Below, piece by piece: positions 1-64,000 of a stretch of 64,000 bases of DNA. The stretch is from an uncultured Gammaproteobacteria bacterium. GTDB taxonomy: Bacteria > Patescibacteriota > Patescibacteriia > UBA1558 > 2-01-FULL-52-15. Made by a program: the position numbers and the translations under genes. A model generated the notes under the pieces. The model ran no database searches, had not been told where the DNA came from, and was given only the letters and a program-made list of their open reading frames with translations. The stretch is taken from positions 160,079 to 224,078 of the forward strand of contig CAYOCJ010000001.1 in NCBI GenBank assembly GCA_964402565.1, given 5' to 3'. How positions within the stretch are numbered: the first letter of the stretch is position 1; every line of letters starts with the position of its first letter.

Positions 1-1
1 A

Positions 2-157
2 AATACGAAGCCATTAGTGGATGAGAATATTACCGAAGCTCTGCAGAATGGCGTAACAGTCGTACCGTATGTAAAGATAGGGGATGCGACATATGAGGGG
101 CCTCAGACATTAGCAGTATATCGAGCAGCAGTTGATGCAGTGCTAGCCAATAAGTGA
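2..157 (+). CDS. C-terminal fragment of a gene that starts upstream of the window (hypothetical)
   Basis: Open frame from the window edge to TGA at 155-157. Its stop is 1 nt from the ATG at 159, which suggests operon coupling. No recognisable motif. Confidence 0.3.
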   Translation, partial: NTKPLVDENITEALQNGVTVVPYVKIGDATYEGPQTLAVYRAAVDAVLANK

Positions 158-158
158 T

Positions 159-905
159 ATGAAGAAAAAATTTTTCATTGTATTGATCATACTAAGCCTG
201 ACGGCGACCTTCACAGCTCTGACACCAGCTTATGGAGCTGATGGTGATTGCAACTTTACATCGGCATCGGGCATTTTAGAAGGAAAAAGCGTTTTTAAGT
301 CGCCAGATTGCTCAGCGGCTGATCTTGCGAGGTTTATCAACGATCTCAACACCTTCTTCTACCGCCTTGCGATAGTTCTTGCAGTCCTCATGATCACCAT
401 CGGAGGTCTCCAATGGCTCATGGCCATCGGCAACTCCGGCAAGATCTCAAATGCGAAGGATACGATTCAGCAGGCAGTCATAGGCCTTATTCTAGCCCTC
501 ACCGCAATCCTTCTCTTCAACCAGATAGACACGAGCTTTACGAATTTGAATATCGGCACCATTAATTTGGTACCGCCGAAAGACGCGCCTTGTGAAGCAC
601 GAATGACCGCAGCATTGTGCAATTTTTCATCGCAGTATACTTGTTATTGGGAGCCAAAGGACAAAGATAATTATTTAGGAGCGGGGACCTGCAAACCGAT
701 TAACTGTAATGAAATTACGAAGTGTGAGGATTATCCGCGCAATGAAGCCATTTGCGTTGCAAATAATAACATGGGTATTTGTAACTTAAAACTTCATCAG
801 CAGCGATGTTTGTATACGTTTAAGACCGGCCTGACCTGGACCGATGTATGCCGGACCTACCCATGTTCGACCGCACACCCGGATGACAAACCATGCCCCA
901 AATAG
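159..905 (+). CDS. TrbC/VirB2-like pilin family protein with Cys-rich C-terminal extension
   Basis: Signal peptide, then two adjacent hydrophobic helices (FYRLAIVLAVLMITIGGLQWLMAIG...AVIGLILALTAILLF) typical of T4SS pilins. Cys-rich tail of about 110 aa. Confidence 0.5.
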   Translation: MKKKFFIVLIILSLTATFTALTPAYGADGDCNFTSASGILEGKSVFKSPDCSAADLARFINDLNTFFYRLAIVLAVLMITIGGLQWLMAIGNSGKISNAKDTIQQAVIGLILALTAILLFNQIDTSFTNLNIGTINLVPPKDAPCEARMTAALCNFSSQYTCYWEPKDKDNYLGAGTCKPINCNEITKCEDYPRNEAICVANNNMGICNLKLHQQRCLYTFKTGLTWTDVCRTYPCSTAHPDDKPCPK

Positions 906-914
906 TAATAGCGC

Positions 915-1976
915 ATGCTGATGAAACGAAACATTTTACTTTTCGCAGTCTTACTCACGATTTTTTTCAGCGTTTCTCAAAACGCGTTCGCGGCTGACTC
1001 GAATAAGCCCTGCTTCAGTTCGGCCTCAGGCCTTATTACATCAGGCGGTACGTCGGTCTTCACCAGTGAAAAATGTGATCCGACGGACCTTGTTTCATTC
1101 ATTAATACTCTCAACACCTTCTTCTACCGCCTTGCGATAGTTCTTGCAGTCCTCATGATCACCATCGGAGGTCTCCAATGGCTCATGGCCATCGGCAACT
1201 CCGGCAAGATCTCAAATGCGAAGGATACGATTCAGCAGGCAGTCATAGGCCTTATTCTAGCCCTCACCGCAATCCTTCTCTTCAACCAGATAGACACGAG
1301 CTTTACGAATTTGAAAGCGCCGGCGCTCTCGAGCGATTATGACTTTGTATGCAGTGATATCAAGGACCCTACGACTTGCACTTCGCATCCTGCGCCGGCA
1401 TTCTGTGTATGGTCATGCACTGACCCGGAAGAAATGAAAAAATTAGTTAAGCCGCCGAATAAACCTTGGAGTCCGAAATGGCAGAATCCAAACTGCATTC
1501 CCGGCGTCTGTAATTCATTAGCTGCAGGGGCAAGCCGCGTTTGCACCGAAGGGCTTGCAAAGGCGCAAAATAACCACGGCAGCAATGCGCCGGAACTGAA
1601 TACACTCATCGATTGTGTGAAAAAGACGGCAGTCTGGAGCCTTGTTGATGAGAATAAATTATTCACCTTCGATCAAGATCATAATCTGTGCAACTTTACG
1701 CGCGGAGACGCGACATGCGGTGAAGCCTGCTCGCACAAAAAAAATTCCTGCCATTACGGAGGTAAAACCGGGATCTCAGGCAGCTTAGCGGTCGACTTTA
1801 ATGCCAAAGACTCTACATTGACCGGCGAAAGCATACTGTATCGCAAATTGAATGACATTTCGCAGCAATGCAATTTCGGCTTTATTGTATTTGAGAATTA
1901 TGCAGGCGCGATTCACACCCATGTCAGTACGCAAAATTGCGATTCGGACGGTGAAGCTGACACCAACAAAGGCTAA
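915..1976 (+). CDS. TrbC/VirB2-like pilin paralog with longer Cys-rich C-terminal domain
   Basis: Same core as the 159-905 gene. About 203 nt (1115-1317) are 100% identical to 348-550. Divergent N-terminus and a tail of about 215 aa with many Cys. Confidence 0.5.
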   Translation: MLMKRNILLFAVLLTIFFSVSQNAFAADSNKPCFSSASGLITSGGTSVFTSEKCDPTDLVSFINTLNTFFYRLAIVLAVLMITIGGLQWLMAIGNSGKISNAKDTIQQAVIGLILALTAILLFNQIDTSFTNLKAPALSSDYDFVCSDIKDPTTCTSHPAPAFCVWSCTDPEEMKKLVKPPNKPWSPKWQNPNCIPGVCNSLAAGASRVCTEGLAKAQNNHGSNAPELNTLIDCVKKTAVWSLVDENKLFTFDQDHNLCNFTRGDATCGEACSHKKNSCHYGGKTGISGSLAVDFNAKDSTLTGESILYRKLNDISQQCNFGFIVFENYAGAIHTHVSTQNCDSDGEADTNKG

Positions 1977-1977
1977 G

Positions 1978-3357
1978 ATGCAAAAAAATACCATGTATGT
2001 CTGTTCGAACTGCGACGCCCAAGCTCCGAAATGGTCTGGGCGCTGTTTAGAATGCGGCAAATGGGGAACTTTGGCTGAGCATGCAAAGCCATTGGCGGCT
2101 GCAAAAGCTGCCCGCGGCGGAATCGCCGCGGGCGGAAAGTCTCGAACAGCCTTTTCCGCGGCTCCTGCCAAAGTGGTCAAGTTCTCTGACCTTGAGCAGG
2201 GGTCCGTGCAGCGTATTTCAGCCAAAGGATTTCCATTCGATGAGATTTTTCCGAACGGTATTGCCTTAGGCAGCCTCACCTTATTGACTGGTGAGCCCGG
2301 ATCGGGTAAATCAACACTTGCCTTGCAGTTGATGCGAACTGTGAGCTCGGAACATCAGGCACTATATGTTTCAGCAGAGGAGTCAGCAGTACAGGTAAAG
2401 GAACGAGCTAACCGCGTAGGTGCATTTGGCCAGCATTTTAGCATTACGGAAAGCACCGATCTTGAAGAGATCATTGCGACATTGCATGTGCAGAGGCCGA
2501 AAGTCGTTTGCATCGATTCATTACAAGCCATTGTGAGTGCAGAAGTCACCGGCGATGCAGGTTCTCTGAATCAAATCCGAGCCGTGACCGCACAACTGTT
2601 AGAACTTGCACGCAGAGAGCAGATTGCGGTTTTATTGATAGGGCATGTGACGAAAGATGGGACGCTTGCAGGGCCAAAATCGCTCGAACATTTGGTTGAC
2701 GCAGTGTATTACCTTGAGGCTGACCATCATAGTGCTTATCGTCTCCTGCGTGTATATAAGAACCGTTACGGCGCTTCAGGGGCGGTCCTGGTTATGCAAA
2801 TGGGCGGGGGAGGCATGACAGCCGTTGCCAATCCTGCAACGATTTTCATTCATAATTTTAGCCCTAAGCCAGGTTCAACACTGACGGTCACTGAAATTGA
2901 TGATCAATTTTTCTTTCTCGAAGTACAAGCCTTGGTCGCGAAAAGCGGCTTTGGTTATGCCAAGCGCACTGCGTCTGGTTTTTCAAAATCGCGTCTAGAG
3001 TTGCTACTCGCGATAATCAAAAAACAATTGCACCTCGATACAGACTTGTATGATATCTATATCAATATTGCCGGAGGCTTTTCAGTGCACGAACCAGCGC
3101 TTGATCTTGCGGTACTGATGAGCATACTCTCAAGCATGAAAGAGCAATCCTTGCCTCCAAAAACAGTAGTCTTTGGTGAGCTTGGTCTTTCAGGAGAGCT
3201 TCGTGTCGTGAAAGACACAGGCGCACGTTTGAAGACCATAGCAGAACATGGATTTAGCACAGTCTACTTCCCGCCGCTTGAGCAGAAAGTACAGAGCAAA
3301 TTAAGTTTACATTCATTTGCCTCTATTACCGAGCTGGTGAAGAAGTTGGGGTGGTAG
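1978..3357 (+). CDS. radA: DNA repair protein RadA/Sms
   Basis: N-terminal C4 zinc finger (CSNCDAQ...CLECGKWG), Walker A GEPGSGKST, RecA-like core, Lon-like C-terminal domain. ATG at 1978 lies just after the upstream stop. Confidence 0.9.
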   Translation: MQKNTMYVCSNCDAQAPKWSGRCLECGKWGTLAEHAKPLAAAKAARGGIAAGGKSRTAFSAAPAKVVKFSDLEQGSVQRISAKGFPFDEIFPNGIALGSLTLLTGEPGSGKSTLALQLMRTVSSEHQALYVSAEESAVQVKERANRVGAFGQHFSITESTDLEEIIATLHVQRPKVVCIDSLQAIVSAEVTGDAGSLNQIRAVTAQLLELARREQIAVLLIGHVTKDGTLAGPKSLEHLVDAVYYLEADHHSAYRLLRVYKNRYGASGAVLVMQMGGGGMTAVANPATIFIHNFSPKPGSTLTVTEIDDQFFFLEVQALVAKSGFGYAKRTASGFSKSRLELLLAIIKKQLHLDTDLYDIYINIAGGFSVHEPALDLAVLMSILSSMKEQSLPPKTVVFGELGLSGELRVVKDTGARLKTIAEHGFSTVYFPPLEQKVQSKLSLHSFASITELVKKLGW

Positions 3358-3382
3358 TTGTTTGTCGCTTGTGAACACTAAG

Positions 3383-3411
3383 CATCCTTGCAAAGGATTG
3401 GTTTTTAGCGT
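3383..3411 (+). terminator. Putative rho-independent terminator after radA
   Basis: Hairpin ATCCTTGCAAAGGAT followed by a T-run. Confidence 0.45.
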
Positions 3412-3440
3412 ATAAGGAAAAGCTATTTGTTCTTACACAT

Positions 3441-4211
3441 TTGAGAAAGGAGAAATCCGTGAAACCTCCGTATATCGGCATCACCGGATTCATGCAGAGA
3501 AGCGAAGTTCAGGAGATCCTGAGCGTCGTACCGCCGAAATCGTTGAGCAAGGTGATGATCGGCGTCCTCGCAAGCTCGAAAACGATCCTGGGTCTTCCGA
3601 ACAAATGGCCCAACCGCTATCCCAAACCTGAGGCTTTGGGAGAGATCTTCGTCGACCATCGATCAGCGTTAAATTTGGTGCATTTCAACACAAAGGAACC
3701 AGAACAGCTCTATAGCCAATTGCTCCGAACGCGAGAACTTGCCGGGCCGAATTGTCATGGATTTCAGCTCAACATCGAATGGCCTGACCCAGCTGTTCTC
3801 GAACGGCTACTCAATGAACCGAATCCGCCGGCCATCGTTTTACAGGTTGGTGCCAGTGCTTTCGAAAGTGTTCAGGAATCGCCGATCCTTCTGGCACAGC
3901 GGATCGCACACCAGTACGATCACCTCATCGACTATGTGCTCTTTGACCCGAGTGGCGGATATGGCATGCCGTTCGATCCGGAAGTAGCCATGCACTGTTT
4001 CCGTGAGTTCAAAAAATTCGGCCTGTCGGCAGGCATCGGCGTTGCCGGCGGCTTGAGCCCGGCGACCCTGCACTTGCTTGCGCCTCTGCTCGAGTATTAT
4101 CCGTACATCAGCATCGATGCTGAAGGCCGTTTGCGTGACGAAAGCGATAGTCTCAAGATCGCCCTGTCACAGCGCTACCTGACAGCAGCATTTGCTCTCC
4201 TTGGTCGGTAA
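3441..4211 (+). CDS. TIM-barrel protein resembling phosphoribosylanthranilate isomerase (TrpF-like)
   Basis: IGITGF start, LFDPSGGYGMPFD and GIGVAGGLSP motifs that parallel the TrpF LLDSGxGGTGxxFDW and ILAGGLNPENV motifs. No other trp genes nearby. Confidence 0.35.
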   Translation: MRKEKSVKPPYIGITGFMQRSEVQEILSVVPPKSLSKVMIGVLASSKTILGLPNKWPNRYPKPEALGEIFVDHRSALNLVHFNTKEPEQLYSQLLRTRELAGPNCHGFQLNIEWPDPAVLERLLNEPNPPAIVLQVGASAFESVQESPILLAQRIAHQYDHLIDYVLFDPSGGYGMPFDPEVAMHCFREFKKFGLSAGIGVAGGLSPATLHLLAPLLEYYPYISIDAEGRLRDESDSLKIALSQRYLTAAFALLGR

Positions 4212-4215
4212 ACGT

Positions 4216-4266
4216 ATGCCGCACCCTGAATTTCCTTTGAGAAGGAGGACGGGGTGCGGTGTTTTT
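4216..4266 (+). terminator. Rho-independent terminator
   Basis: GCCGCACCC...GGGTGCGGT stem followed by T8. Confidence 0.5.
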
Positions 4267-4267
4267 T

Positions 4268-6349
4268 TTATTCCCAGTGCAACCCTACTCGTTCATCAAG
4301 CTTATGGGTTATTGAGTTGTAATATTCTAAATTCGTATCATCTTGCACCAGCTGATCAACATACTTTTTTGCTTTCTCGATCAAGTCAGTATCGCGCAAA
4401 GTCGCTATTTTGAAATTTACGATACCGGATTGTCGACTGCCAAAGACCTCGCCTTCGCCGCGTAGCTTCAGATCAGCCTCAGCGAGCTCAAAGCCATCAT
4501 TACTTTTTGTCAGCAGCTCAAGTCGTTGTTTGGTTGTTTCATTTTTGCTGTCAGTAAAAAGCAAACAATAGGACTGTAAATCATTTCTTCCCACGCGACC
4601 GCGGAATTGATGTAACTGAGCAATGCCGAATCTGTCGGCGCCTTCGATGATCATGACCGTTGCCTGTGGTATATCAATGCCCACTTCGATAACCGAGGTC
4701 GTGACGAGGATGGGGAAGGCGCCGTTCTTGAAATCTTCGAGGATTTTTTTCTTCTGATCTGTTTTTAGCTTACCGTGTAAGTAGCGAAGCTCAAGCTCAG
4801 GGAAAATATCTTTCTGCAGGCGTTCATATTCTGCAAGCACTGACTTGCTTTCACTTCTATCGTTTTCGTTAATGAGAGGACACAGGATAAAAACCTGTTG
4901 TCCTTTTTTGATAAGTCCCTGAATAAAGGTATAGGCTTTTGGCCGATTGGTTTCATCGACAATTTTTGTAATGATTGGTTTTCTGCCCTGCGGCCGCTCT
5001 TTAATATTGGAAACAGCAAGCTCACCATAGAGCGTGAGCGCAAGCGTGCGGGGGATTGGCGTTGCCGTGAGTGAGAGCAGATGCGGCACTATGCTGTCTC
5101 TGCGCATTGAAGTGAGGGTTTTCCGCTGCCCAACGCCGAACCGGTGCTGTTCGTCAACGATCACCAGTCCCAAATTCGGCACATGCAGATCTTTTTGTAT
5201 CAAACTATGTGTTCCGATGGCCAGAAGTATCGTTTCATCGGATAATCCCTCGAGAATTTTTTTGCGGGTCGTTTTTTTGTTTTTATATACGGCGTATTTT
5301 GAGCTTAATAAAGCAATGGGAAGGTTCGGAAGGAGTTTTCGCAGCGTTTCATAATGCTGTAATGCCAAAACCTCGGTGGGCGCCATGAGCGCGCTTTGAT
5401 AGCCCGCAAGTGCTGTGCTTAAAATGCCCATGGCAGCGACGACGGTCTTGCCCGAGCCTACATCGCCTTGTATCAGGCGGTTCATTGGCTCGCTTTTCTC
5501 TAGATCTTGAACAATCTGGTAGCCAGCCTTTCTTTGGTCATCAGTAAGTGTGAAGGGAAGTGTTTTAACCCAATCAGAAATATCCTCTTGTTTGAAGGGG
5601 ATTTGCGGCGCATCATGCTGCTGATAGAAACGTTTGGCATAGCCAACGCCTAATTGAAGCCAGAACAGTTCCTCAAATTTTAAGCGTCGTATCGCCTTCT
5701 CAAGCTTCTCAGGATCATCAGGGAAATGCACTTGTTTCAGGGCATCTGCGAGAAGCGACAGTTTTTCTTTTTGTATCGTTGTGCTCGGAATTTCTTCAGA
5801 AGGGAGTTCAGCGCTTTTGAGAGCTGTCTGTATCAGGAAACGTAGTTGCTTATGGCTGATACCCTCAGTTAATGAATAGTAGGGGATAATGTGAGCAGTG
5901 TGCAGCTGTTCTTCTCTCACTTTTTCATACACCGGATTCGTGAATTCCGGTCCTACTAAACTTATTTTTGCTTTGCCAGAAAGGTATATCTCATCACCAA
6001 CTTTTAATGTCTTACTGATATACGATTGTCCAAACCACACTGCTTTGAGTTCCCCAGTGTCATCTTCCATGCGCAAGTCGGTGATGAACATTCTTTTTTT
6101 GAATGATCGAAATGCTTTCACCGCGATAATTTTTCCACGGACAGTAACGATGGTGTCCGCAGGCACATCCGCGATATGTACGACATTGCGCATGTCTTCA
6201 TAGCGCATGGGTACATACCAAAGCAGGTCAGCAATAGTCTCTATGCCGAGCTTACTCAACCTTGGAGCAGTTTTGCTGCCGATATGATGCAAATTTTTGA
6301 CCGGAGATTCGAGAGGAAGCATAGCAGTATTGTACCAGAAGAAATACAA
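4268..6349 (-). CDS. recG: ATP-dependent DNA helicase RecG
   Basis: Wedge/OB N-terminal domain, Walker A GDVGSGKT, DEQHRFG (DEAH) box, helicase C domain. The true start may be M10 at 6322. Confidence 0.9.
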   Translation of the reverse strand: MYFFWYNTAMLPLESPVKNLHHIGSKTAPRLSKLGIETIADLLWYVPMRYEDMRNVVHIADVPADTIVTVRGKIIAVKAFRSFKKRMFITDLRMEDDTGELKAVWFGQSYISKTLKVGDEIYLSGKAKISLVGPEFTNPVYEKVREEQLHTAHIIPYYSLTEGISHKQLRFLIQTALKSAELPSEEIPSTTIQKEKLSLLADALKQVHFPDDPEKLEKAIRRLKFEELFWLQLGVGYAKRFYQQHDAPQIPFKQEDISDWVKTLPFTLTDDQRKAGYQIVQDLEKSEPMNRLIQGDVGSGKTVVAAMGILSTALAGYQSALMAPTEVLALQHYETLRKLLPNLPIALLSSKYAVYKNKKTTRKKILEGLSDETILLAIGTHSLIQKDLHVPNLGLVIVDEQHRFGVGQRKTLTSMRRDSIVPHLLSLTATPIPRTLALTLYGELAVSNIKERPQGRKPIITKIVDETNRPKAYTFIQGLIKKGQQVFILCPLINENDRSESKSVLAEYERLQKDIFPELELRYLHGKLKTDQKKKILEDFKNGAFPILVTTSVIEVGIDIPQATVMIIEGADRFGIAQLHQFRGRVGRNDLQSYCLLFTDSKNETTKQRLELLTKSNDGFELAEADLKLRGEGEVFGSRQSGIVNFKIATLRDTDLIEKAKKYVDQLVQDDTNLEYYNSITHKLDERVGLHWE

Positions 6350-6560
6350 AAGAGCTCTTTGGTAAGAGCCCTTTTGTAAACGTCTACTTATTTGTCGTGA
6401 GTGCAGGTTTCCCCCAAGTATGCGCTTAAGGAATGCCCAAACCCTTTTATTAACTTAGACAAATAGGTAACTTATACGAATATAAGTTGTTTAGAGTATA
6501 GCATAACTGCTGGGTCTGTGCAACGTCATGAACGGTGTAGCTGTGCATAACTATTCAGAC

Positions 6561-7757
6561 TTAGTCTTGCTCTTTGTCCTTACCTTTCAGATCAAGTCCT
6601 ATATCGTTCAACTGCATATTTTCCGGCAAAAGTCTGCGGATTCTTGAGCCGCGCCCCTTATTACCATGACCTGATCCTGAGCCCTCAGTGCTGAGTACTT
6701 CAATAGAAACCTCGGGGTCGTCAGTTGTTACGCTGACTTTCGAGGATTCGTCAGGGACAGTTTGCAGCTCAGGCTTTAGTTGAATATGCGTCTTCGTTTT
6801 AAGTTCTTTTTTTGCGCTGATGACGGTCTTAGCTTCTATCGCCTTTCTCTGTGCTTCCTGGAATAAGACAAATGCGTCGCTGTAATGATCTGTCTTGGTT
6901 GCTTGTTGTGCCTGATCTCGCAATGAGTCTACCTGTTTGAGGTATTGGTCGAGCTGCTGTTTGCTTGAATCGTCTAGTTTTCGATCAGATCGATCGAAGA
7001 GCTTATGCGCTTCTGAAATGGTCTGGTCAGCTTCATGCGCGATCGCATTCGCGGCATTCTTCGTATCTGGCGAAGCGTCATCCGAGACATCATTTGCGAT
7101 CGATTCAATCTCATCGTGGCTGGTCTCGGTGTTTAGTTCTATGGTCGTGAGCAGCTGCTGTGCGTTATCCGGATTCTTGGACTTCTTTGCAAGCTCTTGC
7201 AAGAGGTCAGCATGCGCCTGCAGTGCTGCGGTGAAGCCATTGCTGACGCTTGCGGCCGCTGCGATATTGTCCTGCGCTTTAAGCTCGGTTATGCCTTGAG
7301 CTATGGCGTTCGAATGGTCCTGAATCTGTTCGGAAAGGTCGGTTCCTGCTTCGGCTGTGAAAGAACCCTTGCCGAGCATTTGCTCTGCTTCATTGAGCCT
7401 GCGCTCTACCTTGGCGACTTCCCATTGAGTTTTTGCTTCAGGAGAAACAGCAAGAGCTCCGCGAATCGGCTCCAAGACATTGATCTTGACCGGATAGAGG
7501 ATTCCGCCAGGCAAAGAGTTTTCTGCTGCATAGCTGATGCCGCTGCCAGAAAGTACCAAGAGGATCGCCAGGGCGCCTATCGCGAACGATCTCCGCAGCA
7601 TAATGCTATTGAAGAATAGAAAATCTCCCCGGGAAACGCTTGGCGAGGGGTGGTTTGCTATAAAATCTACGAGTTGTTCACGCAAGGCCAACTGTTCGTG
7701 CTTGGACAAGCTAGCTTCTCGTAATGTTTTTCTGAATTGTCTGAATGAGATCTTCAT
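6561..7757 (-). CDS. Putative membrane-anchored anti-sigma factor
   Basis: Overlaps the upstream ECF sigma gene by 4 nt. Short cytoplasmic N-terminus, single TM (IGALAILLVLSGSGISYAA), long coiled-coil-rich extracytoplasmic domain. Confidence 0.4.
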   Translation of the reverse strand: MKISFRQFRKTLREASLSKHEQLALREQLVDFIANHPSPSVSRGDFLFFNSIMLRRSFAIGALAILLVLSGSGISYAAENSLPGGILYPVKINVLEPIRGALAVSPEAKTQWEVAKVERRLNEAEQMLGKGSFTAEAGTDLSEQIQDHSNAIAQGITELKAQDNIAAAASVSNGFTAALQAHADLLQELAKKSKNPDNAQQLLTTIELNTETSHDEIESIANDVSDDASPDTKNAANAIAHEADQTISEAHKLFDRSDRKLDDSSKQQLDQYLKQVDSLRDQAQQATKTDHYSDAFVLFQEAQRKAIEAKTVISAKKELKTKTHIQLKPELQTVPDESSKVSVTTDDPEVSIEVLSTEGSGSGHGNKGRGSRIRRLLPENMQLNDIGLDLKGKDKEQD

Positions 7758-8332
7758 ATATTTCCTTTCGGCTTTTCTTGGGATTCGATCGATTCTTGAA
7801 TTTTTTGTTTGGCTCTGTGTATGCGTACTGATATTACGTTTTGGCTCTCTCCGAGGATCTCAGCAATTTCTTTCGGCTTCAGGTCGTTAACATATCTTAG
7901 GATGAATACGTCTTTGTGCTTGTCGTCTAGTTCTTCGATGATCTCGAGTGCTGCCTTGGCATCGATCGATGCGATCATTTTTTCTGAATCATCGCTGGGC
8001 GGGTCGAATCCCTGCTCTTCATGCATCTCGTCAAGCGAGACGGTTTGCCGCTTTCTTGATTCGTCGATGATGAGATTGCGGGCAACCTGGTACAGGAACG
8101 CACGAAGATTTTTTACTTTTTTCCCTTCTATGAGGTATTGCCATGTCCTGGTAAAGATCTCTTGCGTATAGTCCCGTGCGCGTTCATGATTAAAAACCCG
8201 GTAGTACACATATCGAAAGAGTGCACCTGAATACTGGTCATAGGCCTTCAGATAGGCTTTTTCATCAAACATGTGTCGCATACTAGAAGACGGGGGTTTG
8301 ATTATTTTCTTACCGTTAGTGGTCCAAAACAA
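7754..8332 (-). CDS. ECF-type RNA polymerase sigma-70 family factor
   Basis: Sigma region 2 (FRYVYYRV...ARDYTQEIFTRTW) and region 4 HTH (LKPKEIAEILGESQNVISVRIHRAKQKI). The start may be at 8281. Confidence 0.8.
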   Translation of the reverse strand: MFWTTNGKKIIKPPSSSMRHMFDEKAYLKAYDQYSGALFRYVYYRVFNHERARDYTQEIFTRTWQYLIEGKKVKNLRAFLYQVARNLIIDESRKRQTVSLDEMHEEQGFDPPSDDSEKMIASIDAKAALEIIEELDDKHKDVFILRYVNDLKPKEIAEILGESQNVISVRIHRAKQKIQESIESQEKPKGNI

Positions 8333-8469
8333 TGTAACTACAGGTCAAATACTTGCGTTTGTCAACCTGAATTACCGGATGCGGAGATTTTCGATGTTTA
8401 TGTTAACCCTTTTGAAAATATGCTATACTTTTTACATTACTTTTAATAAAAAATAAATAGAGCTACAGT

Positions 8470-8907
8470 ATGGTCAAAAAGAAACAGAAGCAGGTGCGCG
8501 CAGTAAAGCCAGTAGTGCCAGCCTTGCATTACTCGATCATCATTGCGCTCGTTATATCTAATATCACCAGTCTTGGCCTTGCATTTCTGATGGCTCAATT
8601 ACTGGGCGTGAGCATGGGCAATATCGCGATCATCGGAGCAACGCAAGGTGTTAATCAGGCGAATGCTCAGGTATTGAGCATGAAACAGAATCAAATGGCG
8701 TATCCTGTCCCGGGTGGGCCTTCCTGTGATGCTCGCTGGGCAGTGTGTTCACAAGCATGTGATGATCAGTATACTGCGGGTATTTATACACCAGGAGGCT
8801 GGAATCGTTGCGAAAAGGACTGCGACCTTCGTTTGCTCAATTGTAATGTAACCGGACAGTGGATGGATGAGATAAAGGTACGAGATACGAAGTTTAAGCC
8901 TGAGTAA
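8470..8907 (+). CDS. Hypothetical small membrane-anchored Cys-rich protein
   Basis: N-terminal TM, C-terminal region with 6 Cys. Divergent from the ECF sigma gene. Confidence 0.4.
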   Translation: MVKKKQKQVRAVKPVVPALHYSIIIALVISNITSLGLAFLMAQLLGVSMGNIAIIGATQGVNQANAQVLSMKQNQMAYPVPGGPSCDARWAVCSQACDDQYTAGIYTPGGWNRCEKDCDLRLLNCNVTGQWMDEIKVRDTKFKPE

Positions 8908-8982
8908 AATTTTTAGTGTATATACAAAGCCGGCCCCGTCCTTTGGACGTGGCCGGCTATTACATTCTAAATAGCTGTGTCC

Positions 8983-9402
8983 CTATTGTCTTGCGTCAAA
9001 CTCCACTGTCCACTCGATACCATACTTATCCCTGAACATCGCAAAATAGGTACCCCAGGGGCTTTGATCCATAGGCATTTCAACCGTGCCTCCTTCCGAA
9101 AGGCCCTTGAAGAGTGTATCGGCTTCTTCTTTAGTTTCTGTGACGATTGCTATCTTGGACCTGTTTTCATTTACACGCCCCATGCTTTCCGGAACATCAT
9201 TGGCAATTAAAATGTTTTTGCCAATAGGTAGCTCAATATGCATAATCTTATTTGCTTCATTTTCTGCTACTTGAAATTCGGGGCTTGCAAGGTCTTTGAA
9301 ACGAATGATCTTCGTAAACTCTCCGCCGAACACTGATTTGTAGAAAGTAAATGCCTCCTCGGCATTTCCATTGAAGTTAATATAGGGATTGATCGTCGCC
9401 AT
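8983..9402 (-). CDS. VOC/glyoxalase-fold family protein (PhnB-like)
   Basis: MATINPYINFNGNAEEAFTFYKSVFGG signature of the PhnB / 3-demethylubiquinone methyltransferase-like VOC family. Confidence 0.7.
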   Translation of the reverse strand: MATINPYINFNGNAEEAFTFYKSVFGGEFTKIIRFKDLASPEFQVAENEANKIMHIELPIGKNILIANDVPESMGRVNENRSKIAIVTETKEEADTLFKGLSEGGTVEMPMDQSPWGTYFAMFRDKYGIEWTVEFDARQ

Positions 9403-9482
9403 AGTTAGTATTTAATGATAGCTCTACTAATTACTTCTGGCGGACCGCCCTTTGGGCGAGTCTCGCCTGAGCAAAGCTCAAT

Positions 9483-9572
9483 GGCGGAAGGGGCGAGATT
9501 CGAACTCGCGATACCGTTTTGCGGTATGACAGTTTTCAAGACTGTTGCCTTAAACCACTCGGCCACCCTTCC
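9483..9572 (-). tRNA. tRNA-Ser (anticodon TGA)
   Basis: Reverse complement reads GGAAGGGTGGCCGAGTGGTTTAAGGC...CTTGAAAAC...long variable arm...GGTTCGAATCTCGCCCCTTCCGCCA. Class II tRNA. Confidence 0.8.
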
Positions 9573-9724
9573 TCAAGCCACTATATGTATCAGAAATGAA
9601 AAAATAGTTCAAGCCTTGTCAGTTAGCAGTATGCGCGATAATAGTACACTGTTCTGTATGAAAATACTATGCATATCGTCGTCTTTGTTTACCAGGCATG
9701 TATTTAAAAAACTAAGAAAAATAT

Positions 9725-9946
9725 ATGAGTAAATATGTTTTTACCTGTCCATGCGGCGAAAGCATGTCGGTCAATGAGGAATCAAGAAAAGATGCGATTG
9801 TGAAAATGAAAGCTCTCATGGATAAAGAGCGCGCGAAAGAGCACATTAAAGCTAAACATTCTCATGATGCAGATGGTATGACGGTAGGCCATATCTACGC
9901 CTTGATCGAACAGCGCTTAGCGCCAACATCAAAGGTGCCGGCATAG
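9725..9946 (+). CDS. Small metal-binding protein (DUF1059-like)
   Basis: 73 aa with a CPCGESMSV...HIKAKH pattern. Confidence 0.35.
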   Translation: MSKYVFTCPCGESMSVNEESRKDAIVKMKALMDKERAKEHIKAKHSHDADGMTVGHIYALIEQRLAPTSKVPA

Positions 9947-9948
9947 GG

Positions 9949-10623
9949 TTACCGTCTCCTGTCAGAGGTAATAGCACCGTCTTTGAGGGAAATGACTCTG
10001 CCGGCACGTGCGGCATACTCTTCTTCATGGGTGACCATCACGATGGTTTGTCCTTCTCGATGTAGGTCGAGGAATGCATCCATGACAACGCGGGAGTTTT
10101 CTGAGTCCAGGTTTGCAGTTGGTTCATCGGCGAAGAGAACTTTCGGATGATGAGCGATGGCTCGCGCGATAGATACGCGCTGCTGCTGGCCGCCGGATAA
10201 TTGACTCGGAAGATTCTGCTTCTTATCAGCCAGGCCAAGGCGTTCTAATGCGATGAGCGCCTGCGCCTCGGCTGTTTTGCGCGAGTGTCCTTGCATCAGG
10301 ATAGGCAGAGCTACGTTTTCAACTGCCGTTAACTCAGGGAGGAGAGCATAATCTTGAAAGACGAAGCCCATTTTATGCAGTCGCAGTAATGTTTTGTCTG
10401 CCTGGCTGAGATGAGTTACTGATGAGCCGTCGAAATAAATTTCTCCTGAGTTCGGCTGGTCCAGAAGCGACATTTGGTACAGCAAGGTCGATTTTCCTGC
10501 GCCGGAAGGACCGATGATGGCCACGAATTCCCCGTCTGTTATTTCCACAGTAAGACTCTTCAGGACGATAAGTTCAAGTTCACCGCTGCCGTATTTTTTT
10601 AATAGTTCTTTGACCTGTAACAT
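9949..10623 (-). CDS. ABC transporter ATP-binding protein (LolD/MacB-type)
   Basis: Walker A GPSGAGKST, signature LSGGQQQRVSIARA, Walker B LFADEPT. Start chosen at MLQVKELLKKY. Confidence 0.85.
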   Translation of the reverse strand: MLQVKELLKKYGSGELELIVLKSLTVEITDGEFVAIIGPSGAGKSTLLYQMSLLDQPNSGEIYFDGSSVTHLSQADKTLLRLHKMGFVFQDYALLPELTAVENVALPILMQGHSRKTAEAQALIALERLGLADKKQNLPSQLSGGQQQRVSIARAIAHHPKVLFADEPTANLDSENSRVVMDAFLDLHREGQTIVMVTHEEEYAARAGRVISLKDGAITSDRRR

Positions 10624-10627
10624 AGTA

Positions 10628-11926
10628 TTATCGCCCCAAAATAGCATCCAGTGTATTTTTACGTACAATGAGTTTTGCCGGCACATAGCCTGCGATGAGC
10701 GTGACGGTAATCAGGATCACAATGCGCAATGCTGCACCCTGCGGTGTGACAACCAAGATCCCATCTGAGAACGGAAAGTCGATAGGATGGGCGGCAAAGA
10801 AGGGTTTCAGAAAACCGAAAGTCAGGAGCGCGCCGATCCCTGATCCGATGATGCCATAGAATAATGCCTGCAAGATATATGAGAATTGTACAGCGCGCGG
10901 GCTGATGCCTACGCCTTTCATGATGCCGATGAATTTACGCTTGGTGACTGCATTGATAAAGACAACGATAAAGATGGTGATCGTCGCAACGACGAGAGCG
11001 ATAGAGGACAGTGCATTGCCGAGTACACCCATGGTCGTTTCTATATCCCGCAGGAATGAAGGAACTGCCTGTGCAGATGTTTGAACGCGCGCCGCATGCG
11101 TACCCATAAACGATTTGATCTCAGCGACCAGCTGCGGTGCATATGCCTCGTCGGTGCGAATGGCTATTTCCTGCAAATCCAGCTTATTCGCTGGCAATAG
11201 ACGCTTCACTTCCTGATCAACGGTGAAGGCCCGGGTTGAAACTTGGTCTACCTTTGTTTTTACGATGCCCTTAATAGTGAAATCCTTGCTTACTGGCAAT
11301 CCGTCTTTTTGAGGCAAGGTAACGCGGACGCGGCTTCCCACATCGACATTGTCGAGAAGCGTAATACCGGGGATATTAGCATCTGCGAATGAAGAGTACT
11401 TTTTCAGCATATTCGCTCCGATCAGGATATAACCCTCATCACCCGGCTCCAGAGTTTTGCCGTGGATGATGAATCGGGAGAATCCAGTGACTGCTTCTTC
11501 TTTCAATGGATCAAATCCGACCAGAGCGAGATTTGCCCGGTTAGCGGTTTCATTTTTTTTCGGCAGCTCATTCAGCGTGCCCAGAATATCAACGCCTACT
11601 GCATAGCGCGGTGAGAGCGAAGTGACATGCGGATGGTGCTCGAGGAACGTTACAAGATTTTGAGAGTCTTCTATATAATCATGGCCGTCGGCAGACGTGA
11701 CTATCACTTCACCGCTATAGCTGGTCCTGAATTGAACGAAAGAGCCGGTGATAAGGCCGAGGAGTAGACCCGATACGACGACCAAATTGAGAAAGGTAAG
11801 GACCATAATGAAAATAATAAGAGCCGTCGTGCCTTTATTCGAGCGCCGCAATTGGCGAATGGCTAAAAACCAGCCGACTCGCATGGCATTGATATATTCG
11901 GTTCTCAATTGACGCAGTTTTTTCAT
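10628..11926 (-). CDS. ABC transporter permease, FtsX/MacB/LolCE family
   Basis: TM1, then a large periplasmic domain, then 3 C-terminal TMs. Adjacent to the ATPase. Confidence 0.8.
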   Translation of the reverse strand: MKKLRQLRTEYINAMRVGWFLAIRQLRRSNKGTTALIIFIMVLTFLNLVVVSGLLLGLITGSFVQFRTSYSGEVIVTSADGHDYIEDSQNLVTFLEHHPHVTSLSPRYAVGVDILGTLNELPKKNETANRANLALVGFDPLKEEAVTGFSRFIIHGKTLEPGDEGYILIGANMLKKYSSFADANIPGITLLDNVDVGSRVRVTLPQKDGLPVSKDFTIKGIVKTKVDQVSTRAFTVDQEVKRLLPANKLDLQEIAIRTDEAYAPQLVAEIKSFMGTHAARVQTSAQAVPSFLRDIETTMGVLGNALSSIALVVATITIFIVVFINAVTKRKFIGIMKGVGISPRAVQFSYILQALFYGIIGSGIGALLTFGFLKPFFAAHPIDFPFSDGILVVTPQGAALRIVILITVTLIAGYVPAKLIVRKNTLDAILGR

Positions 11927-12063
11927 GATTTTTTGAGGAAACTAGGCAGTAGAAGGAGTATAGAGAATTATTAGATTTTTGCCTAGTTCTAGACTTTTTT
12001 GTAAGAACGGGGATTATGTTGCGTCATCTTGATCTGTACATAACTAAATAATCCAAAAAAAAT

Positions 12064-14067
12064 ATGGAAAAACTGAGAGTTTTCTCACAAATGAGCAGGG
12101 CTACCAAAGCCTTGGTAGCCGGCATTACCTTGGGTATCACTGCCTTATCAATAACATGGGCGGCAGTTACCGTTACGTCTGGTCCTACGGCGCTCTTCGC
12201 ATCAGCACAAACCGTGCCTGCTATGAGCCAGCCGCTAGGGCTTTTTAAATTAGATTTGAAACAGGATGCTGGCGAGAATCTCGGCTCAGTCACGGTACAT
12301 GTGAATAATGTTGCGCCTGCCGGAGTTGTCTCATCAGATATTGCAAATGTTTCGGTCTATAAAGATAATGGCGACGGTGATTTCAATCCGGCATCTGATG
12401 TGCTTGCTGGGTCGCAGACCGCAGTGGCAATTGATGGAGACACCACGATCACCACAGCAGCAAATAATAGTGTCAGCACAAGCACGACAGTTTTCTTTGT
12501 CAGTATGCAAACTGGCAGTACCTGGAGCAGCACCACGACTCCTGATATGATCACGGTCACCTTCCCGGCAAATGGCTTGAACATGGATAATCCGACCTCG
12601 ACTCCTGCCGTGACCGCAGCGACAACGCCGGTCATCCAGGCTGATAGCGCAGGTCCGGTGCTGACGAGCGTCATTGCTGCAGATACGGCAGTAACGCCTA
12701 CTAAAACAGCCGGTGACACCTTAGTATTTACTTTCAACGAAGCAACGAACAAGCCTGCGATCACCACTGCAAATGTTGATACCGTACTTTCAGTGAATAA
12801 TGGTCACTCATTGAAGAATGGCGGAGCGGTGCTTGGCGCCACTGCATGGAATGCTGGCGGTACCGAACTCACTCTCACATTGAATGATAATGGATTCGGT
12901 GTTCCGACTGTCCTGGTCGGAGATATGGTGGCAAGCATGGGTACAATGATCACTGATGCTGTGGGCAATCCAGCAACCGGATCAGCGACGATTACCGGAA
13001 CATTCGGTGATATGTTCGGCTCGACTGTTTCGACTCAAGTTCGTAATGGAAGCAATGCGGATGTCACGAATACAGCCCTCTCCTTCGGCACAGCGGTCCA
13101 TGATTACGCTACCGTTAACGGAGTAGGATCCACGACAACGGCAACAGGAACGGTCACCTTCAACTTGTATGGTATGAGCAATTGCACAGGCTCAGCACTG
13201 AGTAGCGAACAGATGGCTCTTTCAGGCGGCAATGCATCATCGAATGCAACAACGACACTCGCCGCGGGAAGCTATGGCTATAAAGCAAGCTATGCTGGCA
13301 ATGAGATGTATTCTGCATCGAACGGTGTCTGTGAACCCTTCAGCGTGGTTGGCCCTACAACGAATCTGACGCCTACCATACAGTCGAACATTCAGAACTC
13401 AAGCAATACAAACATCGCTGGTCAAACAGTGACGACAGGCACCGTTGTGCATGACTATGCAGTAGTATCCGGCAGCAATGGAACGCCGACTGGATCTGTG
13501 GACTTCATGCGCTATGCGAACGGCACGTGCTCAGGAGATCCTTCAGTCACAGAAAGCAATATCGCTTTGAACGGCATTGGGGCTGCAGCTTCGGGAACCT
13601 ATACGACGGTGGCAGGCATGCTCTCATATCGCGTACATTATGATGGCAATGGCACATACTTGCCGGGAGACGGAGCTTGCCAATCATTGACTGTTCAGGA
13701 TGTGGTACCGCCAACTCCGACGACACAGTGCGAGAACGGATTGATCAATGGGAGATTGTATATGGTCATGGGCAAGAGCAAGATATGGTTAGCAGCGGAT
13801 TGTCGATTGAAAGAATTTAGAGGCAATGCAATCGGCCATGCGAAGGGTAAGAAGTTCCAGGATATCATTCCATTACCGACCCAGGGCGTCGATGATAACG
13901 GAAATATCGTTCAAACCTTCACCATTATCATGCTCGATCATAAGCCAGTAACCATTCATTCTGATAGTGAGATCAGGGAGAAACACGAGAAGACAGAAAA
14001 GCACGAGAATGAAGGCCATGGGAATAAAGGCAATGGCAATAAGCATGAGGATGGCAATGATGATTAA
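12064..14067 (+). CDS. Large secreted surface protein with Thr/Ser-rich Ig-like repeats and His/Lys/Glu-rich tail
   Basis: Signal peptide. Repeated segments (TGTVTFNLYG...; GSVDFMRYANGTC...). C-terminal low-complexity HEKTEKHENEGHGNKGNGNKHEDGNDD. The start may be 12091. Confidence 0.55.
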   Translation: MEKLRVFSQMSRATKALVAGITLGITALSITWAAVTVTSGPTALFASAQTVPAMSQPLGLFKLDLKQDAGENLGSVTVHVNNVAPAGVVSSDIANVSVYKDNGDGDFNPASDVLAGSQTAVAIDGDTTITTAANNSVSTSTTVFFVSMQTGSTWSSTTTPDMITVTFPANGLNMDNPTSTPAVTAATTPVIQADSAGPVLTSVIAADTAVTPTKTAGDTLVFTFNEATNKPAITTANVDTVLSVNNGHSLKNGGAVLGATAWNAGGTELTLTLNDNGFGVPTVLVGDMVASMGTMITDAVGNPATGSATITGTFGDMFGSTVSTQVRNGSNADVTNTALSFGTAVHDYATVNGVGSTTTATGTVTFNLYGMSNCTGSALSSEQMALSGGNASSNATTTLAAGSYGYKASYAGNEMYSASNGVCEPFSVVGPTTNLTPTIQSNIQNSSNTNIAGQTVTTGTVVHDYAVVSGSNGTPTGSVDFMRYANGTCSGDPSVTESNIALNGIGAAASGTYTTVAGMLSYRVHYDGNGTYLPGDGACQSLTVQDVVPPTPTTQCENGLINGRLYMVMGKSKIWLAADCRLKEFRGNAIGHAKGKKFQDIIPLPTQGVDDNGNIVQTFTIIMLDHKPVTIHSDSEIREKHEKTEKHENEGHGNKGNGNKHEDGNDD

Positions 14068-14094
14068 TAAGAAAGTAGACGTGTAATCAAAAGC

Positions 14095-14128
14095 AAAAAC
14101 CGCTTCGGGCAGCCGAAGCGGTTTTTGT
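14095..14128. terminator. Bidirectional rho-independent terminator
   Basis: AAAAACCGCTTCGGGCAGCCGAAGCGGTTTTT perfect hairpin between the surface protein gene and tRNA-Arg. Confidence 0.65.
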
Positions 14129-14150
14129 AATTGATAGTTTTGAAATGGAG

Positions 14151-14226
14151 TGGTGCGCCCGGCAGGAATCGAACCTACGACCTCATGGACCGCAACCATG
14201 CGCTCTATCCCCTGAGCTACGGGCGC
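14151..14226 (-). tRNA. tRNA-Arg with apparent anticodon GCG
   Basis: Reverse complement GCGCCCGTAGCTCAGGGGATAGAGCGCATGGTTGCGGTCCATGAGGTCGTAGGTTCGATTCCTGCCGGGCGCACCA. 76 nt cloverleaf. Loop TTGCGGT. Confidence 0.7.
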
Positions 14227-14318
14227 AAACCTATTGATATGTAAGCGGTAATTAAAACGGACCTCGACGAGGCAGGACCACCATATACTATTTTGTTGAC
14301 TTTGACAATGATTGTCAA

Positions 14319-14843
14319 CTAAAATTTGAATAGCCGCCCAAAAAAGTCACTGGTCGGCTCTTCTTCTTTCTCAAGATCTTCGGGAAGGAAGTTCAATAAA
14401 ATTTCACGGATTTCGTTCGGATTGACATCGCCCAGTGGCACGCCGATATGCGGGCTGAAAACGCTTTTAGGATCAAAGTAAAGAGTCTTCACCACGGGCG
14501 GCTCATAGATAATAAAAAAGTTATTGAGCTCGGTATACGCATAGAAATCCGGACCAGCGATAAGCCCATCCTCGGTAATCGCAAAGTTATGAAAACCTGG
14601 TCCGCGCATTTCGCTGACGACGAATATGAGTATGGTGAGGGCAACGATGACTGCCAGCAAGTAATTTTGGTCGAAGAACGAATACCCGAGCAACAGGATC
14701 ACAATAATCGCCGCTAGAATATACCACCATCTGCCGCGTTCATGTTCATCATGTGAATAAAAATCCCATTCGGCCAATACTTCGCCGTATTTTTTCGATA
14801 TCTCGGGTGCGCTTTCACCTGGTCTATTCTTATCTTCTGCCAT
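14319..14843 (-). CDS. Hypothetical membrane protein (2 TM)
   Basis: ORF with two hydrophobic helices. No recognisable motif. Confidence 0.4.
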   Translation of the reverse strand: MAEDKNRPGESAPEISKKYGEVLAEWDFYSHDEHERGRWWYILAAIIVILLLGYSFFDQNYLLAVIVALTILIFVVSEMRGPGFHNFAITEDGLIAGPDFYAYTELNNFFIIYEPPVVKTLYFDPKSVFSPHIGVPLGDVNPNEIREILLNFLPEDLEKEEEPTSDFFGRLFKF

Positions 14844-14942
14844 GGAAACAGTATAGCATATTTTTCCTATAAAATCATTGACATCGAGCCATGCGTATTG
14901 TATTGTAAGTAAGCTTTTTCCTTGTAAAATCGAGGAAATTTA

Positions 14943-14957
14943 CACGGAGAGGTGGCT
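14943..14957 (+). repeat. 15-nt direct repeat of the tRNA-Ser(GCT) 5' end (CACGGAGAGGTGGCT)
   Basis: Exact match to 15280-15294. Lies upstream of the GIY-YIG gene. Confidence 0.55.
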
Positions 14958-15019
14958 TGCGCCCAAGGCGCACCCGCCTCGGGCGGGGAGTTTAGTCAGA
15001 AAGGCAATGAAAAGCGATT

Positions 15020-15277
15020 ATGTACTATGTCTATATCCTCCATAGCAAAAAGATAGGGAAACGATACATTGGCCAGACATCAAATCTGAAAAATAGAGTG
15101 AAGCAGCATAAAAATGGTAACGCTTCATTCACAAGCAAAAATGATGACTGGAAACTCATTTATTACGAAGTGTTCCTATCAAAACGTGATGCGCTCGAGG
15201 AAGAAAAATTCTTAAAAAGTGGTAAAGGTCGAGAAAGATTGTCCTTTTTACTTCAAAATACAATTGATATCATATAG
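15020..15277 (+). CDS. GIY-YIG nuclease superfamily protein (YhbQ-like)
   Basis: YYVYILHSKKIGKRYIGQTSNLKNRVKQHKNG matches the GIY-YIG core. 85 aa. Confidence 0.75.
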   Translation: MYYVYILHSKKIGKRYIGQTSNLKNRVKQHKNGNASFTSKNDDWKLIYYEVFLSKRDALEEEKFLKSGKGRERLSFLLQNTIDII

Positions 15278-15282
15278 TTCAC

Positions 15283-15373
15283 GGAGAGGTGGCTGAGTGG
15301 TCGAAAGCACCTCACTGCTAACGAGGCAGGGCGTAAAAAACCCTCGCGGGTTCGAATCCCGCCCTCTCCGCCA
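15283..15373 (+). tRNA. tRNA-Ser (anticodon GCT)
   Basis: GGAGAGGTGGCTGAGTGGTCGAAAGC...CTGCTAA loop...long variable arm...GGGTTCGAATCCCGCCCTCTCCGCCA. Confidence 0.85.
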
Positions 15374-15425
15374 GATATGTTTTTATCGGGCTACTCAAAT
15401 GCTATAAATCAATAAAACAATATTT

Positions 15426-16028
15426 ATGCAAACATTTTTTAATTCAAATCTCTTTGTTGGCTTGGCTACCATCATCACCGGAGCAGTGGCTATACTGGTT
15501 TACTTTAAACAGAAAAAAGATTTCAAAGTTCAGGCCGCAAGAGTCCTTCTGATGGAAATCAGAACTGCGGAGGAGCGAATTGCTCAGATAAAAGATAAAA
15601 TCCAGAATAATTTCACTAATGATTTCCCTTCAGTTTTCCCAACAAAGAATTGGAAGACTTATTCCCATTTATTTATTAGTGATTTTGATCAAGACGAAAT
15701 TAAAGCGATAAGCTCTTTCTACGATTATGGTGATTTGATCGAGGAATTTGCAAAAAGAAATAATGATTTCTTCTGGGTAACGACTGAAGAGCGCGCTCGT
15801 GTCGTCCAACAGAAACTGGCTGATATAGTTTTTAAAGCAAAAGAGCCAGCAACGTCTCCTGTTGATATAAGCACTCGCAAGCAAACTCTAAACGAGTTTA
15901 CTAATGATCCGTATTCATACACTCCTCAAAAGACCTTGGAGGCAATAAAGAGTTACACAGAAAAAGTCGGCACAATAACCACCACAAGTGCTGGTATTAA
16001 GTTAAAAAAAATAGCGAAGTTGAAATAA
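15426..16028 (+). CDS. Hypothetical protein (N-terminal TM, coiled-coil-rich)
   Basis: ORF between tRNA-Ser and the repeat of its 3' end. Confidence 0.4.
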   Translation: MQTFFNSNLFVGLATIITGAVAILVYFKQKKDFKVQAARVLLMEIRTAEERIAQIKDKIQNNFTNDFPSVFPTKNWKTYSHLFISDFDQDEIKAISSFYDYGDLIEEFAKRNNDFFWVTTEERARVVQQKLADIVFKAKEPATSPVDISTRKQTLNEFTNDPYSYTPQKTLEAIKSYTEKVGTITTTSAGIKLKKIAKLK

Positions 16029-16045
16029 ACTTGTCGCGAGGCGAT

Positions 16046-16064
16046 AATCCCGCCCTCTCCGCCA
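16046..16064 (+). repeat. 19-nt direct repeat of the tRNA-Ser(GCT) 3' end (AATCCCGCCCTCTCCGCCA), att-like
   Basis: Exact match to 15355-15373. Confidence 0.6.
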
Positions 16065-16096
16065 TTAGTAAATTCATAGGAATTTTTTTTAAAATC

Positions 16097-16714
16097 ATGC
16101 AGCGTCCCTGGGAATCATTTTTTAATGCAAAGATTAAGAAAATTTTTTCTGAAAAAAAATCGATCATCGATATAGGGGGAGGCCTCCGGGTGCTGCAAGA
16201 CAGAGGAAACCGCTACAACCCTGATCGCGAATGGATACGGCCATTTCTTTCGCAGGTCGATTACAAAATTCTTGATCCAGTCCCTGATTTCAAGCCAGAT
16301 ATCATCGGCGACATTCATAAGCTGCCTCTTGAGAGCAACTCAGTTGATGCCTTGATCTGTATTGCAGTCTTAGAACATGTCGAAAATCCGATCCAGTCGG
16401 TCGCAGAAATGCATCGCGTTTTGAAGCCGGGCGGCTACTGTTTCATCTATGTGCCGTTCCTTTTTTATTATCATGCAGAACAGGGCTACTACAAGGACTA
16501 TTGGCGGTTCACCAAGGATGCCATGCAGTACCTTGGCAAAGATTTTCAGCACGCTGAGGTTCAGAATGTCCGGGGAGCGCTGGAAACATGGTTAAAAAAC
16601 AGTCCGTTAGGAAAGATACAGCTATTGTCTCATGGGGCTTTTTTGCTCGATCGCTTGACGCATAAAGTCCAAAGCAAACAAACAAGCGGCTATCATGCTT
16701 TTTTCATAAAATAG
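16097..16714 (+). CDS. Class I SAM-dependent methyltransferase
   Basis: LDPVPDF...DIHKLPLESNSVDALICIAVLEHVENP...LKPGGYCFIYVPF (Methyltransf_11-like). Start taken at MQRPWESFF. Confidence 0.7.
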   Translation: MQRPWESFFNAKIKKIFSEKKSIIDIGGGLRVLQDRGNRYNPDREWIRPFLSQVDYKILDPVPDFKPDIIGDIHKLPLESNSVDALICIAVLEHVENPIQSVAEMHRVLKPGGYCFIYVPFLFYYHAEQGYYKDYWRFTKDAMQYLGKDFQHAEVQNVRGALETWLKNSPLGKIQLLSHGAFLLDRLTHKVQSKQTSGYHAFFIK

Positions 16715-16743
16715 GCCGAGACCGTTCGTGAAAGGAAGAGTAT

Positions 16744-18306
16744 ATGGAAGCTATTACGCCAAAAACTATCTTGATCACCGGGGGAGCTGGGTTCATAGGC
16801 TCACATCTGTGTCGAAAATACGTTACCGCCGGGCACAAGGTCATTTGTGTCGATAATTTACAAACGACAAACTCAACGGATACCATCAGCGATCTGCTCT
16901 TGCGCAGAAATTTTACCTTCATCAAGCATGATATTATCAAGCCGATACCCGTCAGAGAACATATTGATTGGATCTTTAATTTGGCCTGCGCAGGATCCTA
17001 TACAAGCTATCAATTCGATCCGGTGCATACGGTGAAGACCAATACCGTAGGCATGCTGAATGCGCTGGATCTTGCCCGCGTGAACAATGCACGGATCATG
17101 CAGTTCTCAACGTCAGAAATTTACGGTGATCCGCTTGAAAGCCCGCAGCGTGAGGAGTATCGCGGGAATGTAAATACGCTGGGGCCGCGCGCTTGCTACG
17201 ACGAAGGCAAACGGGTCGCTGAGACCTTATGCATGGATTATCATCGCGAGTATGGCGTTGATGCAAAGATCATTCGCATTTTCAATACCTATGGGCCAAG
17301 CCAGGATCCAAATGACGGCAGAGTAGTGACCAATTTCATCCTGAAAGCGCTGAGCAATGAAAATCTTATTGTCTACGGTGATGGCGGCCAAACCAGGAGC
17401 TTTCAGTATATAGATGACCTGATAGAAGCTGTGGATCGGATGATGCGGAAAGATAATTTCCAGGGACCGGTGAATCTTGGCAATCCCGGAGAGATAACGA
17501 TGAAGGAGTTAGCAGAGAAAGTGATCAAGCTCACGAGAACGAAGTCAAAATTAGAATTTACTGATCAGGCGACCGATGATCCGAAGCGGCGCTGTCCGGA
17601 TATTACTTTGGCAAAGAAAGAGCTTGGATGGGAACCGAAGGTTGCTCTTGAGGAGGGTTTGAAGAAAACGATCGAGTATTTCAAGGCCGTGAAATTGCCG
17701 GAACGAAAAATTCTGGTGGTCGCGACAACATACTATCCCGAGATCGGGCCTGCTGAGCAGGCATTGCATGAATTGACGCAGGCTATGCCGGGCACGGAGT
17801 TTCATATCATCACTACAAAACTGGCAAAGGACAGACAGGCTATAGAGCAGATGGGCAATGTGACTATTTATCGCATTGGCCTTGGCACCAAGCAAGATAA
17901 GTATCTGTTGCCGGCATTGGGACTGAAACAAGCCCTGAAGCTGTATCAGGAACATGAGTACCGATTCGTGTGGTCGGTCATGGCAAGCTATGCTGCCATG
18001 GTCGCCTGGGGGTTAAAAACGATACATCGAGATATCAATTTTCTGATGACGTTCGATGGGAGCGAAGTAGCGACCAAAACATCGTTTAAGAAAAAGTTTC
18101 TGCTGCCGTTATCGAAAAGGTTGCTTCGTAAGGCAGATTCTGTATATTTATCAGATGTGACGCAGGAACAGCAAAGCTCGGTCTTTACAGAAGATACAGA
18201 GACCTCGGTCATCTCCAAGGAAAGCACCAGTTTCGTCAATCAGGTGCGCTATACCTATGCCAACCTGCTCAATAAGCAGCAAAAAAAATTAGCCAGACCA
18301 AAATAA
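16744..18306 (+). CDS. UDP-glucuronate decarboxylase (UXS-like NAD-dependent epimerase/dehydratase) fused to a C-terminal GT4-type N-domain
   Basis: Rossmann ILITGGAGFIGSHL, catalytic YDEGKR, UXS-like to about aa 315. Residues about 320-520 resemble the N-terminal half of the downstream GT4 (18868-20073). Confidence 0.75.
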   Translation: MEAITPKTILITGGAGFIGSHLCRKYVTAGHKVICVDNLQTTNSTDTISDLLLRRNFTFIKHDIIKPIPVREHIDWIFNLACAGSYTSYQFDPVHTVKTNTVGMLNALDLARVNNARIMQFSTSEIYGDPLESPQREEYRGNVNTLGPRACYDEGKRVAETLCMDYHREYGVDAKIIRIFNTYGPSQDPNDGRVVTNFILKALSNENLIVYGDGGQTRSFQYIDDLIEAVDRMMRKDNFQGPVNLGNPGEITMKELAEKVIKLTRTKSKLEFTDQATDDPKRRCPDITLAKKELGWEPKVALEEGLKKTIEYFKAVKLPERKILVVATTYYPEIGPAEQALHELTQAMPGTEFHIITTKLAKDRQAIEQMGNVTIYRIGLGTKQDKYLLPALGLKQALKLYQEHEYRFVWSVMASYAAMVAWGLKTIHRDINFLMTFDGSEVATKTSFKKKFLLPLSKRLLRKADSVYLSDVTQEQQSSVFTEDTETSVISKESTSFVNQVRYTYANLLNKQQKKLARPK

Positions 18307-18307
18307 T

Positions 18308-18871
18308 ATGCCAGGATCAAGACAAGTAAAAAGAGAAGTGCTCTGGGAGGGGGATTTTATCCGCGTCATCGCAAAGCATTTCAAAGATCAGCATGGCGGT
18401 GATCATGTCTGGGAATGCGTAGAACGCAAGCGGACGAGAGAGATCGTAGTCATCTTCGCAGTAACAAAAGATAGGGAGGTTGTGCTTTGCAAGCAATATC
18501 GGTATCCGCTGGATGCAGACATTGTGGAATTACCGGCAGGTTTGAGTGATAAAGAAGGCGAACCATTGGAGGAGACCGCAAAGCGCGAGCTGAAGGAAGA
18601 AACCGGGTATCTGGCTGATGAAATACATCTGGTCCAGGAAGGTCCTTATAATTCCGGGCTCTCGGCTGATAAACTCGCCATTTTCTACGCGCCAAACGTT
18701 ACCTTTGTCGGCAAGAAAGAGGGCGATGGTGATGCAACAGAAGAGATCGATGTCATGACCTTGCCTCTGGATGAACTGGTAGATTTCTGCACCAAGAAAC
18801 ATGCTGACTATATGGTCGATATCAAGATTCCGTCCACGCTCAAAATACTTGAACATCGAGGTGTACTATGA
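18308..18871 (+). CDS. NUDIX hydrolase
   Basis: Nudix box GLSDKEGEPLEETAKRELKEETGY. Confidence 0.75.
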   Translation: MPGSRQVKREVLWEGDFIRVIAKHFKDQHGGDHVWECVERKRTREIVVIFAVTKDREVVLCKQYRYPLDADIVELPAGLSDKEGEPLEETAKRELKEETGYLADEIHLVQEGPYNSGLSADKLAIFYAPNVTFVGKKEGDGDATEEIDVMTLPLDELVDFCTKKHADYMVDIKIPSTLKILEHRGVL

Positions 18872-20073
18872 AACGCATTTTGATTTTTTCAATCGCCTAT
18901 CAGCCTTTCATTGGCGGCGCTGAGGTTGCTATTAAAGAGATAACGGATCGGATCTCGCAGTCAGAGATTGAGTTCGATATGATCACCTTGCGCTTCGATG
19001 CTGCATTGCCGCGCTTCGAGAAAATAAGGAATGTGAATGTCCATCGCATTGGTTTCACGTCACAGAAGCCGACCATGGGAGATTTAGTTCGTTTTCCGCT
19101 GTCGTTCAATAAGTACCTTTTCCCATTCCTTGCTCTGAAAAAAGCCTCACAGCTTCATGCGCAGAAGCCGTATGATGCCACCTGGGCTATGATGGCAAAT
19201 TATGCCGGTTTCGGAGCGGTCTTTTTCAAAATGAAATTTTCGAAGATCCCGTTCCTGCTCACCTTGCAGGAAGGCGACCCGATCGACTATATCAAACGCC
19301 GAGTCCGTTTCGTGTATCCGCTATTTATTCAGATCTTCAAACGTGCAGATCATATTCAAGTTATCTCTCAGTACCTTGCAGACCTGGCTCGCAGCATGGG
19401 TTATACGGGCTCACTGAACGTCATTCCGAATGGTGTTGACCTGCAATTATTTTCACAATCCTTTCATCAGGGAGAACTAGATGCCGTAAAAAAGAAACTT
19501 GGTAAAAAAGACGGTGATGTATTCCTGATCACGACATCGCGGCTTGTCCTGAAAAATGCAGTGGATGACAGCATAAAGGCTATGGGGTTTTTGCCCAAAA
19601 ATTTTCATCTCCTTATTATCGGCACTGGTCCGGATGAGGATGCATTGAAAAAGTTGAGTGCGCGAAGCGGTCTTTCTGATCGTGTACATCTCCTCGGAGA
19701 AGTAAGCAATACTGAAGTTCCAAAATATTTGAAAGTGTCGGACATTTTTATCCGGCCCTCGCTTTCTGAAGGCATGGGCATTTCATTTATTGAAGCTATG
19801 GCTGCCGGCATTCCTATCATTACCACGCCAGTCGGCGGCATCGTAGATTTTCTTTTTGACCCTGAGAAGAACCCTGACAAACCCGCTACTGGTCTTTTCT
19901 GCGAGGTGCGAAATCCTGAAAGCATTGCGCGCCAGGCAAAACGATTGATGGAACAAGCTGACCTTCGCAGCAGCATCATAAAAAATGCACACGTTTTGGT
20001 CGCTGAGAAATATGACTGGAAGCTCCTGGCAGAACGCATGCGAGAAGAAGTTTTCAAAAAAGTTCTTGCATGA
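18868..20073 (+). CDS. Glycosyltransferase family 4 (GT-B)
   Basis: C-terminal EGMGISFIEAMAAGIPIITTPVGG motif. Overlaps neighbours by 4 nt. Confidence 0.8.
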   Translation: MKRILIFSIAYQPFIGGAEVAIKEITDRISQSEIEFDMITLRFDAALPRFEKIRNVNVHRIGFTSQKPTMGDLVRFPLSFNKYLFPFLALKKASQLHAQKPYDATWAMMANYAGFGAVFFKMKFSKIPFLLTLQEGDPIDYIKRRVRFVYPLFIQIFKRADHIQVISQYLADLARSMGYTGSLNVIPNGVDLQLFSQSFHQGELDAVKKKLGKKDGDVFLITTSRLVLKNAVDDSIKAMGFLPKNFHLLIIGTGPDEDALKKLSARSGLSDRVHLLGEVSNTEVPKYLKVSDIFIRPSLSEGMGISFIEAMAAGIPIITTPVGGIVDFLFDPEKNPDKPATGLFCEVRNPESIARQAKRLMEQADLRSSIIKNAHVLVAEKYDWKLLAERMREEVFKKVLA

Positions 20074-20801
20074 TCATACGTCCGCTTACAACCAGAGTCT
20101 TCAAAGAAGGGGAGGATCTATTCGCGTTTATTGTTTCCTATATCCCAAAGCTCAAGAATAAAAGTGTCATTGTGATAACCTCGAAGATCGTAGCGCTTTC
20201 TGAAAAACGCACATCGACGAACACCGGCAGGCGAGCGAAAATACGGCTGATAAAATCGGAGAGCCAATGGGCTATGCGAACCAAATGGACCTGGCTCACC
20301 ATCAAAGACAATGCCGTCATGTCCGCGGCAGGCATTGATGAATCGAACGCGAATGGCAAGCTGATCTTATTGCCTAAGGATAGCTTCAAAGCGGCGGCGG
20401 TTTTGCGGCAAAAACTCAAGCGTTTTTATAAAGTCAATCAATTGGGTATACTTATTACTGACAGCAGGCTATTGCCATTGCGGGCCGGCGTCGTAGGCAT
20501 AGCTCTTGGCTATGCAGGTTTCAAAGGCGTACGGGACGATCGCGGCACGAAAGACATTTTCGGAAGGAAATTGAAGCTCACACGCGTCGATATCGCTGAT
20601 GCTGTAGCCACTGCAGCAGTGCTGACCATGGGCGAGGCTGCTGAGAAGCGGCCGCTGGCTATCGTGGAGGATTCGCCCGCGGTATTTACTGAGACAGTGA
20701 AAAAGAATGAATTGATCATGGATTTTCGCGACGATGTGTTCGCTCCGCTATTCAAAAAAGTTCAGCATATCAAATTAAAAAAAATCAAAAATCCGCATTA
20801 A
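20070..20801 (+). CDS. CofE-like protein (F420-0:gamma-glutamyl ligase family, PF01996)
   Basis: VIVITSKIVALSE, AAGIDESN, GILITDSRLLPLRAGVVGIALGYAGF and DIADAVATAAVLTMGEA align with CofE signature blocks. Confidence 0.7.
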   Translation: MIIRPLTTRVFKEGEDLFAFIVSYIPKLKNKSVIVITSKIVALSEKRTSTNTGRRAKIRLIKSESQWAMRTKWTWLTIKDNAVMSAAGIDESNANGKLILLPKDSFKAAAVLRQKLKRFYKVNQLGILITDSRLLPLRAGVVGIALGYAGFKGVRDDRGTKDIFGRKLKLTRVDIADAVATAAVLTMGEAAEKRPLAIVEDSPAVFTETVKKNELIMDFRDDVFAPLFKKVQHIKLKKIKNPH

Positions 20802-20802
20802 C

Positions 20803-21519
20803 ATGCAATTCAGCATTATTATCCCGGCGAAAAACGAACTTGAGAATTTCAAACGCAACTTGAAGCAATTCGATGCGTTGCGAGGAAAGTTTACCTTTGA
20901 AATTATTATCGCTGATGGCGGTTCGAAGGACGGCAGCATTGAGTATGCGCGTCCTTTGACCGATAAAATTGAAATTAATTATGATAAAGAAACGATAGCT
21001 GAAGGGAGGAATAGAGGTGCCAGGGTGGCTACCGGAGATATTTTTGCTTTTTTTGATGCCGCAGTGCAGATAGACAAGGTGCCAGATTTTTTTGAATATG
21101 TTCTGAAACGATTTGAAGATCCGAACATTGTCGCGGTAATCCCCAATGTCGGCATTTATCCTGATGAAGCAACGCGCATGGATACTATCGTGAGTGGTTT
21201 TATCAACCGACTGATACGTTTTTGCAATGCCATGGGTTGGGGAGCGGGAAAAGGCGAGGCACAGATCATGCGTCGTTCAGCCTTTGAGAAAATTCATGGA
21301 TACAACGAAACCTTGGTCGCTGCAGAAGATAATGATCTGATGCGGAGACTAGCTAAAGTCGGTAAGGTTATTTCAGCGCCAAATTTGAATGTGTATGATG
21401 ATCCGCGCCGCTACCGTAAGCTTGGCTATCCGCGTGTTATCATGCAGTGGATATTGAATCAGCTTTCAGTCATTTTTTTCGGGCATTCGTATAGTAAGGA
21501 ATGGAAGAGGGTGGACTAG
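20803..21519 (+). CDS. Glycosyltransferase family 2
   Basis: FSIIIPAKNE...IIIADGGSKDGS...DAAVQ motifs of GT-A fold GT2. Confidence 0.75.
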   Translation: MQFSIIIPAKNELENFKRNLKQFDALRGKFTFEIIIADGGSKDGSIEYARPLTDKIEINYDKETIAEGRNRGARVATGDIFAFFDAAVQIDKVPDFFEYVLKRFEDPNIVAVIPNVGIYPDEATRMDTIVSGFINRLIRFCNAMGWGAGKGEAQIMRRSAFEKIHGYNETLVAAEDNDLMRRLAKVGKVISAPNLNVYDDPRRYRKLGYPRVIMQWILNQLSVIFFGHSYSKEWKRVD

Positions 21520-21560
21520 GCGCTGTTTGCACATACCCATTCGCTCAGCTGCGGAAACTC

Positions 21561-21588
21561 AGCCCGCCTATATGGAGGCGGGCTTTTT
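21561..21588 (+). terminator. Rho-independent terminator ending the glycosylation operon
   Basis: AGCCCGCCTATATGGAGGCGGGCTTTTT. Confidence 0.6.
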
Positions 21589-21684
21589 CGTGAGGTCCTC
21601 TCTTCGCTCATGGCTATGTGCAAACAGCAGCAATGTTTTTTGAGGGGGGATGGGCAGGGTATTTGCGCTGACAAGCTAAAATCC

Positions 21685-21894
21685 TCAAAGACCATTTTGC
21701 TCAAGGCACCTGCTATAAGTAAAATTGTAGTGATTTTCGAAATCAGACGCAGATAAATTGTCCGTTTGAAATAATTTTTGCGCCAAACTCGAGCAGTTTC
21801 TTTTTATTTCAGCAGGCCTTAATGCAAACCAATAGAAGCTAACTCCTAGAATTACCAGAGCTAAAGCAATGCTGAAATAAATTTGTTTTTTCAT
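21685..21894 (-). CDS. Hypothetical small membrane protein
   Basis: 69 aa with an N-terminal TM helix. Co-directional with comFC. Confidence 0.3.
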   Translation of the reverse strand: MKKQIYFSIALALVILGVSFYWFALRPAEIKRNCSSLAQKLFQTDNLSASDFENHYNFTYSRCLEQNGL

Positions 21895-22239
21895 ATTTTT
21901 TAAGTTGAGAACCGGATACGTAGTATTAGATTATGCGTTTTTTTGTTTACTCTCAACTCTGATAGCATCACCACCAGTGTTATCTATCCTGTTATTCATA
22001 ATGGCGTTACCACCCACAGTGTTAATTTTTTGTTTTATAAAATTTGTTTCGATTTTTATTTCGCGCAATTTCTTTAGAGCGAGGATAGAAGTAATCACAG
22101 TGATTATAGCAGCGATCGCTGAAATCCATGACGTTATCCACATACATTAGAAGAATTAAATAAAAAATTTAACCAATACTTCATTTACGAACTTGCCCCA
22201 ATCGTACTCTTTTCACAATACCATTGCAAGAAGCTTGGA

Positions 22240-22872
22240 TTAAGGCTGGTTTTTCGCCACAACCAAGGCGTGCACGGTTTTTGTCCCATGCTTTTTGAGT
22301 TCTGATGCAGCTTCATCGAGGGTAGAGAAGGTTGTAGTGATATCGTCTATCAAGAGTACATGAGCGGGCGCGGCACCGTTATAGGAAAACGCTCCTTTCA
22401 GATTTTCCAGCCGTTCAGCTCTATTCAATGTATGCTGCGGTCGCCGCGCCCGAATACGTTTCAATTGGGTATCGAGAGGCAAGCCTGTAGTCTTTGCAAG
22501 TTCCTGCGCAAGCAATGCGCTTTGATTGAAACCGCGATTTCTCTCACGCCTGCGATGCAAGGGGATAGGGATAATCGCAGTGTCAGAGTGCAGCGCTGGC
22601 ATTGCGGTTTGCAATATGTTTCCTAATGACACAGATAATCCCTTCAAACCATTGAATTTAAAAGCAAAGATCAGTTTTTGTATTCGCTGTTCTTCATAAT
22701 TGGCACAAATAGTGATGCTGGCGAGATGCGGAGTCGGGCTGGAAAGGCGCGTCAGCTGCAGCGGCAGTTTTGATTCGCATACAGCGCAGAGCAGCGCTCC
22801 TGGATCGCTGCAGAGCACGCAGGAGATAGGGAACAGGGCGTCGAGAATGAGTTGTGTAGTTTTTTCAAACAT
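22240..22872 (-). CDS. comFC: ComF family competence protein (ComFC, phosphoribosyltransferase fold)
   Basis: N-terminal C4 finger CVLCSD...CAVCES, C-terminal PRTase-like LLIDDITTTFSTL motif. Confidence 0.7.
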   Translation of the reverse strand: MFEKTTQLILDALFPISCVLCSDPGALLCAVCESKLPLQLTRLSSPTPHLASITICANYEEQRIQKLIFAFKFNGLKGLSVSLGNILQTAMPALHSDTAIIPIPLHRRRERNRGFNQSALLAQELAKTTGLPLDTQLKRIRARRPQHTLNRAERLENLKGAFSYNGAAPAHVLLIDDITTTFSTLDEAASELKKHGTKTVHALVVAKNQP

Positions 22873-22913
22873 ATAAACAGGGTTATGATGCCCTGTTTAT
22901 GATGTAAAAAATG

Positions 22914-25409
22914 TTATTCGAATCGAATAGCGCCTTGCTTCAGTATCGCATTGATCGTTGATTTTTCTGTTTTGATCTCGCCGCTCAGTAATTTCAAAGC
23001 GAGCTGGTCAATGATGTGGCGCTGTACTGCACGCTTCAGTGAACGCGCGCCTTCTTGCGGCTTGAATTCTTCGACCAGTTTTTTGATGACTTCATTGTCT
23101 ATCGCAAGCTTCTGGCCTCGGAGTGATAAGCGCTCTTCAACGTCTTTCAGTTCGCGGAGTACGATCTTCTTTGCTACTGCTTCGGTCAGGTGGTTGAAGA
23201 TAACTATATTATCCAGGCGATTCAGGAATTCAGGGCGGAAATGCTCTTTCAAGGACTTCATGATATGCTCTTCCATATCTCGACGCAGCGGCATGTTATC
23301 CCCTTCCTCGAGCGAGAAACCGACCGTCGCCTGATTCGTGAATTCTTTCAGCCCAATATTCGAGGTCATGATGATGATCGTATTCTTGAAATTCACCTGC
23401 TTGCCGGTAGCATCGGTCATATAGCCGTCTTCAAGCACCGGCAATAGAATGTTGAATACATCAGGATGCGCTTTCTCTATCTCGTCGAAGAGCACCACGC
23501 TGTACGGTTTTTTGCGCACTGAATCAGTCAGTAAATTGCCGTCCTTGTAACCGATATATCCGGCAGGAGCGCCGATAAGCTTCGAGACATTGAAGCGTTC
23601 CGAGAATTCTGACATATCGATGCGGATCAGTGCATTTTCTCTATTGAAGAGCATGCGGGAGAGCAGTCTTGCCATCTCGGTTTTGCCTACGCCTGAAGGG
23701 CCAAGGAACATGAATGAACCCAGGGGTTTTCGCGGATCAGAGAGTCCTGAGCGCGAGCGGCGGATCGTTTCTGCCACGCGTGCTATTGCTTCGTTTTGGC
23801 CGAAGAGATGTTTCTGCAAATAATGTTCAAGATTCGTCAATTGCTTCTTTTCTGAAGCCTCGATCTCATGCAATGGTATACCCGTGGACTGTGATACGAC
23901 CGCTGCAATGTCATGCGCCGTGATCTGGCCCAGAAGCTCAGGGTCAGATTTTGCTTTGATAGCCTTCAGATTGTTCAATTCCTGCAATACAATATCTTCC
24001 TGATCCTTGATATGCAGGGCTTGGGTGTAGTTTTCGTTCAAAATAAAGTTGCGCTTGGTTTCCTGGATAGATTTCAGGCTGCGTTCAAGTTCTTTGATGC
24101 GCTTGGTTTGCGATGAATACTTTCGCGCGACCTTGATATGCGATGCTGCTTCGTCGATAAGGTCGATTGCTTTGTCCGGGAATTTTTTATCCGGCAAATA
24201 GCGCTTGCTCAATGAAACGGCAGCATGCAGCGCTTCTTGTGTGATCGCGACCGAATGGTATTTCTCATAGTTTTCTTTGACGCCCTGCAAAATGTCAGCT
24301 GTTTCCGTTTCGCTTGCCTCGTCGACCATGATGACCTGGAAACGCCGCTCAAGAGCTTTGTCATTTTCGATGAATTTTTTGTACTCCTCATGCGTCGTTG
24401 CTCCGATGCAGCGCAATTGTCCCCGTGCCAGAGCCGGCTTCAGGATATTAGCAGCATCCAGAGACCCGGCAGAGGAGCCGGTGCCGATGATATTATGAAT
24501 CTCGTCAATAAAGAGGATGATATTCTCATCGCGTTTTACTTCATCGATGATCTGCTTCAAACGATTTTCGAATTCGCCGCGGTACATAGTGCCGGCAACG
24601 ATGGCTGACAGGTCGAGTGAAAGGATCTTCTTATCGCTCAGCACATCCGGCACATCGCCATGGAGTATTTTCTTCGCAAGGCCTTCGATGATAGCTGTCT
24701 TACCTACGCCCGGATCGCCCAGGAGCACTGGATTGTTCTTTGTGCGGCGTGAAAGTATCTGTATGAGCCTGTTAATTTCGTCTTTACGCCCGATGACCGG
24801 GTCGATGTTCTTTTGCACGGCATCGGTTGTGAGATTGGTGGAATAGAGCTCGAGCATGCTTGGCGGATTTTCCGATGCATCCATGAGCGCATCCATATCC
24901 TGATTTTTCCCCTGTGATTCTGATGGTTGCATATGATTAAAACGTGAAGTGCCGTGTAGCACATTTTCTAGCTGGCTGATAAGCGCCTGCATATTGACGC
25001 TGTGTTCCGAAAAAATACCTTTAATTTTCGAATCCGGGATCTTCACCATGCCGCTCAGGAGGTGTTCGCTGCCGATGTATTTATGGTGATGCTCGAATGA
25101 TGTTTTGACCGCTAATTCAATGATGCGCTGGCTCTTCGCAGATGGCTGCGGAAGATTCCAAAAATCCGTTGCCTGTTCCCGAAGCGGCGTGATATTCAGT
25201 CGTTCAGGGGACCGGAAAGCAGTATTATTCAGGGTGATATTCTGTTTCTGCATGATTTCAAAGCCCAGACAGCCCTGCTGCTGCAGCATTGCCTCAAAAA
25301 GGTGCACGGGCTCGATAGCAGAACTTTCTTCCTGCCATGCAATATTTTGAGCCTGAATCAGGATATTCTTGAAATGAGACGTGAATTTGTCGAGGAGGTT
25401 GTCCATCAT
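22914..25409 (-). CDS. clpC: ATP-dependent Clp protease ATP-binding subunit ClpC-like (class I AAA+)
   Basis: Clp N domain. AAA1 Walker [10 protein letters not shown], short M-domain, AAA2 Walker [10 protein letters not shown]. Confidence 0.85.
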
Positions 25410-26299
25410 GTTGTTTCGCGTAAGCGCCGAATGCGTTCTTCGATCGGCGGATGTGTCGAAAAGAGATTGGCTACTGATTTCATAGTATCACTTTTGAATG
25501 GGTTCGCAATATAGAGATGCGCCGTCGCTCTGTTCACATTGCGAAGCGGAGGACCGGCGGCTATTTTCTCGAGCGCCCTGGCCAGGCCTTCAGGGTACCT
25601 GGTAATAAGCGCACCTGACGCATCAGCCAAAAACTCTCTTTTCCTCGATATTGCAAGCTGGATAAGCTGCGATATGAGCGGCGCAATAATGATAAGAATT
25701 AAACCGACTAAGGCAAGTATGCCGCCTAAACCGCCTTCTTCCCTGTCATCTCGCCTCCGCATGCCGCCCCAAAACATGCTGCGGGTCGTATAATCAGCAA
25801 CAAGAGCGATGATGCCAACGCAAATAATGACGACGGTCATCAAACGTATATCGTAATTTTTTATATGTGACAGCTCATGCGCAGCAACGCCTTCCAGTTC
25901 TTCATTTTCAAGTGCTTCGACGATGCCGGTTGTAAATGCGATAGAGGCATGCTGCGGATCGCGGCCCGTAGCAAAAGCATTCAAAGCCGGATCAGGTATC
26001 AAATACACTTTTGGCATCTGCATGCCCATGGTGATGCAAAGGTTTTCCACAATGTGATATAGGTAGGGGTTATCTTTTTCCTCTATCTGCTGTGCTTTGG
26101 CGATGCCAAGGGCTACGGCATCTCCTTTAAAGTAGCTCGCAAGCGACATGACAGTCGCGATGATCACGGATACAACAAGGAATGTTTCTCCGTTTTGGAA
26201 GTAATAGCTAGCCCAATAGCCGATACCGACAATTATCAGAAAGAAGAGGCAGAGGAGCAATGCGCTTTTTCTTTTGTTCGATGCTATCTGATCATACAT
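25406..26299 (-). CDS. htpX: Protease HtpX (M48 zinc metalloprotease)
   Basis: HELSHIKNYD HExxH motif, 4 TM. Confidence 0.85.
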   Translation of the reverse strand: MYDQIASNKRKSALLLCLFFLIIVGIGYWASYYFQNGETFLVVSVIIATVMSLASYFKGDAVALGIAKAQQIEEKDNPYLYHIVENLCITMGMQMPKVYLIPDPALNAFATGRDPQHASIAFTTGIVEALENEELEGVAAHELSHIKNYDIRLMTVVIICVGIIALVADYTTRSMFWGGMRRRDDREEGGLGGILALVGLILIIIAPLISQLIQLAISRKREFLADASGALITRYPEGLARALEKIAAGPPLRNVNRATAHLYIANPFKSDTMKSVANLFSTHPPIEERIRRLRETT

Positions 26300-26378
26300 A
26301 GATTTTTGTACTATAGCTCAATTTAGCACTCATTGCAATAGAGTGCCAAAATGCCTATGTATAAGGCTTTTTTGTGTT

Positions 26379-26939
26379 TTAGGAGAAGGAAACCTTGACG
26401 TTTTCCCGTTCTGTCTCATTCCCAACCTCAAAGTATGCATATTGCTTGAAGCTCAGAGTCTGAGCCACCAGATTATTTGGGAACTTTTGAATTTTAATAT
26501 TGAAGTCGCGGACCTGGCCATTGTAGAAGCGTCGGGCTGCCTGGATCTTGTTCTCAGTATCAGAAAGCTCATCCTGCAATTTCGCGAAGTTACCGGCAGC
26601 CTTCAAATCAGGGTAATTTTCCGCAACAGCGAATAAACTTTTCAGAGCTCCGGTCAGCAAATCTTCAGCTTTTGCCCTCGTAGGCGCTGCTTCTGCATTC
26701 ATTGCCAGGGCTCGCGCGTCAGTAACGGCCTGCAGAGTCTTTGCTTCGTGCTGCATATACCCCTTCACTGACTCGACGAGGTTTGGGATCAGATCATAAC
26801 GTCTTTTCAGCTGGACATCGATGTCAGAATAGGCTTCTTCGACTCTATTTTTTGATGTGGTAAGCGCATTGAATAGAGCAATGAGCCACAAAACGAGTAC
26901 TACTACGGCAATTGCTGGTAAAATGACAAACAAATTCAT
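26379..26939 (-). CDS. lemA: LemA family protein
   Basis: N-terminal TM followed by the LemA core (RVEEAYSDIDVQLKRRYDLIPNLVE). Confidence 0.8.
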   Translation of the reverse strand: MNLFVILPAIAVVVLVLWLIALFNALTTSKNRVEEAYSDIDVQLKRRYDLIPNLVESVKGYMQHEAKTLQAVTDARALAMNAEAAPTRAKAEDLLTGALKSLFAVAENYPDLKAAGNFAKLQDELSDTENKIQAARRFYNGQVRDFNIKIQKFPNNLVAQTLSFKQYAYFEVGNETERENVKVSFS

Positions 26940-27258
26940 ATTATTTTCTGGATAGTTGGTTAATTGGAAAATACCTCCAAACACCCATAGTATATAAGCA
27001 TTGCGCGGCTTTGGTCAATCACCAGATTTGGGACAAGGCTTCGCTCGAAAAGAGGGTGTAGAGGTCAGATTGAGACTTTGGAATGAAGTGCTTTCAGCCA
27101 TTCACTCATATCCACAGTTGTACTTCCTCGACAGCTGAATTTTATGGTATAATCATATGGAAATTTAAGAGATATATTGCCCTAGCGTAGCCAACACTTG
27201 AAAAAGTGAGATCGTTGGATGCTTCAGCGTTATATCATTAATAAAAATAGAATATTCC

Positions 27259-28419
27259 ATGGCCAAAAAGAGCTATTTGGGCATCGATATCGGTACATCC
27301 GGCATCAAAGTTACCCAGCTTGAGAATTTCAAAGGTCAACCGAAGCTTGTTACCTATGGTTATGCGGAAGCGAAGTTCGATATTATCCGCGATCAGTCCA
27401 AAGAACTGCAGACAACCGTAGCGAATTTGATCGGCCAGGTATTGCAGCGGTCGAGGGTCACGACAACGGCAGCTATCGCTGCACTTCCGACCTTCTCGGT
27501 TTTTAACTCGATCATCAGCTTGCCGCGCATGTCCAGAAGGGACCTTGATACGGCTATCAAATGGGAAGCAAAAAAGTTCATACCGCTGCCTATCGATGAG
27601 ATGATCCTTTCGCACAAGATCCTGGAAGGCGCGCAGTCGAGCTTTGCAGAGAAGCTCTTCATGCTGAATATGAGTTCATTGATGAAGAAAAAGGGCGATG
27701 CAGGGAAAGATGCGCCCGGACTGGCTGCTGGAGCGCCTCCGGTCCAGCCTGGCGGCAAAGAGGATGGCGATGATGCGAAGAAAAACGTACGCATACTTCT
27801 CACGGCGGCTCCAAAAAATCTGGTATCAAGGTATGTCGAAATCTTCAAGGCTGCAAACCTGCATTTATTGAGCCTTGAAACAGAAGCGCTGGCCCTTTCC
27901 CAGTCGCTCATCGGCAGCGAGAATGCAAGCGTCATGGTCATCGACATTGGCTCAGCCGCGACCAATATTTGCATGGTCGAAAAGGGCGTACCGGTCCTGA
28001 ATCGGGGACTGGATATCGGCGGTTACCATATTACGAAATCAATCAGCAATAGTTTAAACGTCAATTTTGAGCGGGCCGAGCAATTCAAACTGGATTTCGG
28101 TATCCGCATGCAGGATCAGCGCGGCGGTATTCCGGATGCGATCAAAGATAGCTTGCAGCCGATCATCAATGAAATCCAGTATGTATTTGAACTCTATCAA
28201 AATCAGGGGAGCATTACCGTCGATCGGATCTTGCTTTCCGGCGGCTCAGCATTCCTGCCGAACCTGACCAATTACTTGTCGCAACTCCTGAAGATCCCGG
28301 TCTATATCGGAAATCCCTGGGACCGCGTCGTGTACCCGGTAGATCTGAAACCGGTGCTCGAGAGCATTGGCCCGCAAATGGCTGTGTCTATCGGCTTGGC
28401 AATGAAATATATCGGCTAG
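27259..28419 (+). CDS. pilM: Type IV pilus assembly protein PilM
   Basis: Actin-like ATPase fold. Starts YLGIDIGTSGIKV. Confidence 0.85.
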   Translation: MAKKSYLGIDIGTSGIKVTQLENFKGQPKLVTYGYAEAKFDIIRDQSKELQTTVANLIGQVLQRSRVTTTAAIAALPTFSVFNSIISLPRMSRRDLDTAIKWEAKKFIPLPIDEMILSHKILEGAQSSFAEKLFMLNMSSLMKKKGDAGKDAPGLAAGAPPVQPGGKEDGDDAKKNVRILLTAAPKNLVSRYVEIFKAANLHLLSLETEALALSQSLIGSENASVMVIDIGSAATNICMVEKGVPVLNRGLDIGGYHITKSISNSLNVNFERAEQFKLDFGIRMQDQRGGIPDAIKDSLQPIINEIQYVFELYQNQGSITVDRILLSGGSAFLPNLTNYLSQLLKIPVYIGNPWDRVVYPVDLKPVLESIGPQMAVSIGLAMKYIG

Positions 28420-28440
28420 CAAAAGAGCGTATCGAAATTC

Positions 28441-30813
28441 ATGTTTGATAAAAAATCAAAAGATCAGAACGACTTGGATCTTGGCGAGATCAATCTTCTT
28501 CCTGAAGATCTGAGGGGCTCAGCTGAGAAGTATAAGAAAGCAAAGAATACCAAAGAGGCTCTTTATCAGCTTCGCGCTCCAAAAAAAGTAAAAAAGCGCC
28601 GCCGCGTCCTTGCATGGCTGCCGTTTTTCGGCGGAGAGCATTGGGAGGTTACGCCTGACGCCGCTGGTAAACCGCGGCCCGCAGGACCGAAGATCCCTGA
28701 TGCCGTCGCTGTTGAAACAAATGCTCCGAAAGCTCCCGAAGATGTCGGCCGATCCGCAACACCGAATGAGTTCGGGATCATTGCTCCTGTGTTCGGTACT
28801 AAGACAGGCAATGGGCCTCTGTCGCCGAAGACAAAGCGATCATTCAAGCAGGGCCTATCGCTGGCATCATTTTTTGGAAAAAAACGGCCAGGCGCTCCTG
28901 CCCACTCTGGTGCCGTGCCGGTGGCACAGAATGTACAGGAACAGCGTCCGGTGCACACCTTTACGACGCCGCCCCGGCACTACAGTTTGTTGTCAGACAC
29001 TGCATTGACGGAAAAAGAGCAATCGAGCGTTTCAGCGCCGCATGGGAAGCCGATGGACGGTAGTGAGAGCGTGAGTCACGGTATGCGTCCGGCGATGATC
29101 CAAACCATGCGCCCGGCGCCTGCCGAGCAAAGTGCGAAGGCTTCCCGCAAATGGCATTTGCCGAAATGGCTGGACATCTTTTCACTGCTGGCACTATTTT
29201 CCGGACCAGGAAAAGCTCGATCGCAATCTCAGAAGCGACCTATCGAGCCCGGTTCTCAATTGGCTGCGGCGCGCGAACCAATGCCTTCTCAGGGCCCGCG
29301 GCCTATCGAGCCAATTCATTTACATGCTTCACCCGCGAAGCCAGAGATGGATCGTATGCCATCGCGCGCTCCGATAACGCCCGTTGCGGTGCCAAAAACG
29401 ATCGAAGCGGTGAATACGTTCACCGGCGTCATGCAAAGAACTCCATCACCGATGTCGAAAGCGCCGAAGGTTCCCGGGAAATGGCATTTGCCGAAATGGC
29501 TGGATATATTCTATTGGCTCGACCTATTCACGCGTACTGACAAACAGCATCCTATGCCGCCGAAAAGATCTTCCATTGTTCCGCCGGCGCCGCCGAAACC
29601 ATTGGGCTTCACGCCGCCTGCACCTGCTCCTCAACCTTTGCAACCGGTCATTACTCCTATCCAGCCGGCGATCAAGCCTGTTGAGATGAAAAAAGAACAG
29701 ATGCCGGTAACGCCGATTACGCCTATCGCTTTTCCGAAACCCATCGAACCTATGAAAGCGCCTTTGCCCAGTATTCAGAAAACGCCGATGCCTCAGCCAA
29801 AGGCACCGAAACTTCATACAGAATGGCATATGCCGAAATGGCTGACCATGGCTTTTTGGCTCCATTTATTCCGACGGCAGCATACGTCTTTGCCAATGCC
29901 TAACAAGCATGCAGCGCCAGCACCTCCGGCTCCGAAACCGATGCTGACGCCAATGCCTGCAAAAACGCCTGTGACGCCTCCTCCTATGCCTATGCCCAAA
30001 GCACCTGCTCCGGCCATGCAAAGCGTACCAGGCATGCCTTCTCTTGCATCGGCAGCCGGCTCTGTGCACCCCGCGCAGCCGGTCACACCGGCAGCAGCGC
30101 CACGTCCGGTTTCAAATGATATTGTAGCTATCAAAGATGACGGGGATCATTCAAAAGAAAAAAAGCAAAAAGGACATCGCGGCATGCTATTCCATATGCC
30201 GACGAAAAATGCTTTTGCCAATGCATCGAAAGAGCTGCGGGAGATCAATCTTATTCCGGGCACGTATTTTGCACCGAAAGGCTGGAAGCAAATTAGCCTC
30301 AGCATCGGCATCGCGGTTTTTGTATCAGCAGGCCTGATAGGGCTTGCATTTGGCGGCCTGCATCTCTGGAGGATACAGCTCGATAAGCAAACAGCGGCGA
30401 TCGACACGCAGATAGAGTCGGTCAAGAACCGCATCTTGCTCTATAATGACCAAGAACCTGAAATGAGCGCTTTGGGAAATCGTGTGGAACTGGTGGCGCA
30501 ATTGCTGAATAAGCATGTGTACCTCACGAATTTCTTCAAACTACTTGAAAAGTATACATTGCCGGACGTGTATTACGATGGCGCTTCTGTTTCAGCTTCG
30601 GCAACTTCGATCACATTGAGCGCGCATGGCTCTAGTTTTGAAACCATTTCTCGCGAACTGCAATTAATGGGTTTGCCTGAAGCACAGGAATTCGTGACGA
30701 AGGCAACTATATCCAATGCGCAGTTGACGAAAAATGAAGATGGCGTTGATCAGGTCAACTTTAATATTGAATTGAATTTGAATCCAAATTTGTTCTACTA
30801 CCATGCTGGGTAA
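28441..30813 (+). CDS. PilN-like protein with a roughly 580-aa Pro-rich N-terminal insertion
   Basis: INLLP PilM-binding motif at aa 17-21 and again (INLIP) just before the single TM. The C-terminal coiled-coil resembles PilN. Three cytoplasmic repeats of about 110 aa, each with a WH(L/M)PKWL motif. Confidence 0.55.
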   Translation: MFDKKSKDQNDLDLGEINLLPEDLRGSAEKYKKAKNTKEALYQLRAPKKVKKRRRVLAWLPFFGGEHWEVTPDAAGKPRPAGPKIPDAVAVETNAPKAPEDVGRSATPNEFGIIAPVFGTKTGNGPLSPKTKRSFKQGLSLASFFGKKRPGAPAHSGAVPVAQNVQEQRPVHTFTTPPRHYSLLSDTALTEKEQSSVSAPHGKPMDGSESVSHGMRPAMIQTMRPAPAEQSAKASRKWHLPKWLDIFSLLALFSGPGKARSQSQKRPIEPGSQLAAAREPMPSQGPRPIEPIHLHASPAKPEMDRMPSRAPITPVAVPKTIEAVNTFTGVMQRTPSPMSKAPKVPGKWHLPKWLDIFYWLDLFTRTDKQHPMPPKRSSIVPPAPPKPLGFTPPAPAPQPLQPVITPIQPAIKPVEMKKEQMPVTPITPIAFPKPIEPMKAPLPSIQKTPMPQPKAPKLHTEWHMPKWLTMAFWLHLFRRQHTSLPMPNKHAAPAPPAPKPMLTPMPAKTPVTPPPMPMPKAPAPAMQSVPGMPSLASAAGSVHPAQPVTPAAAPRPVSNDIVAIKDDGDHSKEKKQKGHRGMLFHMPTKNAFANASKELREINLIPGTYFAPKGWKQISLSIGIAVFVSAGLIGLAFGGLHLWRIQLDKQTAAIDTQIESVKNRILLYNDQEPEMSALGNRVELVAQLLNKHVYLTNFFKLLEKYTLPDVYYDGASVSASATSITLSAHGSSFETISRELQLMGLPEAQEFVTKATISNAQLTKNEDGVDQVNFNIELNLNPNLFYYHAG

Positions 30814-31498
30814 ATCTAAAAAGAAAAAAGAAGCATCAGGACAGGCTCAAAAGAAAGAGCAGTCTTCCCTCGCGCTTCAGATTGTGAATCGTTATTTGCG
30901 GTGGGTTTTGTTCTTGGTCGTCTGCATCATGCTCTTCATCGGTTATACCTTCATCCTCCAGCAGCAGATCAGCGAAGCTCAAAGTGCCGCTAAGGAAAGT
31001 TTGCCGCTCAAACAAGAGGTGCTTGATGATCTGAAAACGATCGAGACTAAGCTTGACCAGGCATCCTCGGATTATGACCGTATTTTGAGAGAGAAGAAGC
31101 CGGCACTCGATCGTATTGCATTGTTGCTTCCTCGACATTCAGAATACGGGGAGCTCTTCCCATTGCTCAATAAAATAACACAGGCGAGCGGTTTCACATT
31201 GCAATCGATGAATCTGACATTGCCAGCCGATGCTGATGCGCCACCGGCATCTACGTCAGACACTTCGGTTTCTGATCCGATCACATCAGGTTTAGTGCAT
31301 GCCATCAATATACGCTTGAGCGTCCAAGGTGGTGACTATGAGGGCATTAAGAATTACTTGAAAAATCTTGAGCGAAATGTGCGCCTGTTCGATATTTCGT
31401 CAGTGACGGTAAGCGGGTCCGTTTTCATTCAGCAAAATAACGGAGTTACCACAACGCCGGCCTATGATCTGGAGCTCAAAACATACTATCAGCCTTAG
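30803..31498 (+). CDS. PilO-like pilus assembly protein
   Basis: Lys-rich N-terminus, single TM, coiled-coil, periplasmic domain. Sits between the PilN-like gene and pilB. Confidence 0.5.
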   Translation: MLGKSKKKKEASGQAQKKEQSSLALQIVNRYLRWVLFLVVCIMLFIGYTFILQQQISEAQSAAKESLPLKQEVLDDLKTIETKLDQASSDYDRILREKKPALDRIALLLPRHSEYGELFPLLNKITQASGFTLQSMNLTLPADADAPPASTSDTSVSDPITSGLVHAINIRLSVQGGDYEGIKNYLKNLERNVRLFDISSVTVSGSVFIQQNNGVTTTPAYDLELKTYYQP

Positions 31499-31501
31499 CA
31501 T

Positions 31502-31879
31502 ATGAAAAAGGATAAAATTTTGATCATTGTTTTTCTGCTGCTGCTTGCGTCATCCGGCTTAGTATTGTTCCGCGGATTCAGATCAGAAACTTTCAGCTCG
31601 GTGGAAACGCCGACAAGCTCGAATGATGATGTGGCTAAAACACAGGCTGAGGCAGTAAAGTCGAAGATCACGAACGCCATAAACAAGATCGATACAGGCG
31701 GATCCCTCGATACGCTTATTCAGAGTCAGCAATTCAAAGATCTGTTTCTGGTCGAAGGTCAGGGTGAGACCGATCTGCCGGTGCAGGTAGTTACGACCAC
31801 GACGATCGGTGATTATGGACGGCCGAATCCGTTCCTGGTGCCGACACTCCTGGCAACAACGACAAAACCAAAGAAATAA
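31502..31879 (+). CDS. Hypothetical secreted protein in pilus operon (PilP-like?)
   Basis: Signal/TM then a Thr-rich tail. Operon position only. Confidence 0.3.
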   Translation: MKKDKILIIVFLLLLASSGLVLFRGFRSETFSSVETPTSSNDDVAKTQAEAVKSKITNAINKIDTGGSLDTLIQSQQFKDLFLVEGQGETDLPVQVVTTTTIGDYGRPNPFLVPTLLATTTKPKK

Positions 31880-31894
31880 AAGGAGAGCTGAGAT

Positions 31895-33646
31895 ATGGTG
31901 AAGGCTATTGTAAAACAATATATCGATTTGCTGCGCGAGAAGCAGCTGATCGGTGACGCTGACCAGAGCGAGACGCTTGCGCAGGATTTTGCTGCAATTG
32001 CAGACGTTGATACCTTTCTTGCCCGCCGCCAGGTCATCAATGAAGAAGAGATCACCAAAGCAAAAGCTGAACTCTATAACTTTGAGTACATCAACCTCAT
32101 CGGCAAATCTATCAGCTCAGGCTTATTGAATCTCCTGCCGCGGGATCTGTCAGATAATTATAAGATCGTCGTGTTTGACCGGGAGGGTACGGTCATTAAA
32201 GTAGGTATGGTCGATCCGGGTAATTTCAAGGCTATCGAAGCTGTTGATTTCATGGCGCTCAAGAACGGGCTGCAGGTCAAATACTTCGCCATATCGACAG
32301 ACAGTTACCGCGCAGCTTCGAAGCAGTACGAGAATATCCACGAAGAGGTAGGGGAGGCTCTCGACACCGCAGAAAGCATCTTTGCGCCGAAAGAAGAGGT
32401 CGGCCTTGAAACCGACGGCAAAAAGACGCTCGATGAAATGATCAAGAGCGCGCCGGTGACGAAGATTGTTTCCGTCGTTTTGCGCCACGCGATCGAGGGG
32501 CGGGCATCAGATATTCATATTGAGCCTGTCGGCAACCAGAGCCGTATTCGCTACCGCATCGATGGCATTTTGCATACGACCATCGTATTGCCGATCTATG
32601 TGCATGCTGCGCTCGTGTCGCGCGTCAAAGTTATGGCAAATCTAAAGATCGATGAAACAAGAATACCCCAAGACGGCCGTATTCGCTTGAATATTTTCAA
32701 TAAAGACGTGGACTTCCGCGTTTCGACCATTCCGTTGATGAATTCTGAGAAGGTCGTGATGAGAATTCTGACCACTCCGGAAAAAGCCCCGACCTTGGAA
32801 GATCTCGGTTTCCAGGGCCTCCAGCTTGCAAAGATGCAGCGGAATATCAAGAAGCCGAACGGCATGTTCCTGGTCACGGGTCCTACGGGAAGCGGTAAAT
32901 CAACAACACTCTTCGCTGTTCTCTCTATTTTGAATGCAGAATCAGTGAATATCACGACATTGGAAGATCCGGTAGAATATTTCATCTCAGGCGTGAACCA
33001 AAGCGCTATTCGACCGGAAGTCGGTTTTACCTTTGCGAACGGCCTTCGCGCTCTGCTGCGGCAAGACCCGAATATCATCATGGTCGGCGAAATCCGCGAT
33101 AATGAAACAGCATCCCTTGGTATTCAGGCGAGCTTGACCGGACACTTCCTGCTCTCGACCCTGCACACCAATAGCGCAGTGGGCGCCATCCCGCGTTTGT
33201 ATGATATGAAAGTCGAGCCATTCCTGCTTTCCAATACGTTGAATATCGTGGTCGCGCAGCGCCTTGTCCGAAAAATTTGCACGTTCTGCAAGCGTCCGAC
33301 CGACGTTGCGCCTGATGTATTGGAACGCGTGAAATCTGACTTTGCAGTTATACCGCCGAATGCTATGTATGGAGGCGTCACGCCTACATCGCCGCTTACT
33401 TTTTTCAGAGGAGCTGGCTGCCCGCGCTGCGGCCACTCAGGCTATTCAGGCCGGTCGACGATCGTTGAGGCCATCGAAGTCACCAAGAGCATGAAAGATC
33501 TGATTACGACCGGCTTTCGGCGGAAAGAGGTCGATGAAGAGTTGAAAAAACAGGATTATATCACTATGAAGCAGGATGGCATTATCAAAGCCTTGCTCGG
33601 CTCTACCACCTTGGAAGAGGTTATGATGGCGAGCGAGGAAAAATAA
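31895..33646 (+). CDS. pilB: Type IV pilus assembly ATPase PilB (GspE family)
   Basis: Walker A VTGPTGSGKSTTL, GspE N-domain, tetracysteine CTFC...CPRCGHSG. Confidence 0.9.
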   Translation: MVKAIVKQYIDLLREKQLIGDADQSETLAQDFAAIADVDTFLARRQVINEEEITKAKAELYNFEYINLIGKSISSGLLNLLPRDLSDNYKIVVFDREGTVIKVGMVDPGNFKAIEAVDFMALKNGLQVKYFAISTDSYRAASKQYENIHEEVGEALDTAESIFAPKEEVGLETDGKKTLDEMIKSAPVTKIVSVVLRHAIEGRASDIHIEPVGNQSRIRYRIDGILHTTIVLPIYVHAALVSRVKVMANLKIDETRIPQDGRIRLNIFNKDVDFRVSTIPLMNSEKVVMRILTTPEKAPTLEDLGFQGLQLAKMQRNIKKPNGMFLVTGPTGSGKSTTLFAVLSILNAESVNITTLEDPVEYFISGVNQSAIRPEVGFTFANGLRALLRQDPNIIMVGEIRDNETASLGIQASLTGHFLLSTLHTNSAVGAIPRLYDMKVEPFLLSNTLNIVVAQRLVRKICTFCKRPTDVAPDVLERVKSDFAVIPPNAMYGGVTPTSPLTFFRGAGCPRCGHSGYSGRSTIVEAIEVTKSMKDLITTGFRRKEVDEELKKQDYITMKQDGIIKALLGSTTLEEVMMASEEK

Positions 33647-33679
33647 CCCGGCATCCTATAACAATTAACAGCTCTACCT

Positions 33680-34045
33680 ATGCAAAAGAAAATAATGATC
33701 GTAGAAGATGACGAGTTCTTGGTGCAGATGTACGCAACAAAGCTCGAATTGCAGGATTATCTGGTCACCACGGCCGGGGACGGCAAGCAGGCGATGAAGC
33801 TCATTCGAAAAGACAAGCCGGATCTGATTTTGCTGGACCTGAACCTGCCGGTGATGGACGGCTTTCAGGTGCTTGAAGAATTAAAGAAAGATGCGGCGCT
33901 CAAGAGCATTCCGGTGCTGGTACTGACGAACTATGGGCAGAAAGAACATATCGACAAGTGCCTGGCGCTTGGTGCCGTGGATTATCTTATCAAAGCTCAT
34001 TTCGTCCCGTCCGAGGTTGTCGATAAAATAAAAGTCCTTATTTAA
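33680..34045 (+). CDS. Response regulator, REC domain only (CheY-like)
   Basis: IMIVEDDEFLV...DLILLDLNLPVMDG. Phospho-acceptor Asp context. No output domain. Confidence 0.8.
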   Translation: MQKKIMIVEDDEFLVQMYATKLELQDYLVTTAGDGKQAMKLIRKDKPDLILLDLNLPVMDGFQVLEELKKDAALKSIPVLVLTNYGQKEHIDKCLALGAVDYLIKAHFVPSEVVDKIKVLI

Positions 34046-34059
34046 TCTGAATCGAGATC

Positions 34060-35127
34060 ATGCCGGCATCCAGCGTCGAAACTCTTTCACTGAATTCAAT
34101 TTTCAGCACCGCTTTGGAAAAAAAAGCGACTGATATTCATTTGATTGCGGGAAATTACCCGGTGTTGCGGCTGGACAGTAAGCTATTCGTCCTGGCAGAT
34201 GAGAAAGTGCTGAGCGTCGATATCATCATGTCCCTGATAGACGCCTGGCTGACCCCCGAAGAAAAAGAACGACTCAATAAAGAAAAAGAGATCAGGACAA
34301 TTTACACGTGGGCTGATCGGGCGCGCTTCAGAGCCTCGATTTTTTATCAGCAAGGGTATCCGGCCATTTCATTGCGGGCTATTCCGCGAGACATTCCTGA
34401 TCCGAAGATCTTGGGCATTCCAGACCTCTTGCTTGACCGCATCACGAACAGGCAGGGCTTGATCATACTCTGCGGGCCTTTTAACTCTGGCCGCACAACG
34501 ACTATGGCTAGTTTGTTGCAATATGTGAATATGAGCCATAGCAGGCGCATTGTGACGCTTGAGCGGCCTATCGAGTATATGATCATCAATAATAAATCGA
34601 TCATCAATCAGCGTGAAGTAGGCCGCGATACCCCTTCATTCATCCAGGGCTCGAAAGATCTGCTCGACGAGGACGCTGATATCGTTGCGATCAGCGAAGC
34701 TTCAGAGCAAGGCATCCAGGAACTTGTCTTGACGCTTGCAGAGAGCGGCAAATTAGTGATCATGATCATGAACGCTGCATCAAGTATTTCGGCAATCGAA
34801 CATTTCATTGACTCCATTCCGAAAGAACGCAGGCAATGGGCGAAAGACGCTTTATCGCATGTTCTGATCGCCATTGCAGCACAGCGCCTGGTGCCGGGCG
34901 CCGGAGGAGGCCGTGTGCTGGCGGTAGAAGTGCTCACGATGAATGCCGCAGTGACATCGATCTTGCAGGAGGATAACTTCGCACAGCTCGGCACTGTTCT
35001 GCAGACATCTCGCGATGAAGGAATGATCAGTCTGGATTATCGTTTAGTAGAGCTGGTGCGCACCGGCAAGATATCTGCGGAAGAGGCGAAAAGATATGCG
35101 GTCGACCCAAGCTCAATTAGGTCATAA
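34060..35127 (+). CDS. pilT: PilT-like retraction-ATPase homolog with degenerate Walker A
   Basis: PilT N-domain and fold. Walker A reads GPFNSGRTT instead of GPTGSGKST. Confidence 0.7.
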   Translation: MPASSVETLSLNSIFSTALEKKATDIHLIAGNYPVLRLDSKLFVLADEKVLSVDIIMSLIDAWLTPEEKERLNKEKEIRTIYTWADRARFRASIFYQQGYPAISLRAIPRDIPDPKILGIPDLLLDRITNRQGLIILCGPFNSGRTTTMASLLQYVNMSHSRRIVTLERPIEYMIINNKSIINQREVGRDTPSFIQGSKDLLDEDADIVAISEASEQGIQELVLTLAESGKLVIMIMNAASSISAIEHFIDSIPKERRQWAKDALSHVLIAIAAQRLVPGAGGGRVLAVEVLTMNAAVTSILQEDNFAQLGTVLQTSRDEGMISLDYRLVELVRTGKISAEEAKRYAVDPSSIRS

Positions 35128-35144
35128 GCAGGGAACATCAATAC

Positions 35145-36356
35145 ATGCCAATTTTTAAATACAGAGCACTGAACTCATTACGACAGCTTCAAAAAGGGCT
35201 GGTTGAAGCAGCAACCATAGAAGCTGTTGCTGAACTATTGGTCGAAAGAAAATTGACCATTGTTTCCATCGAAGAAGGGAATCAGGGCGGCTTTTCATTG
35301 GCTGCGATCCCGTTTTTTGGCAAAGCAAAACGAAAAAATGTAGTCATTTTTTCGCGGCAGCTTGCGGTGATGATGGCAGCGACCGTGCCTATTGTACAGG
35401 CGCTGCGCATCCTCATCGTACAGACAGACGATAAGGTGCTCAAACAGATCATTTCCAGCATGGCCAATGACATTGATGGCGGTATGAAACTTTCTTCAGC
35501 ATTCGCGAAACATCCTGAAACATTCAGCAATTTCTATGTCGCGATGTTGCGGTCCGGTGAAACAAGCGGACGATTGGAAAAGGTTCTGAATTACCTTGCA
35601 ACTCAGATGGAGAAAGACTATGACCTGGTCAGCCGCATCAAGGGGGCGATGATCTATCCGGCCTTTATTATTACCTCGCTTGTTGGCGTAGGAGCCGCCA
35701 TGCTTATCTTCGTTGTTCCAAAAATGACGGCATTGCTTCAGGAAAATGGCGCAGAGCTGCCGTTCATGACTAAAATGCTGATTGCAGTCAGTAATTTTCT
35801 TACGCATTTCTGGTGGGCACTTCTGTTGGGGTTCATTGTCTTTATTACGGGCGTTCGCGTAGCCTTGCGCTCAAAAGTAGGCCGCGAGACATGGGACAAT
35901 AGCAAGCTGCATATTCCGATCTTCGGCGTCCTCTTCAAAAGGATCATTTTGTCGCGCTTTGCAACGGGTCTTTCTACGCTTATCAAAGGAGGCGTGCCTA
36001 TCAGCCGCGCATTGAAGATAACCTCGGACGTCGTATCGAATCAGGCATTCAAGGCGCTGATAGAGGAGACCGTGAAAGAAGTGGAGGACGGAAATTCGAT
36101 TACCACGATTTTTTCGCAGAATAAATTGGTGCCGGCGATCGTTTCTCAGATGATGGGAGTCGGTGAACGTACCGGCCGCATGGACGAGGTCCTGGATCGT
36201 TTAGGCGATTTCTATTCGAGGGAAGTAGATACTATGATCGGAAGCCTTACGTCGCTCATCGAGCCGGTCATTATGATCATTCTTGGTGTTGGCGTAGGCC
36301 TTATGGTTTCAGCAATTATTTTGCCGATTTTTCAGGTCGCAAATAGCATTTCTTAA
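35145..36356 (+). CDS. pilC: Type IV pilus platform protein PilC (GspF family)
   Basis: Two GspF repeats, 3 TM. Confidence 0.85.
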   Translation: MPIFKYRALNSLRQLQKGLVEAATIEAVAELLVERKLTIVSIEEGNQGGFSLAAIPFFGKAKRKNVVIFSRQLAVMMAATVPIVQALRILIVQTDDKVLKQIISSMANDIDGGMKLSSAFAKHPETFSNFYVAMLRSGETSGRLEKVLNYLATQMEKDYDLVSRIKGAMIYPAFIITSLVGVGAAMLIFVVPKMTALLQENGAELPFMTKMLIAVSNFLTHFWWALLLGFIVFITGVRVALRSKVGRETWDNSKLHIPIFGVLFKRIILSRFATGLSTLIKGGVPISRALKITSDVVSNQAFKALIEETVKEVEDGNSITTIFSQNKLVPAIVSQMMGVGERTGRMDEVLDRLGDFYSREVDTMIGSLTSLIEPVIMIILGVGVGLMVSAIILPIFQVANSIS

Positions 36357-36363
36357 TATTGTA

Positions 36364-36372
36364 TGCTACAAT
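36364..36372 (+). promoter_or_regulatory. Possible extended -10 element (TGcTACAAT) upstream of pilin gene 1
   Basis: Sequence motif only. Confidence 0.25.
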
Positions 36373-36459
36373 ATCATAACTACAATCATCATGCTGAAAG
36401 ATACTTTTTCTGATTATCTGGAAAATAAATCCTGGCAGTATCATGCACTGAACCACAGT

Positions 36460-36918
36460 ATGAACGTACTGTCTAAGAGCAGAGGATTTACGCTCATCGA
36501 ATTGCTCGTCGTGATCGCAATCATTGGCCTTCTCGCGTCTATCGCCATGGTTAACCTGAACAGTGCCCGAGGTAAGGCAAAGATCGCCTCAGCGAAGTCA
36601 ACCATGCATTCCATTCAGTCAGCCGCGGTGCTTTGTCAGGATGGATACAGCAGTAATATTGCCTGGAACACTATTGGAAACCTGTGCGCAAGCACTGGCG
36701 TTAACACCGTAGCAGGTAATAAGCCTGCGAATGGTACCACGGTCTGTAACTCGAACGGTGCAGCTGGTTCGATCAACTGGCCAGACCTGCCAACCGGCTG
36801 GAACTACCAAAACGGCTGTAACCAAGTTTCTGCAAATAGCAGCTTTACGTATAGCGCTACAGATCAAACCTGTATTATCACCTGTACACAAATAGCCTGC
36901 ACATACGCAGGTTGTTAG
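36460..36918 (+). CDS. pilA: Type IV major pilin (prepilin with class III signal peptide), copy 1
   Basis: Leader then G/FTLIELLVVIAIIG with Glu+5. The C-terminus has paired Cys. The alternative upstream start at 36391 has no SD. Confidence 0.75.
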   Translation: MNVLSKSRGFTLIELLVVIAIIGLLASIAMVNLNSARGKAKIASAKSTMHSIQSAAVLCQDGYSSNIAWNTIGNLCASTGVNTVAGNKPANGTTVCNSNGAAGSINWPDLPTGWNYQNGCNQVSANSSFTYSATDQTCIITCTQIACTYAGC

Positions 36919-36957
36919 GCTGTTGGCAACGTATAGATAGAATTTATCGAGAAAATG

Positions 36958-36966
36958 TGGTATAAT
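36958..36966 (+). promoter_or_regulatory. Extended -10 promoter element TGgTATAAT upstream of pilin gene 2
   Basis: Consensus extended -10. A GGAGGTGA Shine-Dalgarno lies 8 nt before the ATG at 37069. Inverted repeat TTAAGAGGAA..TTTTCTCTTAA lies between them. Confidence 0.35.
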
Positions 36967-37068
36967 GTTTAGTACTGGTCGATATGTGGATAGTTTATAA
37001 TTTAAATATCTGTTAAGAGGAAGACACGAGCTCGTTTTCTCTTAACCACAATGAATGGAGGTGACAGA

Positions 37069-37518
37069 ATGAACAAAAACAAAGGATTTACGCTCATCGA
37101 ATTGCTCGTCGTGATCGCTATTATCGGTATTTTGGCTGCGATCGCCATGGTTAACCTGAACAGTGCCCGAGGTAAGGCAAAGATCGCCTCAGCGAAGTCA
37201 ACCATGCATTCCATTCAGTCAGCCGCGGTGCTTTGTCAGGATGGATACAGCAGTAATATTGCCTGGAACACTATTGGAAACCTGTGCGCAAGCACTGGCG
37301 TTAACACCGTAGCAGGTAATAAGCCTGCGAATGGTACCACGGTCTGTAACTCGAACGGTGCAGCTGGTTCGATCAACTGGCCAGACCTGCCAACCGGCTG
37401 GAACTACCAAAACGGCTGTAACCAAGTTTCTGCAAATAGCAGCTTTACGTATAGCGCTACAGATCAAACCTGTATTATCACCTGTACGGAGACTGCTTGT
37501 ACGTATACCTCTTGTTGA
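37069..37518 (+). CDS. pilA: Type IV major pilin, copy 2 (near-identical to copy 1)
   Basis: MNKNKG/FTLIELLVV prepilin motif. About 420 nt (37081-37495) identical to 36481-36895. Diverges only in the last roughly 8 codons. Confidence 0.8.
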   Translation: MNKNKGFTLIELLVVIAIIGILAAIAMVNLNSARGKAKIASAKSTMHSIQSAAVLCQDGYSSNIAWNTIGNLCASTGVNTVAGNKPANGTTVCNSNGAAGSINWPDLPTGWNYQNGCNQVSANSSFTYSATDQTCIITCTETACTYTSC

Positions 37519-37539
37519 CCTGATAGTAAGTGGTTATCA

Positions 37540-37570
37540 AAAACAGTCCTTTGCTTGGGACTGTTTTTGT
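37540..37570. terminator. Bidirectional rho-independent terminator between convergent pilin and TPR-membrane operons
   Basis: AAAAACAGTCCTTTGCTTGGGACTGTTTTT. Confidence 0.65.
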
Positions 37571-37583
37571 ATTTAGTAAATAA

Positions 37584-39779
37584 TTATTTGGATTTTTCTA
37601 GATACTGTGCAGCAAGATCTGGTTGGCCGTTATCTGCATAGGCGCGGCTGAGATCCAGGTAATCTTGCGGAGTAATTTTTTCCGGATCGATAAGCGCCAG
37701 ATAATGGTGCATGAGTTCTATTGATTTCTGATTATGATCGAGTTGATAACTTGTTCTGGCATATGTCTGATAGTATTCATTCGGTGCCTGGCCAGGCAAG
37801 AATGGTACCTTACTGAATACGGCATCCGCTTTTTTGTATAGGCCGAGGTTATAGAGAGCGATACCGAGGCCGGTCATGCTTTGTTTATTTTTTTCGATTG
37901 CTATGGATTGTTTGAACGTGTCTGCTGCTGCACTGTTCTCATCCCGGTCGATCTGTATCATGCCCAGCATGTCCAGATAGGTATTGTTGCCGTTCTGTAA
38001 CAGCATGACCTCATGCATGAGTTGCTCTGCTATCTTGAGATCATCTTGTGTATGCCCATCACATTCGTGAAGTAATTTTGCGGCAACGGTCATCGCATAA
38101 AGCGGGTGTTCGAGTTCGTGCATATTTCGACTGATCTCCGCAAAAAGATTGGCCTTTGCTTTTGGTTCTTTACAAAATGGGAGGTATCTATCCAATGCTT
38201 TTCCTGGGTTGAGGATCGCATAGGTATGATTTTTGATGATATCGTCATTTGTCTTGGACGCGGTCATATACACAGATTCATAGTTATCGAAGAAAACAAG
38301 CGACCACTCCTTCGATTCGCTTAACATATTTGCAAATGAAGAGGTGGCGGGGAAGACAATAAAGGAAATGTCGTATTTTTTTACAGCCTTTTGGAATGTC
38401 TTGCTGTCCGCAATGGCGCGATAGTACCAAAAGAAATAACTGTCATACAGGTTCGCCGCGCGACCGTCGATAAACACTTTGTACTGCGGATAGAGTTGCC
38501 AGATCAAAGAACTGCCGTCAGCATACTCATTCAGCATATTGCCTTGTAGATTGGCTTTTTTGAGAAAGGCGATGCTTTCTCTTGCCTCAATGATGCTCGA
38601 GGGTCCGATATTGAGAGATGATATCGATCCGGCAAAAAAAATGATAAAAAATAATGCCGCAAAAAATGCGACTTGAGCAAGAATTTCCTTTTTTTTGAGC
38701 TGTGTAACAATGGTAACATTTTTTGCAGTAATCAATGCAGCGATCAATACGAATATGTACATGCCGCGATTGTATTTGAATGCAGATAGCAAAAAGATGA
38801 TAAATAATAAAGTATCCTCGAAAAAAAATGTTTCAATGATACTGAGCAATTTGTATTTTTTTGATCTGCAGAGAAGGACGAGTTTATACGCGAGCACAAC
38901 CGCTGCGATCCATGCAAGAACAGGCACGGGAGTTGACGCATTCGAAGGAAAACTGACGAGATTCGCAAGTGGTGTCGAAAACCATTCTGTAATATTATTC
39001 AGAGTGTCAGTATCATTAAGCATTTTGCTCACGAAGCCGTATACATCATAGCCATAGGGAGTTACCAAGGTGACGGCACATACCAAAACAAGAATTATGC
39101 CATAGGTCCTTGCAAGTGTGTTTCGCGAAAATGTGCGAATAATATTTTTGTGTCTGATGAATGATCGCAATACTTCGCTGCCAAAGAATATCCCAACAAG
39201 CAATATGCCAAGCTCAAAACTACCATGCGCATTTGACCAAATTATCTCAACAAGCGGTAACGCGTAGATGAACTTTAAATGTCGATATTTGTATGCATAG
39301 AGTGCAAAAAGAAAGTAGCCCGCGAATAATGGAGAGGCGATCTCGGGTCTGATAAAGTTTCTGAGCAATGGAAGTGTGAAAAGAAACAGAGCTAGTGTGA
39401 GCACTAGATGTTCGTTCTTTTTTATCAACGCTGTTTTTATGAAAAAATAATATCCAGCGGAGATCAGTACAAAGCGTAAGGCATTGAGCCCGATATGTGC
39501 ACTATAGAGATAGATCAGGTATACCATGCCATCAAAAAGCCATGTATTGTTCAGCCAATAACCGCCCGCGAATGTATATGAAAATACATCGTGCGTCATG
39601 ATCGCATGGTTTTGAAACATCCATTTACCAAGAGAAAGGTGCCACCAAAAATCGTTATACGAAACTTGACCGAAACTGATGAGAGCGAGAACACAAACGA
39701 AAATCGCAATGCATAACACATTCACTTTGTTCCGGGAGGAAGTGAAATCAATCATTTTTTTAAGGGAAGTAGGTATCAT
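37584..39779 (-). CDS. Polytopic membrane protein with C-terminal TPR domain (putative GT-C-type glycosyltransferase)
   Basis: About 12-14 TM in the N-terminal 500 aa. The first loop carries YNDFWWHLSLGKW. C-terminal roughly 200 aa are TPR-like. Confidence 0.45.
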   Translation of the reverse strand: MIPTSLKKMIDFTSSRNKVNVLCIAIFVCVLALISFGQVSYNDFWWHLSLGKWMFQNHAIMTHDVFSYTFAGGYWLNNTWLFDGMVYLIYLYSAHIGLNALRFVLISAGYYFFIKTALIKKNEHLVLTLALFLFTLPLLRNFIRPEIASPLFAGYFLFALYAYKYRHLKFIYALPLVEIIWSNAHGSFELGILLVGIFFGSEVLRSFIRHKNIIRTFSRNTLARTYGIILVLVCAVTLVTPYGYDVYGFVSKMLNDTDTLNNITEWFSTPLANLVSFPSNASTPVPVLAWIAAVVLAYKLVLLCRSKKYKLLSIIETFFFEDTLLFIIFLLSAFKYNRGMYIFVLIAALITAKNVTIVTQLKKKEILAQVAFFAALFFIIFFAGSISSLNIGPSSIIEARESIAFLKKANLQGNMLNEYADGSSLIWQLYPQYKVFIDGRAANLYDSYFFWYYRAIADSKTFQKAVKKYDISFIVFPATSSFANMLSESKEWSLVFFDNYESVYMTASKTNDDIIKNHTYAILNPGKALDRYLPFCKEPKAKANLFAEISRNMHELEHPLYAMTVAAKLLHECDGHTQDDLKIAEQLMHEVMLLQNGNNTYLDMLGMIQIDRDENSAAADTFKQSIAIEKNKQSMTGLGIALYNLGLYKKADAVFSKVPFLPGQAPNEYYQTYARTSYQLDHNQKSIELMHHYLALIDPEKITPQDYLDLSRAYADNGQPDLAAQYLEKSK

Positions 39780-41992
39780 AATGCTGGTGTGGTTGTTGGA
39801 TGTGTGAGTGTCTTTGATTTTTCAATATAGTTGTCAGCAGAAGCAGTATCGCCGGCGTCACGATATGCATTTGCAATATCGATATAATCTTGTTGGGTAA
39901 TCTCATTTTCATCAGCAACGTCAAGATATTTTTTAAAAAATTCAATAGCACGATCATTGTAATCGAGCTGATAACTTACGCGTCCATATACCTGATAAAA
40001 TTCATTTGGAATTGGTGCGGGTAAAGCCGGAATTTGTTTGAGTACTTTTTCGGCCTCTGCATACCTGCCTAGGTTATGTAGTGCGATGCCTAAGCCGGTC
40101 ATATTTTGAGCATTTTTTTTGATCTGGATCGATTTTTTAAATTCATCTACAGCTTCTTGTTCTCTGCCGAGATCGATAAGGTCGGTGCCCAGGTTAGCAT
40201 GTGCGTCCATGTCGTCCGGCTGATACGATATGATGGAGCGCAGTATGGTTTCTGCCTGTCGACTATTCTCAACAGTTTTGCCTTCGCAGTTCATAAGCAA
40301 GTAGGCAAGCACCGAAAGACTGTACACTGGTTCTTTAATTTCCGAGAGGTTTCTTTGAATTTCCTTTTTGAGTGTTTGCTGATCGGCGTTGTTCTGACAA
40401 TATTTTTTATAACCGCGTACCTCCGTAGCAGGATTAAGTATAGTGTACTGATTCGTATCTATGATTGCATCATTGCCAACGCCTTGCTTCATCACCACTG
40501 CGCTGGAGCCATCAAAAAAAACTAGCTTCCAATCTTTGCGAGTGATAATAGCGCTGTACAGTCTTGAATTATTTGGAACAATTGCGAAGCCTATCAAGAA
40601 CTGGTTTATGGCAGCTCCGAGGACATTGGTGTCGCCCATATTGCGATAGTACCAATAGTAATCATTGTCGTAGACATTTGGCGTCCTGCCGTCAATGAAT
40701 ATCTTATATGCGGGGAACAGTTGCCAGGACAATTCGCTGCCATTGCCATAATCATTCAGGAGGTTACCTTTTGGCTTTTCGTTTAGTACAAATGCGATGC
40801 TTTCGTGCGCCATGCTCGCATACGCTGGTCCGGTATTGAGTGTAAAGTCGTGTGCCCCACTCGTATAAATGATGATAAACATTAAACCGAGCGCCGCTTG
40901 GAGATAGAGCAATGTTGATCCGTTCGTTTGAACCCGAGCAAATCTCACGATGATGAGTGCGGAGATAAGTATCAGCGTGATCAGATAGCGATTATACTCA
41001 TGCGCCATATAGAAGTAAAAAGAAAAGATAGTTACTTCCTCATAGGGAACATTTCTTAAAAATGCAAACGTAGTAATTTTGTTCGTCCACAGGACCTTCA
41101 TTTTTTTGAGTAAGACGCCAACGGCTATGAAAAGGTACAGAGGATGGGCCACCGATGCGTTGAGTGGGAATGTAAACATTGATGAAAAAGGAATTTTCGA
41201 CCATTCCTGGATATTTCGAAGGCTTTCCTGATCACTTAAAATTTGATGCGTCAGAATGTAAATATAGTATCCATACGGATTGGCTAATGACGCTAGGCAG
41301 GTGAGAACGAGAACGATGCCATAGGCTCTGACGTATTTGTTGAACTTAAAACTCTGTATGATGAAACAGCGATGACGTAACATCGTACGCCATAGTTCTG
41401 CGCCGAAAAAAAAGGCAATCAAAACGATACCCATGGTAAACGTGCCATGAGTATTTACCCAGATGACCTCAAGGATTGGTAATAGGTAGAGATATTTTTT
41501 GTGTTCGTATTTAAAACTATACAGACTGAACAGGAATATACCGATGAATAAATTTTGCATGATTTCGGGTCTGACTAGGTTTCGCGTTTGCGGTATGCAC
41601 AGTAAAAAAACAATCACAGCAAACAAGAGACCCTTTGTGCCCTGTTTGATAAGGCTCGCACGTATGAAGAAGAAATAGGTTGCTCCAAATACCAGAAATC
41701 TCAGAATAGTAAGCCCCGCGAAGGAGGTTTTGCTGAACAGAAGGTAGAGTAAACCGTCGAACAGCCACGTTCCATTTAGCCAAAGCTTTCCGGAAAAATG
41801 TTGAGAAAAAATATCATGGGTGAGAAATGATTTCGACGCCAGCATCCATTTTCCTAATGCAAGATGCCACCAAAAGTCATTGTAGGAGAACTGGCCGAAA
41901 CTTAGCAATGCGATTAGTATCACAAAAACTGCGACCGCTACGGCAGTCGCAGTTCGAGATGAGCCTAAGACATCAGTCAATCTTTTTTGCAT
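39776..41992 (-). CDS. Paralogous polytopic membrane + TPR protein (putative GT-C-type glycosyltransferase)
   Basis: Same architecture and conserved blocks (FGQFSYNDFWWHLALGKWM; NEYADGS/NDYGNGS; FIDGR) as 37584-39779. Overlaps it by 4 nt. Confidence 0.45.
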   Translation of the reverse strand: MQKRLTDVLGSSRTATAVAVAVFVILIALLSFGQFSYNDFWWHLALGKWMLASKSFLTHDIFSQHFSGKLWLNGTWLFDGLLYLLFSKTSFAGLTILRFLVFGATYFFFIRASLIKQGTKGLLFAVIVFLLCIPQTRNLVRPEIMQNLFIGIFLFSLYSFKYEHKKYLYLLPILEVIWVNTHGTFTMGIVLIAFFFGAELWRTMLRHRCFIIQSFKFNKYVRAYGIVLVLTCLASLANPYGYYIYILTHQILSDQESLRNIQEWSKIPFSSMFTFPLNASVAHPLYLFIAVGVLLKKMKVLWTNKITTFAFLRNVPYEEVTIFSFYFYMAHEYNRYLITLILISALIIVRFARVQTNGSTLLYLQAALGLMFIIIYTSGAHDFTLNTGPAYASMAHESIAFVLNEKPKGNLLNDYGNGSELSWQLFPAYKIFIDGRTPNVYDNDYYWYYRNMGDTNVLGAAINQFLIGFAIVPNNSRLYSAIITRKDWKLVFFDGSSAVVMKQGVGNDAIIDTNQYTILNPATEVRGYKKYCQNNADQQTLKKEIQRNLSEIKEPVYSLSVLAYLLMNCEGKTVENSRQAETILRSIISYQPDDMDAHANLGTDLIDLGREQEAVDEFKKSIQIKKNAQNMTGLGIALHNLGRYAEAEKVLKQIPALPAPIPNEFYQVYGRVSYQLDYNDRAIEFFKKYLDVADENEITQQDYIDIANAYRDAGDTASADNYIEKSKTLTHPTTTPAL

Positions 41993-42558
41993 AGGAGCTC
42001 GAACTCTATCTCCTCAAAGCCGCCGACCCAGAAGCACCAGATCCTGCTGCAAAAATTTTGACCCATATTTGCAAGTCCCGTGATAACGAAATTAACTCCG
42101 CGCAAAACAGTCACCGTGATCGGCGAGACGCCCATGTGTTTCATAAGGTGAAAGAAGGTCATCCAATGCAGTTCGGTTTTCTTGTGGACGAACTCCACTC
42201 CATAGAAACCTGATTTCGTGAAATTCTTATTGAAGTAATACGGGAAGATGACATCAAAACCTGACTTGTGTTCTGAATGGGTCATGCCGCGGCTGAAATG
42301 GGGGACTTTGATATGCAATGTGCCGCCCGGCTTCAATATACGATGCAATTCCTGCATGACAGAAAAAGGTCGGTCCAGGTGCTCGAGTATGTGAAAGGCC
42401 TCGATAAGTTCAAATGAATTATCCGGGAAAGGATAGGGGAGGTCATTCAGGTTATGTACGACATCTGGTTTTACATGATCGTGAAAATCGAGGTTGACAT
42501 AACCTTCTTTCTTATCCTCACCGCAACCGAGGTTCAATTTAGGGTGTTTTGGCTCCAT
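41977..42558 (-). CDS. Class I SAM-dependent methyltransferase
   Basis: LNLGCGEDKKEGYVNLD...ILEHLDRPFSVMQELHRILKPGGTLHIKVP. Confidence 0.7.
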   Translation of the reverse strand: MEPKHPKLNLGCGEDKKEGYVNLDFHDHVKPDVVHNLNDLPYPFPDNSFELIEAFHILEHLDRPFSVMQELHRILKPGGTLHIKVPHFSRGMTHSEHKSGFDVIFPYYFNKNFTKSGFYGVEFVHKKTELHWMTFFHLMKHMGVSPITVTVLRGVNFVITGLANMGQNFCSRIWCFWVGGFEEIEFELLCKKD

Positions 42559-42566
42559 AATAGGCT

Positions 42567-44429
42567 TTACTTATACCACCTATCATACCACATCTGGAAG
42601 ACCATTAATGTCCACAGCTCTTTTCGATTATCTTGTTTCCCAGCGAGGTGATCCGATTGCAGTTTAGAGATCGTGGCATAGTTGAACAGTCCCTGTTTTT
42701 TTATTCGTTCCTGGGAGAGCAGTGAGTCAGTAAGGGGTTTCAATTCATGTTTGAGCCAGCGCGTGAGCGGTATGCCAAAGCCTTTTTTTGGCCTTGTCAC
42801 CACTGCAGCGGGCAGTTTATCCTTCATGAGCTCTTTCAATATATATTTCATGGTGAAACCGTGAATTTTGTAGTCGCTGGGCAACGATAAAGCGAATTGG
42901 GCCAGCTCATGATCGAGGAATGGCGCCCGGACTTCCAGAGCATTATACATGCTTGCGCGGTCGACCTTGGTCAAAATGTCTCCCTCCATGTATGTCCGGA
43001 CGAATGTATATGATAATTGATTCAATGGTTCAATGCTGGGGTCGTCCTTGAGGAGGTCGTCTATGATCTGATATTCATTGCGCTGCAGAGCGTCTTTGTT
43101 CAGGAGCAGTTCGTGCTGTGCATCGAGGCTAAAGCTCGATAGCCATCGCTGGTTTCTATAGGGAACTGAAACCTTCATGCCATCCAGCATGCGTCGGATA
43201 CGGAAACCCAGCGACATATTTTTTTCACCCTCAGGGAAGAGATGTGCAAGAGGTTCGCCGAGCGTACGCAGAAAAGTCGGGATCTTTTGATAGAGAAGCG
43301 AAAGTTTCAATGCCTGGAACGTATCATAGCCGGCGAGCAACTCATCTCCGCCATCACCCCCGAGCGCGACGGTCACGTGTGACCGCGTATAGCGCGATAA
43401 GAGATAGGTCGGCAGCAATGATGCATCCGCCAGCGGCTCGTCGAGAAGATCGGCAATAGTCGGAATGATATCCAAAGATTCATTTGCAGCGAAGATATGC
43501 TCGTGATGCTCGGTTCCGAGATGCTGCGCGACTAAACGTGCATAATTTGATTCATCGAAGGACGATTCTTTGAATCCGATAGAGAATGTCTGTATCTTTT
43601 GCTGCGAGGCTTGTTGTGCATAGTAAGCGACCGTTGAACTATCGATACCCCCGCTCAAAAAAATTCCCAATGGCACATCGGAGATCAGGCGGAGCTTGGT
43701 GCTGCGGGCAAGGTGTCCGTCGAGCTCCTGGACTGCTTCCGGAAATGTTACCGTGGACTGTTTTTTTTCAAATGCCCAATAGCTCTGATGAGACAGCTGC
43801 GTACCGTCCCAGACCGCATACTCTGAAGGTTTCAATTTTGAGATGCCTTTATAGATGGAATGCGGTGTCGGTACATATTCATACTGGAGGTAGAGGCTCA
43901 TCGAATGCAGATCGAGTTCCCTGCGGGCACTCGGGTGTTTGAACAATGCTTTCGGTTCGGATGCAAACATCAAGGTCGAATCGAAGATCCCATAGTACAG
44001 GGGTTTTTTACCGAACCGATCGCGTGCGAGCACGACGATGTCTTTTTTCTGGTCGTAGATCGCGAGCGCGAACATTCCATTCAGCTTGCTGAACATGTTG
44101 ACGCCGTAGTTTTTATAGAGGGCGAGCAGCACCTCAGTGTCGCTATTGGTCCTGAAAGCATATCGGTTGCCTGCGACCAGATCTTTTTTCAGCTCGCGAT
44201 AATTGTATATTTCTCCGTTGAAGGTGATGTGGATGCTGTCATCATCGCTGGACATAGGCTGATGCCCGCCAGGGGAGAGGTCAATGATAGCGAGGCGTGC
44301 CTGCGCCAGTGCAGTTTTGCCACGAAAAAAAACCCCGGTATCATCAGGTCCGCGGTGATGCAGCGCGGCGATCATTTCCGTGACCGTTGCCTTGTCTCCT
44401 TTGCCTGAAAATCCAGCAATTCCGCACAT
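42567..44429 (-). CDS. asnB: Asparagine synthetase B (glutamine-hydrolysing) family amidotransferase
   Basis: N-terminal MCGIAG Ntn nucleophile, PP-loop SGGIDSS, about 620 aa. Confidence 0.85.
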   Translation of the reverse strand: MCGIAGFSGKGDKATVTEMIAALHHRGPDDTGVFFRGKTALAQARLAIIDLSPGGHQPMSSDDDSIHITFNGEIYNYRELKKDLVAGNRYAFRTNSDTEVLLALYKNYGVNMFSKLNGMFALAIYDQKKDIVVLARDRFGKKPLYYGIFDSTLMFASEPKALFKHPSARRELDLHSMSLYLQYEYVPTPHSIYKGISKLKPSEYAVWDGTQLSHQSYWAFEKKQSTVTFPEAVQELDGHLARSTKLRLISDVPLGIFLSGGIDSSTVAYYAQQASQQKIQTFSIGFKESSFDESNYARLVAQHLGTEHHEHIFAANESLDIIPTIADLLDEPLADASLLPTYLLSRYTRSHVTVALGGDGGDELLAGYDTFQALKLSLLYQKIPTFLRTLGEPLAHLFPEGEKNMSLGFRIRRMLDGMKVSVPYRNQRWLSSFSLDAQHELLLNKDALQRNEYQIIDDLLKDDPSIEPLNQLSYTFVRTYMEGDILTKVDRASMYNALEVRAPFLDHELAQFALSLPSDYKIHGFTMKYILKELMKDKLPAAVVTRPKKGFGIPLTRWLKHELKPLTDSLLSQERIKKQGLFNYATISKLQSDHLAGKQDNRKELWTLMVFQMWYDRWYK

Positions 44430-44505
44430 AGGTTACCAAAACAATACTTGACAACTCATTAATATGAAATGATACTAACATAGCACCTACTCGATAGCAA
44501 CCACC

Positions 44506-44922
44506 ATGCTTACCAACATACAACGGATACGCGTTTACTCGTTATCCATCATTGTGGCTATTATTATTTTGGCGATCTTTTTTGGAATCTCAGACCGTCA
44601 GCGGCTCGCGGATATTCGTACGCTGGGGGAGGCGAGGACCTTTTCCTATGCACTAGAGCGATATCGCCAGGAGTATTGGCGGTACCCGCTGGGCAACCAT
44701 ATTGATATACGCACCGGGGTTAACCTGTCTGAGAACGGATTCGTGCCCGGCGTTCATTTATATTACCAAGGAGGCATACCGAGCTCGCATGCGGTAACGT
44801 ATGACGGCACTGATGCGTCCTATTCGATCAACTTTACGCTTCACAAAACGTGGCCGGAATTAGGCATCACCAGCACGAAGTGCACAGTCACCGAGAATTA
44901 CAGCCTGAAGTGCGTTAAATGA
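44506..44922 (+). CDS. Hypothetical protein with N-terminal hydrophobic helix (pilin-like fold?)
   Basis: N-terminal TM and amphipathic helix. Lacks the G/FxxxE prepilin motif. Lies upstream of pilD. Confidence 0.3.
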   Translation: MLTNIQRIRVYSLSIIVAIIILAIFFGISDRQRLADIRTLGEARTFSYALERYRQEYWRYPLGNHIDIRTGVNLSENGFVPGVHLYYQGGIPSSHAVTYDGTDASYSINFTLHKTWPELGITSTKCTVTENYSLKCVK

Positions 44923-44958
44923 CTTTTAAAACAGGCCTGAAAATGGTACACTATAGAC

Positions 44959-45735
44959 ATGGAATATAGTGTCGTTTTTGTTTTTGGGCTGATAGTTGGC
45001 AGTTTTTTAAATGCGATCATTTATCGCCTTTCAGTAGGCCAGTCAGTGACCGCGGGGCGGTCATATTGTCCTGAGTGCAAGCATGTGCTGGCGCCGCGGG
45101 ACCTTGTGCCGGTACTGAGCTTCATGGTTTTGCGAGCCAAATGCCGGTATTGCCGTACGCCGATATCATGGCAATATCCGATCGTCGAGCTCGCAACCGC
45201 ATTCGCATTTGTGCTGGCGTATATGCAGATCGCGCCGAATGGCCTAATGCTCGGGGACAATGGTCTTCGCCTCATGCTGTATTGGATTTATGCAGCTTTT
45301 TTGATCGTGATCTTTGTCTATGACCTGAAACATTATTTGATTCTCGATGCGGTGATTATTCCTGCAGCTATCATTGCATTGATCGGCGGCATAGCCTTGC
45401 ATCAGCCGGTCTTGAGCATGTTGCTCGCGGGTATTGTCGCGGCAGGGTTTTTTGGCGTTCAGTTCTTTGTTTCGCGAGGCCGCTGGATCGGAGGCGGGGA
45501 TATACGTTTAGGTTTTCTCATGGGGCTTATCCTGTCCTGGCCGCATGTCGTCATCGCATTAATGCTGGCCTATGTGCTTGGCAGTTGCATCGGTATCGCT
45601 TTGATCCTTGCCGGCAAGAAAAAATTTGGAAGCCAGCTCCCTTTCGGCACTTTTCTTACTATAGCGACCTATATCGTGCTTTTGTACGGCGATCAGATCT
45701 TTAATTGGTATTGGAGTTTTACCTATGGCGCGTAG
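44959..45735 (+). CDS. pilD: Prepilin peptidase PilD (A24 family)
   Basis: N-terminal CPEC...CRYC zinc finger, GGGDIRLGFLMG block, 6-8 TM. Confidence 0.8.
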   Translation: MEYSVVFVFGLIVGSFLNAIIYRLSVGQSVTAGRSYCPECKHVLAPRDLVPVLSFMVLRAKCRYCRTPISWQYPIVELATAFAFVLAYMQIAPNGLMLGDNGLRLMLYWIYAAFLIVIFVYDLKHYLILDAVIIPAAIIALIGGIALHQPVLSMLLAGIVAAGFFGVQFFVSRGRWIGGGDIRLGFLMGLILSWPHVVIALMLAYVLGSCIGIALILAGKKKFGSQLPFGTFLTIATYIVLLYGDQIFNWYWSFTYGA

Positions 45736-46570
45736 AGGATACACCTTGGTTGAAATGATGATCTCGATCGGCATCCTGACGTTGCTCCTTGGCGTTGTCG
45801 GGTTTAATTATAATAGCAGCAAGAACTTCGAAACGATGAAATTAGAAATTCAGAGATTAGCCTCTGCTATCCGTTCTGCACGAAGCCGCGATTTTAATAG
45901 TACGGCAAAACTAGCCTGCTATGATGACATCTCTGCCGGGTCCGTGGTCCACGCATGCAATAAAAGTTCAGACTGCACGACAGGCAGCTGCACTATGAAT
46001 TATCCGTACTATGGGTATGGTGTGCATATCGAACAGGTCTATAAAGTATGCAGCGGCGATACTACTCGCTCATGCTATGACAACCTTGATTGCACCGGCG
46101 CACAAGGCACGTGTACTACAAATAATCCGCAAGGCAGAAGCAGTTACGTCGTTTTCGCTGATTTCACCAATCCAACCAACCCGCATTTTAACGGCGGAAA
46201 AACTGGCGGAGAATTTGTCGAAGAATTTATCATGCCGAAGGATTTCCGGCCTTACTTTTTCAAGACAACAAATGGCTGCAATGATTGGGATGCGGCTGAG
46301 GTCCTGTTTGACAGCGGTGCACTTTCATTGAAAGATCGCGTGTCCAATTCCTGGTCAAGTGTGGCGATCTCAAATGATGACGGCTCATCGAAAGCAAATC
46401 AGATCGGGCTCATACTTGAACTTTGGTATGCGCCAGGTGGCACCAGGACCGATAGCGTTCAGACGCGCAGGCAGCATGGACGCATCACTATCGACCAGCC
46501 TACGTTGAGTACTGATGATAAGCTGATGTCAAATACTACCCCTGCGCCATCTTTTGTAACCTGCGGATAA
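45725..46570 (+). CDS. Minor pilin / pseudopilin (prepilin-type N-terminal domain)
   Basis: MARRG/YTLVEMMISIGIL with Glu+5. Cys-rich globular domain. Confidence 0.6.
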   Translation: MARRGYTLVEMMISIGILTLLLGVVGFNYNSSKNFETMKLEIQRLASAIRSARSRDFNSTAKLACYDDISAGSVVHACNKSSDCTTGSCTMNYPYYGYGVHIEQVYKVCSGDTTRSCYDNLDCTGAQGTCTTNNPQGRSSYVVFADFTNPTNPHFNGGKTGGEFVEEFIMPKDFRPYFFKTTNGCNDWDAAEVLFDSGALSLKDRVSNSWSSVAISNDDGSSKANQIGLILELWYAPGGTRTDSVQTRRQHGRITIDQPTLSTDDKLMSNTTPAPSFVTCG

Positions 46571-46571
46571 T

Positions 46572-47375
46572 ATGTTGCAACGTTTTTTCATGAACATTCG
46601 GAAGCAGCGTCGACGAGTTGCTATTCGCGCGACGGGTTTTTTGAGGCGCAGAAACGGATTCACTCTCATCGAAGGAATTATTGCTCTCGGCATCATCAGT
46701 ACAACCTTAGTCGTCGGCTTATCGCTGGCAGTATCGAATCTGACTGCAAGCCAGGATAATAGCGACCGCGTTATAGCCGGCAACTTAGCCCGCGAAGGCA
46801 TTGATTTGGTCCGCCAGCAGCGCGATTCAAATTGGATCCGGCGCATTGCAGGCATTTCTCCGAATAATTGGGACAATGGAATGTCATTTGGTTATGTCGA
46901 TCCGCGCATCGTCTACCCGAGCGGTTTTTTCGTATTCCCCCCTACTAATGGCTATTTTCAGCTTGTACTGGCGCAGCCGGTGAATTCAACGCAATATGAC
47001 CTGTCGAGCTGCATGCAAAGTCCGAGCGATGGTAATTCGATCCAATGTCAGGTCCGGAAGGGCACGGTTAACGGTACCACCGTGTATCATCAATACACTT
47101 CGGCGATCGCGAATACATTGCCGACCAGATTTTTTCGACGGCTCGTCATAAAATCAATTTGCTGGAACAGCTCGTCAAGCGTTGAGTATGTGCATCAGAT
47201 AGCACCCGCTGATGGGCCGATCACCTGGGGCAATTGCACCGGCGCAGACACGAGGATCGGGGTTCTCGTTACATCGGAGGTCATGTGGAAACGGGGGAGC
47301 AAGACCATTGATGTAACATTGAAAGACCGCTTGTACAATTGGGATAATGGGTATGCGGCGCGGAATAGTTTCTAA
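46572..47375 (+). CDS. Minor pilin / pseudopilin
   Basis: RRNG/FTLIEGIIALGII with Glu+5. Confidence 0.6.
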   Translation: MLQRFFMNIRKQRRRVAIRATGFLRRRNGFTLIEGIIALGIISTTLVVGLSLAVSNLTASQDNSDRVIAGNLAREGIDLVRQQRDSNWIRRIAGISPNNWDNGMSFGYVDPRIVYPSGFFVFPPTNGYFQLVLAQPVNSTQYDLSSCMQSPSDGNSIQCQVRKGTVNGTTVYHQYTSAIANTLPTRFFRRLVIKSICWNSSSSVEYVHQIAPADGPITWGNCTGADTRIGVLVTSEVMWKRGSKTIDVTLKDRLYNWDNGYAARNSF

Positions 47376-47389
47376 ACATTGCAGAGCAT

Positions 47390-48046
47390 ATGAACACGTA
47401 CGCAAACAAATCTGATCAGAAATTCATGCGAGATCGCAGCACACGCGGATATACCATCGTCGAGATGATCATATCGATCGGCCTTTTCTCTCTGGCATTC
47501 GGCGCTATCTCAACGATCTTCATCGGCTTTACCAATACGCAGACGAAAGCCTCGACATCTCAGAAACTTCTGAACGAAGCAAATTATATACTGACATCGC
47601 TTGCTTCTGATATCAGATCTAGTTCCATCGATTATACTTCTACAGGCTGCGGCGTAAGCGCCGGATCTTCGAATATTCTTTGCCTGAAGTCGTTCGACGG
47701 CAAGTATATCCGTTATGAGTATGCGAATGATACGGTGCAGTCAGCAGGCACGGTGCTGAAGATTTGTAAAAGTTATAACGACAGCCTGTGTGCTCTCAGC
47801 GTTTTTAATACTTCAAACCCGGCACTTTCGCTGTGGGCGATCAAGAAATCTGCTTTCATGACGGTTTCCGGCTTGAATTTTTATATTTATCCGGCTGCAA
47901 ACCCGAATACCTCGAATTCAGGAAACACCGGGCCGGCAGTGCAGCCGAGCGTTACCATTTTATTGAAGGCTTCTGCCGGCACAGCCAAGTCTGCGCAGTC
48001 CTATGATCTTCAGACTACGGTAACGTCCCGTCAATATACGTATTAG
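47390..48046 (+). CDS. Minor pilin / pseudopilin
   Basis: STRG/YTIVEMIISIGLF with Glu+5. Confidence 0.6.
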   Translation: MNTYANKSDQKFMRDRSTRGYTIVEMIISIGLFSLAFGAISTIFIGFTNTQTKASTSQKLLNEANYILTSLASDIRSSSIDYTSTGCGVSAGSSNILCLKSFDGKYIRYEYANDTVQSAGTVLKICKSYNDSLCALSVFNTSNPALSLWAIKKSAFMTVSGLNFYIYPAANPNTSNSGNTGPAVQPSVTILLKASAGTAKSAQSYDLQTTVTSRQYTY

Positions 48047-48047
48047 T

Positions 48048-51814
<3,767 letters not shown>

Positions 51815-51859
51815 TCCTCGGTTTGAAGAGAGTATTGCATTACGTTATACTAAGACTCT

Positions 51860-52171
51860 ATGGCACATCACCTGAATCAAGATGAAGTTCGGAAAGTGGC
51901 AAGGTTAGCCAGGCTGGATCTGACCGATGAAGAGCGGATCAAGGCCGCGGCTGACCTGGAAAGTATTCTGGCTTATATTGACCGGCTTTCAGCAGTCGAT
52001 ACAAAAGAAGTTACGCCGTATCAGAACGAACCGCAATCAGAGTCCCTGTTGCGCAGGGATGCTGCTGTTCCATTCAAAGATCGCGCGGCGCTGCTCGGAA
52101 AAGACCGGTTCAAAAATGACCTGCTGGTAACCAAAGGCGTATTTGCGAAAGGACAAGATGATGGAGCTTAA
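51860..52171 (+). CDS. gatC: Asp-tRNA(Asn)/Glu-tRNA(Gln) amidotransferase subunit C
   Basis: VRKVARLARLDLTDEE...ILAYIDRL. Confidence 0.8.
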   Translation: MAHHLNQDEVRKVARLARLDLTDEERIKAAADLESILAYIDRLSAVDTKEVTPYQNEPQSESLLRRDAAVPFKDRAALLGKDRFKNDLLVTKGVFAKGQDDGA

Positions 52172-53582
52172 ATCGGCAACCATAACTGAGCTGAAGGGTG
52201 CGCTGCACAATAAAAAGATCTCGTCTGTTGAGCTGACGAAGGAATATGTAGCAGCTATCAAAAAAGATCCATTCAATGCGTTCATCACGTTGAACGATGC
52301 TGCTTTAGAATCTGCGTCGACCGCAGATCGCATTCTCGCATCAGGCAAACCGACCGAGCTGACCGGCATACCGATCGCAGTCAAAGATGTGTTGGTGACT
52401 CAGGGATTGAAGTCGACCGCAGGGTCGAAGATATTGAGCAATTATGTGCCGCCCTATACTGCTACAGCAGCTCAGCGACTGCTTGACGCCGGCATGGTGC
52501 TGCTTGGCAAGACAAATTGCGATGAGTTTGCGATGGGATCTTCGAATGAAAATTCAGCTTTCGGTCCGGTAAAAAATCCGTATGACCCGGCCAGGGTTTC
52601 AGGCGGTTCGTCAGGTGGTAGTGCAGTTGCCGTTGCCGCAGGGTATGCGCCTGCGGCGCTCGGGACCGATACCGGAGGATCGGTTCGCGAACCTGCTTCA
52701 TTTTGCGGCGTGATCGGGTTCAAACCGACCTATGGGCGTATCTCGCGATATGGATTGATGGCAATGGCTTCATCGCTTGATCAAGTTGGTATCTTTGCGC
52801 ATGACGCACATGATGTGGGAACGTTATTGCATGCAATGTCAGGCTTTGATCCACACGATGCGACATCAAGCCGGGAGAATGTTCCGGATTATCGCAAACT
52901 GATAGCGGAAGAAAGGCCGGTCCGCATAGGCATACCAAAGGAATTCCGTGACGGTTTAGCTGGCGCTGCTTCTGAATGGTTTCAGGCTGCCATTGAGCGC
53001 TGCAAGAAAGCATCAGGCGTCACATTCGTCGATGTCACCTTGCCTCATATCGGAGATTCATTGGCTGTTTATTACATCATTATGCCGTCGGAAGTCAGCG
53101 CAAATATGGCACGGTATGATGGTTTGCGCTATGGCACCATGAGCGAGGCAGCAGGGGATCTCGAAACTCTGTATCGGCATAACCGTGCTGCTGGCTTAGG
53201 CGCTGAAGTAAAGCGCAGAGTATTGCTTGGCACCTATGCTCTCTCAGCAGGGTACTATGATGCGTACTATGCCCAGGCCGCTAAAGTCCGTAACTTGATT
53301 GCGCAGGATATGGACGCTGTATTTCAGAACGTCGACCTTGTCCTGGGTCCAACCTCGCCGACGCCGGCATTCAAGATCGGTGAAAAACAGTCAGACCCGC
53401 TCACCATGTATTTGTCAGATATTTATACGGTCGCAGCAAACCTGACCGGCGTTCCTGCGGTGTCTTTCCCGGCCGGCACGATAGAGGAGCTGCCCATGGG
53501 TTTGCAGTTGATGGGCCCGAAGTGGTCCGAGGGCCTGCTCTTGCAATTAGTGCGCCGCTTAAGCGTTAATGCAGATTCATAA
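52161..53582 (+). CDS. gatA: Glu-tRNA(Gln) amidotransferase subunit A (amidase)
   Basis: Amidase signature GGSSGGSAVAVAAG, Ser-cisSer-Lys triad context. Confidence 0.85.
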   Translation: MELKSATITELKGALHNKKISSVELTKEYVAAIKKDPFNAFITLNDAALESASTADRILASGKPTELTGIPIAVKDVLVTQGLKSTAGSKILSNYVPPYTATAAQRLLDAGMVLLGKTNCDEFAMGSSNENSAFGPVKNPYDPARVSGGSSGGSAVAVAAGYAPAALGTDTGGSVREPASFCGVIGFKPTYGRISRYGLMAMASSLDQVGIFAHDAHDVGTLLHAMSGFDPHDATSSRENVPDYRKLIAEERPVRIGIPKEFRDGLAGAASEWFQAAIERCKKASGVTFVDVTLPHIGDSLAVYYIIMPSEVSANMARYDGLRYGTMSEAAGDLETLYRHNRAAGLGAEVKRRVLLGTYALSAGYYDAYYAQAAKVRNLIAQDMDAVFQNVDLVLGPTSPTPAFKIGEKQSDPLTMYLSDIYTVAANLTGVPAVSFPAGTIEELPMGLQLMGPKWSEGLLLQLVRRLSVNADS

Positions 53583-53605
53583 GCGATTTGCTATACTAGT
53601 ACTAT

Positions 53606-54358
53606 ATGGCACGGTCAATTGAAGAAAGGATTCAAAATACCATTCGGGCAAAAAAACGCCGTCGATGGTACACCCGATGGTGGGGCACAACCTTGATCGT
53701 TCTAGGGGTGCTCGTGGTGATCTGGTCCGTGGCTGTAGTCGTTCAGACCATTCATTATTATCGCGAGTATACCAAAGCCGGCGGCAGTAATTCGATCGCT
53801 GAGTTTGCTCAGACGCGCCAGGATACGAAAATCGACCTGCTTCATAATAGCGACGATCCAAGCGTAGGACCTAAAACAGCGCCGGTAACTATTGTCGCAT
53901 TCGAAGATTTTCAATGCCCGTATTGCTTTCAGGCACAGCCATTCCTGAAGAAATTGCTTGCGGCGCACCCCGGAGATGTACGGCTGATCTATAAGGATTT
54001 CCCTTTAAGCTCCATACACCCTGATGCTCAGGCAGCCGCTGAAGCTGCACAATGTGCGTTCCAGCAGGGTAAGTTCTGGGAGTATCATGATGAGCTTTTT
54101 GCCAATCAAAGCCGTTTTGCAGAGGCATTTTATAGGGCTACAGCAAAGAAGGTCGGGTTGAATATCAATACCTTCAACGAATGCCTGGCAACGGCAAAAA
54201 CGAAACAAAGTATCTCCCAGGATGTAGAACTAGGCAGGACCCTCGGCGTACTGGGGACTCCGACCTTTTTCATCAATGGCGAGTTATTCGCTCAAGGCTA
54301 TAGCCCGGAGATCGATTCTCAGTTCGAAAAGGCTATTGAGTACATCCGGTCTTTGTGA
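53606..54358 (+). CDS. DsbA-family thiol:disulfide oxidoreductase, membrane-anchored
   Basis: N-terminal TM. CxxC FQCPYC. Conserved LIYKDFPLSSIHPDAQ and GKFWEYHDELF. Confidence 0.7.
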   Translation: MARSIEERIQNTIRAKKRRRWYTRWWGTTLIVLGVLVVIWSVAVVVQTIHYYREYTKAGGSNSIAEFAQTRQDTKIDLLHNSDDPSVGPKTAPVTIVAFEDFQCPYCFQAQPFLKKLLAAHPGDVRLIYKDFPLSSIHPDAQAAAEAAQCAFQQGKFWEYHDELFANQSRFAEAFYRATAKKVGLNINTFNECLATAKTKQSISQDVELGRTLGVLGTPTFFINGELFAQGYSPEIDSQFEKAIEYIRSL

Positions 54359-54414
54359 TAGACTCTGTTTACTTTATTAACCTAGTGTATTAAACAATAA
54401 TTAATCTAAGTAGT

Positions 54415-55155
54415 ATGGATACTGAAAACATGACTCAACAGGGCAAAAAGAGCTTCATGATGGGGCTGATAACCGGTCTCGGCATTTGTATTGTCGTGGG
54501 CGGAGCATTTATGATGGGACGCTATGGCACACCAGGCGGATTAGGCGGCGGATCGAACCCTCCGGCAGCTCAACAGCCGACGGCACAGCAGCCGACACAG
54601 CCATCCGGACCTGAAGGCGATGCAACAAAGATTGCAGCAGTATCGAAGGACGACCATATTCGCGGTGATGCAAATGCACCGATCACCATGATCGAATACA
54701 GCGATTTTGAATGCCCATTCTGCTTGCGATTCCACGAAACTTTGACCCAGGTATTCGCTGATTATAAGGGCAAGGTCCGACTCGTATACCGACAATTCCC
54801 ATTACGATCTATCCACCCACAGGCTCAGAAAGCTGCTGAGGCATCTGAATGCGCTTCTGCTCAGGGTAAATTCTGGGAAATGCATGACAAGCTTTTCGAG
54901 CTTAACAAGGCTCAGAATCTGAACGTAGACTCTATGAAGACAGGCGCGAAGGACATTGGCCTCAATACGACCCAATTCAACACTTGTCTTGATAAAGGCC
55001 AAATGGTTGATACAGTTGAAAAGGATTATCAGGACGGCTTGGCTGGAGGCATCGCAGGCACGCCTGGCACCTTCGTCAATGGACAGTACCTGGCAGGAGC
55101 ATTGCCATACTCTGACGTAAAGACAATTCTCGACGGTATCCTCAACAAGAGCTAA
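54415..55155 (+). CDS. DsbA-family thiol:disulfide oxidoreductase, paralog 2
   Basis: TM. FECPFC. LVYRQFPLRSIHPQAQ and GKFWEMHDKLF. Confidence 0.7.
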   Translation: MDTENMTQQGKKSFMMGLITGLGICIVVGGAFMMGRYGTPGGLGGGSNPPAAQQPTAQQPTQPSGPEGDATKIAAVSKDDHIRGDANAPITMIEYSDFECPFCLRFHETLTQVFADYKGKVRLVYRQFPLRSIHPQAQKAAEASECASAQGKFWEMHDKLFELNKAQNLNVDSMKTGAKDIGLNTTQFNTCLDKGQMVDTVEKDYQDGLAGGIAGTPGTFVNGQYLAGALPYSDVKTILDGILNKS

Positions 55156-55185
55156 TTCTAACGTCTCTCTGAAAGAAAACCGATC

Positions 55186-55785
55186 ATGAAACGCATATTG
55201 GCACTTGCGTTGCTCGGGATCATCGTGACCGGATGCACGCCGAAGTATGATGATCCGAAGCCGGAACGCGCAACCAAAGGAAGCCCTCAGGCACAAGTAA
55301 CGGTAGAGGAATTTGCTGACTATCAATGTCCAGCCTGTGGTAGTGCGCATCCGATGATCAAAAAATTGATGGAGAAGTACGGAAACCGTGTTTTGTGGAA
55401 ATTCATCAATTATCCATTGACCTCTATCCACCCATACGCATTCAATGCGGCACTCGCTGCTGAATGCGCCAACGACCAAGGTAAGTTCTGGGAATACCAC
55501 GACAAGCTTTTTGAGAACCAGGCGAACCTCGGGAAGAGCAGTCTCTATACATATGCCGGGGATCTCGGTATGAATGTTGATACCTTCAAAGCATGTGTGC
55601 AGTCACGCGCGAAGTCCTCGCTGGTGCAGCAAGATATGGCCTTGGGCGACAGCCGCAAAGTCGATCAGACGCCAACTCTTTTCATCAATGGAGAAATGTT
55701 GACGAACTGGACTACTCTTGAATCTAAACTGGATACATTTTTCCCGGATCTGCCTGACGTTGCCACGACAACCCCAGCTAATTAA
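55186..55785 (+). CDS. DsbA-family thiol:disulfide oxidoreductase lipoprotein, paralog 3
   Basis: Lipobox IVTGC. YQCPACG. INYPLTSIHPYAF and GKFWEYHDKLF. Confidence 0.7.
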   Translation: MKRILALALLGIIVTGCTPKYDDPKPERATKGSPQAQVTVEEFADYQCPACGSAHPMIKKLMEKYGNRVLWKFINYPLTSIHPYAFNAALAAECANDQGKFWEYHDKLFENQANLGKSSLYTYAGDLGMNVDTFKACVQSRAKSSLVQQDMALGDSRKVDQTPTLFINGEMLTNWTTLESKLDTFFPDLPDVATTTPAN

Positions 55786-55799
55786 GTGATTTCATCGCC

Positions 55800-56603
55800 A
55801 TGCCGGACGCATACTGGTTTGGTTCATATGCACCGGATCGTACCCTTCTTGATCTTCAGTTTCTCCATATTTATTGGTACAGCGTCCTGGTGACGCTCGG
55901 GATCGCTCTTGCAGTCCTCATTGCCCGTAAACAATACATTCGGAATAAAGGCAAAGAGCAGGACATGCTTGATCTCGCATTTTACGTCGTGCTCGGCGGA
56001 CTCCTGGGAGCGCGCGTATGGCATGTGTTCATCTTTCAATGGAGCTACTACTCTCAACATCTCATTGAAATTCCGAAAATTTGGGAAGGCGGCATAGCGA
56101 TACAAGGCGCTTTGCTGGGTGGCCTCGCGACCGCATTTTTCTATTGCCGCAAGAAAAAACTCGATCTTATTGCCTTGGCTGACAGCGGCGTTGTCGGCAT
56201 TCCCTTAGCGCAGGCGATCGGCCGCTGGGGGAATTTTTTTAACCAAGAGCTTTATGGCCTCCCCTCCAAATTGCCGTGGGCGATCTATATAGAGCCGCAG
56301 AATCGAGTATCGGGGTTCGAACGTTTTTCCCATTTTCACCCCACATTCCTGTATGAATCCATACTCGATGCGCTCTTGTTCGTTTTGCTTCTCAAACTTT
56401 CGAAGAAAAAACTCAAACCCGGGGTTCTCGCGGCGTGGTATTTCATCGGCTATAGCGCTATTCGGTTCATCGTCGATTTTGTACGCATCGATCCGATGTT
56501 AATGATCGGTTTTCTGCGGGCCTCACAGGTATTAAGCATCATGTTCATAGGCGCGGCTTCATATTTCTTGTATGCAATGAAAGCCCGCAGAGTTGCCAAG
56601 TAG
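55800..56603 (+). CDS. lgt: Prolipoprotein diacylglyceryl transferase
   Basis: Lgt signature IGRWGNFFNQELYG. 7 TM. Confidence 0.85.
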   Translation: MPDAYWFGSYAPDRTLLDLQFLHIYWYSVLVTLGIALAVLIARKQYIRNKGKEQDMLDLAFYVVLGGLLGARVWHVFIFQWSYYSQHLIEIPKIWEGGIAIQGALLGGLATAFFYCRKKKLDLIALADSGVVGIPLAQAIGRWGNFFNQELYGLPSKLPWAIYIEPQNRVSGFERFSHFHPTFLYESILDALLFVLLLKLSKKKLKPGVLAAWYFIGYSAIRFIVDFVRIDPMLMIGFLRASQVLSIMFIGAASYFLYAMKARRVAK

Positions 56604-56637
56604 GTTTCTATTGTGTATAGTAATCCCGTTCACTTTT

Positions 56638-56714
56638 GGGGTGGTAGTTCAGTTGGCTAGAACGCTTCCCTGTCACGGAAGAGGTCGCGGGTTCGAGTCC
56701 CGTCCATCCCGCCA
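56638..56714 (+). tRNA. tRNA-Asp (anticodon GTC)
   Basis: GGGGTGGTAGTTCAGTTGGCTAGAACGCTTCCCTGTCACGGAAGAGGTCGCGGGTTCGAGTCCCGTCCATCCCGCCA. Confidence 0.85.
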
Positions 56715-56728
56715 GAATTGAATAGTGA

Positions 56729-56753
56729 TAAACCGCCGCTGTGGCGGTTTTTG
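56729..56753 (+). terminator. Rho-independent terminator after tRNA-Asp
   Basis: AAACCGCCGCTGTGGCGGTTTTT. Confidence 0.6.
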
Positions 56754-56795
56754 TGCTATACTTATTATTCGTTTACCGGAAAATTAAGCAAAATA

Positions 56796-58579
56796 TGATG
56801 AAGGAGAAGGGAAGCTATGCGTTTGTCAGGCAAACGCTAAAGATTTTTTGGCAACATGCGATTCGTTACCATTGGCAGGTAGCCGCTCTTTTATTTGGGA
56901 TCATCGTGGTGACCGCGGTCCAAACTTATATCCCGGTGCTCTATAGCGATCTCATAAATGTTGCTTCACTCGGCGCGTCGCCAGATACTGTGCACAAGGC
57001 TTTTGTTATCGTGTTCATGATTTTGATCGTGAATACTGCGCGTACTGCAACGTGGCGTTCGACGAACTTCATCAATAATTATTTCCAGCCGAAGGTGATG
57101 AGCGATCTCATGAATACCTGCTATCAGTATCTGCAGCAACATTCCCTTGGCTACTTCAATTCTAACTTCGTCGGAAGTTTGGTCACGAAGGTACGTCGGT
57201 ATGAACGGGCATTCGAATTGATCGCTGATCAGATAACCTTTGACCTGGGGCGCTCATTGCTCGATACTGGAGCGATCCTGACGGTACTGTTGTGGAACTA
57301 TCGCACCCTTGGCTTGATCGTGCTCGGTTGGTGTATCTTGTTTTTGGTCTTTTCATATGCATACTCGATCTACAAGCTACCTTATGATATCAAGCGAGCA
57401 GCTGCCGATACGCAAACGACCGCGCAACTGGCTGATAGTATAACGAATAACATTAATATCAAACTTTTTGCCAGTTACAAAGAAGAGAATGATCGTTTTT
57501 CCGACATTACACGTGAACAGTTTTTGATGCGGAAAAAAAGCTGGGACCTGTCGACATGGGGAGACGTTGTACAGGGTATTATGATGATACTTCTCGAGTT
57601 TCTGATCTTCTATCTTGCCATAGCTAAGTGGCAGCAGGGCACTTTGAATGTAGGAGATCTGGCGCTACTTCAGATGTTTTTGCTGCGTATTTTCGATAAA
57701 CTTTGGAATACCGGCAAGAACATTCGCAGCATCTATGAAGCCCTTGCGGACGCTAATGAAATGACCGAGATACTCTTGAATCCGCATGAAGTCCAGGATG
57801 TGCTGCATGCAGCACAGTTGCAAGTTAAGAACGGCGGTATCGAGTTTAAGGATGTTTCGTTCGTCTATCAGAATGGTGTCGAAGTCTATAAGCACTTTAA
57901 CCTGCGTATTGCACCAGGCGAGCACGTTGCCTTTATCGGCCCTTCTGGCGGCGGCAAGTCCACGATCGCGAAACTACTCTTCAGGTTCTATAATTTGAAT
58001 GGCGGTTCGATCAGCATCGATGGCCAAAATATCGATGCAGTCACACAGGATTCTCTGCGCTCGGCATTCGCGTTTGTGCCGCAGGAGCCGATACTTTTCC
58101 ATAGGACTCTTATGGAGAATATTCGCTACGCAAAGCCCGATGCTACGGACGAACAGGTCATCGAAGCAGCGAAGCTTGCTCATGCGCATGAATTCATTGC
58201 TTCTTTTCCTCAGCAGTATGACACGATGGTCGGTGAGCGCGGGATCAAACTTTCAGGAGGCGAACGTCAGCGCGTCGCGATCGCTCGCGCTATCTTGAAA
58301 GATGCGAAGATATTGGTATTGGATGAAGCGACATCATCTCTCGATAGCGAGAGTGAAATGTATATTCAGGATGCTCTGAAAAAATTAATGCATAATAAAA
58401 CGACGGTCGTCATTGCCCATCGCCTCTCAACGATCATGCAGATGGACAGGATCGTTGTCATTGATGACGGCGAAGTCATCGAGGAAGGGAAGCATCAAGA
58501 GCTTCTGAAAGCAAACCAAGGAATGTATCAAAAACTGTGGGGGATACAAGCAGGAAGCTTCGATGTTCAGGAAGGTTAG
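56796..58579 (+). CDS. ABC exporter, fused permease-ATPase (MsbA/type I exporter family)
   Basis: 6 TM then an NBD with GPSGGGKST, LSGGERQRVAIARA, LVLDEATS. Start chosen after the terminator. Confidence 0.8.
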
Positions 58580-58635
58580 TGTTCGGTTTTCTCTCTTTTT
58601 GGTATACTGCTTAGAGAATCATTAAGAAACTCACT

Positions 58636-59340
58636 ATGAATAAGACAACGATCAGTGTCGCAGTTGCGGTCATTCTTTTGCTAGGCGGAGGCTATATGGT
58701 CTACCAAGGGTCCAATGGTCCAAAAAAGGAGACCCCGAAGCAAGATACCAATACAGCTCAGGATACAGGGCAGTCAAAGCGATCATGGAAAAGTATTTTA
58801 GCAGACGGCAAGAGCGTCAAATGCACGTATACGCAAACGGTCGCCTCTGGCACTCAGAATGGCACTATGTATATAGCAAATGGCCACATGCGCGGTGATA
58901 TTATGATGTCCACCGCAAGTTCCGGAAACTATACCATGCATATGCTGAACGATGGGCAATGGAATTATACCTGGGGAGGGCCTATCGGCGAGTCGCAGGG
59001 CGTGAAAATGAAAATGATGTCAGAAACAAATGTGCATACGCAGGCGAATGCGCAGCAGGGAGTCGACCTGAATGAGCAGCTCGATGTGAATTGTTCGCCA
59101 TGGAGCGAAGATTCTTCTGAATTTGTAGTGCCGGCAGATATTCAATTCAGAGACCTTTCAGCAGGTACTATGATGAATGTCAATGTGAACAGCATGATGA
59201 ATACCAGTACGTCCGGTTCGGCATCAGCGAACGTGAACGCCAATGTGAAGGTGAAGGCTAAAGTAGACTGCTCGGTCTGCAATCAAGCGCCGGAAGGCAT
59301 GTCACGCGTACAGTGCATGCAGGCACTCGGCTGTTCATAG
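58636..59340 (+). CDS. Hypothetical secreted protein with Cys-rich C-terminus
   Basis: N-terminal TM/signal. C-terminal CSVCNQAPEGMSRVQCMQALGC. Confidence 0.35.
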   Translation: MNKTTISVAVAVILLLGGGYMVYQGSNGPKKETPKQDTNTAQDTGQSKRSWKSILADGKSVKCTYTQTVASGTQNGTMYIANGHMRGDIMMSTASSGNYTMHMLNDGQWNYTWGGPIGESQGVKMKMMSETNVHTQANAQQGVDLNEQLDVNCSPWSEDSSEFVVPADIQFRDLSAGTMMNVNVNSMMNTSTSGSASANVNANVKVKAKVDCSVCNQAPEGMSRVQCMQALGCS

Positions 59341-59353
59341 TAATGGTATCTTT

Positions 59354-59388
59354 AAAAAAAGAGCTCCCGAATGGGAGCTCTTTTTTGT
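59354..59388. terminator. Bidirectional terminator between convergent genes
   Basis: AAAAAAAGAGCTCCCGAATGGGAGCTCTTTTTT. Confidence 0.65.
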
Positions 59389-59396
59389 AGCACTGC

Positions 59397-59933
59397 TTAC
59401 GGATATACGGTCAGCATCGCCACATTGTATTGCATCGTATCTGCGGTCTGGCAGTTAACAGTGAATGTTTGAACTTTCTTTACCTGAGGCAGGTGTATCA
59501 AGACGAATGCATATCCGTCCAGGACAATTTTCCGATTATTGAGATAGACATATTGCGTATCGGGAGACGCGCCCTCTATCATCAATTCAGAACCGCTGGT
59601 ATAGGTACCGCCGACAAGCGGGGTAGTTACTGCACAGTTGTCGAATTGCAGACGTTTCGCGGAGTAATTTGCGACCGCTAACTGATAGGTATCAGGCTGT
59701 TTTTGGCTGAATGCCAGCACTGTCCGGCTAGACCCTGAAATTTTTTGACCGGTATTGCTTCCTGAGATATCAGCAGGCATCATCTCATTCTGAGATTGGG
59801 CAGGGGCCTGTACGAAATAGGCAGGACTTGGTTGATTCGACTTGAAATGCGATTTCACCATTAAGCCTGCCTGGATCGCGGCCGGAACTAAAATCGCTAT
59901 AAGGATTGCTTTTTTGAACGGACTCATACGCAT
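59397..59933 (-). CDS. Hypothetical secreted protein
   Basis: Signal peptide MRMSPFKKAILIAILVPAAIQAG. Confidence 0.35.
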   Translation of the reverse strand: MRMSPFKKAILIAILVPAAIQAGLMVKSHFKSNQPSPAYFVQAPAQSQNEMMPADISGSNTGQKISGSSRTVLAFSQKQPDTYQLAVANYSAKRLQFDNCAVTTPLVGGTYTSGSELMIEGASPDTQYVYLNNRKIVLDGYAFVLIHLPQVKKVQTFTVNCQTADTMQYNVAMLTVYP

Positions 59934-60051
59934 AATCGTGCAGATTAATTATTATGAGATTACCTGTACATAGTTGACGTCTGTTTCTCGTGTTTCTTAC
60001 GAATATAATATGTACATAAAGAATCAGGACCTGCCGGTATGACAGGTCCTG

Positions 60052-60540
60052 TTAGAACTTACGGAGATGAAACTTTTCAAAGTTGACGACTAACGTGATG
60101 CTTGCGCCCTTACTGGTCACTTGCAGCGCCCAGAGATGGTCGATTTTTGAATGGCGATTGAGCGGGAAAACGACAATAGAGCGCGAAAGCAGCTTGGTCT
60201 TGGTTGTGTCCGTCAGCCCGAATGAAGTGGTTGCATTGTTTTCAGTCGGGAATGGTGAAGGCAGCTTGATGTCCTCATGGCTTCGGTATGCACGTGCAGC
60301 GCCGCCTAGCCAGTATGCGAAGGTCAGCGTTTTGAACCACCGCTTCCCTTTGAATGCACGAATGCGGACCACATTCTCGAACTCGTACTGGATCTTGAAA
60401 TCATTTGAAGCATCAGATTTTTGCGGTGTGAAGGTCGCCAGACAATCAAGAAACGTCATGCCCTGACATGGTCGTTCACGTTCGTCTGCGTGACCTACCG
60501 AAGACACGCAGAGCACTATGAGTATTAGTACCCATCGTTT
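60052..60540 (-). CDS. Hypothetical secreted protein (shortened from the tracked ORF)
   Basis: The tracked ORF 60052-60801 overlaps the flavodoxin gene. A signal-peptide-like KRWVLILIVLCVSSVGHA follows an in-frame GTG at 60540. Confidence 0.3.
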   Translation of the reverse strand, partial: KRWVLILIVLCVSSVGHADERERPCQGMTFLDCLATFTPQKSDASNDFKIQYEFENVVRIRAFKGKRWFKTLTFAYWLGGAARAYRSHEDIKLPSPFPTENNATTSFGLTDTTKTKLLSRSIVVFPLNRHSKIDHLWALQVTSKGASITLVVNFEKFHLRKF

Positions 60541-60635
60541 CACTGTGCATCTCCTTTCTCGTAATGAACAACGACCGAATAGCATACTGTATTGCTTGTA
60601 TGTACGCAAGACCAGCAGAATGATATACTGGAGCC

Positions 60636-61112
60636 ATGCATGTACTCGTTGTCTATGGCACGAATTCAGGTGGCACCAAGGAGGTGGCAGAACTTGTCGC
60701 GCTTGATTTTGCAAAAGCAGGACATTCGGTATCCATGAAAAGCGCAGAATATACCGTACCTGCTGATTTAGATGGATATGACTGCGTGGTCCTCGGTTCA
60801 TGCACGTGGGAGAAGATCTTGCCTACGAAGCGATTCGAGGGGCAATTGCAGCAGCATATGGGCGCGTTGCGGGATAAACTTAAGGGCGTTGATCTATCAG
60901 GTAAAAAATTGGCAATTTTTGGCCTGGGCGATTCTAGCTATACCAATTTTTGCATCGCCGCAACTCATCTGGAAGTGCTCGTGAAAGAATCGAAAGCAAC
61001 GCAAGTAGGGCCTACATTGCGCGTGGACAGTTATTTTTTTGATCAGGAAGCAAATCGAAAGCGCATCAAGGACTGGGCCGATCAATTGCTTGCCGCATTA
61101 AAAGCCGCCTAA
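60636..61112 (+). CDS. Flavodoxin (short-chain)
   Basis: VLVVYGTNSGGTKEVAE FMN phosphate-binding loop. 158 aa. Confidence 0.7.
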   Translation: MHVLVVYGTNSGGTKEVAELVALDFAKAGHSVSMKSAEYTVPADLDGYDCVVLGSCTWEKILPTKRFEGQLQQHMGALRDKLKGVDLSGKKLAIFGLGDSSYTNFCIAATHLEVLVKESKATQVGPTLRVDSYFFDQEANRKRIKDWADQLLAALKAA

Positions 61113-61134
61113 ACAATACAATAGGGACGGTCGC

Positions 61135-61158
61135 GAGCCTGCATTGCGGGCTTTTTTA
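61135..61158 (+). terminator. Putative weak terminator after flavodoxin
   Basis: GCCTGCATTGCGGGC stem (one G-U) plus T6. Confidence 0.3.
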
Positions 61159-61283
61159 TATAGTCATAACGTGTCTAAATGGAACGCGGTAGGCTTGACA
61201 TTATTTGTAATATGTGAGATATTGTTCCGTCGTGTTTATTAATGGCTTAGCCATATTTAGCCCAAGAGTTAGCGAAAAGTTAG

Positions 61284-64000
61284 ATGGATAATCAAAGATC
61301 AATTTCAATCATAGTTCCTGCCCTCAATGAGGCTGGTAATATACCCCAGCTGGTTCAGCGTATTCATGACACGCTGACCGTTGCTCAGATCAGGTATGAA
61401 ATCATTCTGATCGACGACCATTCGACCGATGAGACTGTTTCAGTTGCTGAAAAATTTTCAACTTTTTATCCGGTCGTATGCTACTTGAAGCAAGGATTCC
61501 GCGGTAAAGCATATTCATTGATCGAAGGATTCGGTTATGCGAAGTACCCGCTACTCGCAATACTCGATGCTGATCTGCAGTATCCGCCAGAGGCTTTGCC
61601 GGGCATGATACAAAAAATAGTCGGCGGTGCGGATGTGGTCGTTGCAAACCGCGTTTCGCGTGATGAATCGATCTTGCGCACCGTGATCAGTCGGTCTTTC
61701 AATTTCGTTTTCGCCCGTCTGTTGCATGGATTGAATTGCGATGTGCAGTCTGGTATGAAAGTTTTCAGGAAAGAGATCCTCCGGGATGTCACGCTGAATC
61801 CGACGCCGTGGACTTTCGACATGGAATTTTTGATCGAGGCGCGCCAGCGTGCCTATACGATCGACACCGTGGTGATCCCATTTGCAGAGCGCTTAGAAGG
61901 GCAGTCGAAGATCAATATTTTCCGCGCAAGCTATGAGATCGGTTCGAATGCATTGCAATTGAAATTTAAACGCCGCAAACCGCGCCATACTGCGCCCATT
62001 CAGGACGCGTCAATGATAGGCGCGGGTGTGAAGCATAAAGGCAAGCATTTCATAACCCATTCGACATTGCATCACAGCTATTCTGCGATTGAAACATTCG
62101 CGCCATGGCAGCAGCGTTTTAGCATCGCGGCAATAGCGTTATTCGTTATTGGGATTGTTTTTGCACCGTTGGGCACAACTCAATTCGTGATCGCAGTATT
62201 AAGCGTTATTTATTTTATAGACGTCGTTTTTAATTTATTTTTGGTTCGCCGGAGCCTCCATACACCGCCGGAAATTCATTATACCGATGAAGAGCTGAGA
62301 CAAATCGATATCTCTTCACTGCCGGTCTACAGCATCTTGTGCCCGCTCTACAAAGAAGCGCATATTCTGCCCGGCTTCTTGGATGCAATTGCAAAACTTG
62401 ACTGGCCAAAAGAAAAACTGGATGTGCTGTTGCTGCTCGAAGAGAATGATCCTGATACGATTGCCGCTGCACACAGCATGGCCTTGCCCGAGTATGTGCG
62501 CGTTGTGGTCGTGCCGCATTCAATGCCGAAGACAAAACCGAAGGCATGCAATTACGGATTATCGATGGCCCGCGGTGAGTATCTGGTCGTCTATGATGCT
62601 GAAGATATTCCAGATCCGCTGCAGCTCAAGAAAGCTTATTTAGGCTTCCAGAATGTCGGACCTGAAGTGAAGTGCTTGCAGGCTAAGCTGAACTATTTTA
62701 ATCCTCGTCAAAATCTATTGACCAGATTGTTCACTGCAGAGTATTCCCTTTGGTTCGACGTTATATTGACTGGTCTTCAATCGCTCAACACTTATATTCC
62801 GCTCGGAGGAACCAGCAACCACTTTAGAACGAATGACCTGCGTAATCTTGCTGGCTGGGACCCATTCAATGTTACTGAGGATTGTGACCTTGGCATCAGG
62901 CTTTTCAAAGTTGGCTATAAAACGGCTGTCATCGATTCAACGACCCTTGAGGAAGCGAACAGCGATTTCAAAAATTGGCTCCGCCAGCGTTCACGCTGGA
63001 TCAAAGGCTATATGCAGACCTACCTCGTGCATATGCGGCGGCCGGTCCAGTTCAGCAAGGAGAGTAAGCATCATTCGCTTATTTTCCAGCTTGTCGTTGG
63101 CGGCAAAATAGCTTTCGCGCTGATTAATCCTATCCTATGGATAACCACCATCCTGTATTTTACCTTCCGGTCAATTATTGGTCCGTCGATCGAAGCGTTA
63201 TACCCGCCATTTGTTTTCACCATGGCAGGCATGTCGCTTATTTTCGGAAATTTCCTTTGCTTGTACTACTACATGGTCGGCTGTGCGAAACGCGAACAAT
63301 GGGGTTTGATAAAATACGTCTACCTTGTGCCTTTGTACTGGCTCGCGACAAGTATCGCTGCCTATATCGCGCTCTATGAGCTGATCGTTAAACCGCATTA
63401 CTGGCAAAAAACGAATCATGGCCTGCAAAAGGCGCAGCCGGTATTGGCGAACGGAGCTCCTGTGCTAGCTGTGCCGCGCAGATCACTCAGGGCATCAGTG
63501 GTTCGCCTGATCCCTGCCCGATTGCGCGAGCAGGTAGGCACGTCCGGAGGAATGCTTATCTCCGTGATGATGATCTCCAATTTTATCAACCTCTTATTCA
63601 ATGCCTATTTGGGCAGAGAGCTGAATTTTGAAGATTTCGGCGTATTAACCTTGGTGAATACCTTATGGTATTTAGGGTCGGTATTCATTAACGGCGTTAC
63701 CTCTACCATCAATGAACAGACTGCATTTCTCGTAGCGAAGGGTGATACGGCGTCATCAAATCGCTTATTGCACGGCGTTCGATCGAAAGTCATCATCATT
63801 GCTCTAGCCGTGTCTGTGGTATGGGTATTCGCAGTGAGAAGCGTTGCTGCCTTTTTCAATATCGCTGACTCGGAGTCGTTGTTCCTCTTCACGCCGTTGT
63901 TTACCGTCGGCCTCCTTGCCGCAACGAACCGCGGCTATCTGAACGGAACATTCGCGTTCCGTTCGCTTTCCCGCATCATGTTGATCGAAACCATTAGCAA
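61284..64000 (+). CDS. Partial fused glycan synthase (runs off the 3' end): DPM1-like GT2, then a TM segment, then a processive synthase-type GT2 (DxD, TED, QRSRW), then 4 TM, then a Wzx/MOP-flippase-like domain
   Basis: Manual translation shows no stop in this frame from the ATG at 61284 to the window end (more than 905 codons). Domain 1: IVPALNEAGNI...LIDDHSTDET...LDADLQYPPE. Domain 2: DAEDIP, NVTEDCDLGIRL, QRSRW. C-terminal LGRELNFEDFGVLTLVNTLWYLG resembles the Polysacc_synt N-terminus. Confidence 0.7.
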   Translation, partial: MDNQRSISIIVPALNEAGNIPQLVQRIHDTLTVAQIRYEIILIDDHSTDETVSVAEKFSTFYPVVCYLKQGFRGKAYSLIEGFGYAKYPLLAILDADLQYPPEALPGMIQKIVGGADVVVANRVSRDESILRTVISRSFNFVFARLLHGLNCDVQSGMKVFRKEILRDVTLNPTPWTFDMEFLIEARQRAYTIDTVVIPFAERLEGQSKINIFRASYEIGSNALQLKFKRRKPRHTAPIQDASMIGAGVKHKGKHFITHSTLHHSYSAIETFAPWQQRFSIAAIALFVIGIVFAPLGTTQFVIAVLSVIYFIDVVFNLFLVRRSLHTPPEIHYTDEELRQIDISSLPVYSILCPLYKEAHILPGFLDAIAKLDWPKEKLDVLLLLEENDPDTIAAAHSMALPEYVRVVVVPHSMPKTKPKACNYGLSMARGEYLVVYDAEDIPDPLQLKKAYLGFQNVGPEVKCLQAKLNYFNPRQNLLTRLFTAEYSLWFDVILTGLQSLNTYIPLGGTSNHFRTNDLRNLAGWDPFNVTEDCDLGIRLFKVGYKTAVIDSTTLEEANSDFKNWLRQRSRWIKGYMQTYLVHMRRPVQFSKESKHHSLIFQLVVGGKIAFALINPILWITTILYFTFRSIIGPSIEALYPPFVFTMAGMSLIFGNFLCLYYYMVGCAKREQWGLIKYVYLVPLYWLATSIAAYIALYELIVKPHYWQKTNHGLQKAQPVLANGAPVLAVPRRSLRASVVRLIPARLREQVGTSGGMLISVMMISNFINLLFNAYLGRELNFEDFGVLTLVNTLWYLGSVFINGVTSTINEQTAFLVAKGDTASSNRLLHGVRSKVIIIALAVSVVWVFAVRSVAAFFNIADSESLFLFTPLFTVGLLAATNRGYLNGTFAFRSLSRIMLIETIS

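Follow-up and report, generated by a model that had tools for sequence, protein, structure and literature searches.

Three-component systems for glycosylation outside the membrane, namely GtrB/GtrA/Gtr*, ArnC/ArnEF/ArnT and CsbB/GtcA/YfhO, consist of a DPMS-like GT2, a flippase and a GT-C transferase, and in a variant the flippase role in a polyprenyl-phosphate sugar/GT-C system has been assigned to a MATE (MOP-family) protein (Kelly et al. 2024, PMC11127046). The membrane synthases BcsA, hyaluronan synthase (HAS), chitin synthase, PgaC and NfrB share a TM-flanked GT-A domain with D,D,D, TED and QxxRW motifs; NfrB (PMC8669472), which has been characterised, combines a BcsA-like GT2 with an MshEN domain. 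Wzx/WzxE, MurJ and MATE transporters have a 12-TM fold of two halves with N-in/C-in topology. The assembly of GPI anchors and of mycobacterial PIM, LM and LAM uses a GT4 (PIG-A or PimA), PIG-L, a flippase, a DPM1-like GT2 (DPM1 or Ppm1) and GT-C mannosyltransferases.

The gene described here lies at the end of the 64,000-nucleotide stretch of Patescibacteria (CPR) DNA that we analysed (the window). Its product places in one chain, in order, a DPMS/ArnC/GtrB-like GT2, a pair of TM helices, a membrane GT2 that resembles BcsA and HAS, a linker rich in K and R, a MOP transporter of 12 TM helices and a GT4. The parts are a known set and what is new is their combination in one polypeptide, which we found described nowhere in the literature. 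The candidate counterparts of the polyprenyl-phosphate sugar synthase and flippase of the three-component systems share their polypeptide with a GT4 and a BcsA-like GT2. A GtrA-type domain is missing, although Clostridial relatives have one, and there are two GT-C candidates. Unlike the known synthases, the membrane GT2 (module 2) is fused at its N-terminus to a DPMS-like GT2 and, in Chloroflexota, at its C-terminus to a GT-C protein. Its CPR form is without PilZ or MshEN, and neither BcsB nor a c-di-GMP domain is found in the CPR loci; the Clostridial orthologue shares the MshEN domain of NfrB and adjoins BcsB. Module 2 also has fewer membrane helices than the BcsA or HAS channels (two N-terminal and two or three C-terminal), which makes polymer translocation by this module alone doubtful. 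The transporter (module 3) shares the fold and topology of Wzx, MurJ and MATE proteins but is embedded in a protein that carries several enzymes, and it is without the two extra helices of MurJ. The likeness to GPI and PIM/LM/LAM assembly is one of logic only, by enzyme class and not by orthology: a GT4, PIG-L (in some loci), a flippase, a DPM1-like GT2 and GT-C transferases are encoded together here too, whereas those pathways offer no equivalent of the BcsA-like GT2.

Translation of the window from the ATG at 61284 gives 905 codons on the + strand without a single stop, to the last base at 64000. An in-frame TAG occupies positions 61281-61283, immediately 5' of this ATG, which is thus the first possible start; the start position is common to the homologues, with the consensus MxxxxxxSIVIPTLNE. 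The original prediction, made from the letters of the window, had read the same frame and expected it to continue; its absence from the list of open reading frames has the sole cause that it runs off the window's end. The full product, on record with 100% identity, has 1545 aa, so that 61284..64000 holds the first 905 codons (59%) and a further 1921 nt lie outside. The gene is present both in a 633-kb NCBI contig and in the Logan assembly of run SRR12313480. The three domains originally proposed as fused all hold; a fourth module lies beyond the window, where that reading could not see it.

Could the frame nevertheless be an artefact, in which a frameshift, a lost stop or a chimeric assembly has merged separate GT2, GT2, flippase and GT4 genes? 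In other genomes the four modules, in the same order, are split at any of the three junctions, so that the junctions are indeed places where stop codons are gained or lost. However, over 7312 bases (56689-64000) the window and the independently assembled Logan contig show not one difference, the junctions too are conserved, and 106 homologues, drawn from numerous independent samples and lineages, agree in length (about 1550 aa) and in module order. The artefact reading is close to refuted. We conclude that the open frame is real. In our reading it begins the lead gene of a Patescibacteria cell-envelope glycan operon.

Among the best 120 homologues, 106 have at least 1500 aa, and these are 50-70% identical to the 905 aa in the window. 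The named homologues come from Patescibacteria lineages, the exceptions being a few with the generic label 'bacterium' and one 'Candidatus Fimivivens'. With at least 596 loci among GTDB species genomes, the protein appears to be conserved across hundreds of Patescibacteria genomes. The architecture had been called very unusual, which is true against the literature but not among Patescibacteria genomes, where it is common.

Module 1 (aa 1-240; 61284..62003, +) is a DPMS/ArnC/GtrB-like GT2. PF00535 matches aa 8-169 (E 3e-41), and aa 5-214 match the sequences of Pyrococcus dolichol-P-mannose synthase (5mlz, 1e-24), ArnC (8vxh, 7e-17) and GtrB (5ekp, 1.3e-13), in agreement with the original assignment of the N-terminal ~230 aa as DPM1/GtrB-like. 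Both aspartates of the DxD motif D95-A-D97 (61566-61574, +) are invariant, and D45, D153, R203 and K209, like D95 and D97, are invariant or nearly so in the homologue alignment. We consider module 1 a candidate polyprenyl-phosphate glycosyltransferase (sugar synthase) of the GT2 family, of DPMS/GtrB/ArnC type. Its scores miss the curated equivalog cut-offs for ArnC (80.6 vs 529 bits), the archaeal AglJ (74.8 vs 325, at E 7e-21) and PgfS (71.1 vs 500), and its sugar specificity is therefore not assignable. No match to the GtrA/DPMS TM domain PF04138 was found in the 1545-aa protein; the unfused Clostridial counterparts of module 1 do have this domain (7e-18).

Between modules 1 and 2 lies a conserved junction (aa 241-329; 62004..62270, +), which combines a beta-hairpin with the motif SMxGAGxxHxxxRFITH and a pair of TM helices. 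M244, G246, G248, T258 and H259 are invariant, and the AF2 model has strands within aa 248-257 and helices at aa 274-293 and 295-326. Free-standing homologues of the membrane GT2 have the two helices as well and, because these homologues align from about aa 240-276 onward, the junction appears to be the N-terminus of module 2, which overall extends over aa ~270-745. The catalytic domain of module 2 (aa 330-585; 62271..63038, +) is of BcsA/HAS/chitin-synthase type, and nowhere else is the protein as strongly conserved (per-column identity 0.73-0.85). It was residues ~330-640 that had been likened to processive synthases, on the strength of three motifs. These motifs, D438-A-E-D441 (62595-62606, +), T531-E-D533 (62874-62882, +) and Q568-R-S-R-W572 (62985-62999, +), are present and invariant in the 106 full-length homologues, and the likeness is borne out by matches to PF13641 (aa 349-575) and PF13632 (aa 434-647) and by the fold. 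In the AF2 model (pLDDT 85.5) a GT-A domain sits between TM helices, with interfacial helices, and Foldseek matches it to BcsA (9b8v_E, 5.7e-15, TMq 0.58-0.62), HAS (7sp7, 1e-13) and Chs1 (1.6e-9) in alignments of 445-520 columns that include the TM helices.

The QxxRW motif is found in non-processive GT2 enzymes too, and module 2 misses the equivalog cut-offs for PgaC_IcaA (103.1 vs 422.3 bits) and CelA (63.9 vs 699.1). Processive polymerisation coupled to export, as predicted for module 2, has only indirect backing, from BcsB and MshEN in a cluster of the cultured Clostridium drakei. There the parts are unfused, in the order ManC-like pyrophosphorylase, PMT_2 GT-C, GT2 with GtrA/DPMS TM domain, membrane GT2 whose N-terminus is MshEN, and BcsB. 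At its C-terminal end, module 2 has hydrophobic helices at aa 596-627, 642-669 and 673-702 (63039..63389, +). Four TM helices had been expected here; hydrophobic helices are present, but the AF2 model shows three long ones plus short ones, and the last long helix is probably interfacial and not membrane-spanning, judging by the charge of the flanking loops (mean K+R of 2.7 in aa 584-595, 0.4 in 628-641 and 1.1 in 670-672).

The linker to module 3 (aa 703-753; 63390..63542, +) opens with the motif W707-x-K709-T710-x-H712-G713, whose specified residues are invariant and which may resemble the BcsA gating-loop motif FxVTxK. The rest is K/R-rich and variable in length (26% gaps in aa 701-750) and, with a mean of 9.8 K+R, is presumably cytoplasmic. 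Module 3 itself spans aa 754-1166, of which the window covers aa 754-905 (63543..64000, +), with four and a half of its TM helices. Its AF2 model (pLDDT 87.3, pTM 0.87) has 12 long helices in two six-helix halves; the best 50 PDB matches of this model are all MATE, WzxE or MurJ (TM-scores 0.60-0.76; WzxE 9g95 0.72, MurJ 6nc9 0.74), a comparison by which Wzx, MurJ and MATE cannot be told apart as subfamilies. At the level of sequence, the window protein's own segment has no Pfam match even at E 10, and the family profile of module 3 finds no PDB sequences. Among 28 homologous segments (28-40% identical), however, four match PF01943 (2.7e-7), three PF13440 (8.3e-12) and two MatE (3.9e-7). As modelled, module 3 has the fold of a MOP-superfamily (Wzx/MurJ/MATE-like) transporter, and the earlier identification of the last ~170 aa in the window as the N-terminus of a MOP/Wzx flippase is upheld by this fold and by the matches of the homologous segments. 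K/R-rich and K/R-poor loops alternate in a manner that fits a 12-TM, N-in/C-in topology. Of the polar residues in its helices, D977 and K1001 are invariant and E902 and H1120 nearly so.

The fourth module is a GT4 (aa 1195-1519), with PF13439 at aa 1195-1356 (1e-17), PF00534 at aa 1364-1519 (4e-44) and an EX7E motif in which E1453 and E1461 are invariant. Its best PDB sequence matches include PimB' (3oka, 1e-18) and PimA, but MshA and BshA-type enzymes match about equally well, and thus a lipid acceptor is not indicated. Every module looks functional, given the invariant DAD, DAED, TED, QRSRW and EX7E motifs and the conserved polar residues in the MOP helices. In some genomes the membrane GT2 is joined directly to the GT4, without a MOP module (four loci and three proteins), from which it follows that the membrane GT2 must end in the cytoplasm. 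Together with the K/R-rich linker and the loop charges of the MOP module, these natural fusions make the topology appear feasible, and we infer that the 1545-aa product is a single membrane protein with all catalytic domains cytoplasmic.

Upstream, a terminator-like hairpin with an 8-pair stem followed by a T-run (TTTTATATAG; 61135..61153, +) lies 3' of a flavodoxin gene (60636-61112), and by its position seems to mark the 5' boundary of the transcription unit. A sigma-70-like promoter candidate, TTGACA-17-GATATT with a TG before the -10 (61195..61223, +), stands 61 nt 5' of the start codon; it matches the consensus at 10/12 positions, and shuffled sequence yields 1.4 such sites per region. 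The operon that the gene leads encodes two GT-C-type membrane transferases, a secreted protein, a PIG-L deacetylase and further glycosyltransferases; there is neither a phosphoglycosyl transferase nor Wzy among the operon genes examined. Pilus and secreted-protein genes are plentiful in the window.

Of the two GT-C-type proteins, the 558-aa one, encoded outside the window, is predicted to be GT39/PMT_2-like. It has at least nine predicted TM helices, and D53 in YGDAES, the conserved acidic residue of the first outside loop, is invariant in its family. No profile model matched the query protein itself; about 40% of its listed homologues carry PF13231 and one PF02366, NCBI names these homologues GT39, and those from Clostridia and Thermogemmatispora match PMT_2 (3.9e-5 and 5e-6). 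The 511-aa protein is a weaker GT-C candidate, on moderate evidence: its family matches NF047440 (1e-9), three of 31 members match PMT_2, one weakly matches a TMEM260-like O-mannosyltransferase model, and the two families align with each other at an hhalign E of 6.6e-5 (probability 64%).

We compared gene content across 51 loci with enough flanking DNA, in statistics that ignore the phylogenetic relatedness of the loci. The 558-aa protein is present in 23/24 loci with the DPMS-like GT2 and in all those having the GT4 or the MOP module, and a GT39-like gene adjoins the membrane GT2 in 38/51. The 511-aa protein follows the GT4 (24/25 loci, against 1/26 without it), PIG-L is restricted to GT4 loci (10/25 against 0/26), and the MOP module is absent nearby in 7/25 GT4 loci. 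Fusions add to this picture. Within this MOP family no fusion is more frequent than MOP-GT4, with 38 of the 150 best representatives, against nine with all four modules. The membrane GT2 is fused to a GT39-like protein in Thermogemmatispora (verified by Pfam; this homologue has some GT21-type similarity) and apparently in three other Chloroflexota loci. Six minimal loci hold the DPMS-like GT2, the membrane GT2 and a GT-C alone.

The original prediction envisaged one chain that makes, polymerises and flips its donor in sequence. This is too simple, as the DPMS-like module and the flippase co-occur with the downstream GT-C transferases; the co-occurrence data link them to those enzymes and not to the supply of substrate for the synthase itself. 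We regard the protein as a union of two older units of two modules each, the DPMS-like GT2 with the synthase-like GT2, and the MOP module with the GT4. Our preferred reading, to which we assign a probability of roughly 0.55, is that of a composite machine in which a synthase-type GT2 is coupled to extracytoplasmic glycosylation that depends on polyprenyl phosphate, namely to its cytoplasmic steps and to flipping. The synthase-like GT2 would polymerise a beta-linked glycan from nucleotide sugar at the membrane and pass it outward, while the DPMS-like GT2 would load a sugar onto polyprenyl phosphate and the GT4 would build or extend a second lipid-linked glycan at the inner leaflet. The MOP module, a putative flippase of lipid-linked glycan in view of its GT4 fusion and GT-C partners, would then flip the lipid-linked sugar or sugars, and the 558-aa and 511-aa transferases would use the flipped donors outside the membrane, decorating or extending either the synthase polymer or another envelope acceptor. 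In organisms whose genomes are very small, fusion may on this reading fix a 1:1 stoichiometry and channel substrates.

The same parts may be read as a lipoglycan pathway without any free polymer. The GT4 would glycosylate an inner-leaflet lipid, PIG-L (where present) would de-N-acetylate the product, the MOP module would flip it and the GT-C proteins would extend it with polyprenyl-phosphate sugar, leaving the membrane GT2 as a lipid glycosyltransferase of limited processivity. This is the enzyme set of GPI anchors and mycobacterial PIM/LM, and the reading accommodates the PimB' and PimA matches, the confinement of PIG-L to GT4 loci, the prevalence of MOP-GT4 fusions, the few TM helices of the membrane GT2 and the GT21-type similarity of its Thermogemmatispora homologue. 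Yet conservation is highest in the membrane GT2, which has polymer synthases as its closest structural matches, its Clostridial orthologue has MshEN and adjoins BcsB as exopolysaccharide synthases do, most loci are without PIG-L, and the GT4 resembles MshA and BshA-type enzymes about as well. We regard such a pathway as possible but unlikely.

Distinctly improbable, in our view, is a lipid-primed synthase with a GT-C ligase, in which the DPMS-like GT2 makes a polyprenyl-phosphate sugar primer, the membrane GT2 elongates and exports a chain on that carrier, and the GT39-like protein transfers the chain as a block to peptidoglycan, protein or lipid. Some O antigens are elongated on a lipid carrier by a synthase-type route and then ligated, the fusions in CPR (DPMS-like GT2 to membrane GT2) and in Chloroflexota (membrane GT2 to GT-C) would join consecutive steps, and the minimal loci hold just these three parts. 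But GT39/PMT/ArnT-type enzymes are known for the transfer of single sugars, taken from monophosphate carriers, and not of polymers, the GtrA-type domain on the Clostridial DPMS-like GT2 points to export of a small lipid-monosaccharide donor, and the MOP-GT4 unit and second GT-C are left unexplained. Protein O-glycosylation, with GT39/PMT-like partners modifying secreted proteins, pilins or an S-layer with the polyprenyl-phosphate sugar of module 1 while the other modules build the glycan, would fit the PMT and PMT_2 matches of the 558-aa family, the TMEM260-like member of the 511-aa family, the AglJ match of module 1 and the abundance of pilus and secreted-protein genes. PMT_2 is nevertheless a GT-C model of wide reach, with ArnT-like transferases for lipids and glycans among those that it covers. 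Moreover, the GT39-like protein is linked most tightly to the synthase-like GT2, by fusion and adjacency, and not to any candidate protein substrate; we consider protein O-glycosylation very unlikely.

Beyond the composite machine that we favour, a bolder proposal can be made only tentatively, and we think it less probable than not by some way. The protein may be the central envelope-glycan factory of Patescibacteria, with the MOP-GT4 unit as a dedicated flippase for the lipid-linked glycan or glycolipid made by the GT4, as the Rosetta-stone principle applied to the MOP-GT4 fusion would suggest. To our knowledge, the carrier for the flippase step in the analogous GPI and mycobacterial PIM/LM pathways is still unknown. 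If the proposal is true, synthase-dependent and lipid-carrier-dependent pathways would be physically merged in one machine, a mode of glycan assembly undescribed so far.

Translation of window 61284-64000 (+) yields 905 codons with zero stops, which bears out the ORF of more than 900 codons in the original prediction. The start codon is unambiguous because an in-frame TAG is the codon directly 5' of the ATG at 61284, and homologues start at the same position. The only reason that the ORF is absent from the ORF listing is that its frame leaves the window. Extension of the contig reached the stop, giving a gene of 4638 nt with a full product of 1545 aa, 59% of which is encoded in the window, and this product is found at 100% identity as the database protein P0001, whose sources are a 633-kb NCBI contig and the Logan assembly of run SRR12313480. 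That the long frame is an artefact of assembly is scarcely credible, and we reject this explanation: none of the 7312 bases shared between the window and the independently assembled Logan contig differ, and homologues of the same length exist (106 of at least 1500 aa). Given a terminator-like hairpin (61135-61153) 3' of the upstream flavodoxin gene and a sigma-70-like promoter match (61195-61223; 10 of 12 consensus positions), the 1545-aa gene appears to begin its own transcription unit.

Domain and structure searches uphold each of the three domains originally proposed, and add a fourth. The predicted DPM1-like enzyme is a DPMS-like GT2 (aa 1-240) that matches PF00535 (aa 8-169, E 3e-41) and, by sequence over aa 5-214, the solved Pyrococcus dolichol-phosphate-mannose synthase (5mlz, 1e-24), ArnC (7e-17) and GtrB (1.3e-13). 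The predicted processive synthase is a membrane GT2 (aa ~270-745) with PF13641 and PF13632 matches at aa 349-647. It is the best-conserved region of the protein (per-column identity 0.73-0.85), with DAED 438-441, TED 531-533 and QRSRW 568-572 invariant in 106 full-length homologues, and an AF2 model of aa 240-745 (pLDDT 85.5) matches BcsA (5.7e-15), hyaluronan synthases (1e-13) and chitin synthases (1.6e-9) in alignments that span ~450 columns, membrane helices included. For the predicted Wzx-like flippase (aa ~754-1166), neither the C-terminal 205-283 aa of the window nor the full segment of P0001 has a Pfam match, and a profile from 28 such segments gave a chance match only against PDB sequences, so we took its assignment as a MOP transporter from structure prediction and from the matches of homologues. 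The AF2 model is a 12-helix bundle (pLDDT 87.3, pTM 0.87), every one of its 50 best PDB matches is a MOP transporter (MATE, WzxE 9g95 with TM 0.72, MurJ 6nc9 with TM 0.74), and some of the 28 homologous segments match PF13440 (8e-12), PF01943 (2.7e-7) or MatE (3.9e-7). The fourth module, 3' of the window, is a GT4 (aa 1195-1519; PF13439 1e-17, PF00534 4e-44) with an invariant EX7E pair, E1453/E1461. All four modules fall in known superfamilies; P0001 reaches the cut-off of no curated family, and its public names are generic.

A single-chain topology is feasible, with the GT4 predicted to lie on the cytoplasmic side. Across 106 homologues the mean Lys+Arg count of the linker (aa 703-753) is 9.8, and the MOP loops switch alternately between K/R-rich and K/R-poor (mean K+R 4.1 in M6/7, 2.0 in M10/11, 1.2 in M8/9, and 0-0.1 in M1/2, M5/6, M7/8 and M9/10). 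This is the pattern expected of a 12-TM N-in/C-in protein, and would thus make the GT4 cytoplasmic. Proteins in which the membrane GT2 is naturally fused straight to GT4 (L023, L024, L028, L042; P0083/87/88) require, independently of the charge data, that the membrane GT2 has a cytoplasmic C-terminus. Loop charges suggest that this GT2 crosses the membrane twice in its C-terminal part (aa 596-627 and 642-669) and that its next helix (aa 673-702) is interfacial; after that helix stands an invariant WxKTxHG motif.

Among the 120 best database matches, 106 are at least 1500 aa long, with 50-70% identity to the window's 905 aa. Every lineage named by the sources belongs to Patescibacteria (Moran-, Woese-, Levy-, Parcubacteria and others), the exceptions being one 'Candidatus Fimivivens' and a few labelled simply 'bacterium', and the functional names are at most 'glycosyltransferase'. 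Many close homologues (L002-L005, L008 and others; one automated TPA MAG series) are labelled 'uncultured Gammaproteobacteria' or 'Bdellovibrionales'; since the named relatives are consistently Patescibacteria, these labels look unreliable and were not used.

At least 596 loci are present among GTDB species genomes; Saccharibacteria are represented by a full-length locus, L026. In the 80 that were fetched the module order is constant, and splits occur at any of the three junctions: besides complete fusions we found a GT2-GT2 gene with MOP and GT4 each on their own, a free-standing DPMS-like GT2 ahead of GT2-MOP-GT4, a GT2-GT2-MOP gene with the GT4 apart, and GT2-GT2-GT4 without the MOP module. 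A profile of this module, searched exhaustively, returned 1430 representative clusters at E <= 1e-30, and in the best 150 of these MOP stands alone in 91, as MOP-GT4 in 38, with all four modules in 9, as membrane GT2-MOP-GT4 in 5, followed by a GT2 domain in 4 and in other combinations in 3. From the split patterns and these counts we conclude that the four-module protein is a union of two units, DPMS-like GT2 with membrane GT2 and MOP with GT4, both of which are older than the protein itself.

The 1545-aa gene heads a conserved operon, the downstream genes of which have overlapping stops and starts. Its stop is overlapped by a gene just past the window end (9220-12159 of the source-genome locus, L001) for a 979-aa protein that joins an APH/choline-kinase-like phosphotransferase to a GT2 and a GT4; this protein, found elsewhere only in L010 and L043, may act as a salvage sugar kinase. 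The other downstream genes encode a PIG-L deacetylase, a pair of soluble GT2s, and two membrane proteins, 511 and 558 aa long, that are polytopic and have no Pfam match above gathering score. A 430-aa product (P0251; L001 17959-19233) bears a signal peptide as well as a CarboxypepD_reg domain.

Homologue evidence identifies the 558-aa family as GT39/PMT_2-like: ~40% of close homologues match PF13231 and one PF02366, the NCBI name is GT39, clostridial and Thermogemmatispora homologues match PMT_2 directly, and the Asp in YGDAES after TM1 is invariant. The 511-aa family, too, is probably GT-C, though less well supported (NF047440 at 1e-9; PMT_2 in 3 of 31 members; hhalign against the 558-aa family, E 6.6e-5, probability 64%). 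PDB sequence searches with both proteins, and with profiles of the 430-aa and 558-aa families, returned nothing useful. Of 80 loci, at least 26 have the 430-aa protein together with the operon, and in some genomes it is fused to the GT39-like protein (products of ~940 aa). Only its CarboxypepD_reg C-terminus is annotated; the N-terminal domain of ~320 aa, with invariant E160, E162, N163, D231 and E259, has no Pfam or PDB-sequence match across more than 100 homologues. The invariant acidic residues raised a glycoside-hydrolase role, for which support was not found.

Elsewhere in the window, 16744-18306 (+) encodes another sugar-enzyme fusion, a 520-aa NDP-sugar epimerase/dehydratase (PF16363/PF01370, aa 9-309) with a weak GT4 N-terminal-like domain (aa 338-468). 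Type IV pilus genes lie at 31895-36356 (+), whose products include a PilB-type ATPase that bears MshEN and a platform protein of the PilC type, and at 44959-49808 (+), where a prepilin peptidase gene precedes four ORFs, an N-methylation motif being present in the first. Two overlapping genes at 37584-39779 and 39776-41992 (-) encode ~735-aa proteins with C-terminal TPR repeats and no other Pfam match, and 53606-56603 (+) holds three tandem DsbA-like thioredoxin-fold proteins, then the prolipoprotein diacylglyceryl transferase Lgt.

Co-occurrence was counted, as raw counts that ignore phylogeny, in the 51 loci with sufficient flanking DNA. The 511-aa protein is present in 24 of 25 loci with the GT4 and 1 of 26 without it, and PIG-L in 10/25 and 0/26, respectively. 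The 558-aa protein accompanies the DPMS-like GT2 in 23/24 (15/27 without that module), the GT4 in 25/25 (13/26) and MOP in 20/20 (18/31).

Beyond Patescibacteria, the membrane GT2 (aa ~270-720, ~48-50% identity) stands alone in Chloroflexota, Actinomycetota and Bacillota. In Thermogemmatispora (L079 9824-13216) a BcsA-like membrane GT2 is fused to a PMT_2-type GT-C in a Pfam-verified protein of 1130 aa, a fusion of which we found no description in the literature; from ORF coordinates alone, the same fusion is apparent in Chloroflexota L055-L057. Cultured Clostridium drakei has a related gene set with every part unfused: a ManC-like pyrophosphorylase, a PMT_2 GT-C, a GT2 with GtrA/DPMS TM domain, a membrane GT2 with MshEN N-terminus, then BcsB. 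The ManC-like gene of this set points to GDP-mannose as a possible nucleotide sugar for the DPMS-like GT2. BcsB and MshEN, both present here, are characteristic of exopolysaccharide synthases under c-di-GMP control, BcsA and NfrB among them (PMC8669472). Of these parts, cultured Desulforamulus species carry, at the least, the membrane GT2 and the DPMS-like GT2 with its GtrA-type domain.

We put at roughly 0.55 the probability that these proteins form a composite machine, combining a synthase-type GT2 with polyprenyl-P-sugar synthesis, flipping and external GT-C transfer. Polymerisation of a glycan at the membrane would fall to the membrane GT2 and formation of a polyprenyl-P-sugar to the DPMS-like GT2, and the GT4 may build or extend a second lipid-linked glycan. 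The MOP module would flip a lipid-linked sugar, and outside the membrane the two GT-C proteins would spend lipid-linked donors, so decorating or lengthening the polymer or some other acceptor. The overall logic resembles that of three-component and synthase-dependent systems. The classical three-component glycosylation set is GT2-GtrA with a GT-C (PMC11127046), and Kelly et al. (PMC11127046) assigned a MATE-family flippase to one such system, a precedent for a MOP-superfamily module in this role; the same authors note that a direct demonstration of flippase activity has never been made for these proteins.

The few spanning helices are a real caveat against the membrane GT2 alone forming a polymer channel. 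A GPI/PIM-like lipoglycan route, in which this GT2 would not be a polymer synthase, seems to us unlikely. Were the synthase instead lipid-primed, the GT39-like protein would act as ligase, which we regard as distinctly improbable, and protein O-glycosylation as more improbable still. The classical Wzx/Wzy pathway was set aside: the operon genes that we examined include neither a phosphoglycosyl transferase nor a Wzy-type polymerase, and the initiating enzyme class is the monophosphate-forming DPMS type.

On present evidence the four-module protein is not a new principle. Searches of the open-access literature on CPR, Saccharibacteria and Clostridia, for the whole fusion and for its parts, did not turn up the architecture, which does not prove absence. 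New relative to that literature are two GT2s, a MOP transporter and a GT4 in a single chain, its wide conservation in Patescibacteria, and the link of a BcsA-like GT2 to GT-C transferases. Direct evidence on the handover of lipid-linked sugars to MOP flippases is scarce (Kelly et al., PMC11127046), and a flippase naturally fused in one chain to the makers of its presumed substrate would make a good structural target for this step. The fusions and fissions yield testable pairings, namely of the GT39-like transferase with the DPMS-like GT2 and with the synthase-like GT2, and of the second GT-C candidate with the GT4 and MOP module; the cultured Clostridium and Desulforamulus gene sets offer a tractable way into the chemistry. 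Given that Patescibacteria combine tiny genomes with a life attached to other microbes, their surface glycans are likely central to that life; to our knowledge, their envelope chemistry has hardly been described. The gene family is kept across many CPR lineages and stands at the head of a conserved operon. For work on CPR envelope biology and on which substrate belongs to which flippase, the protein is a useful Rosetta stone.
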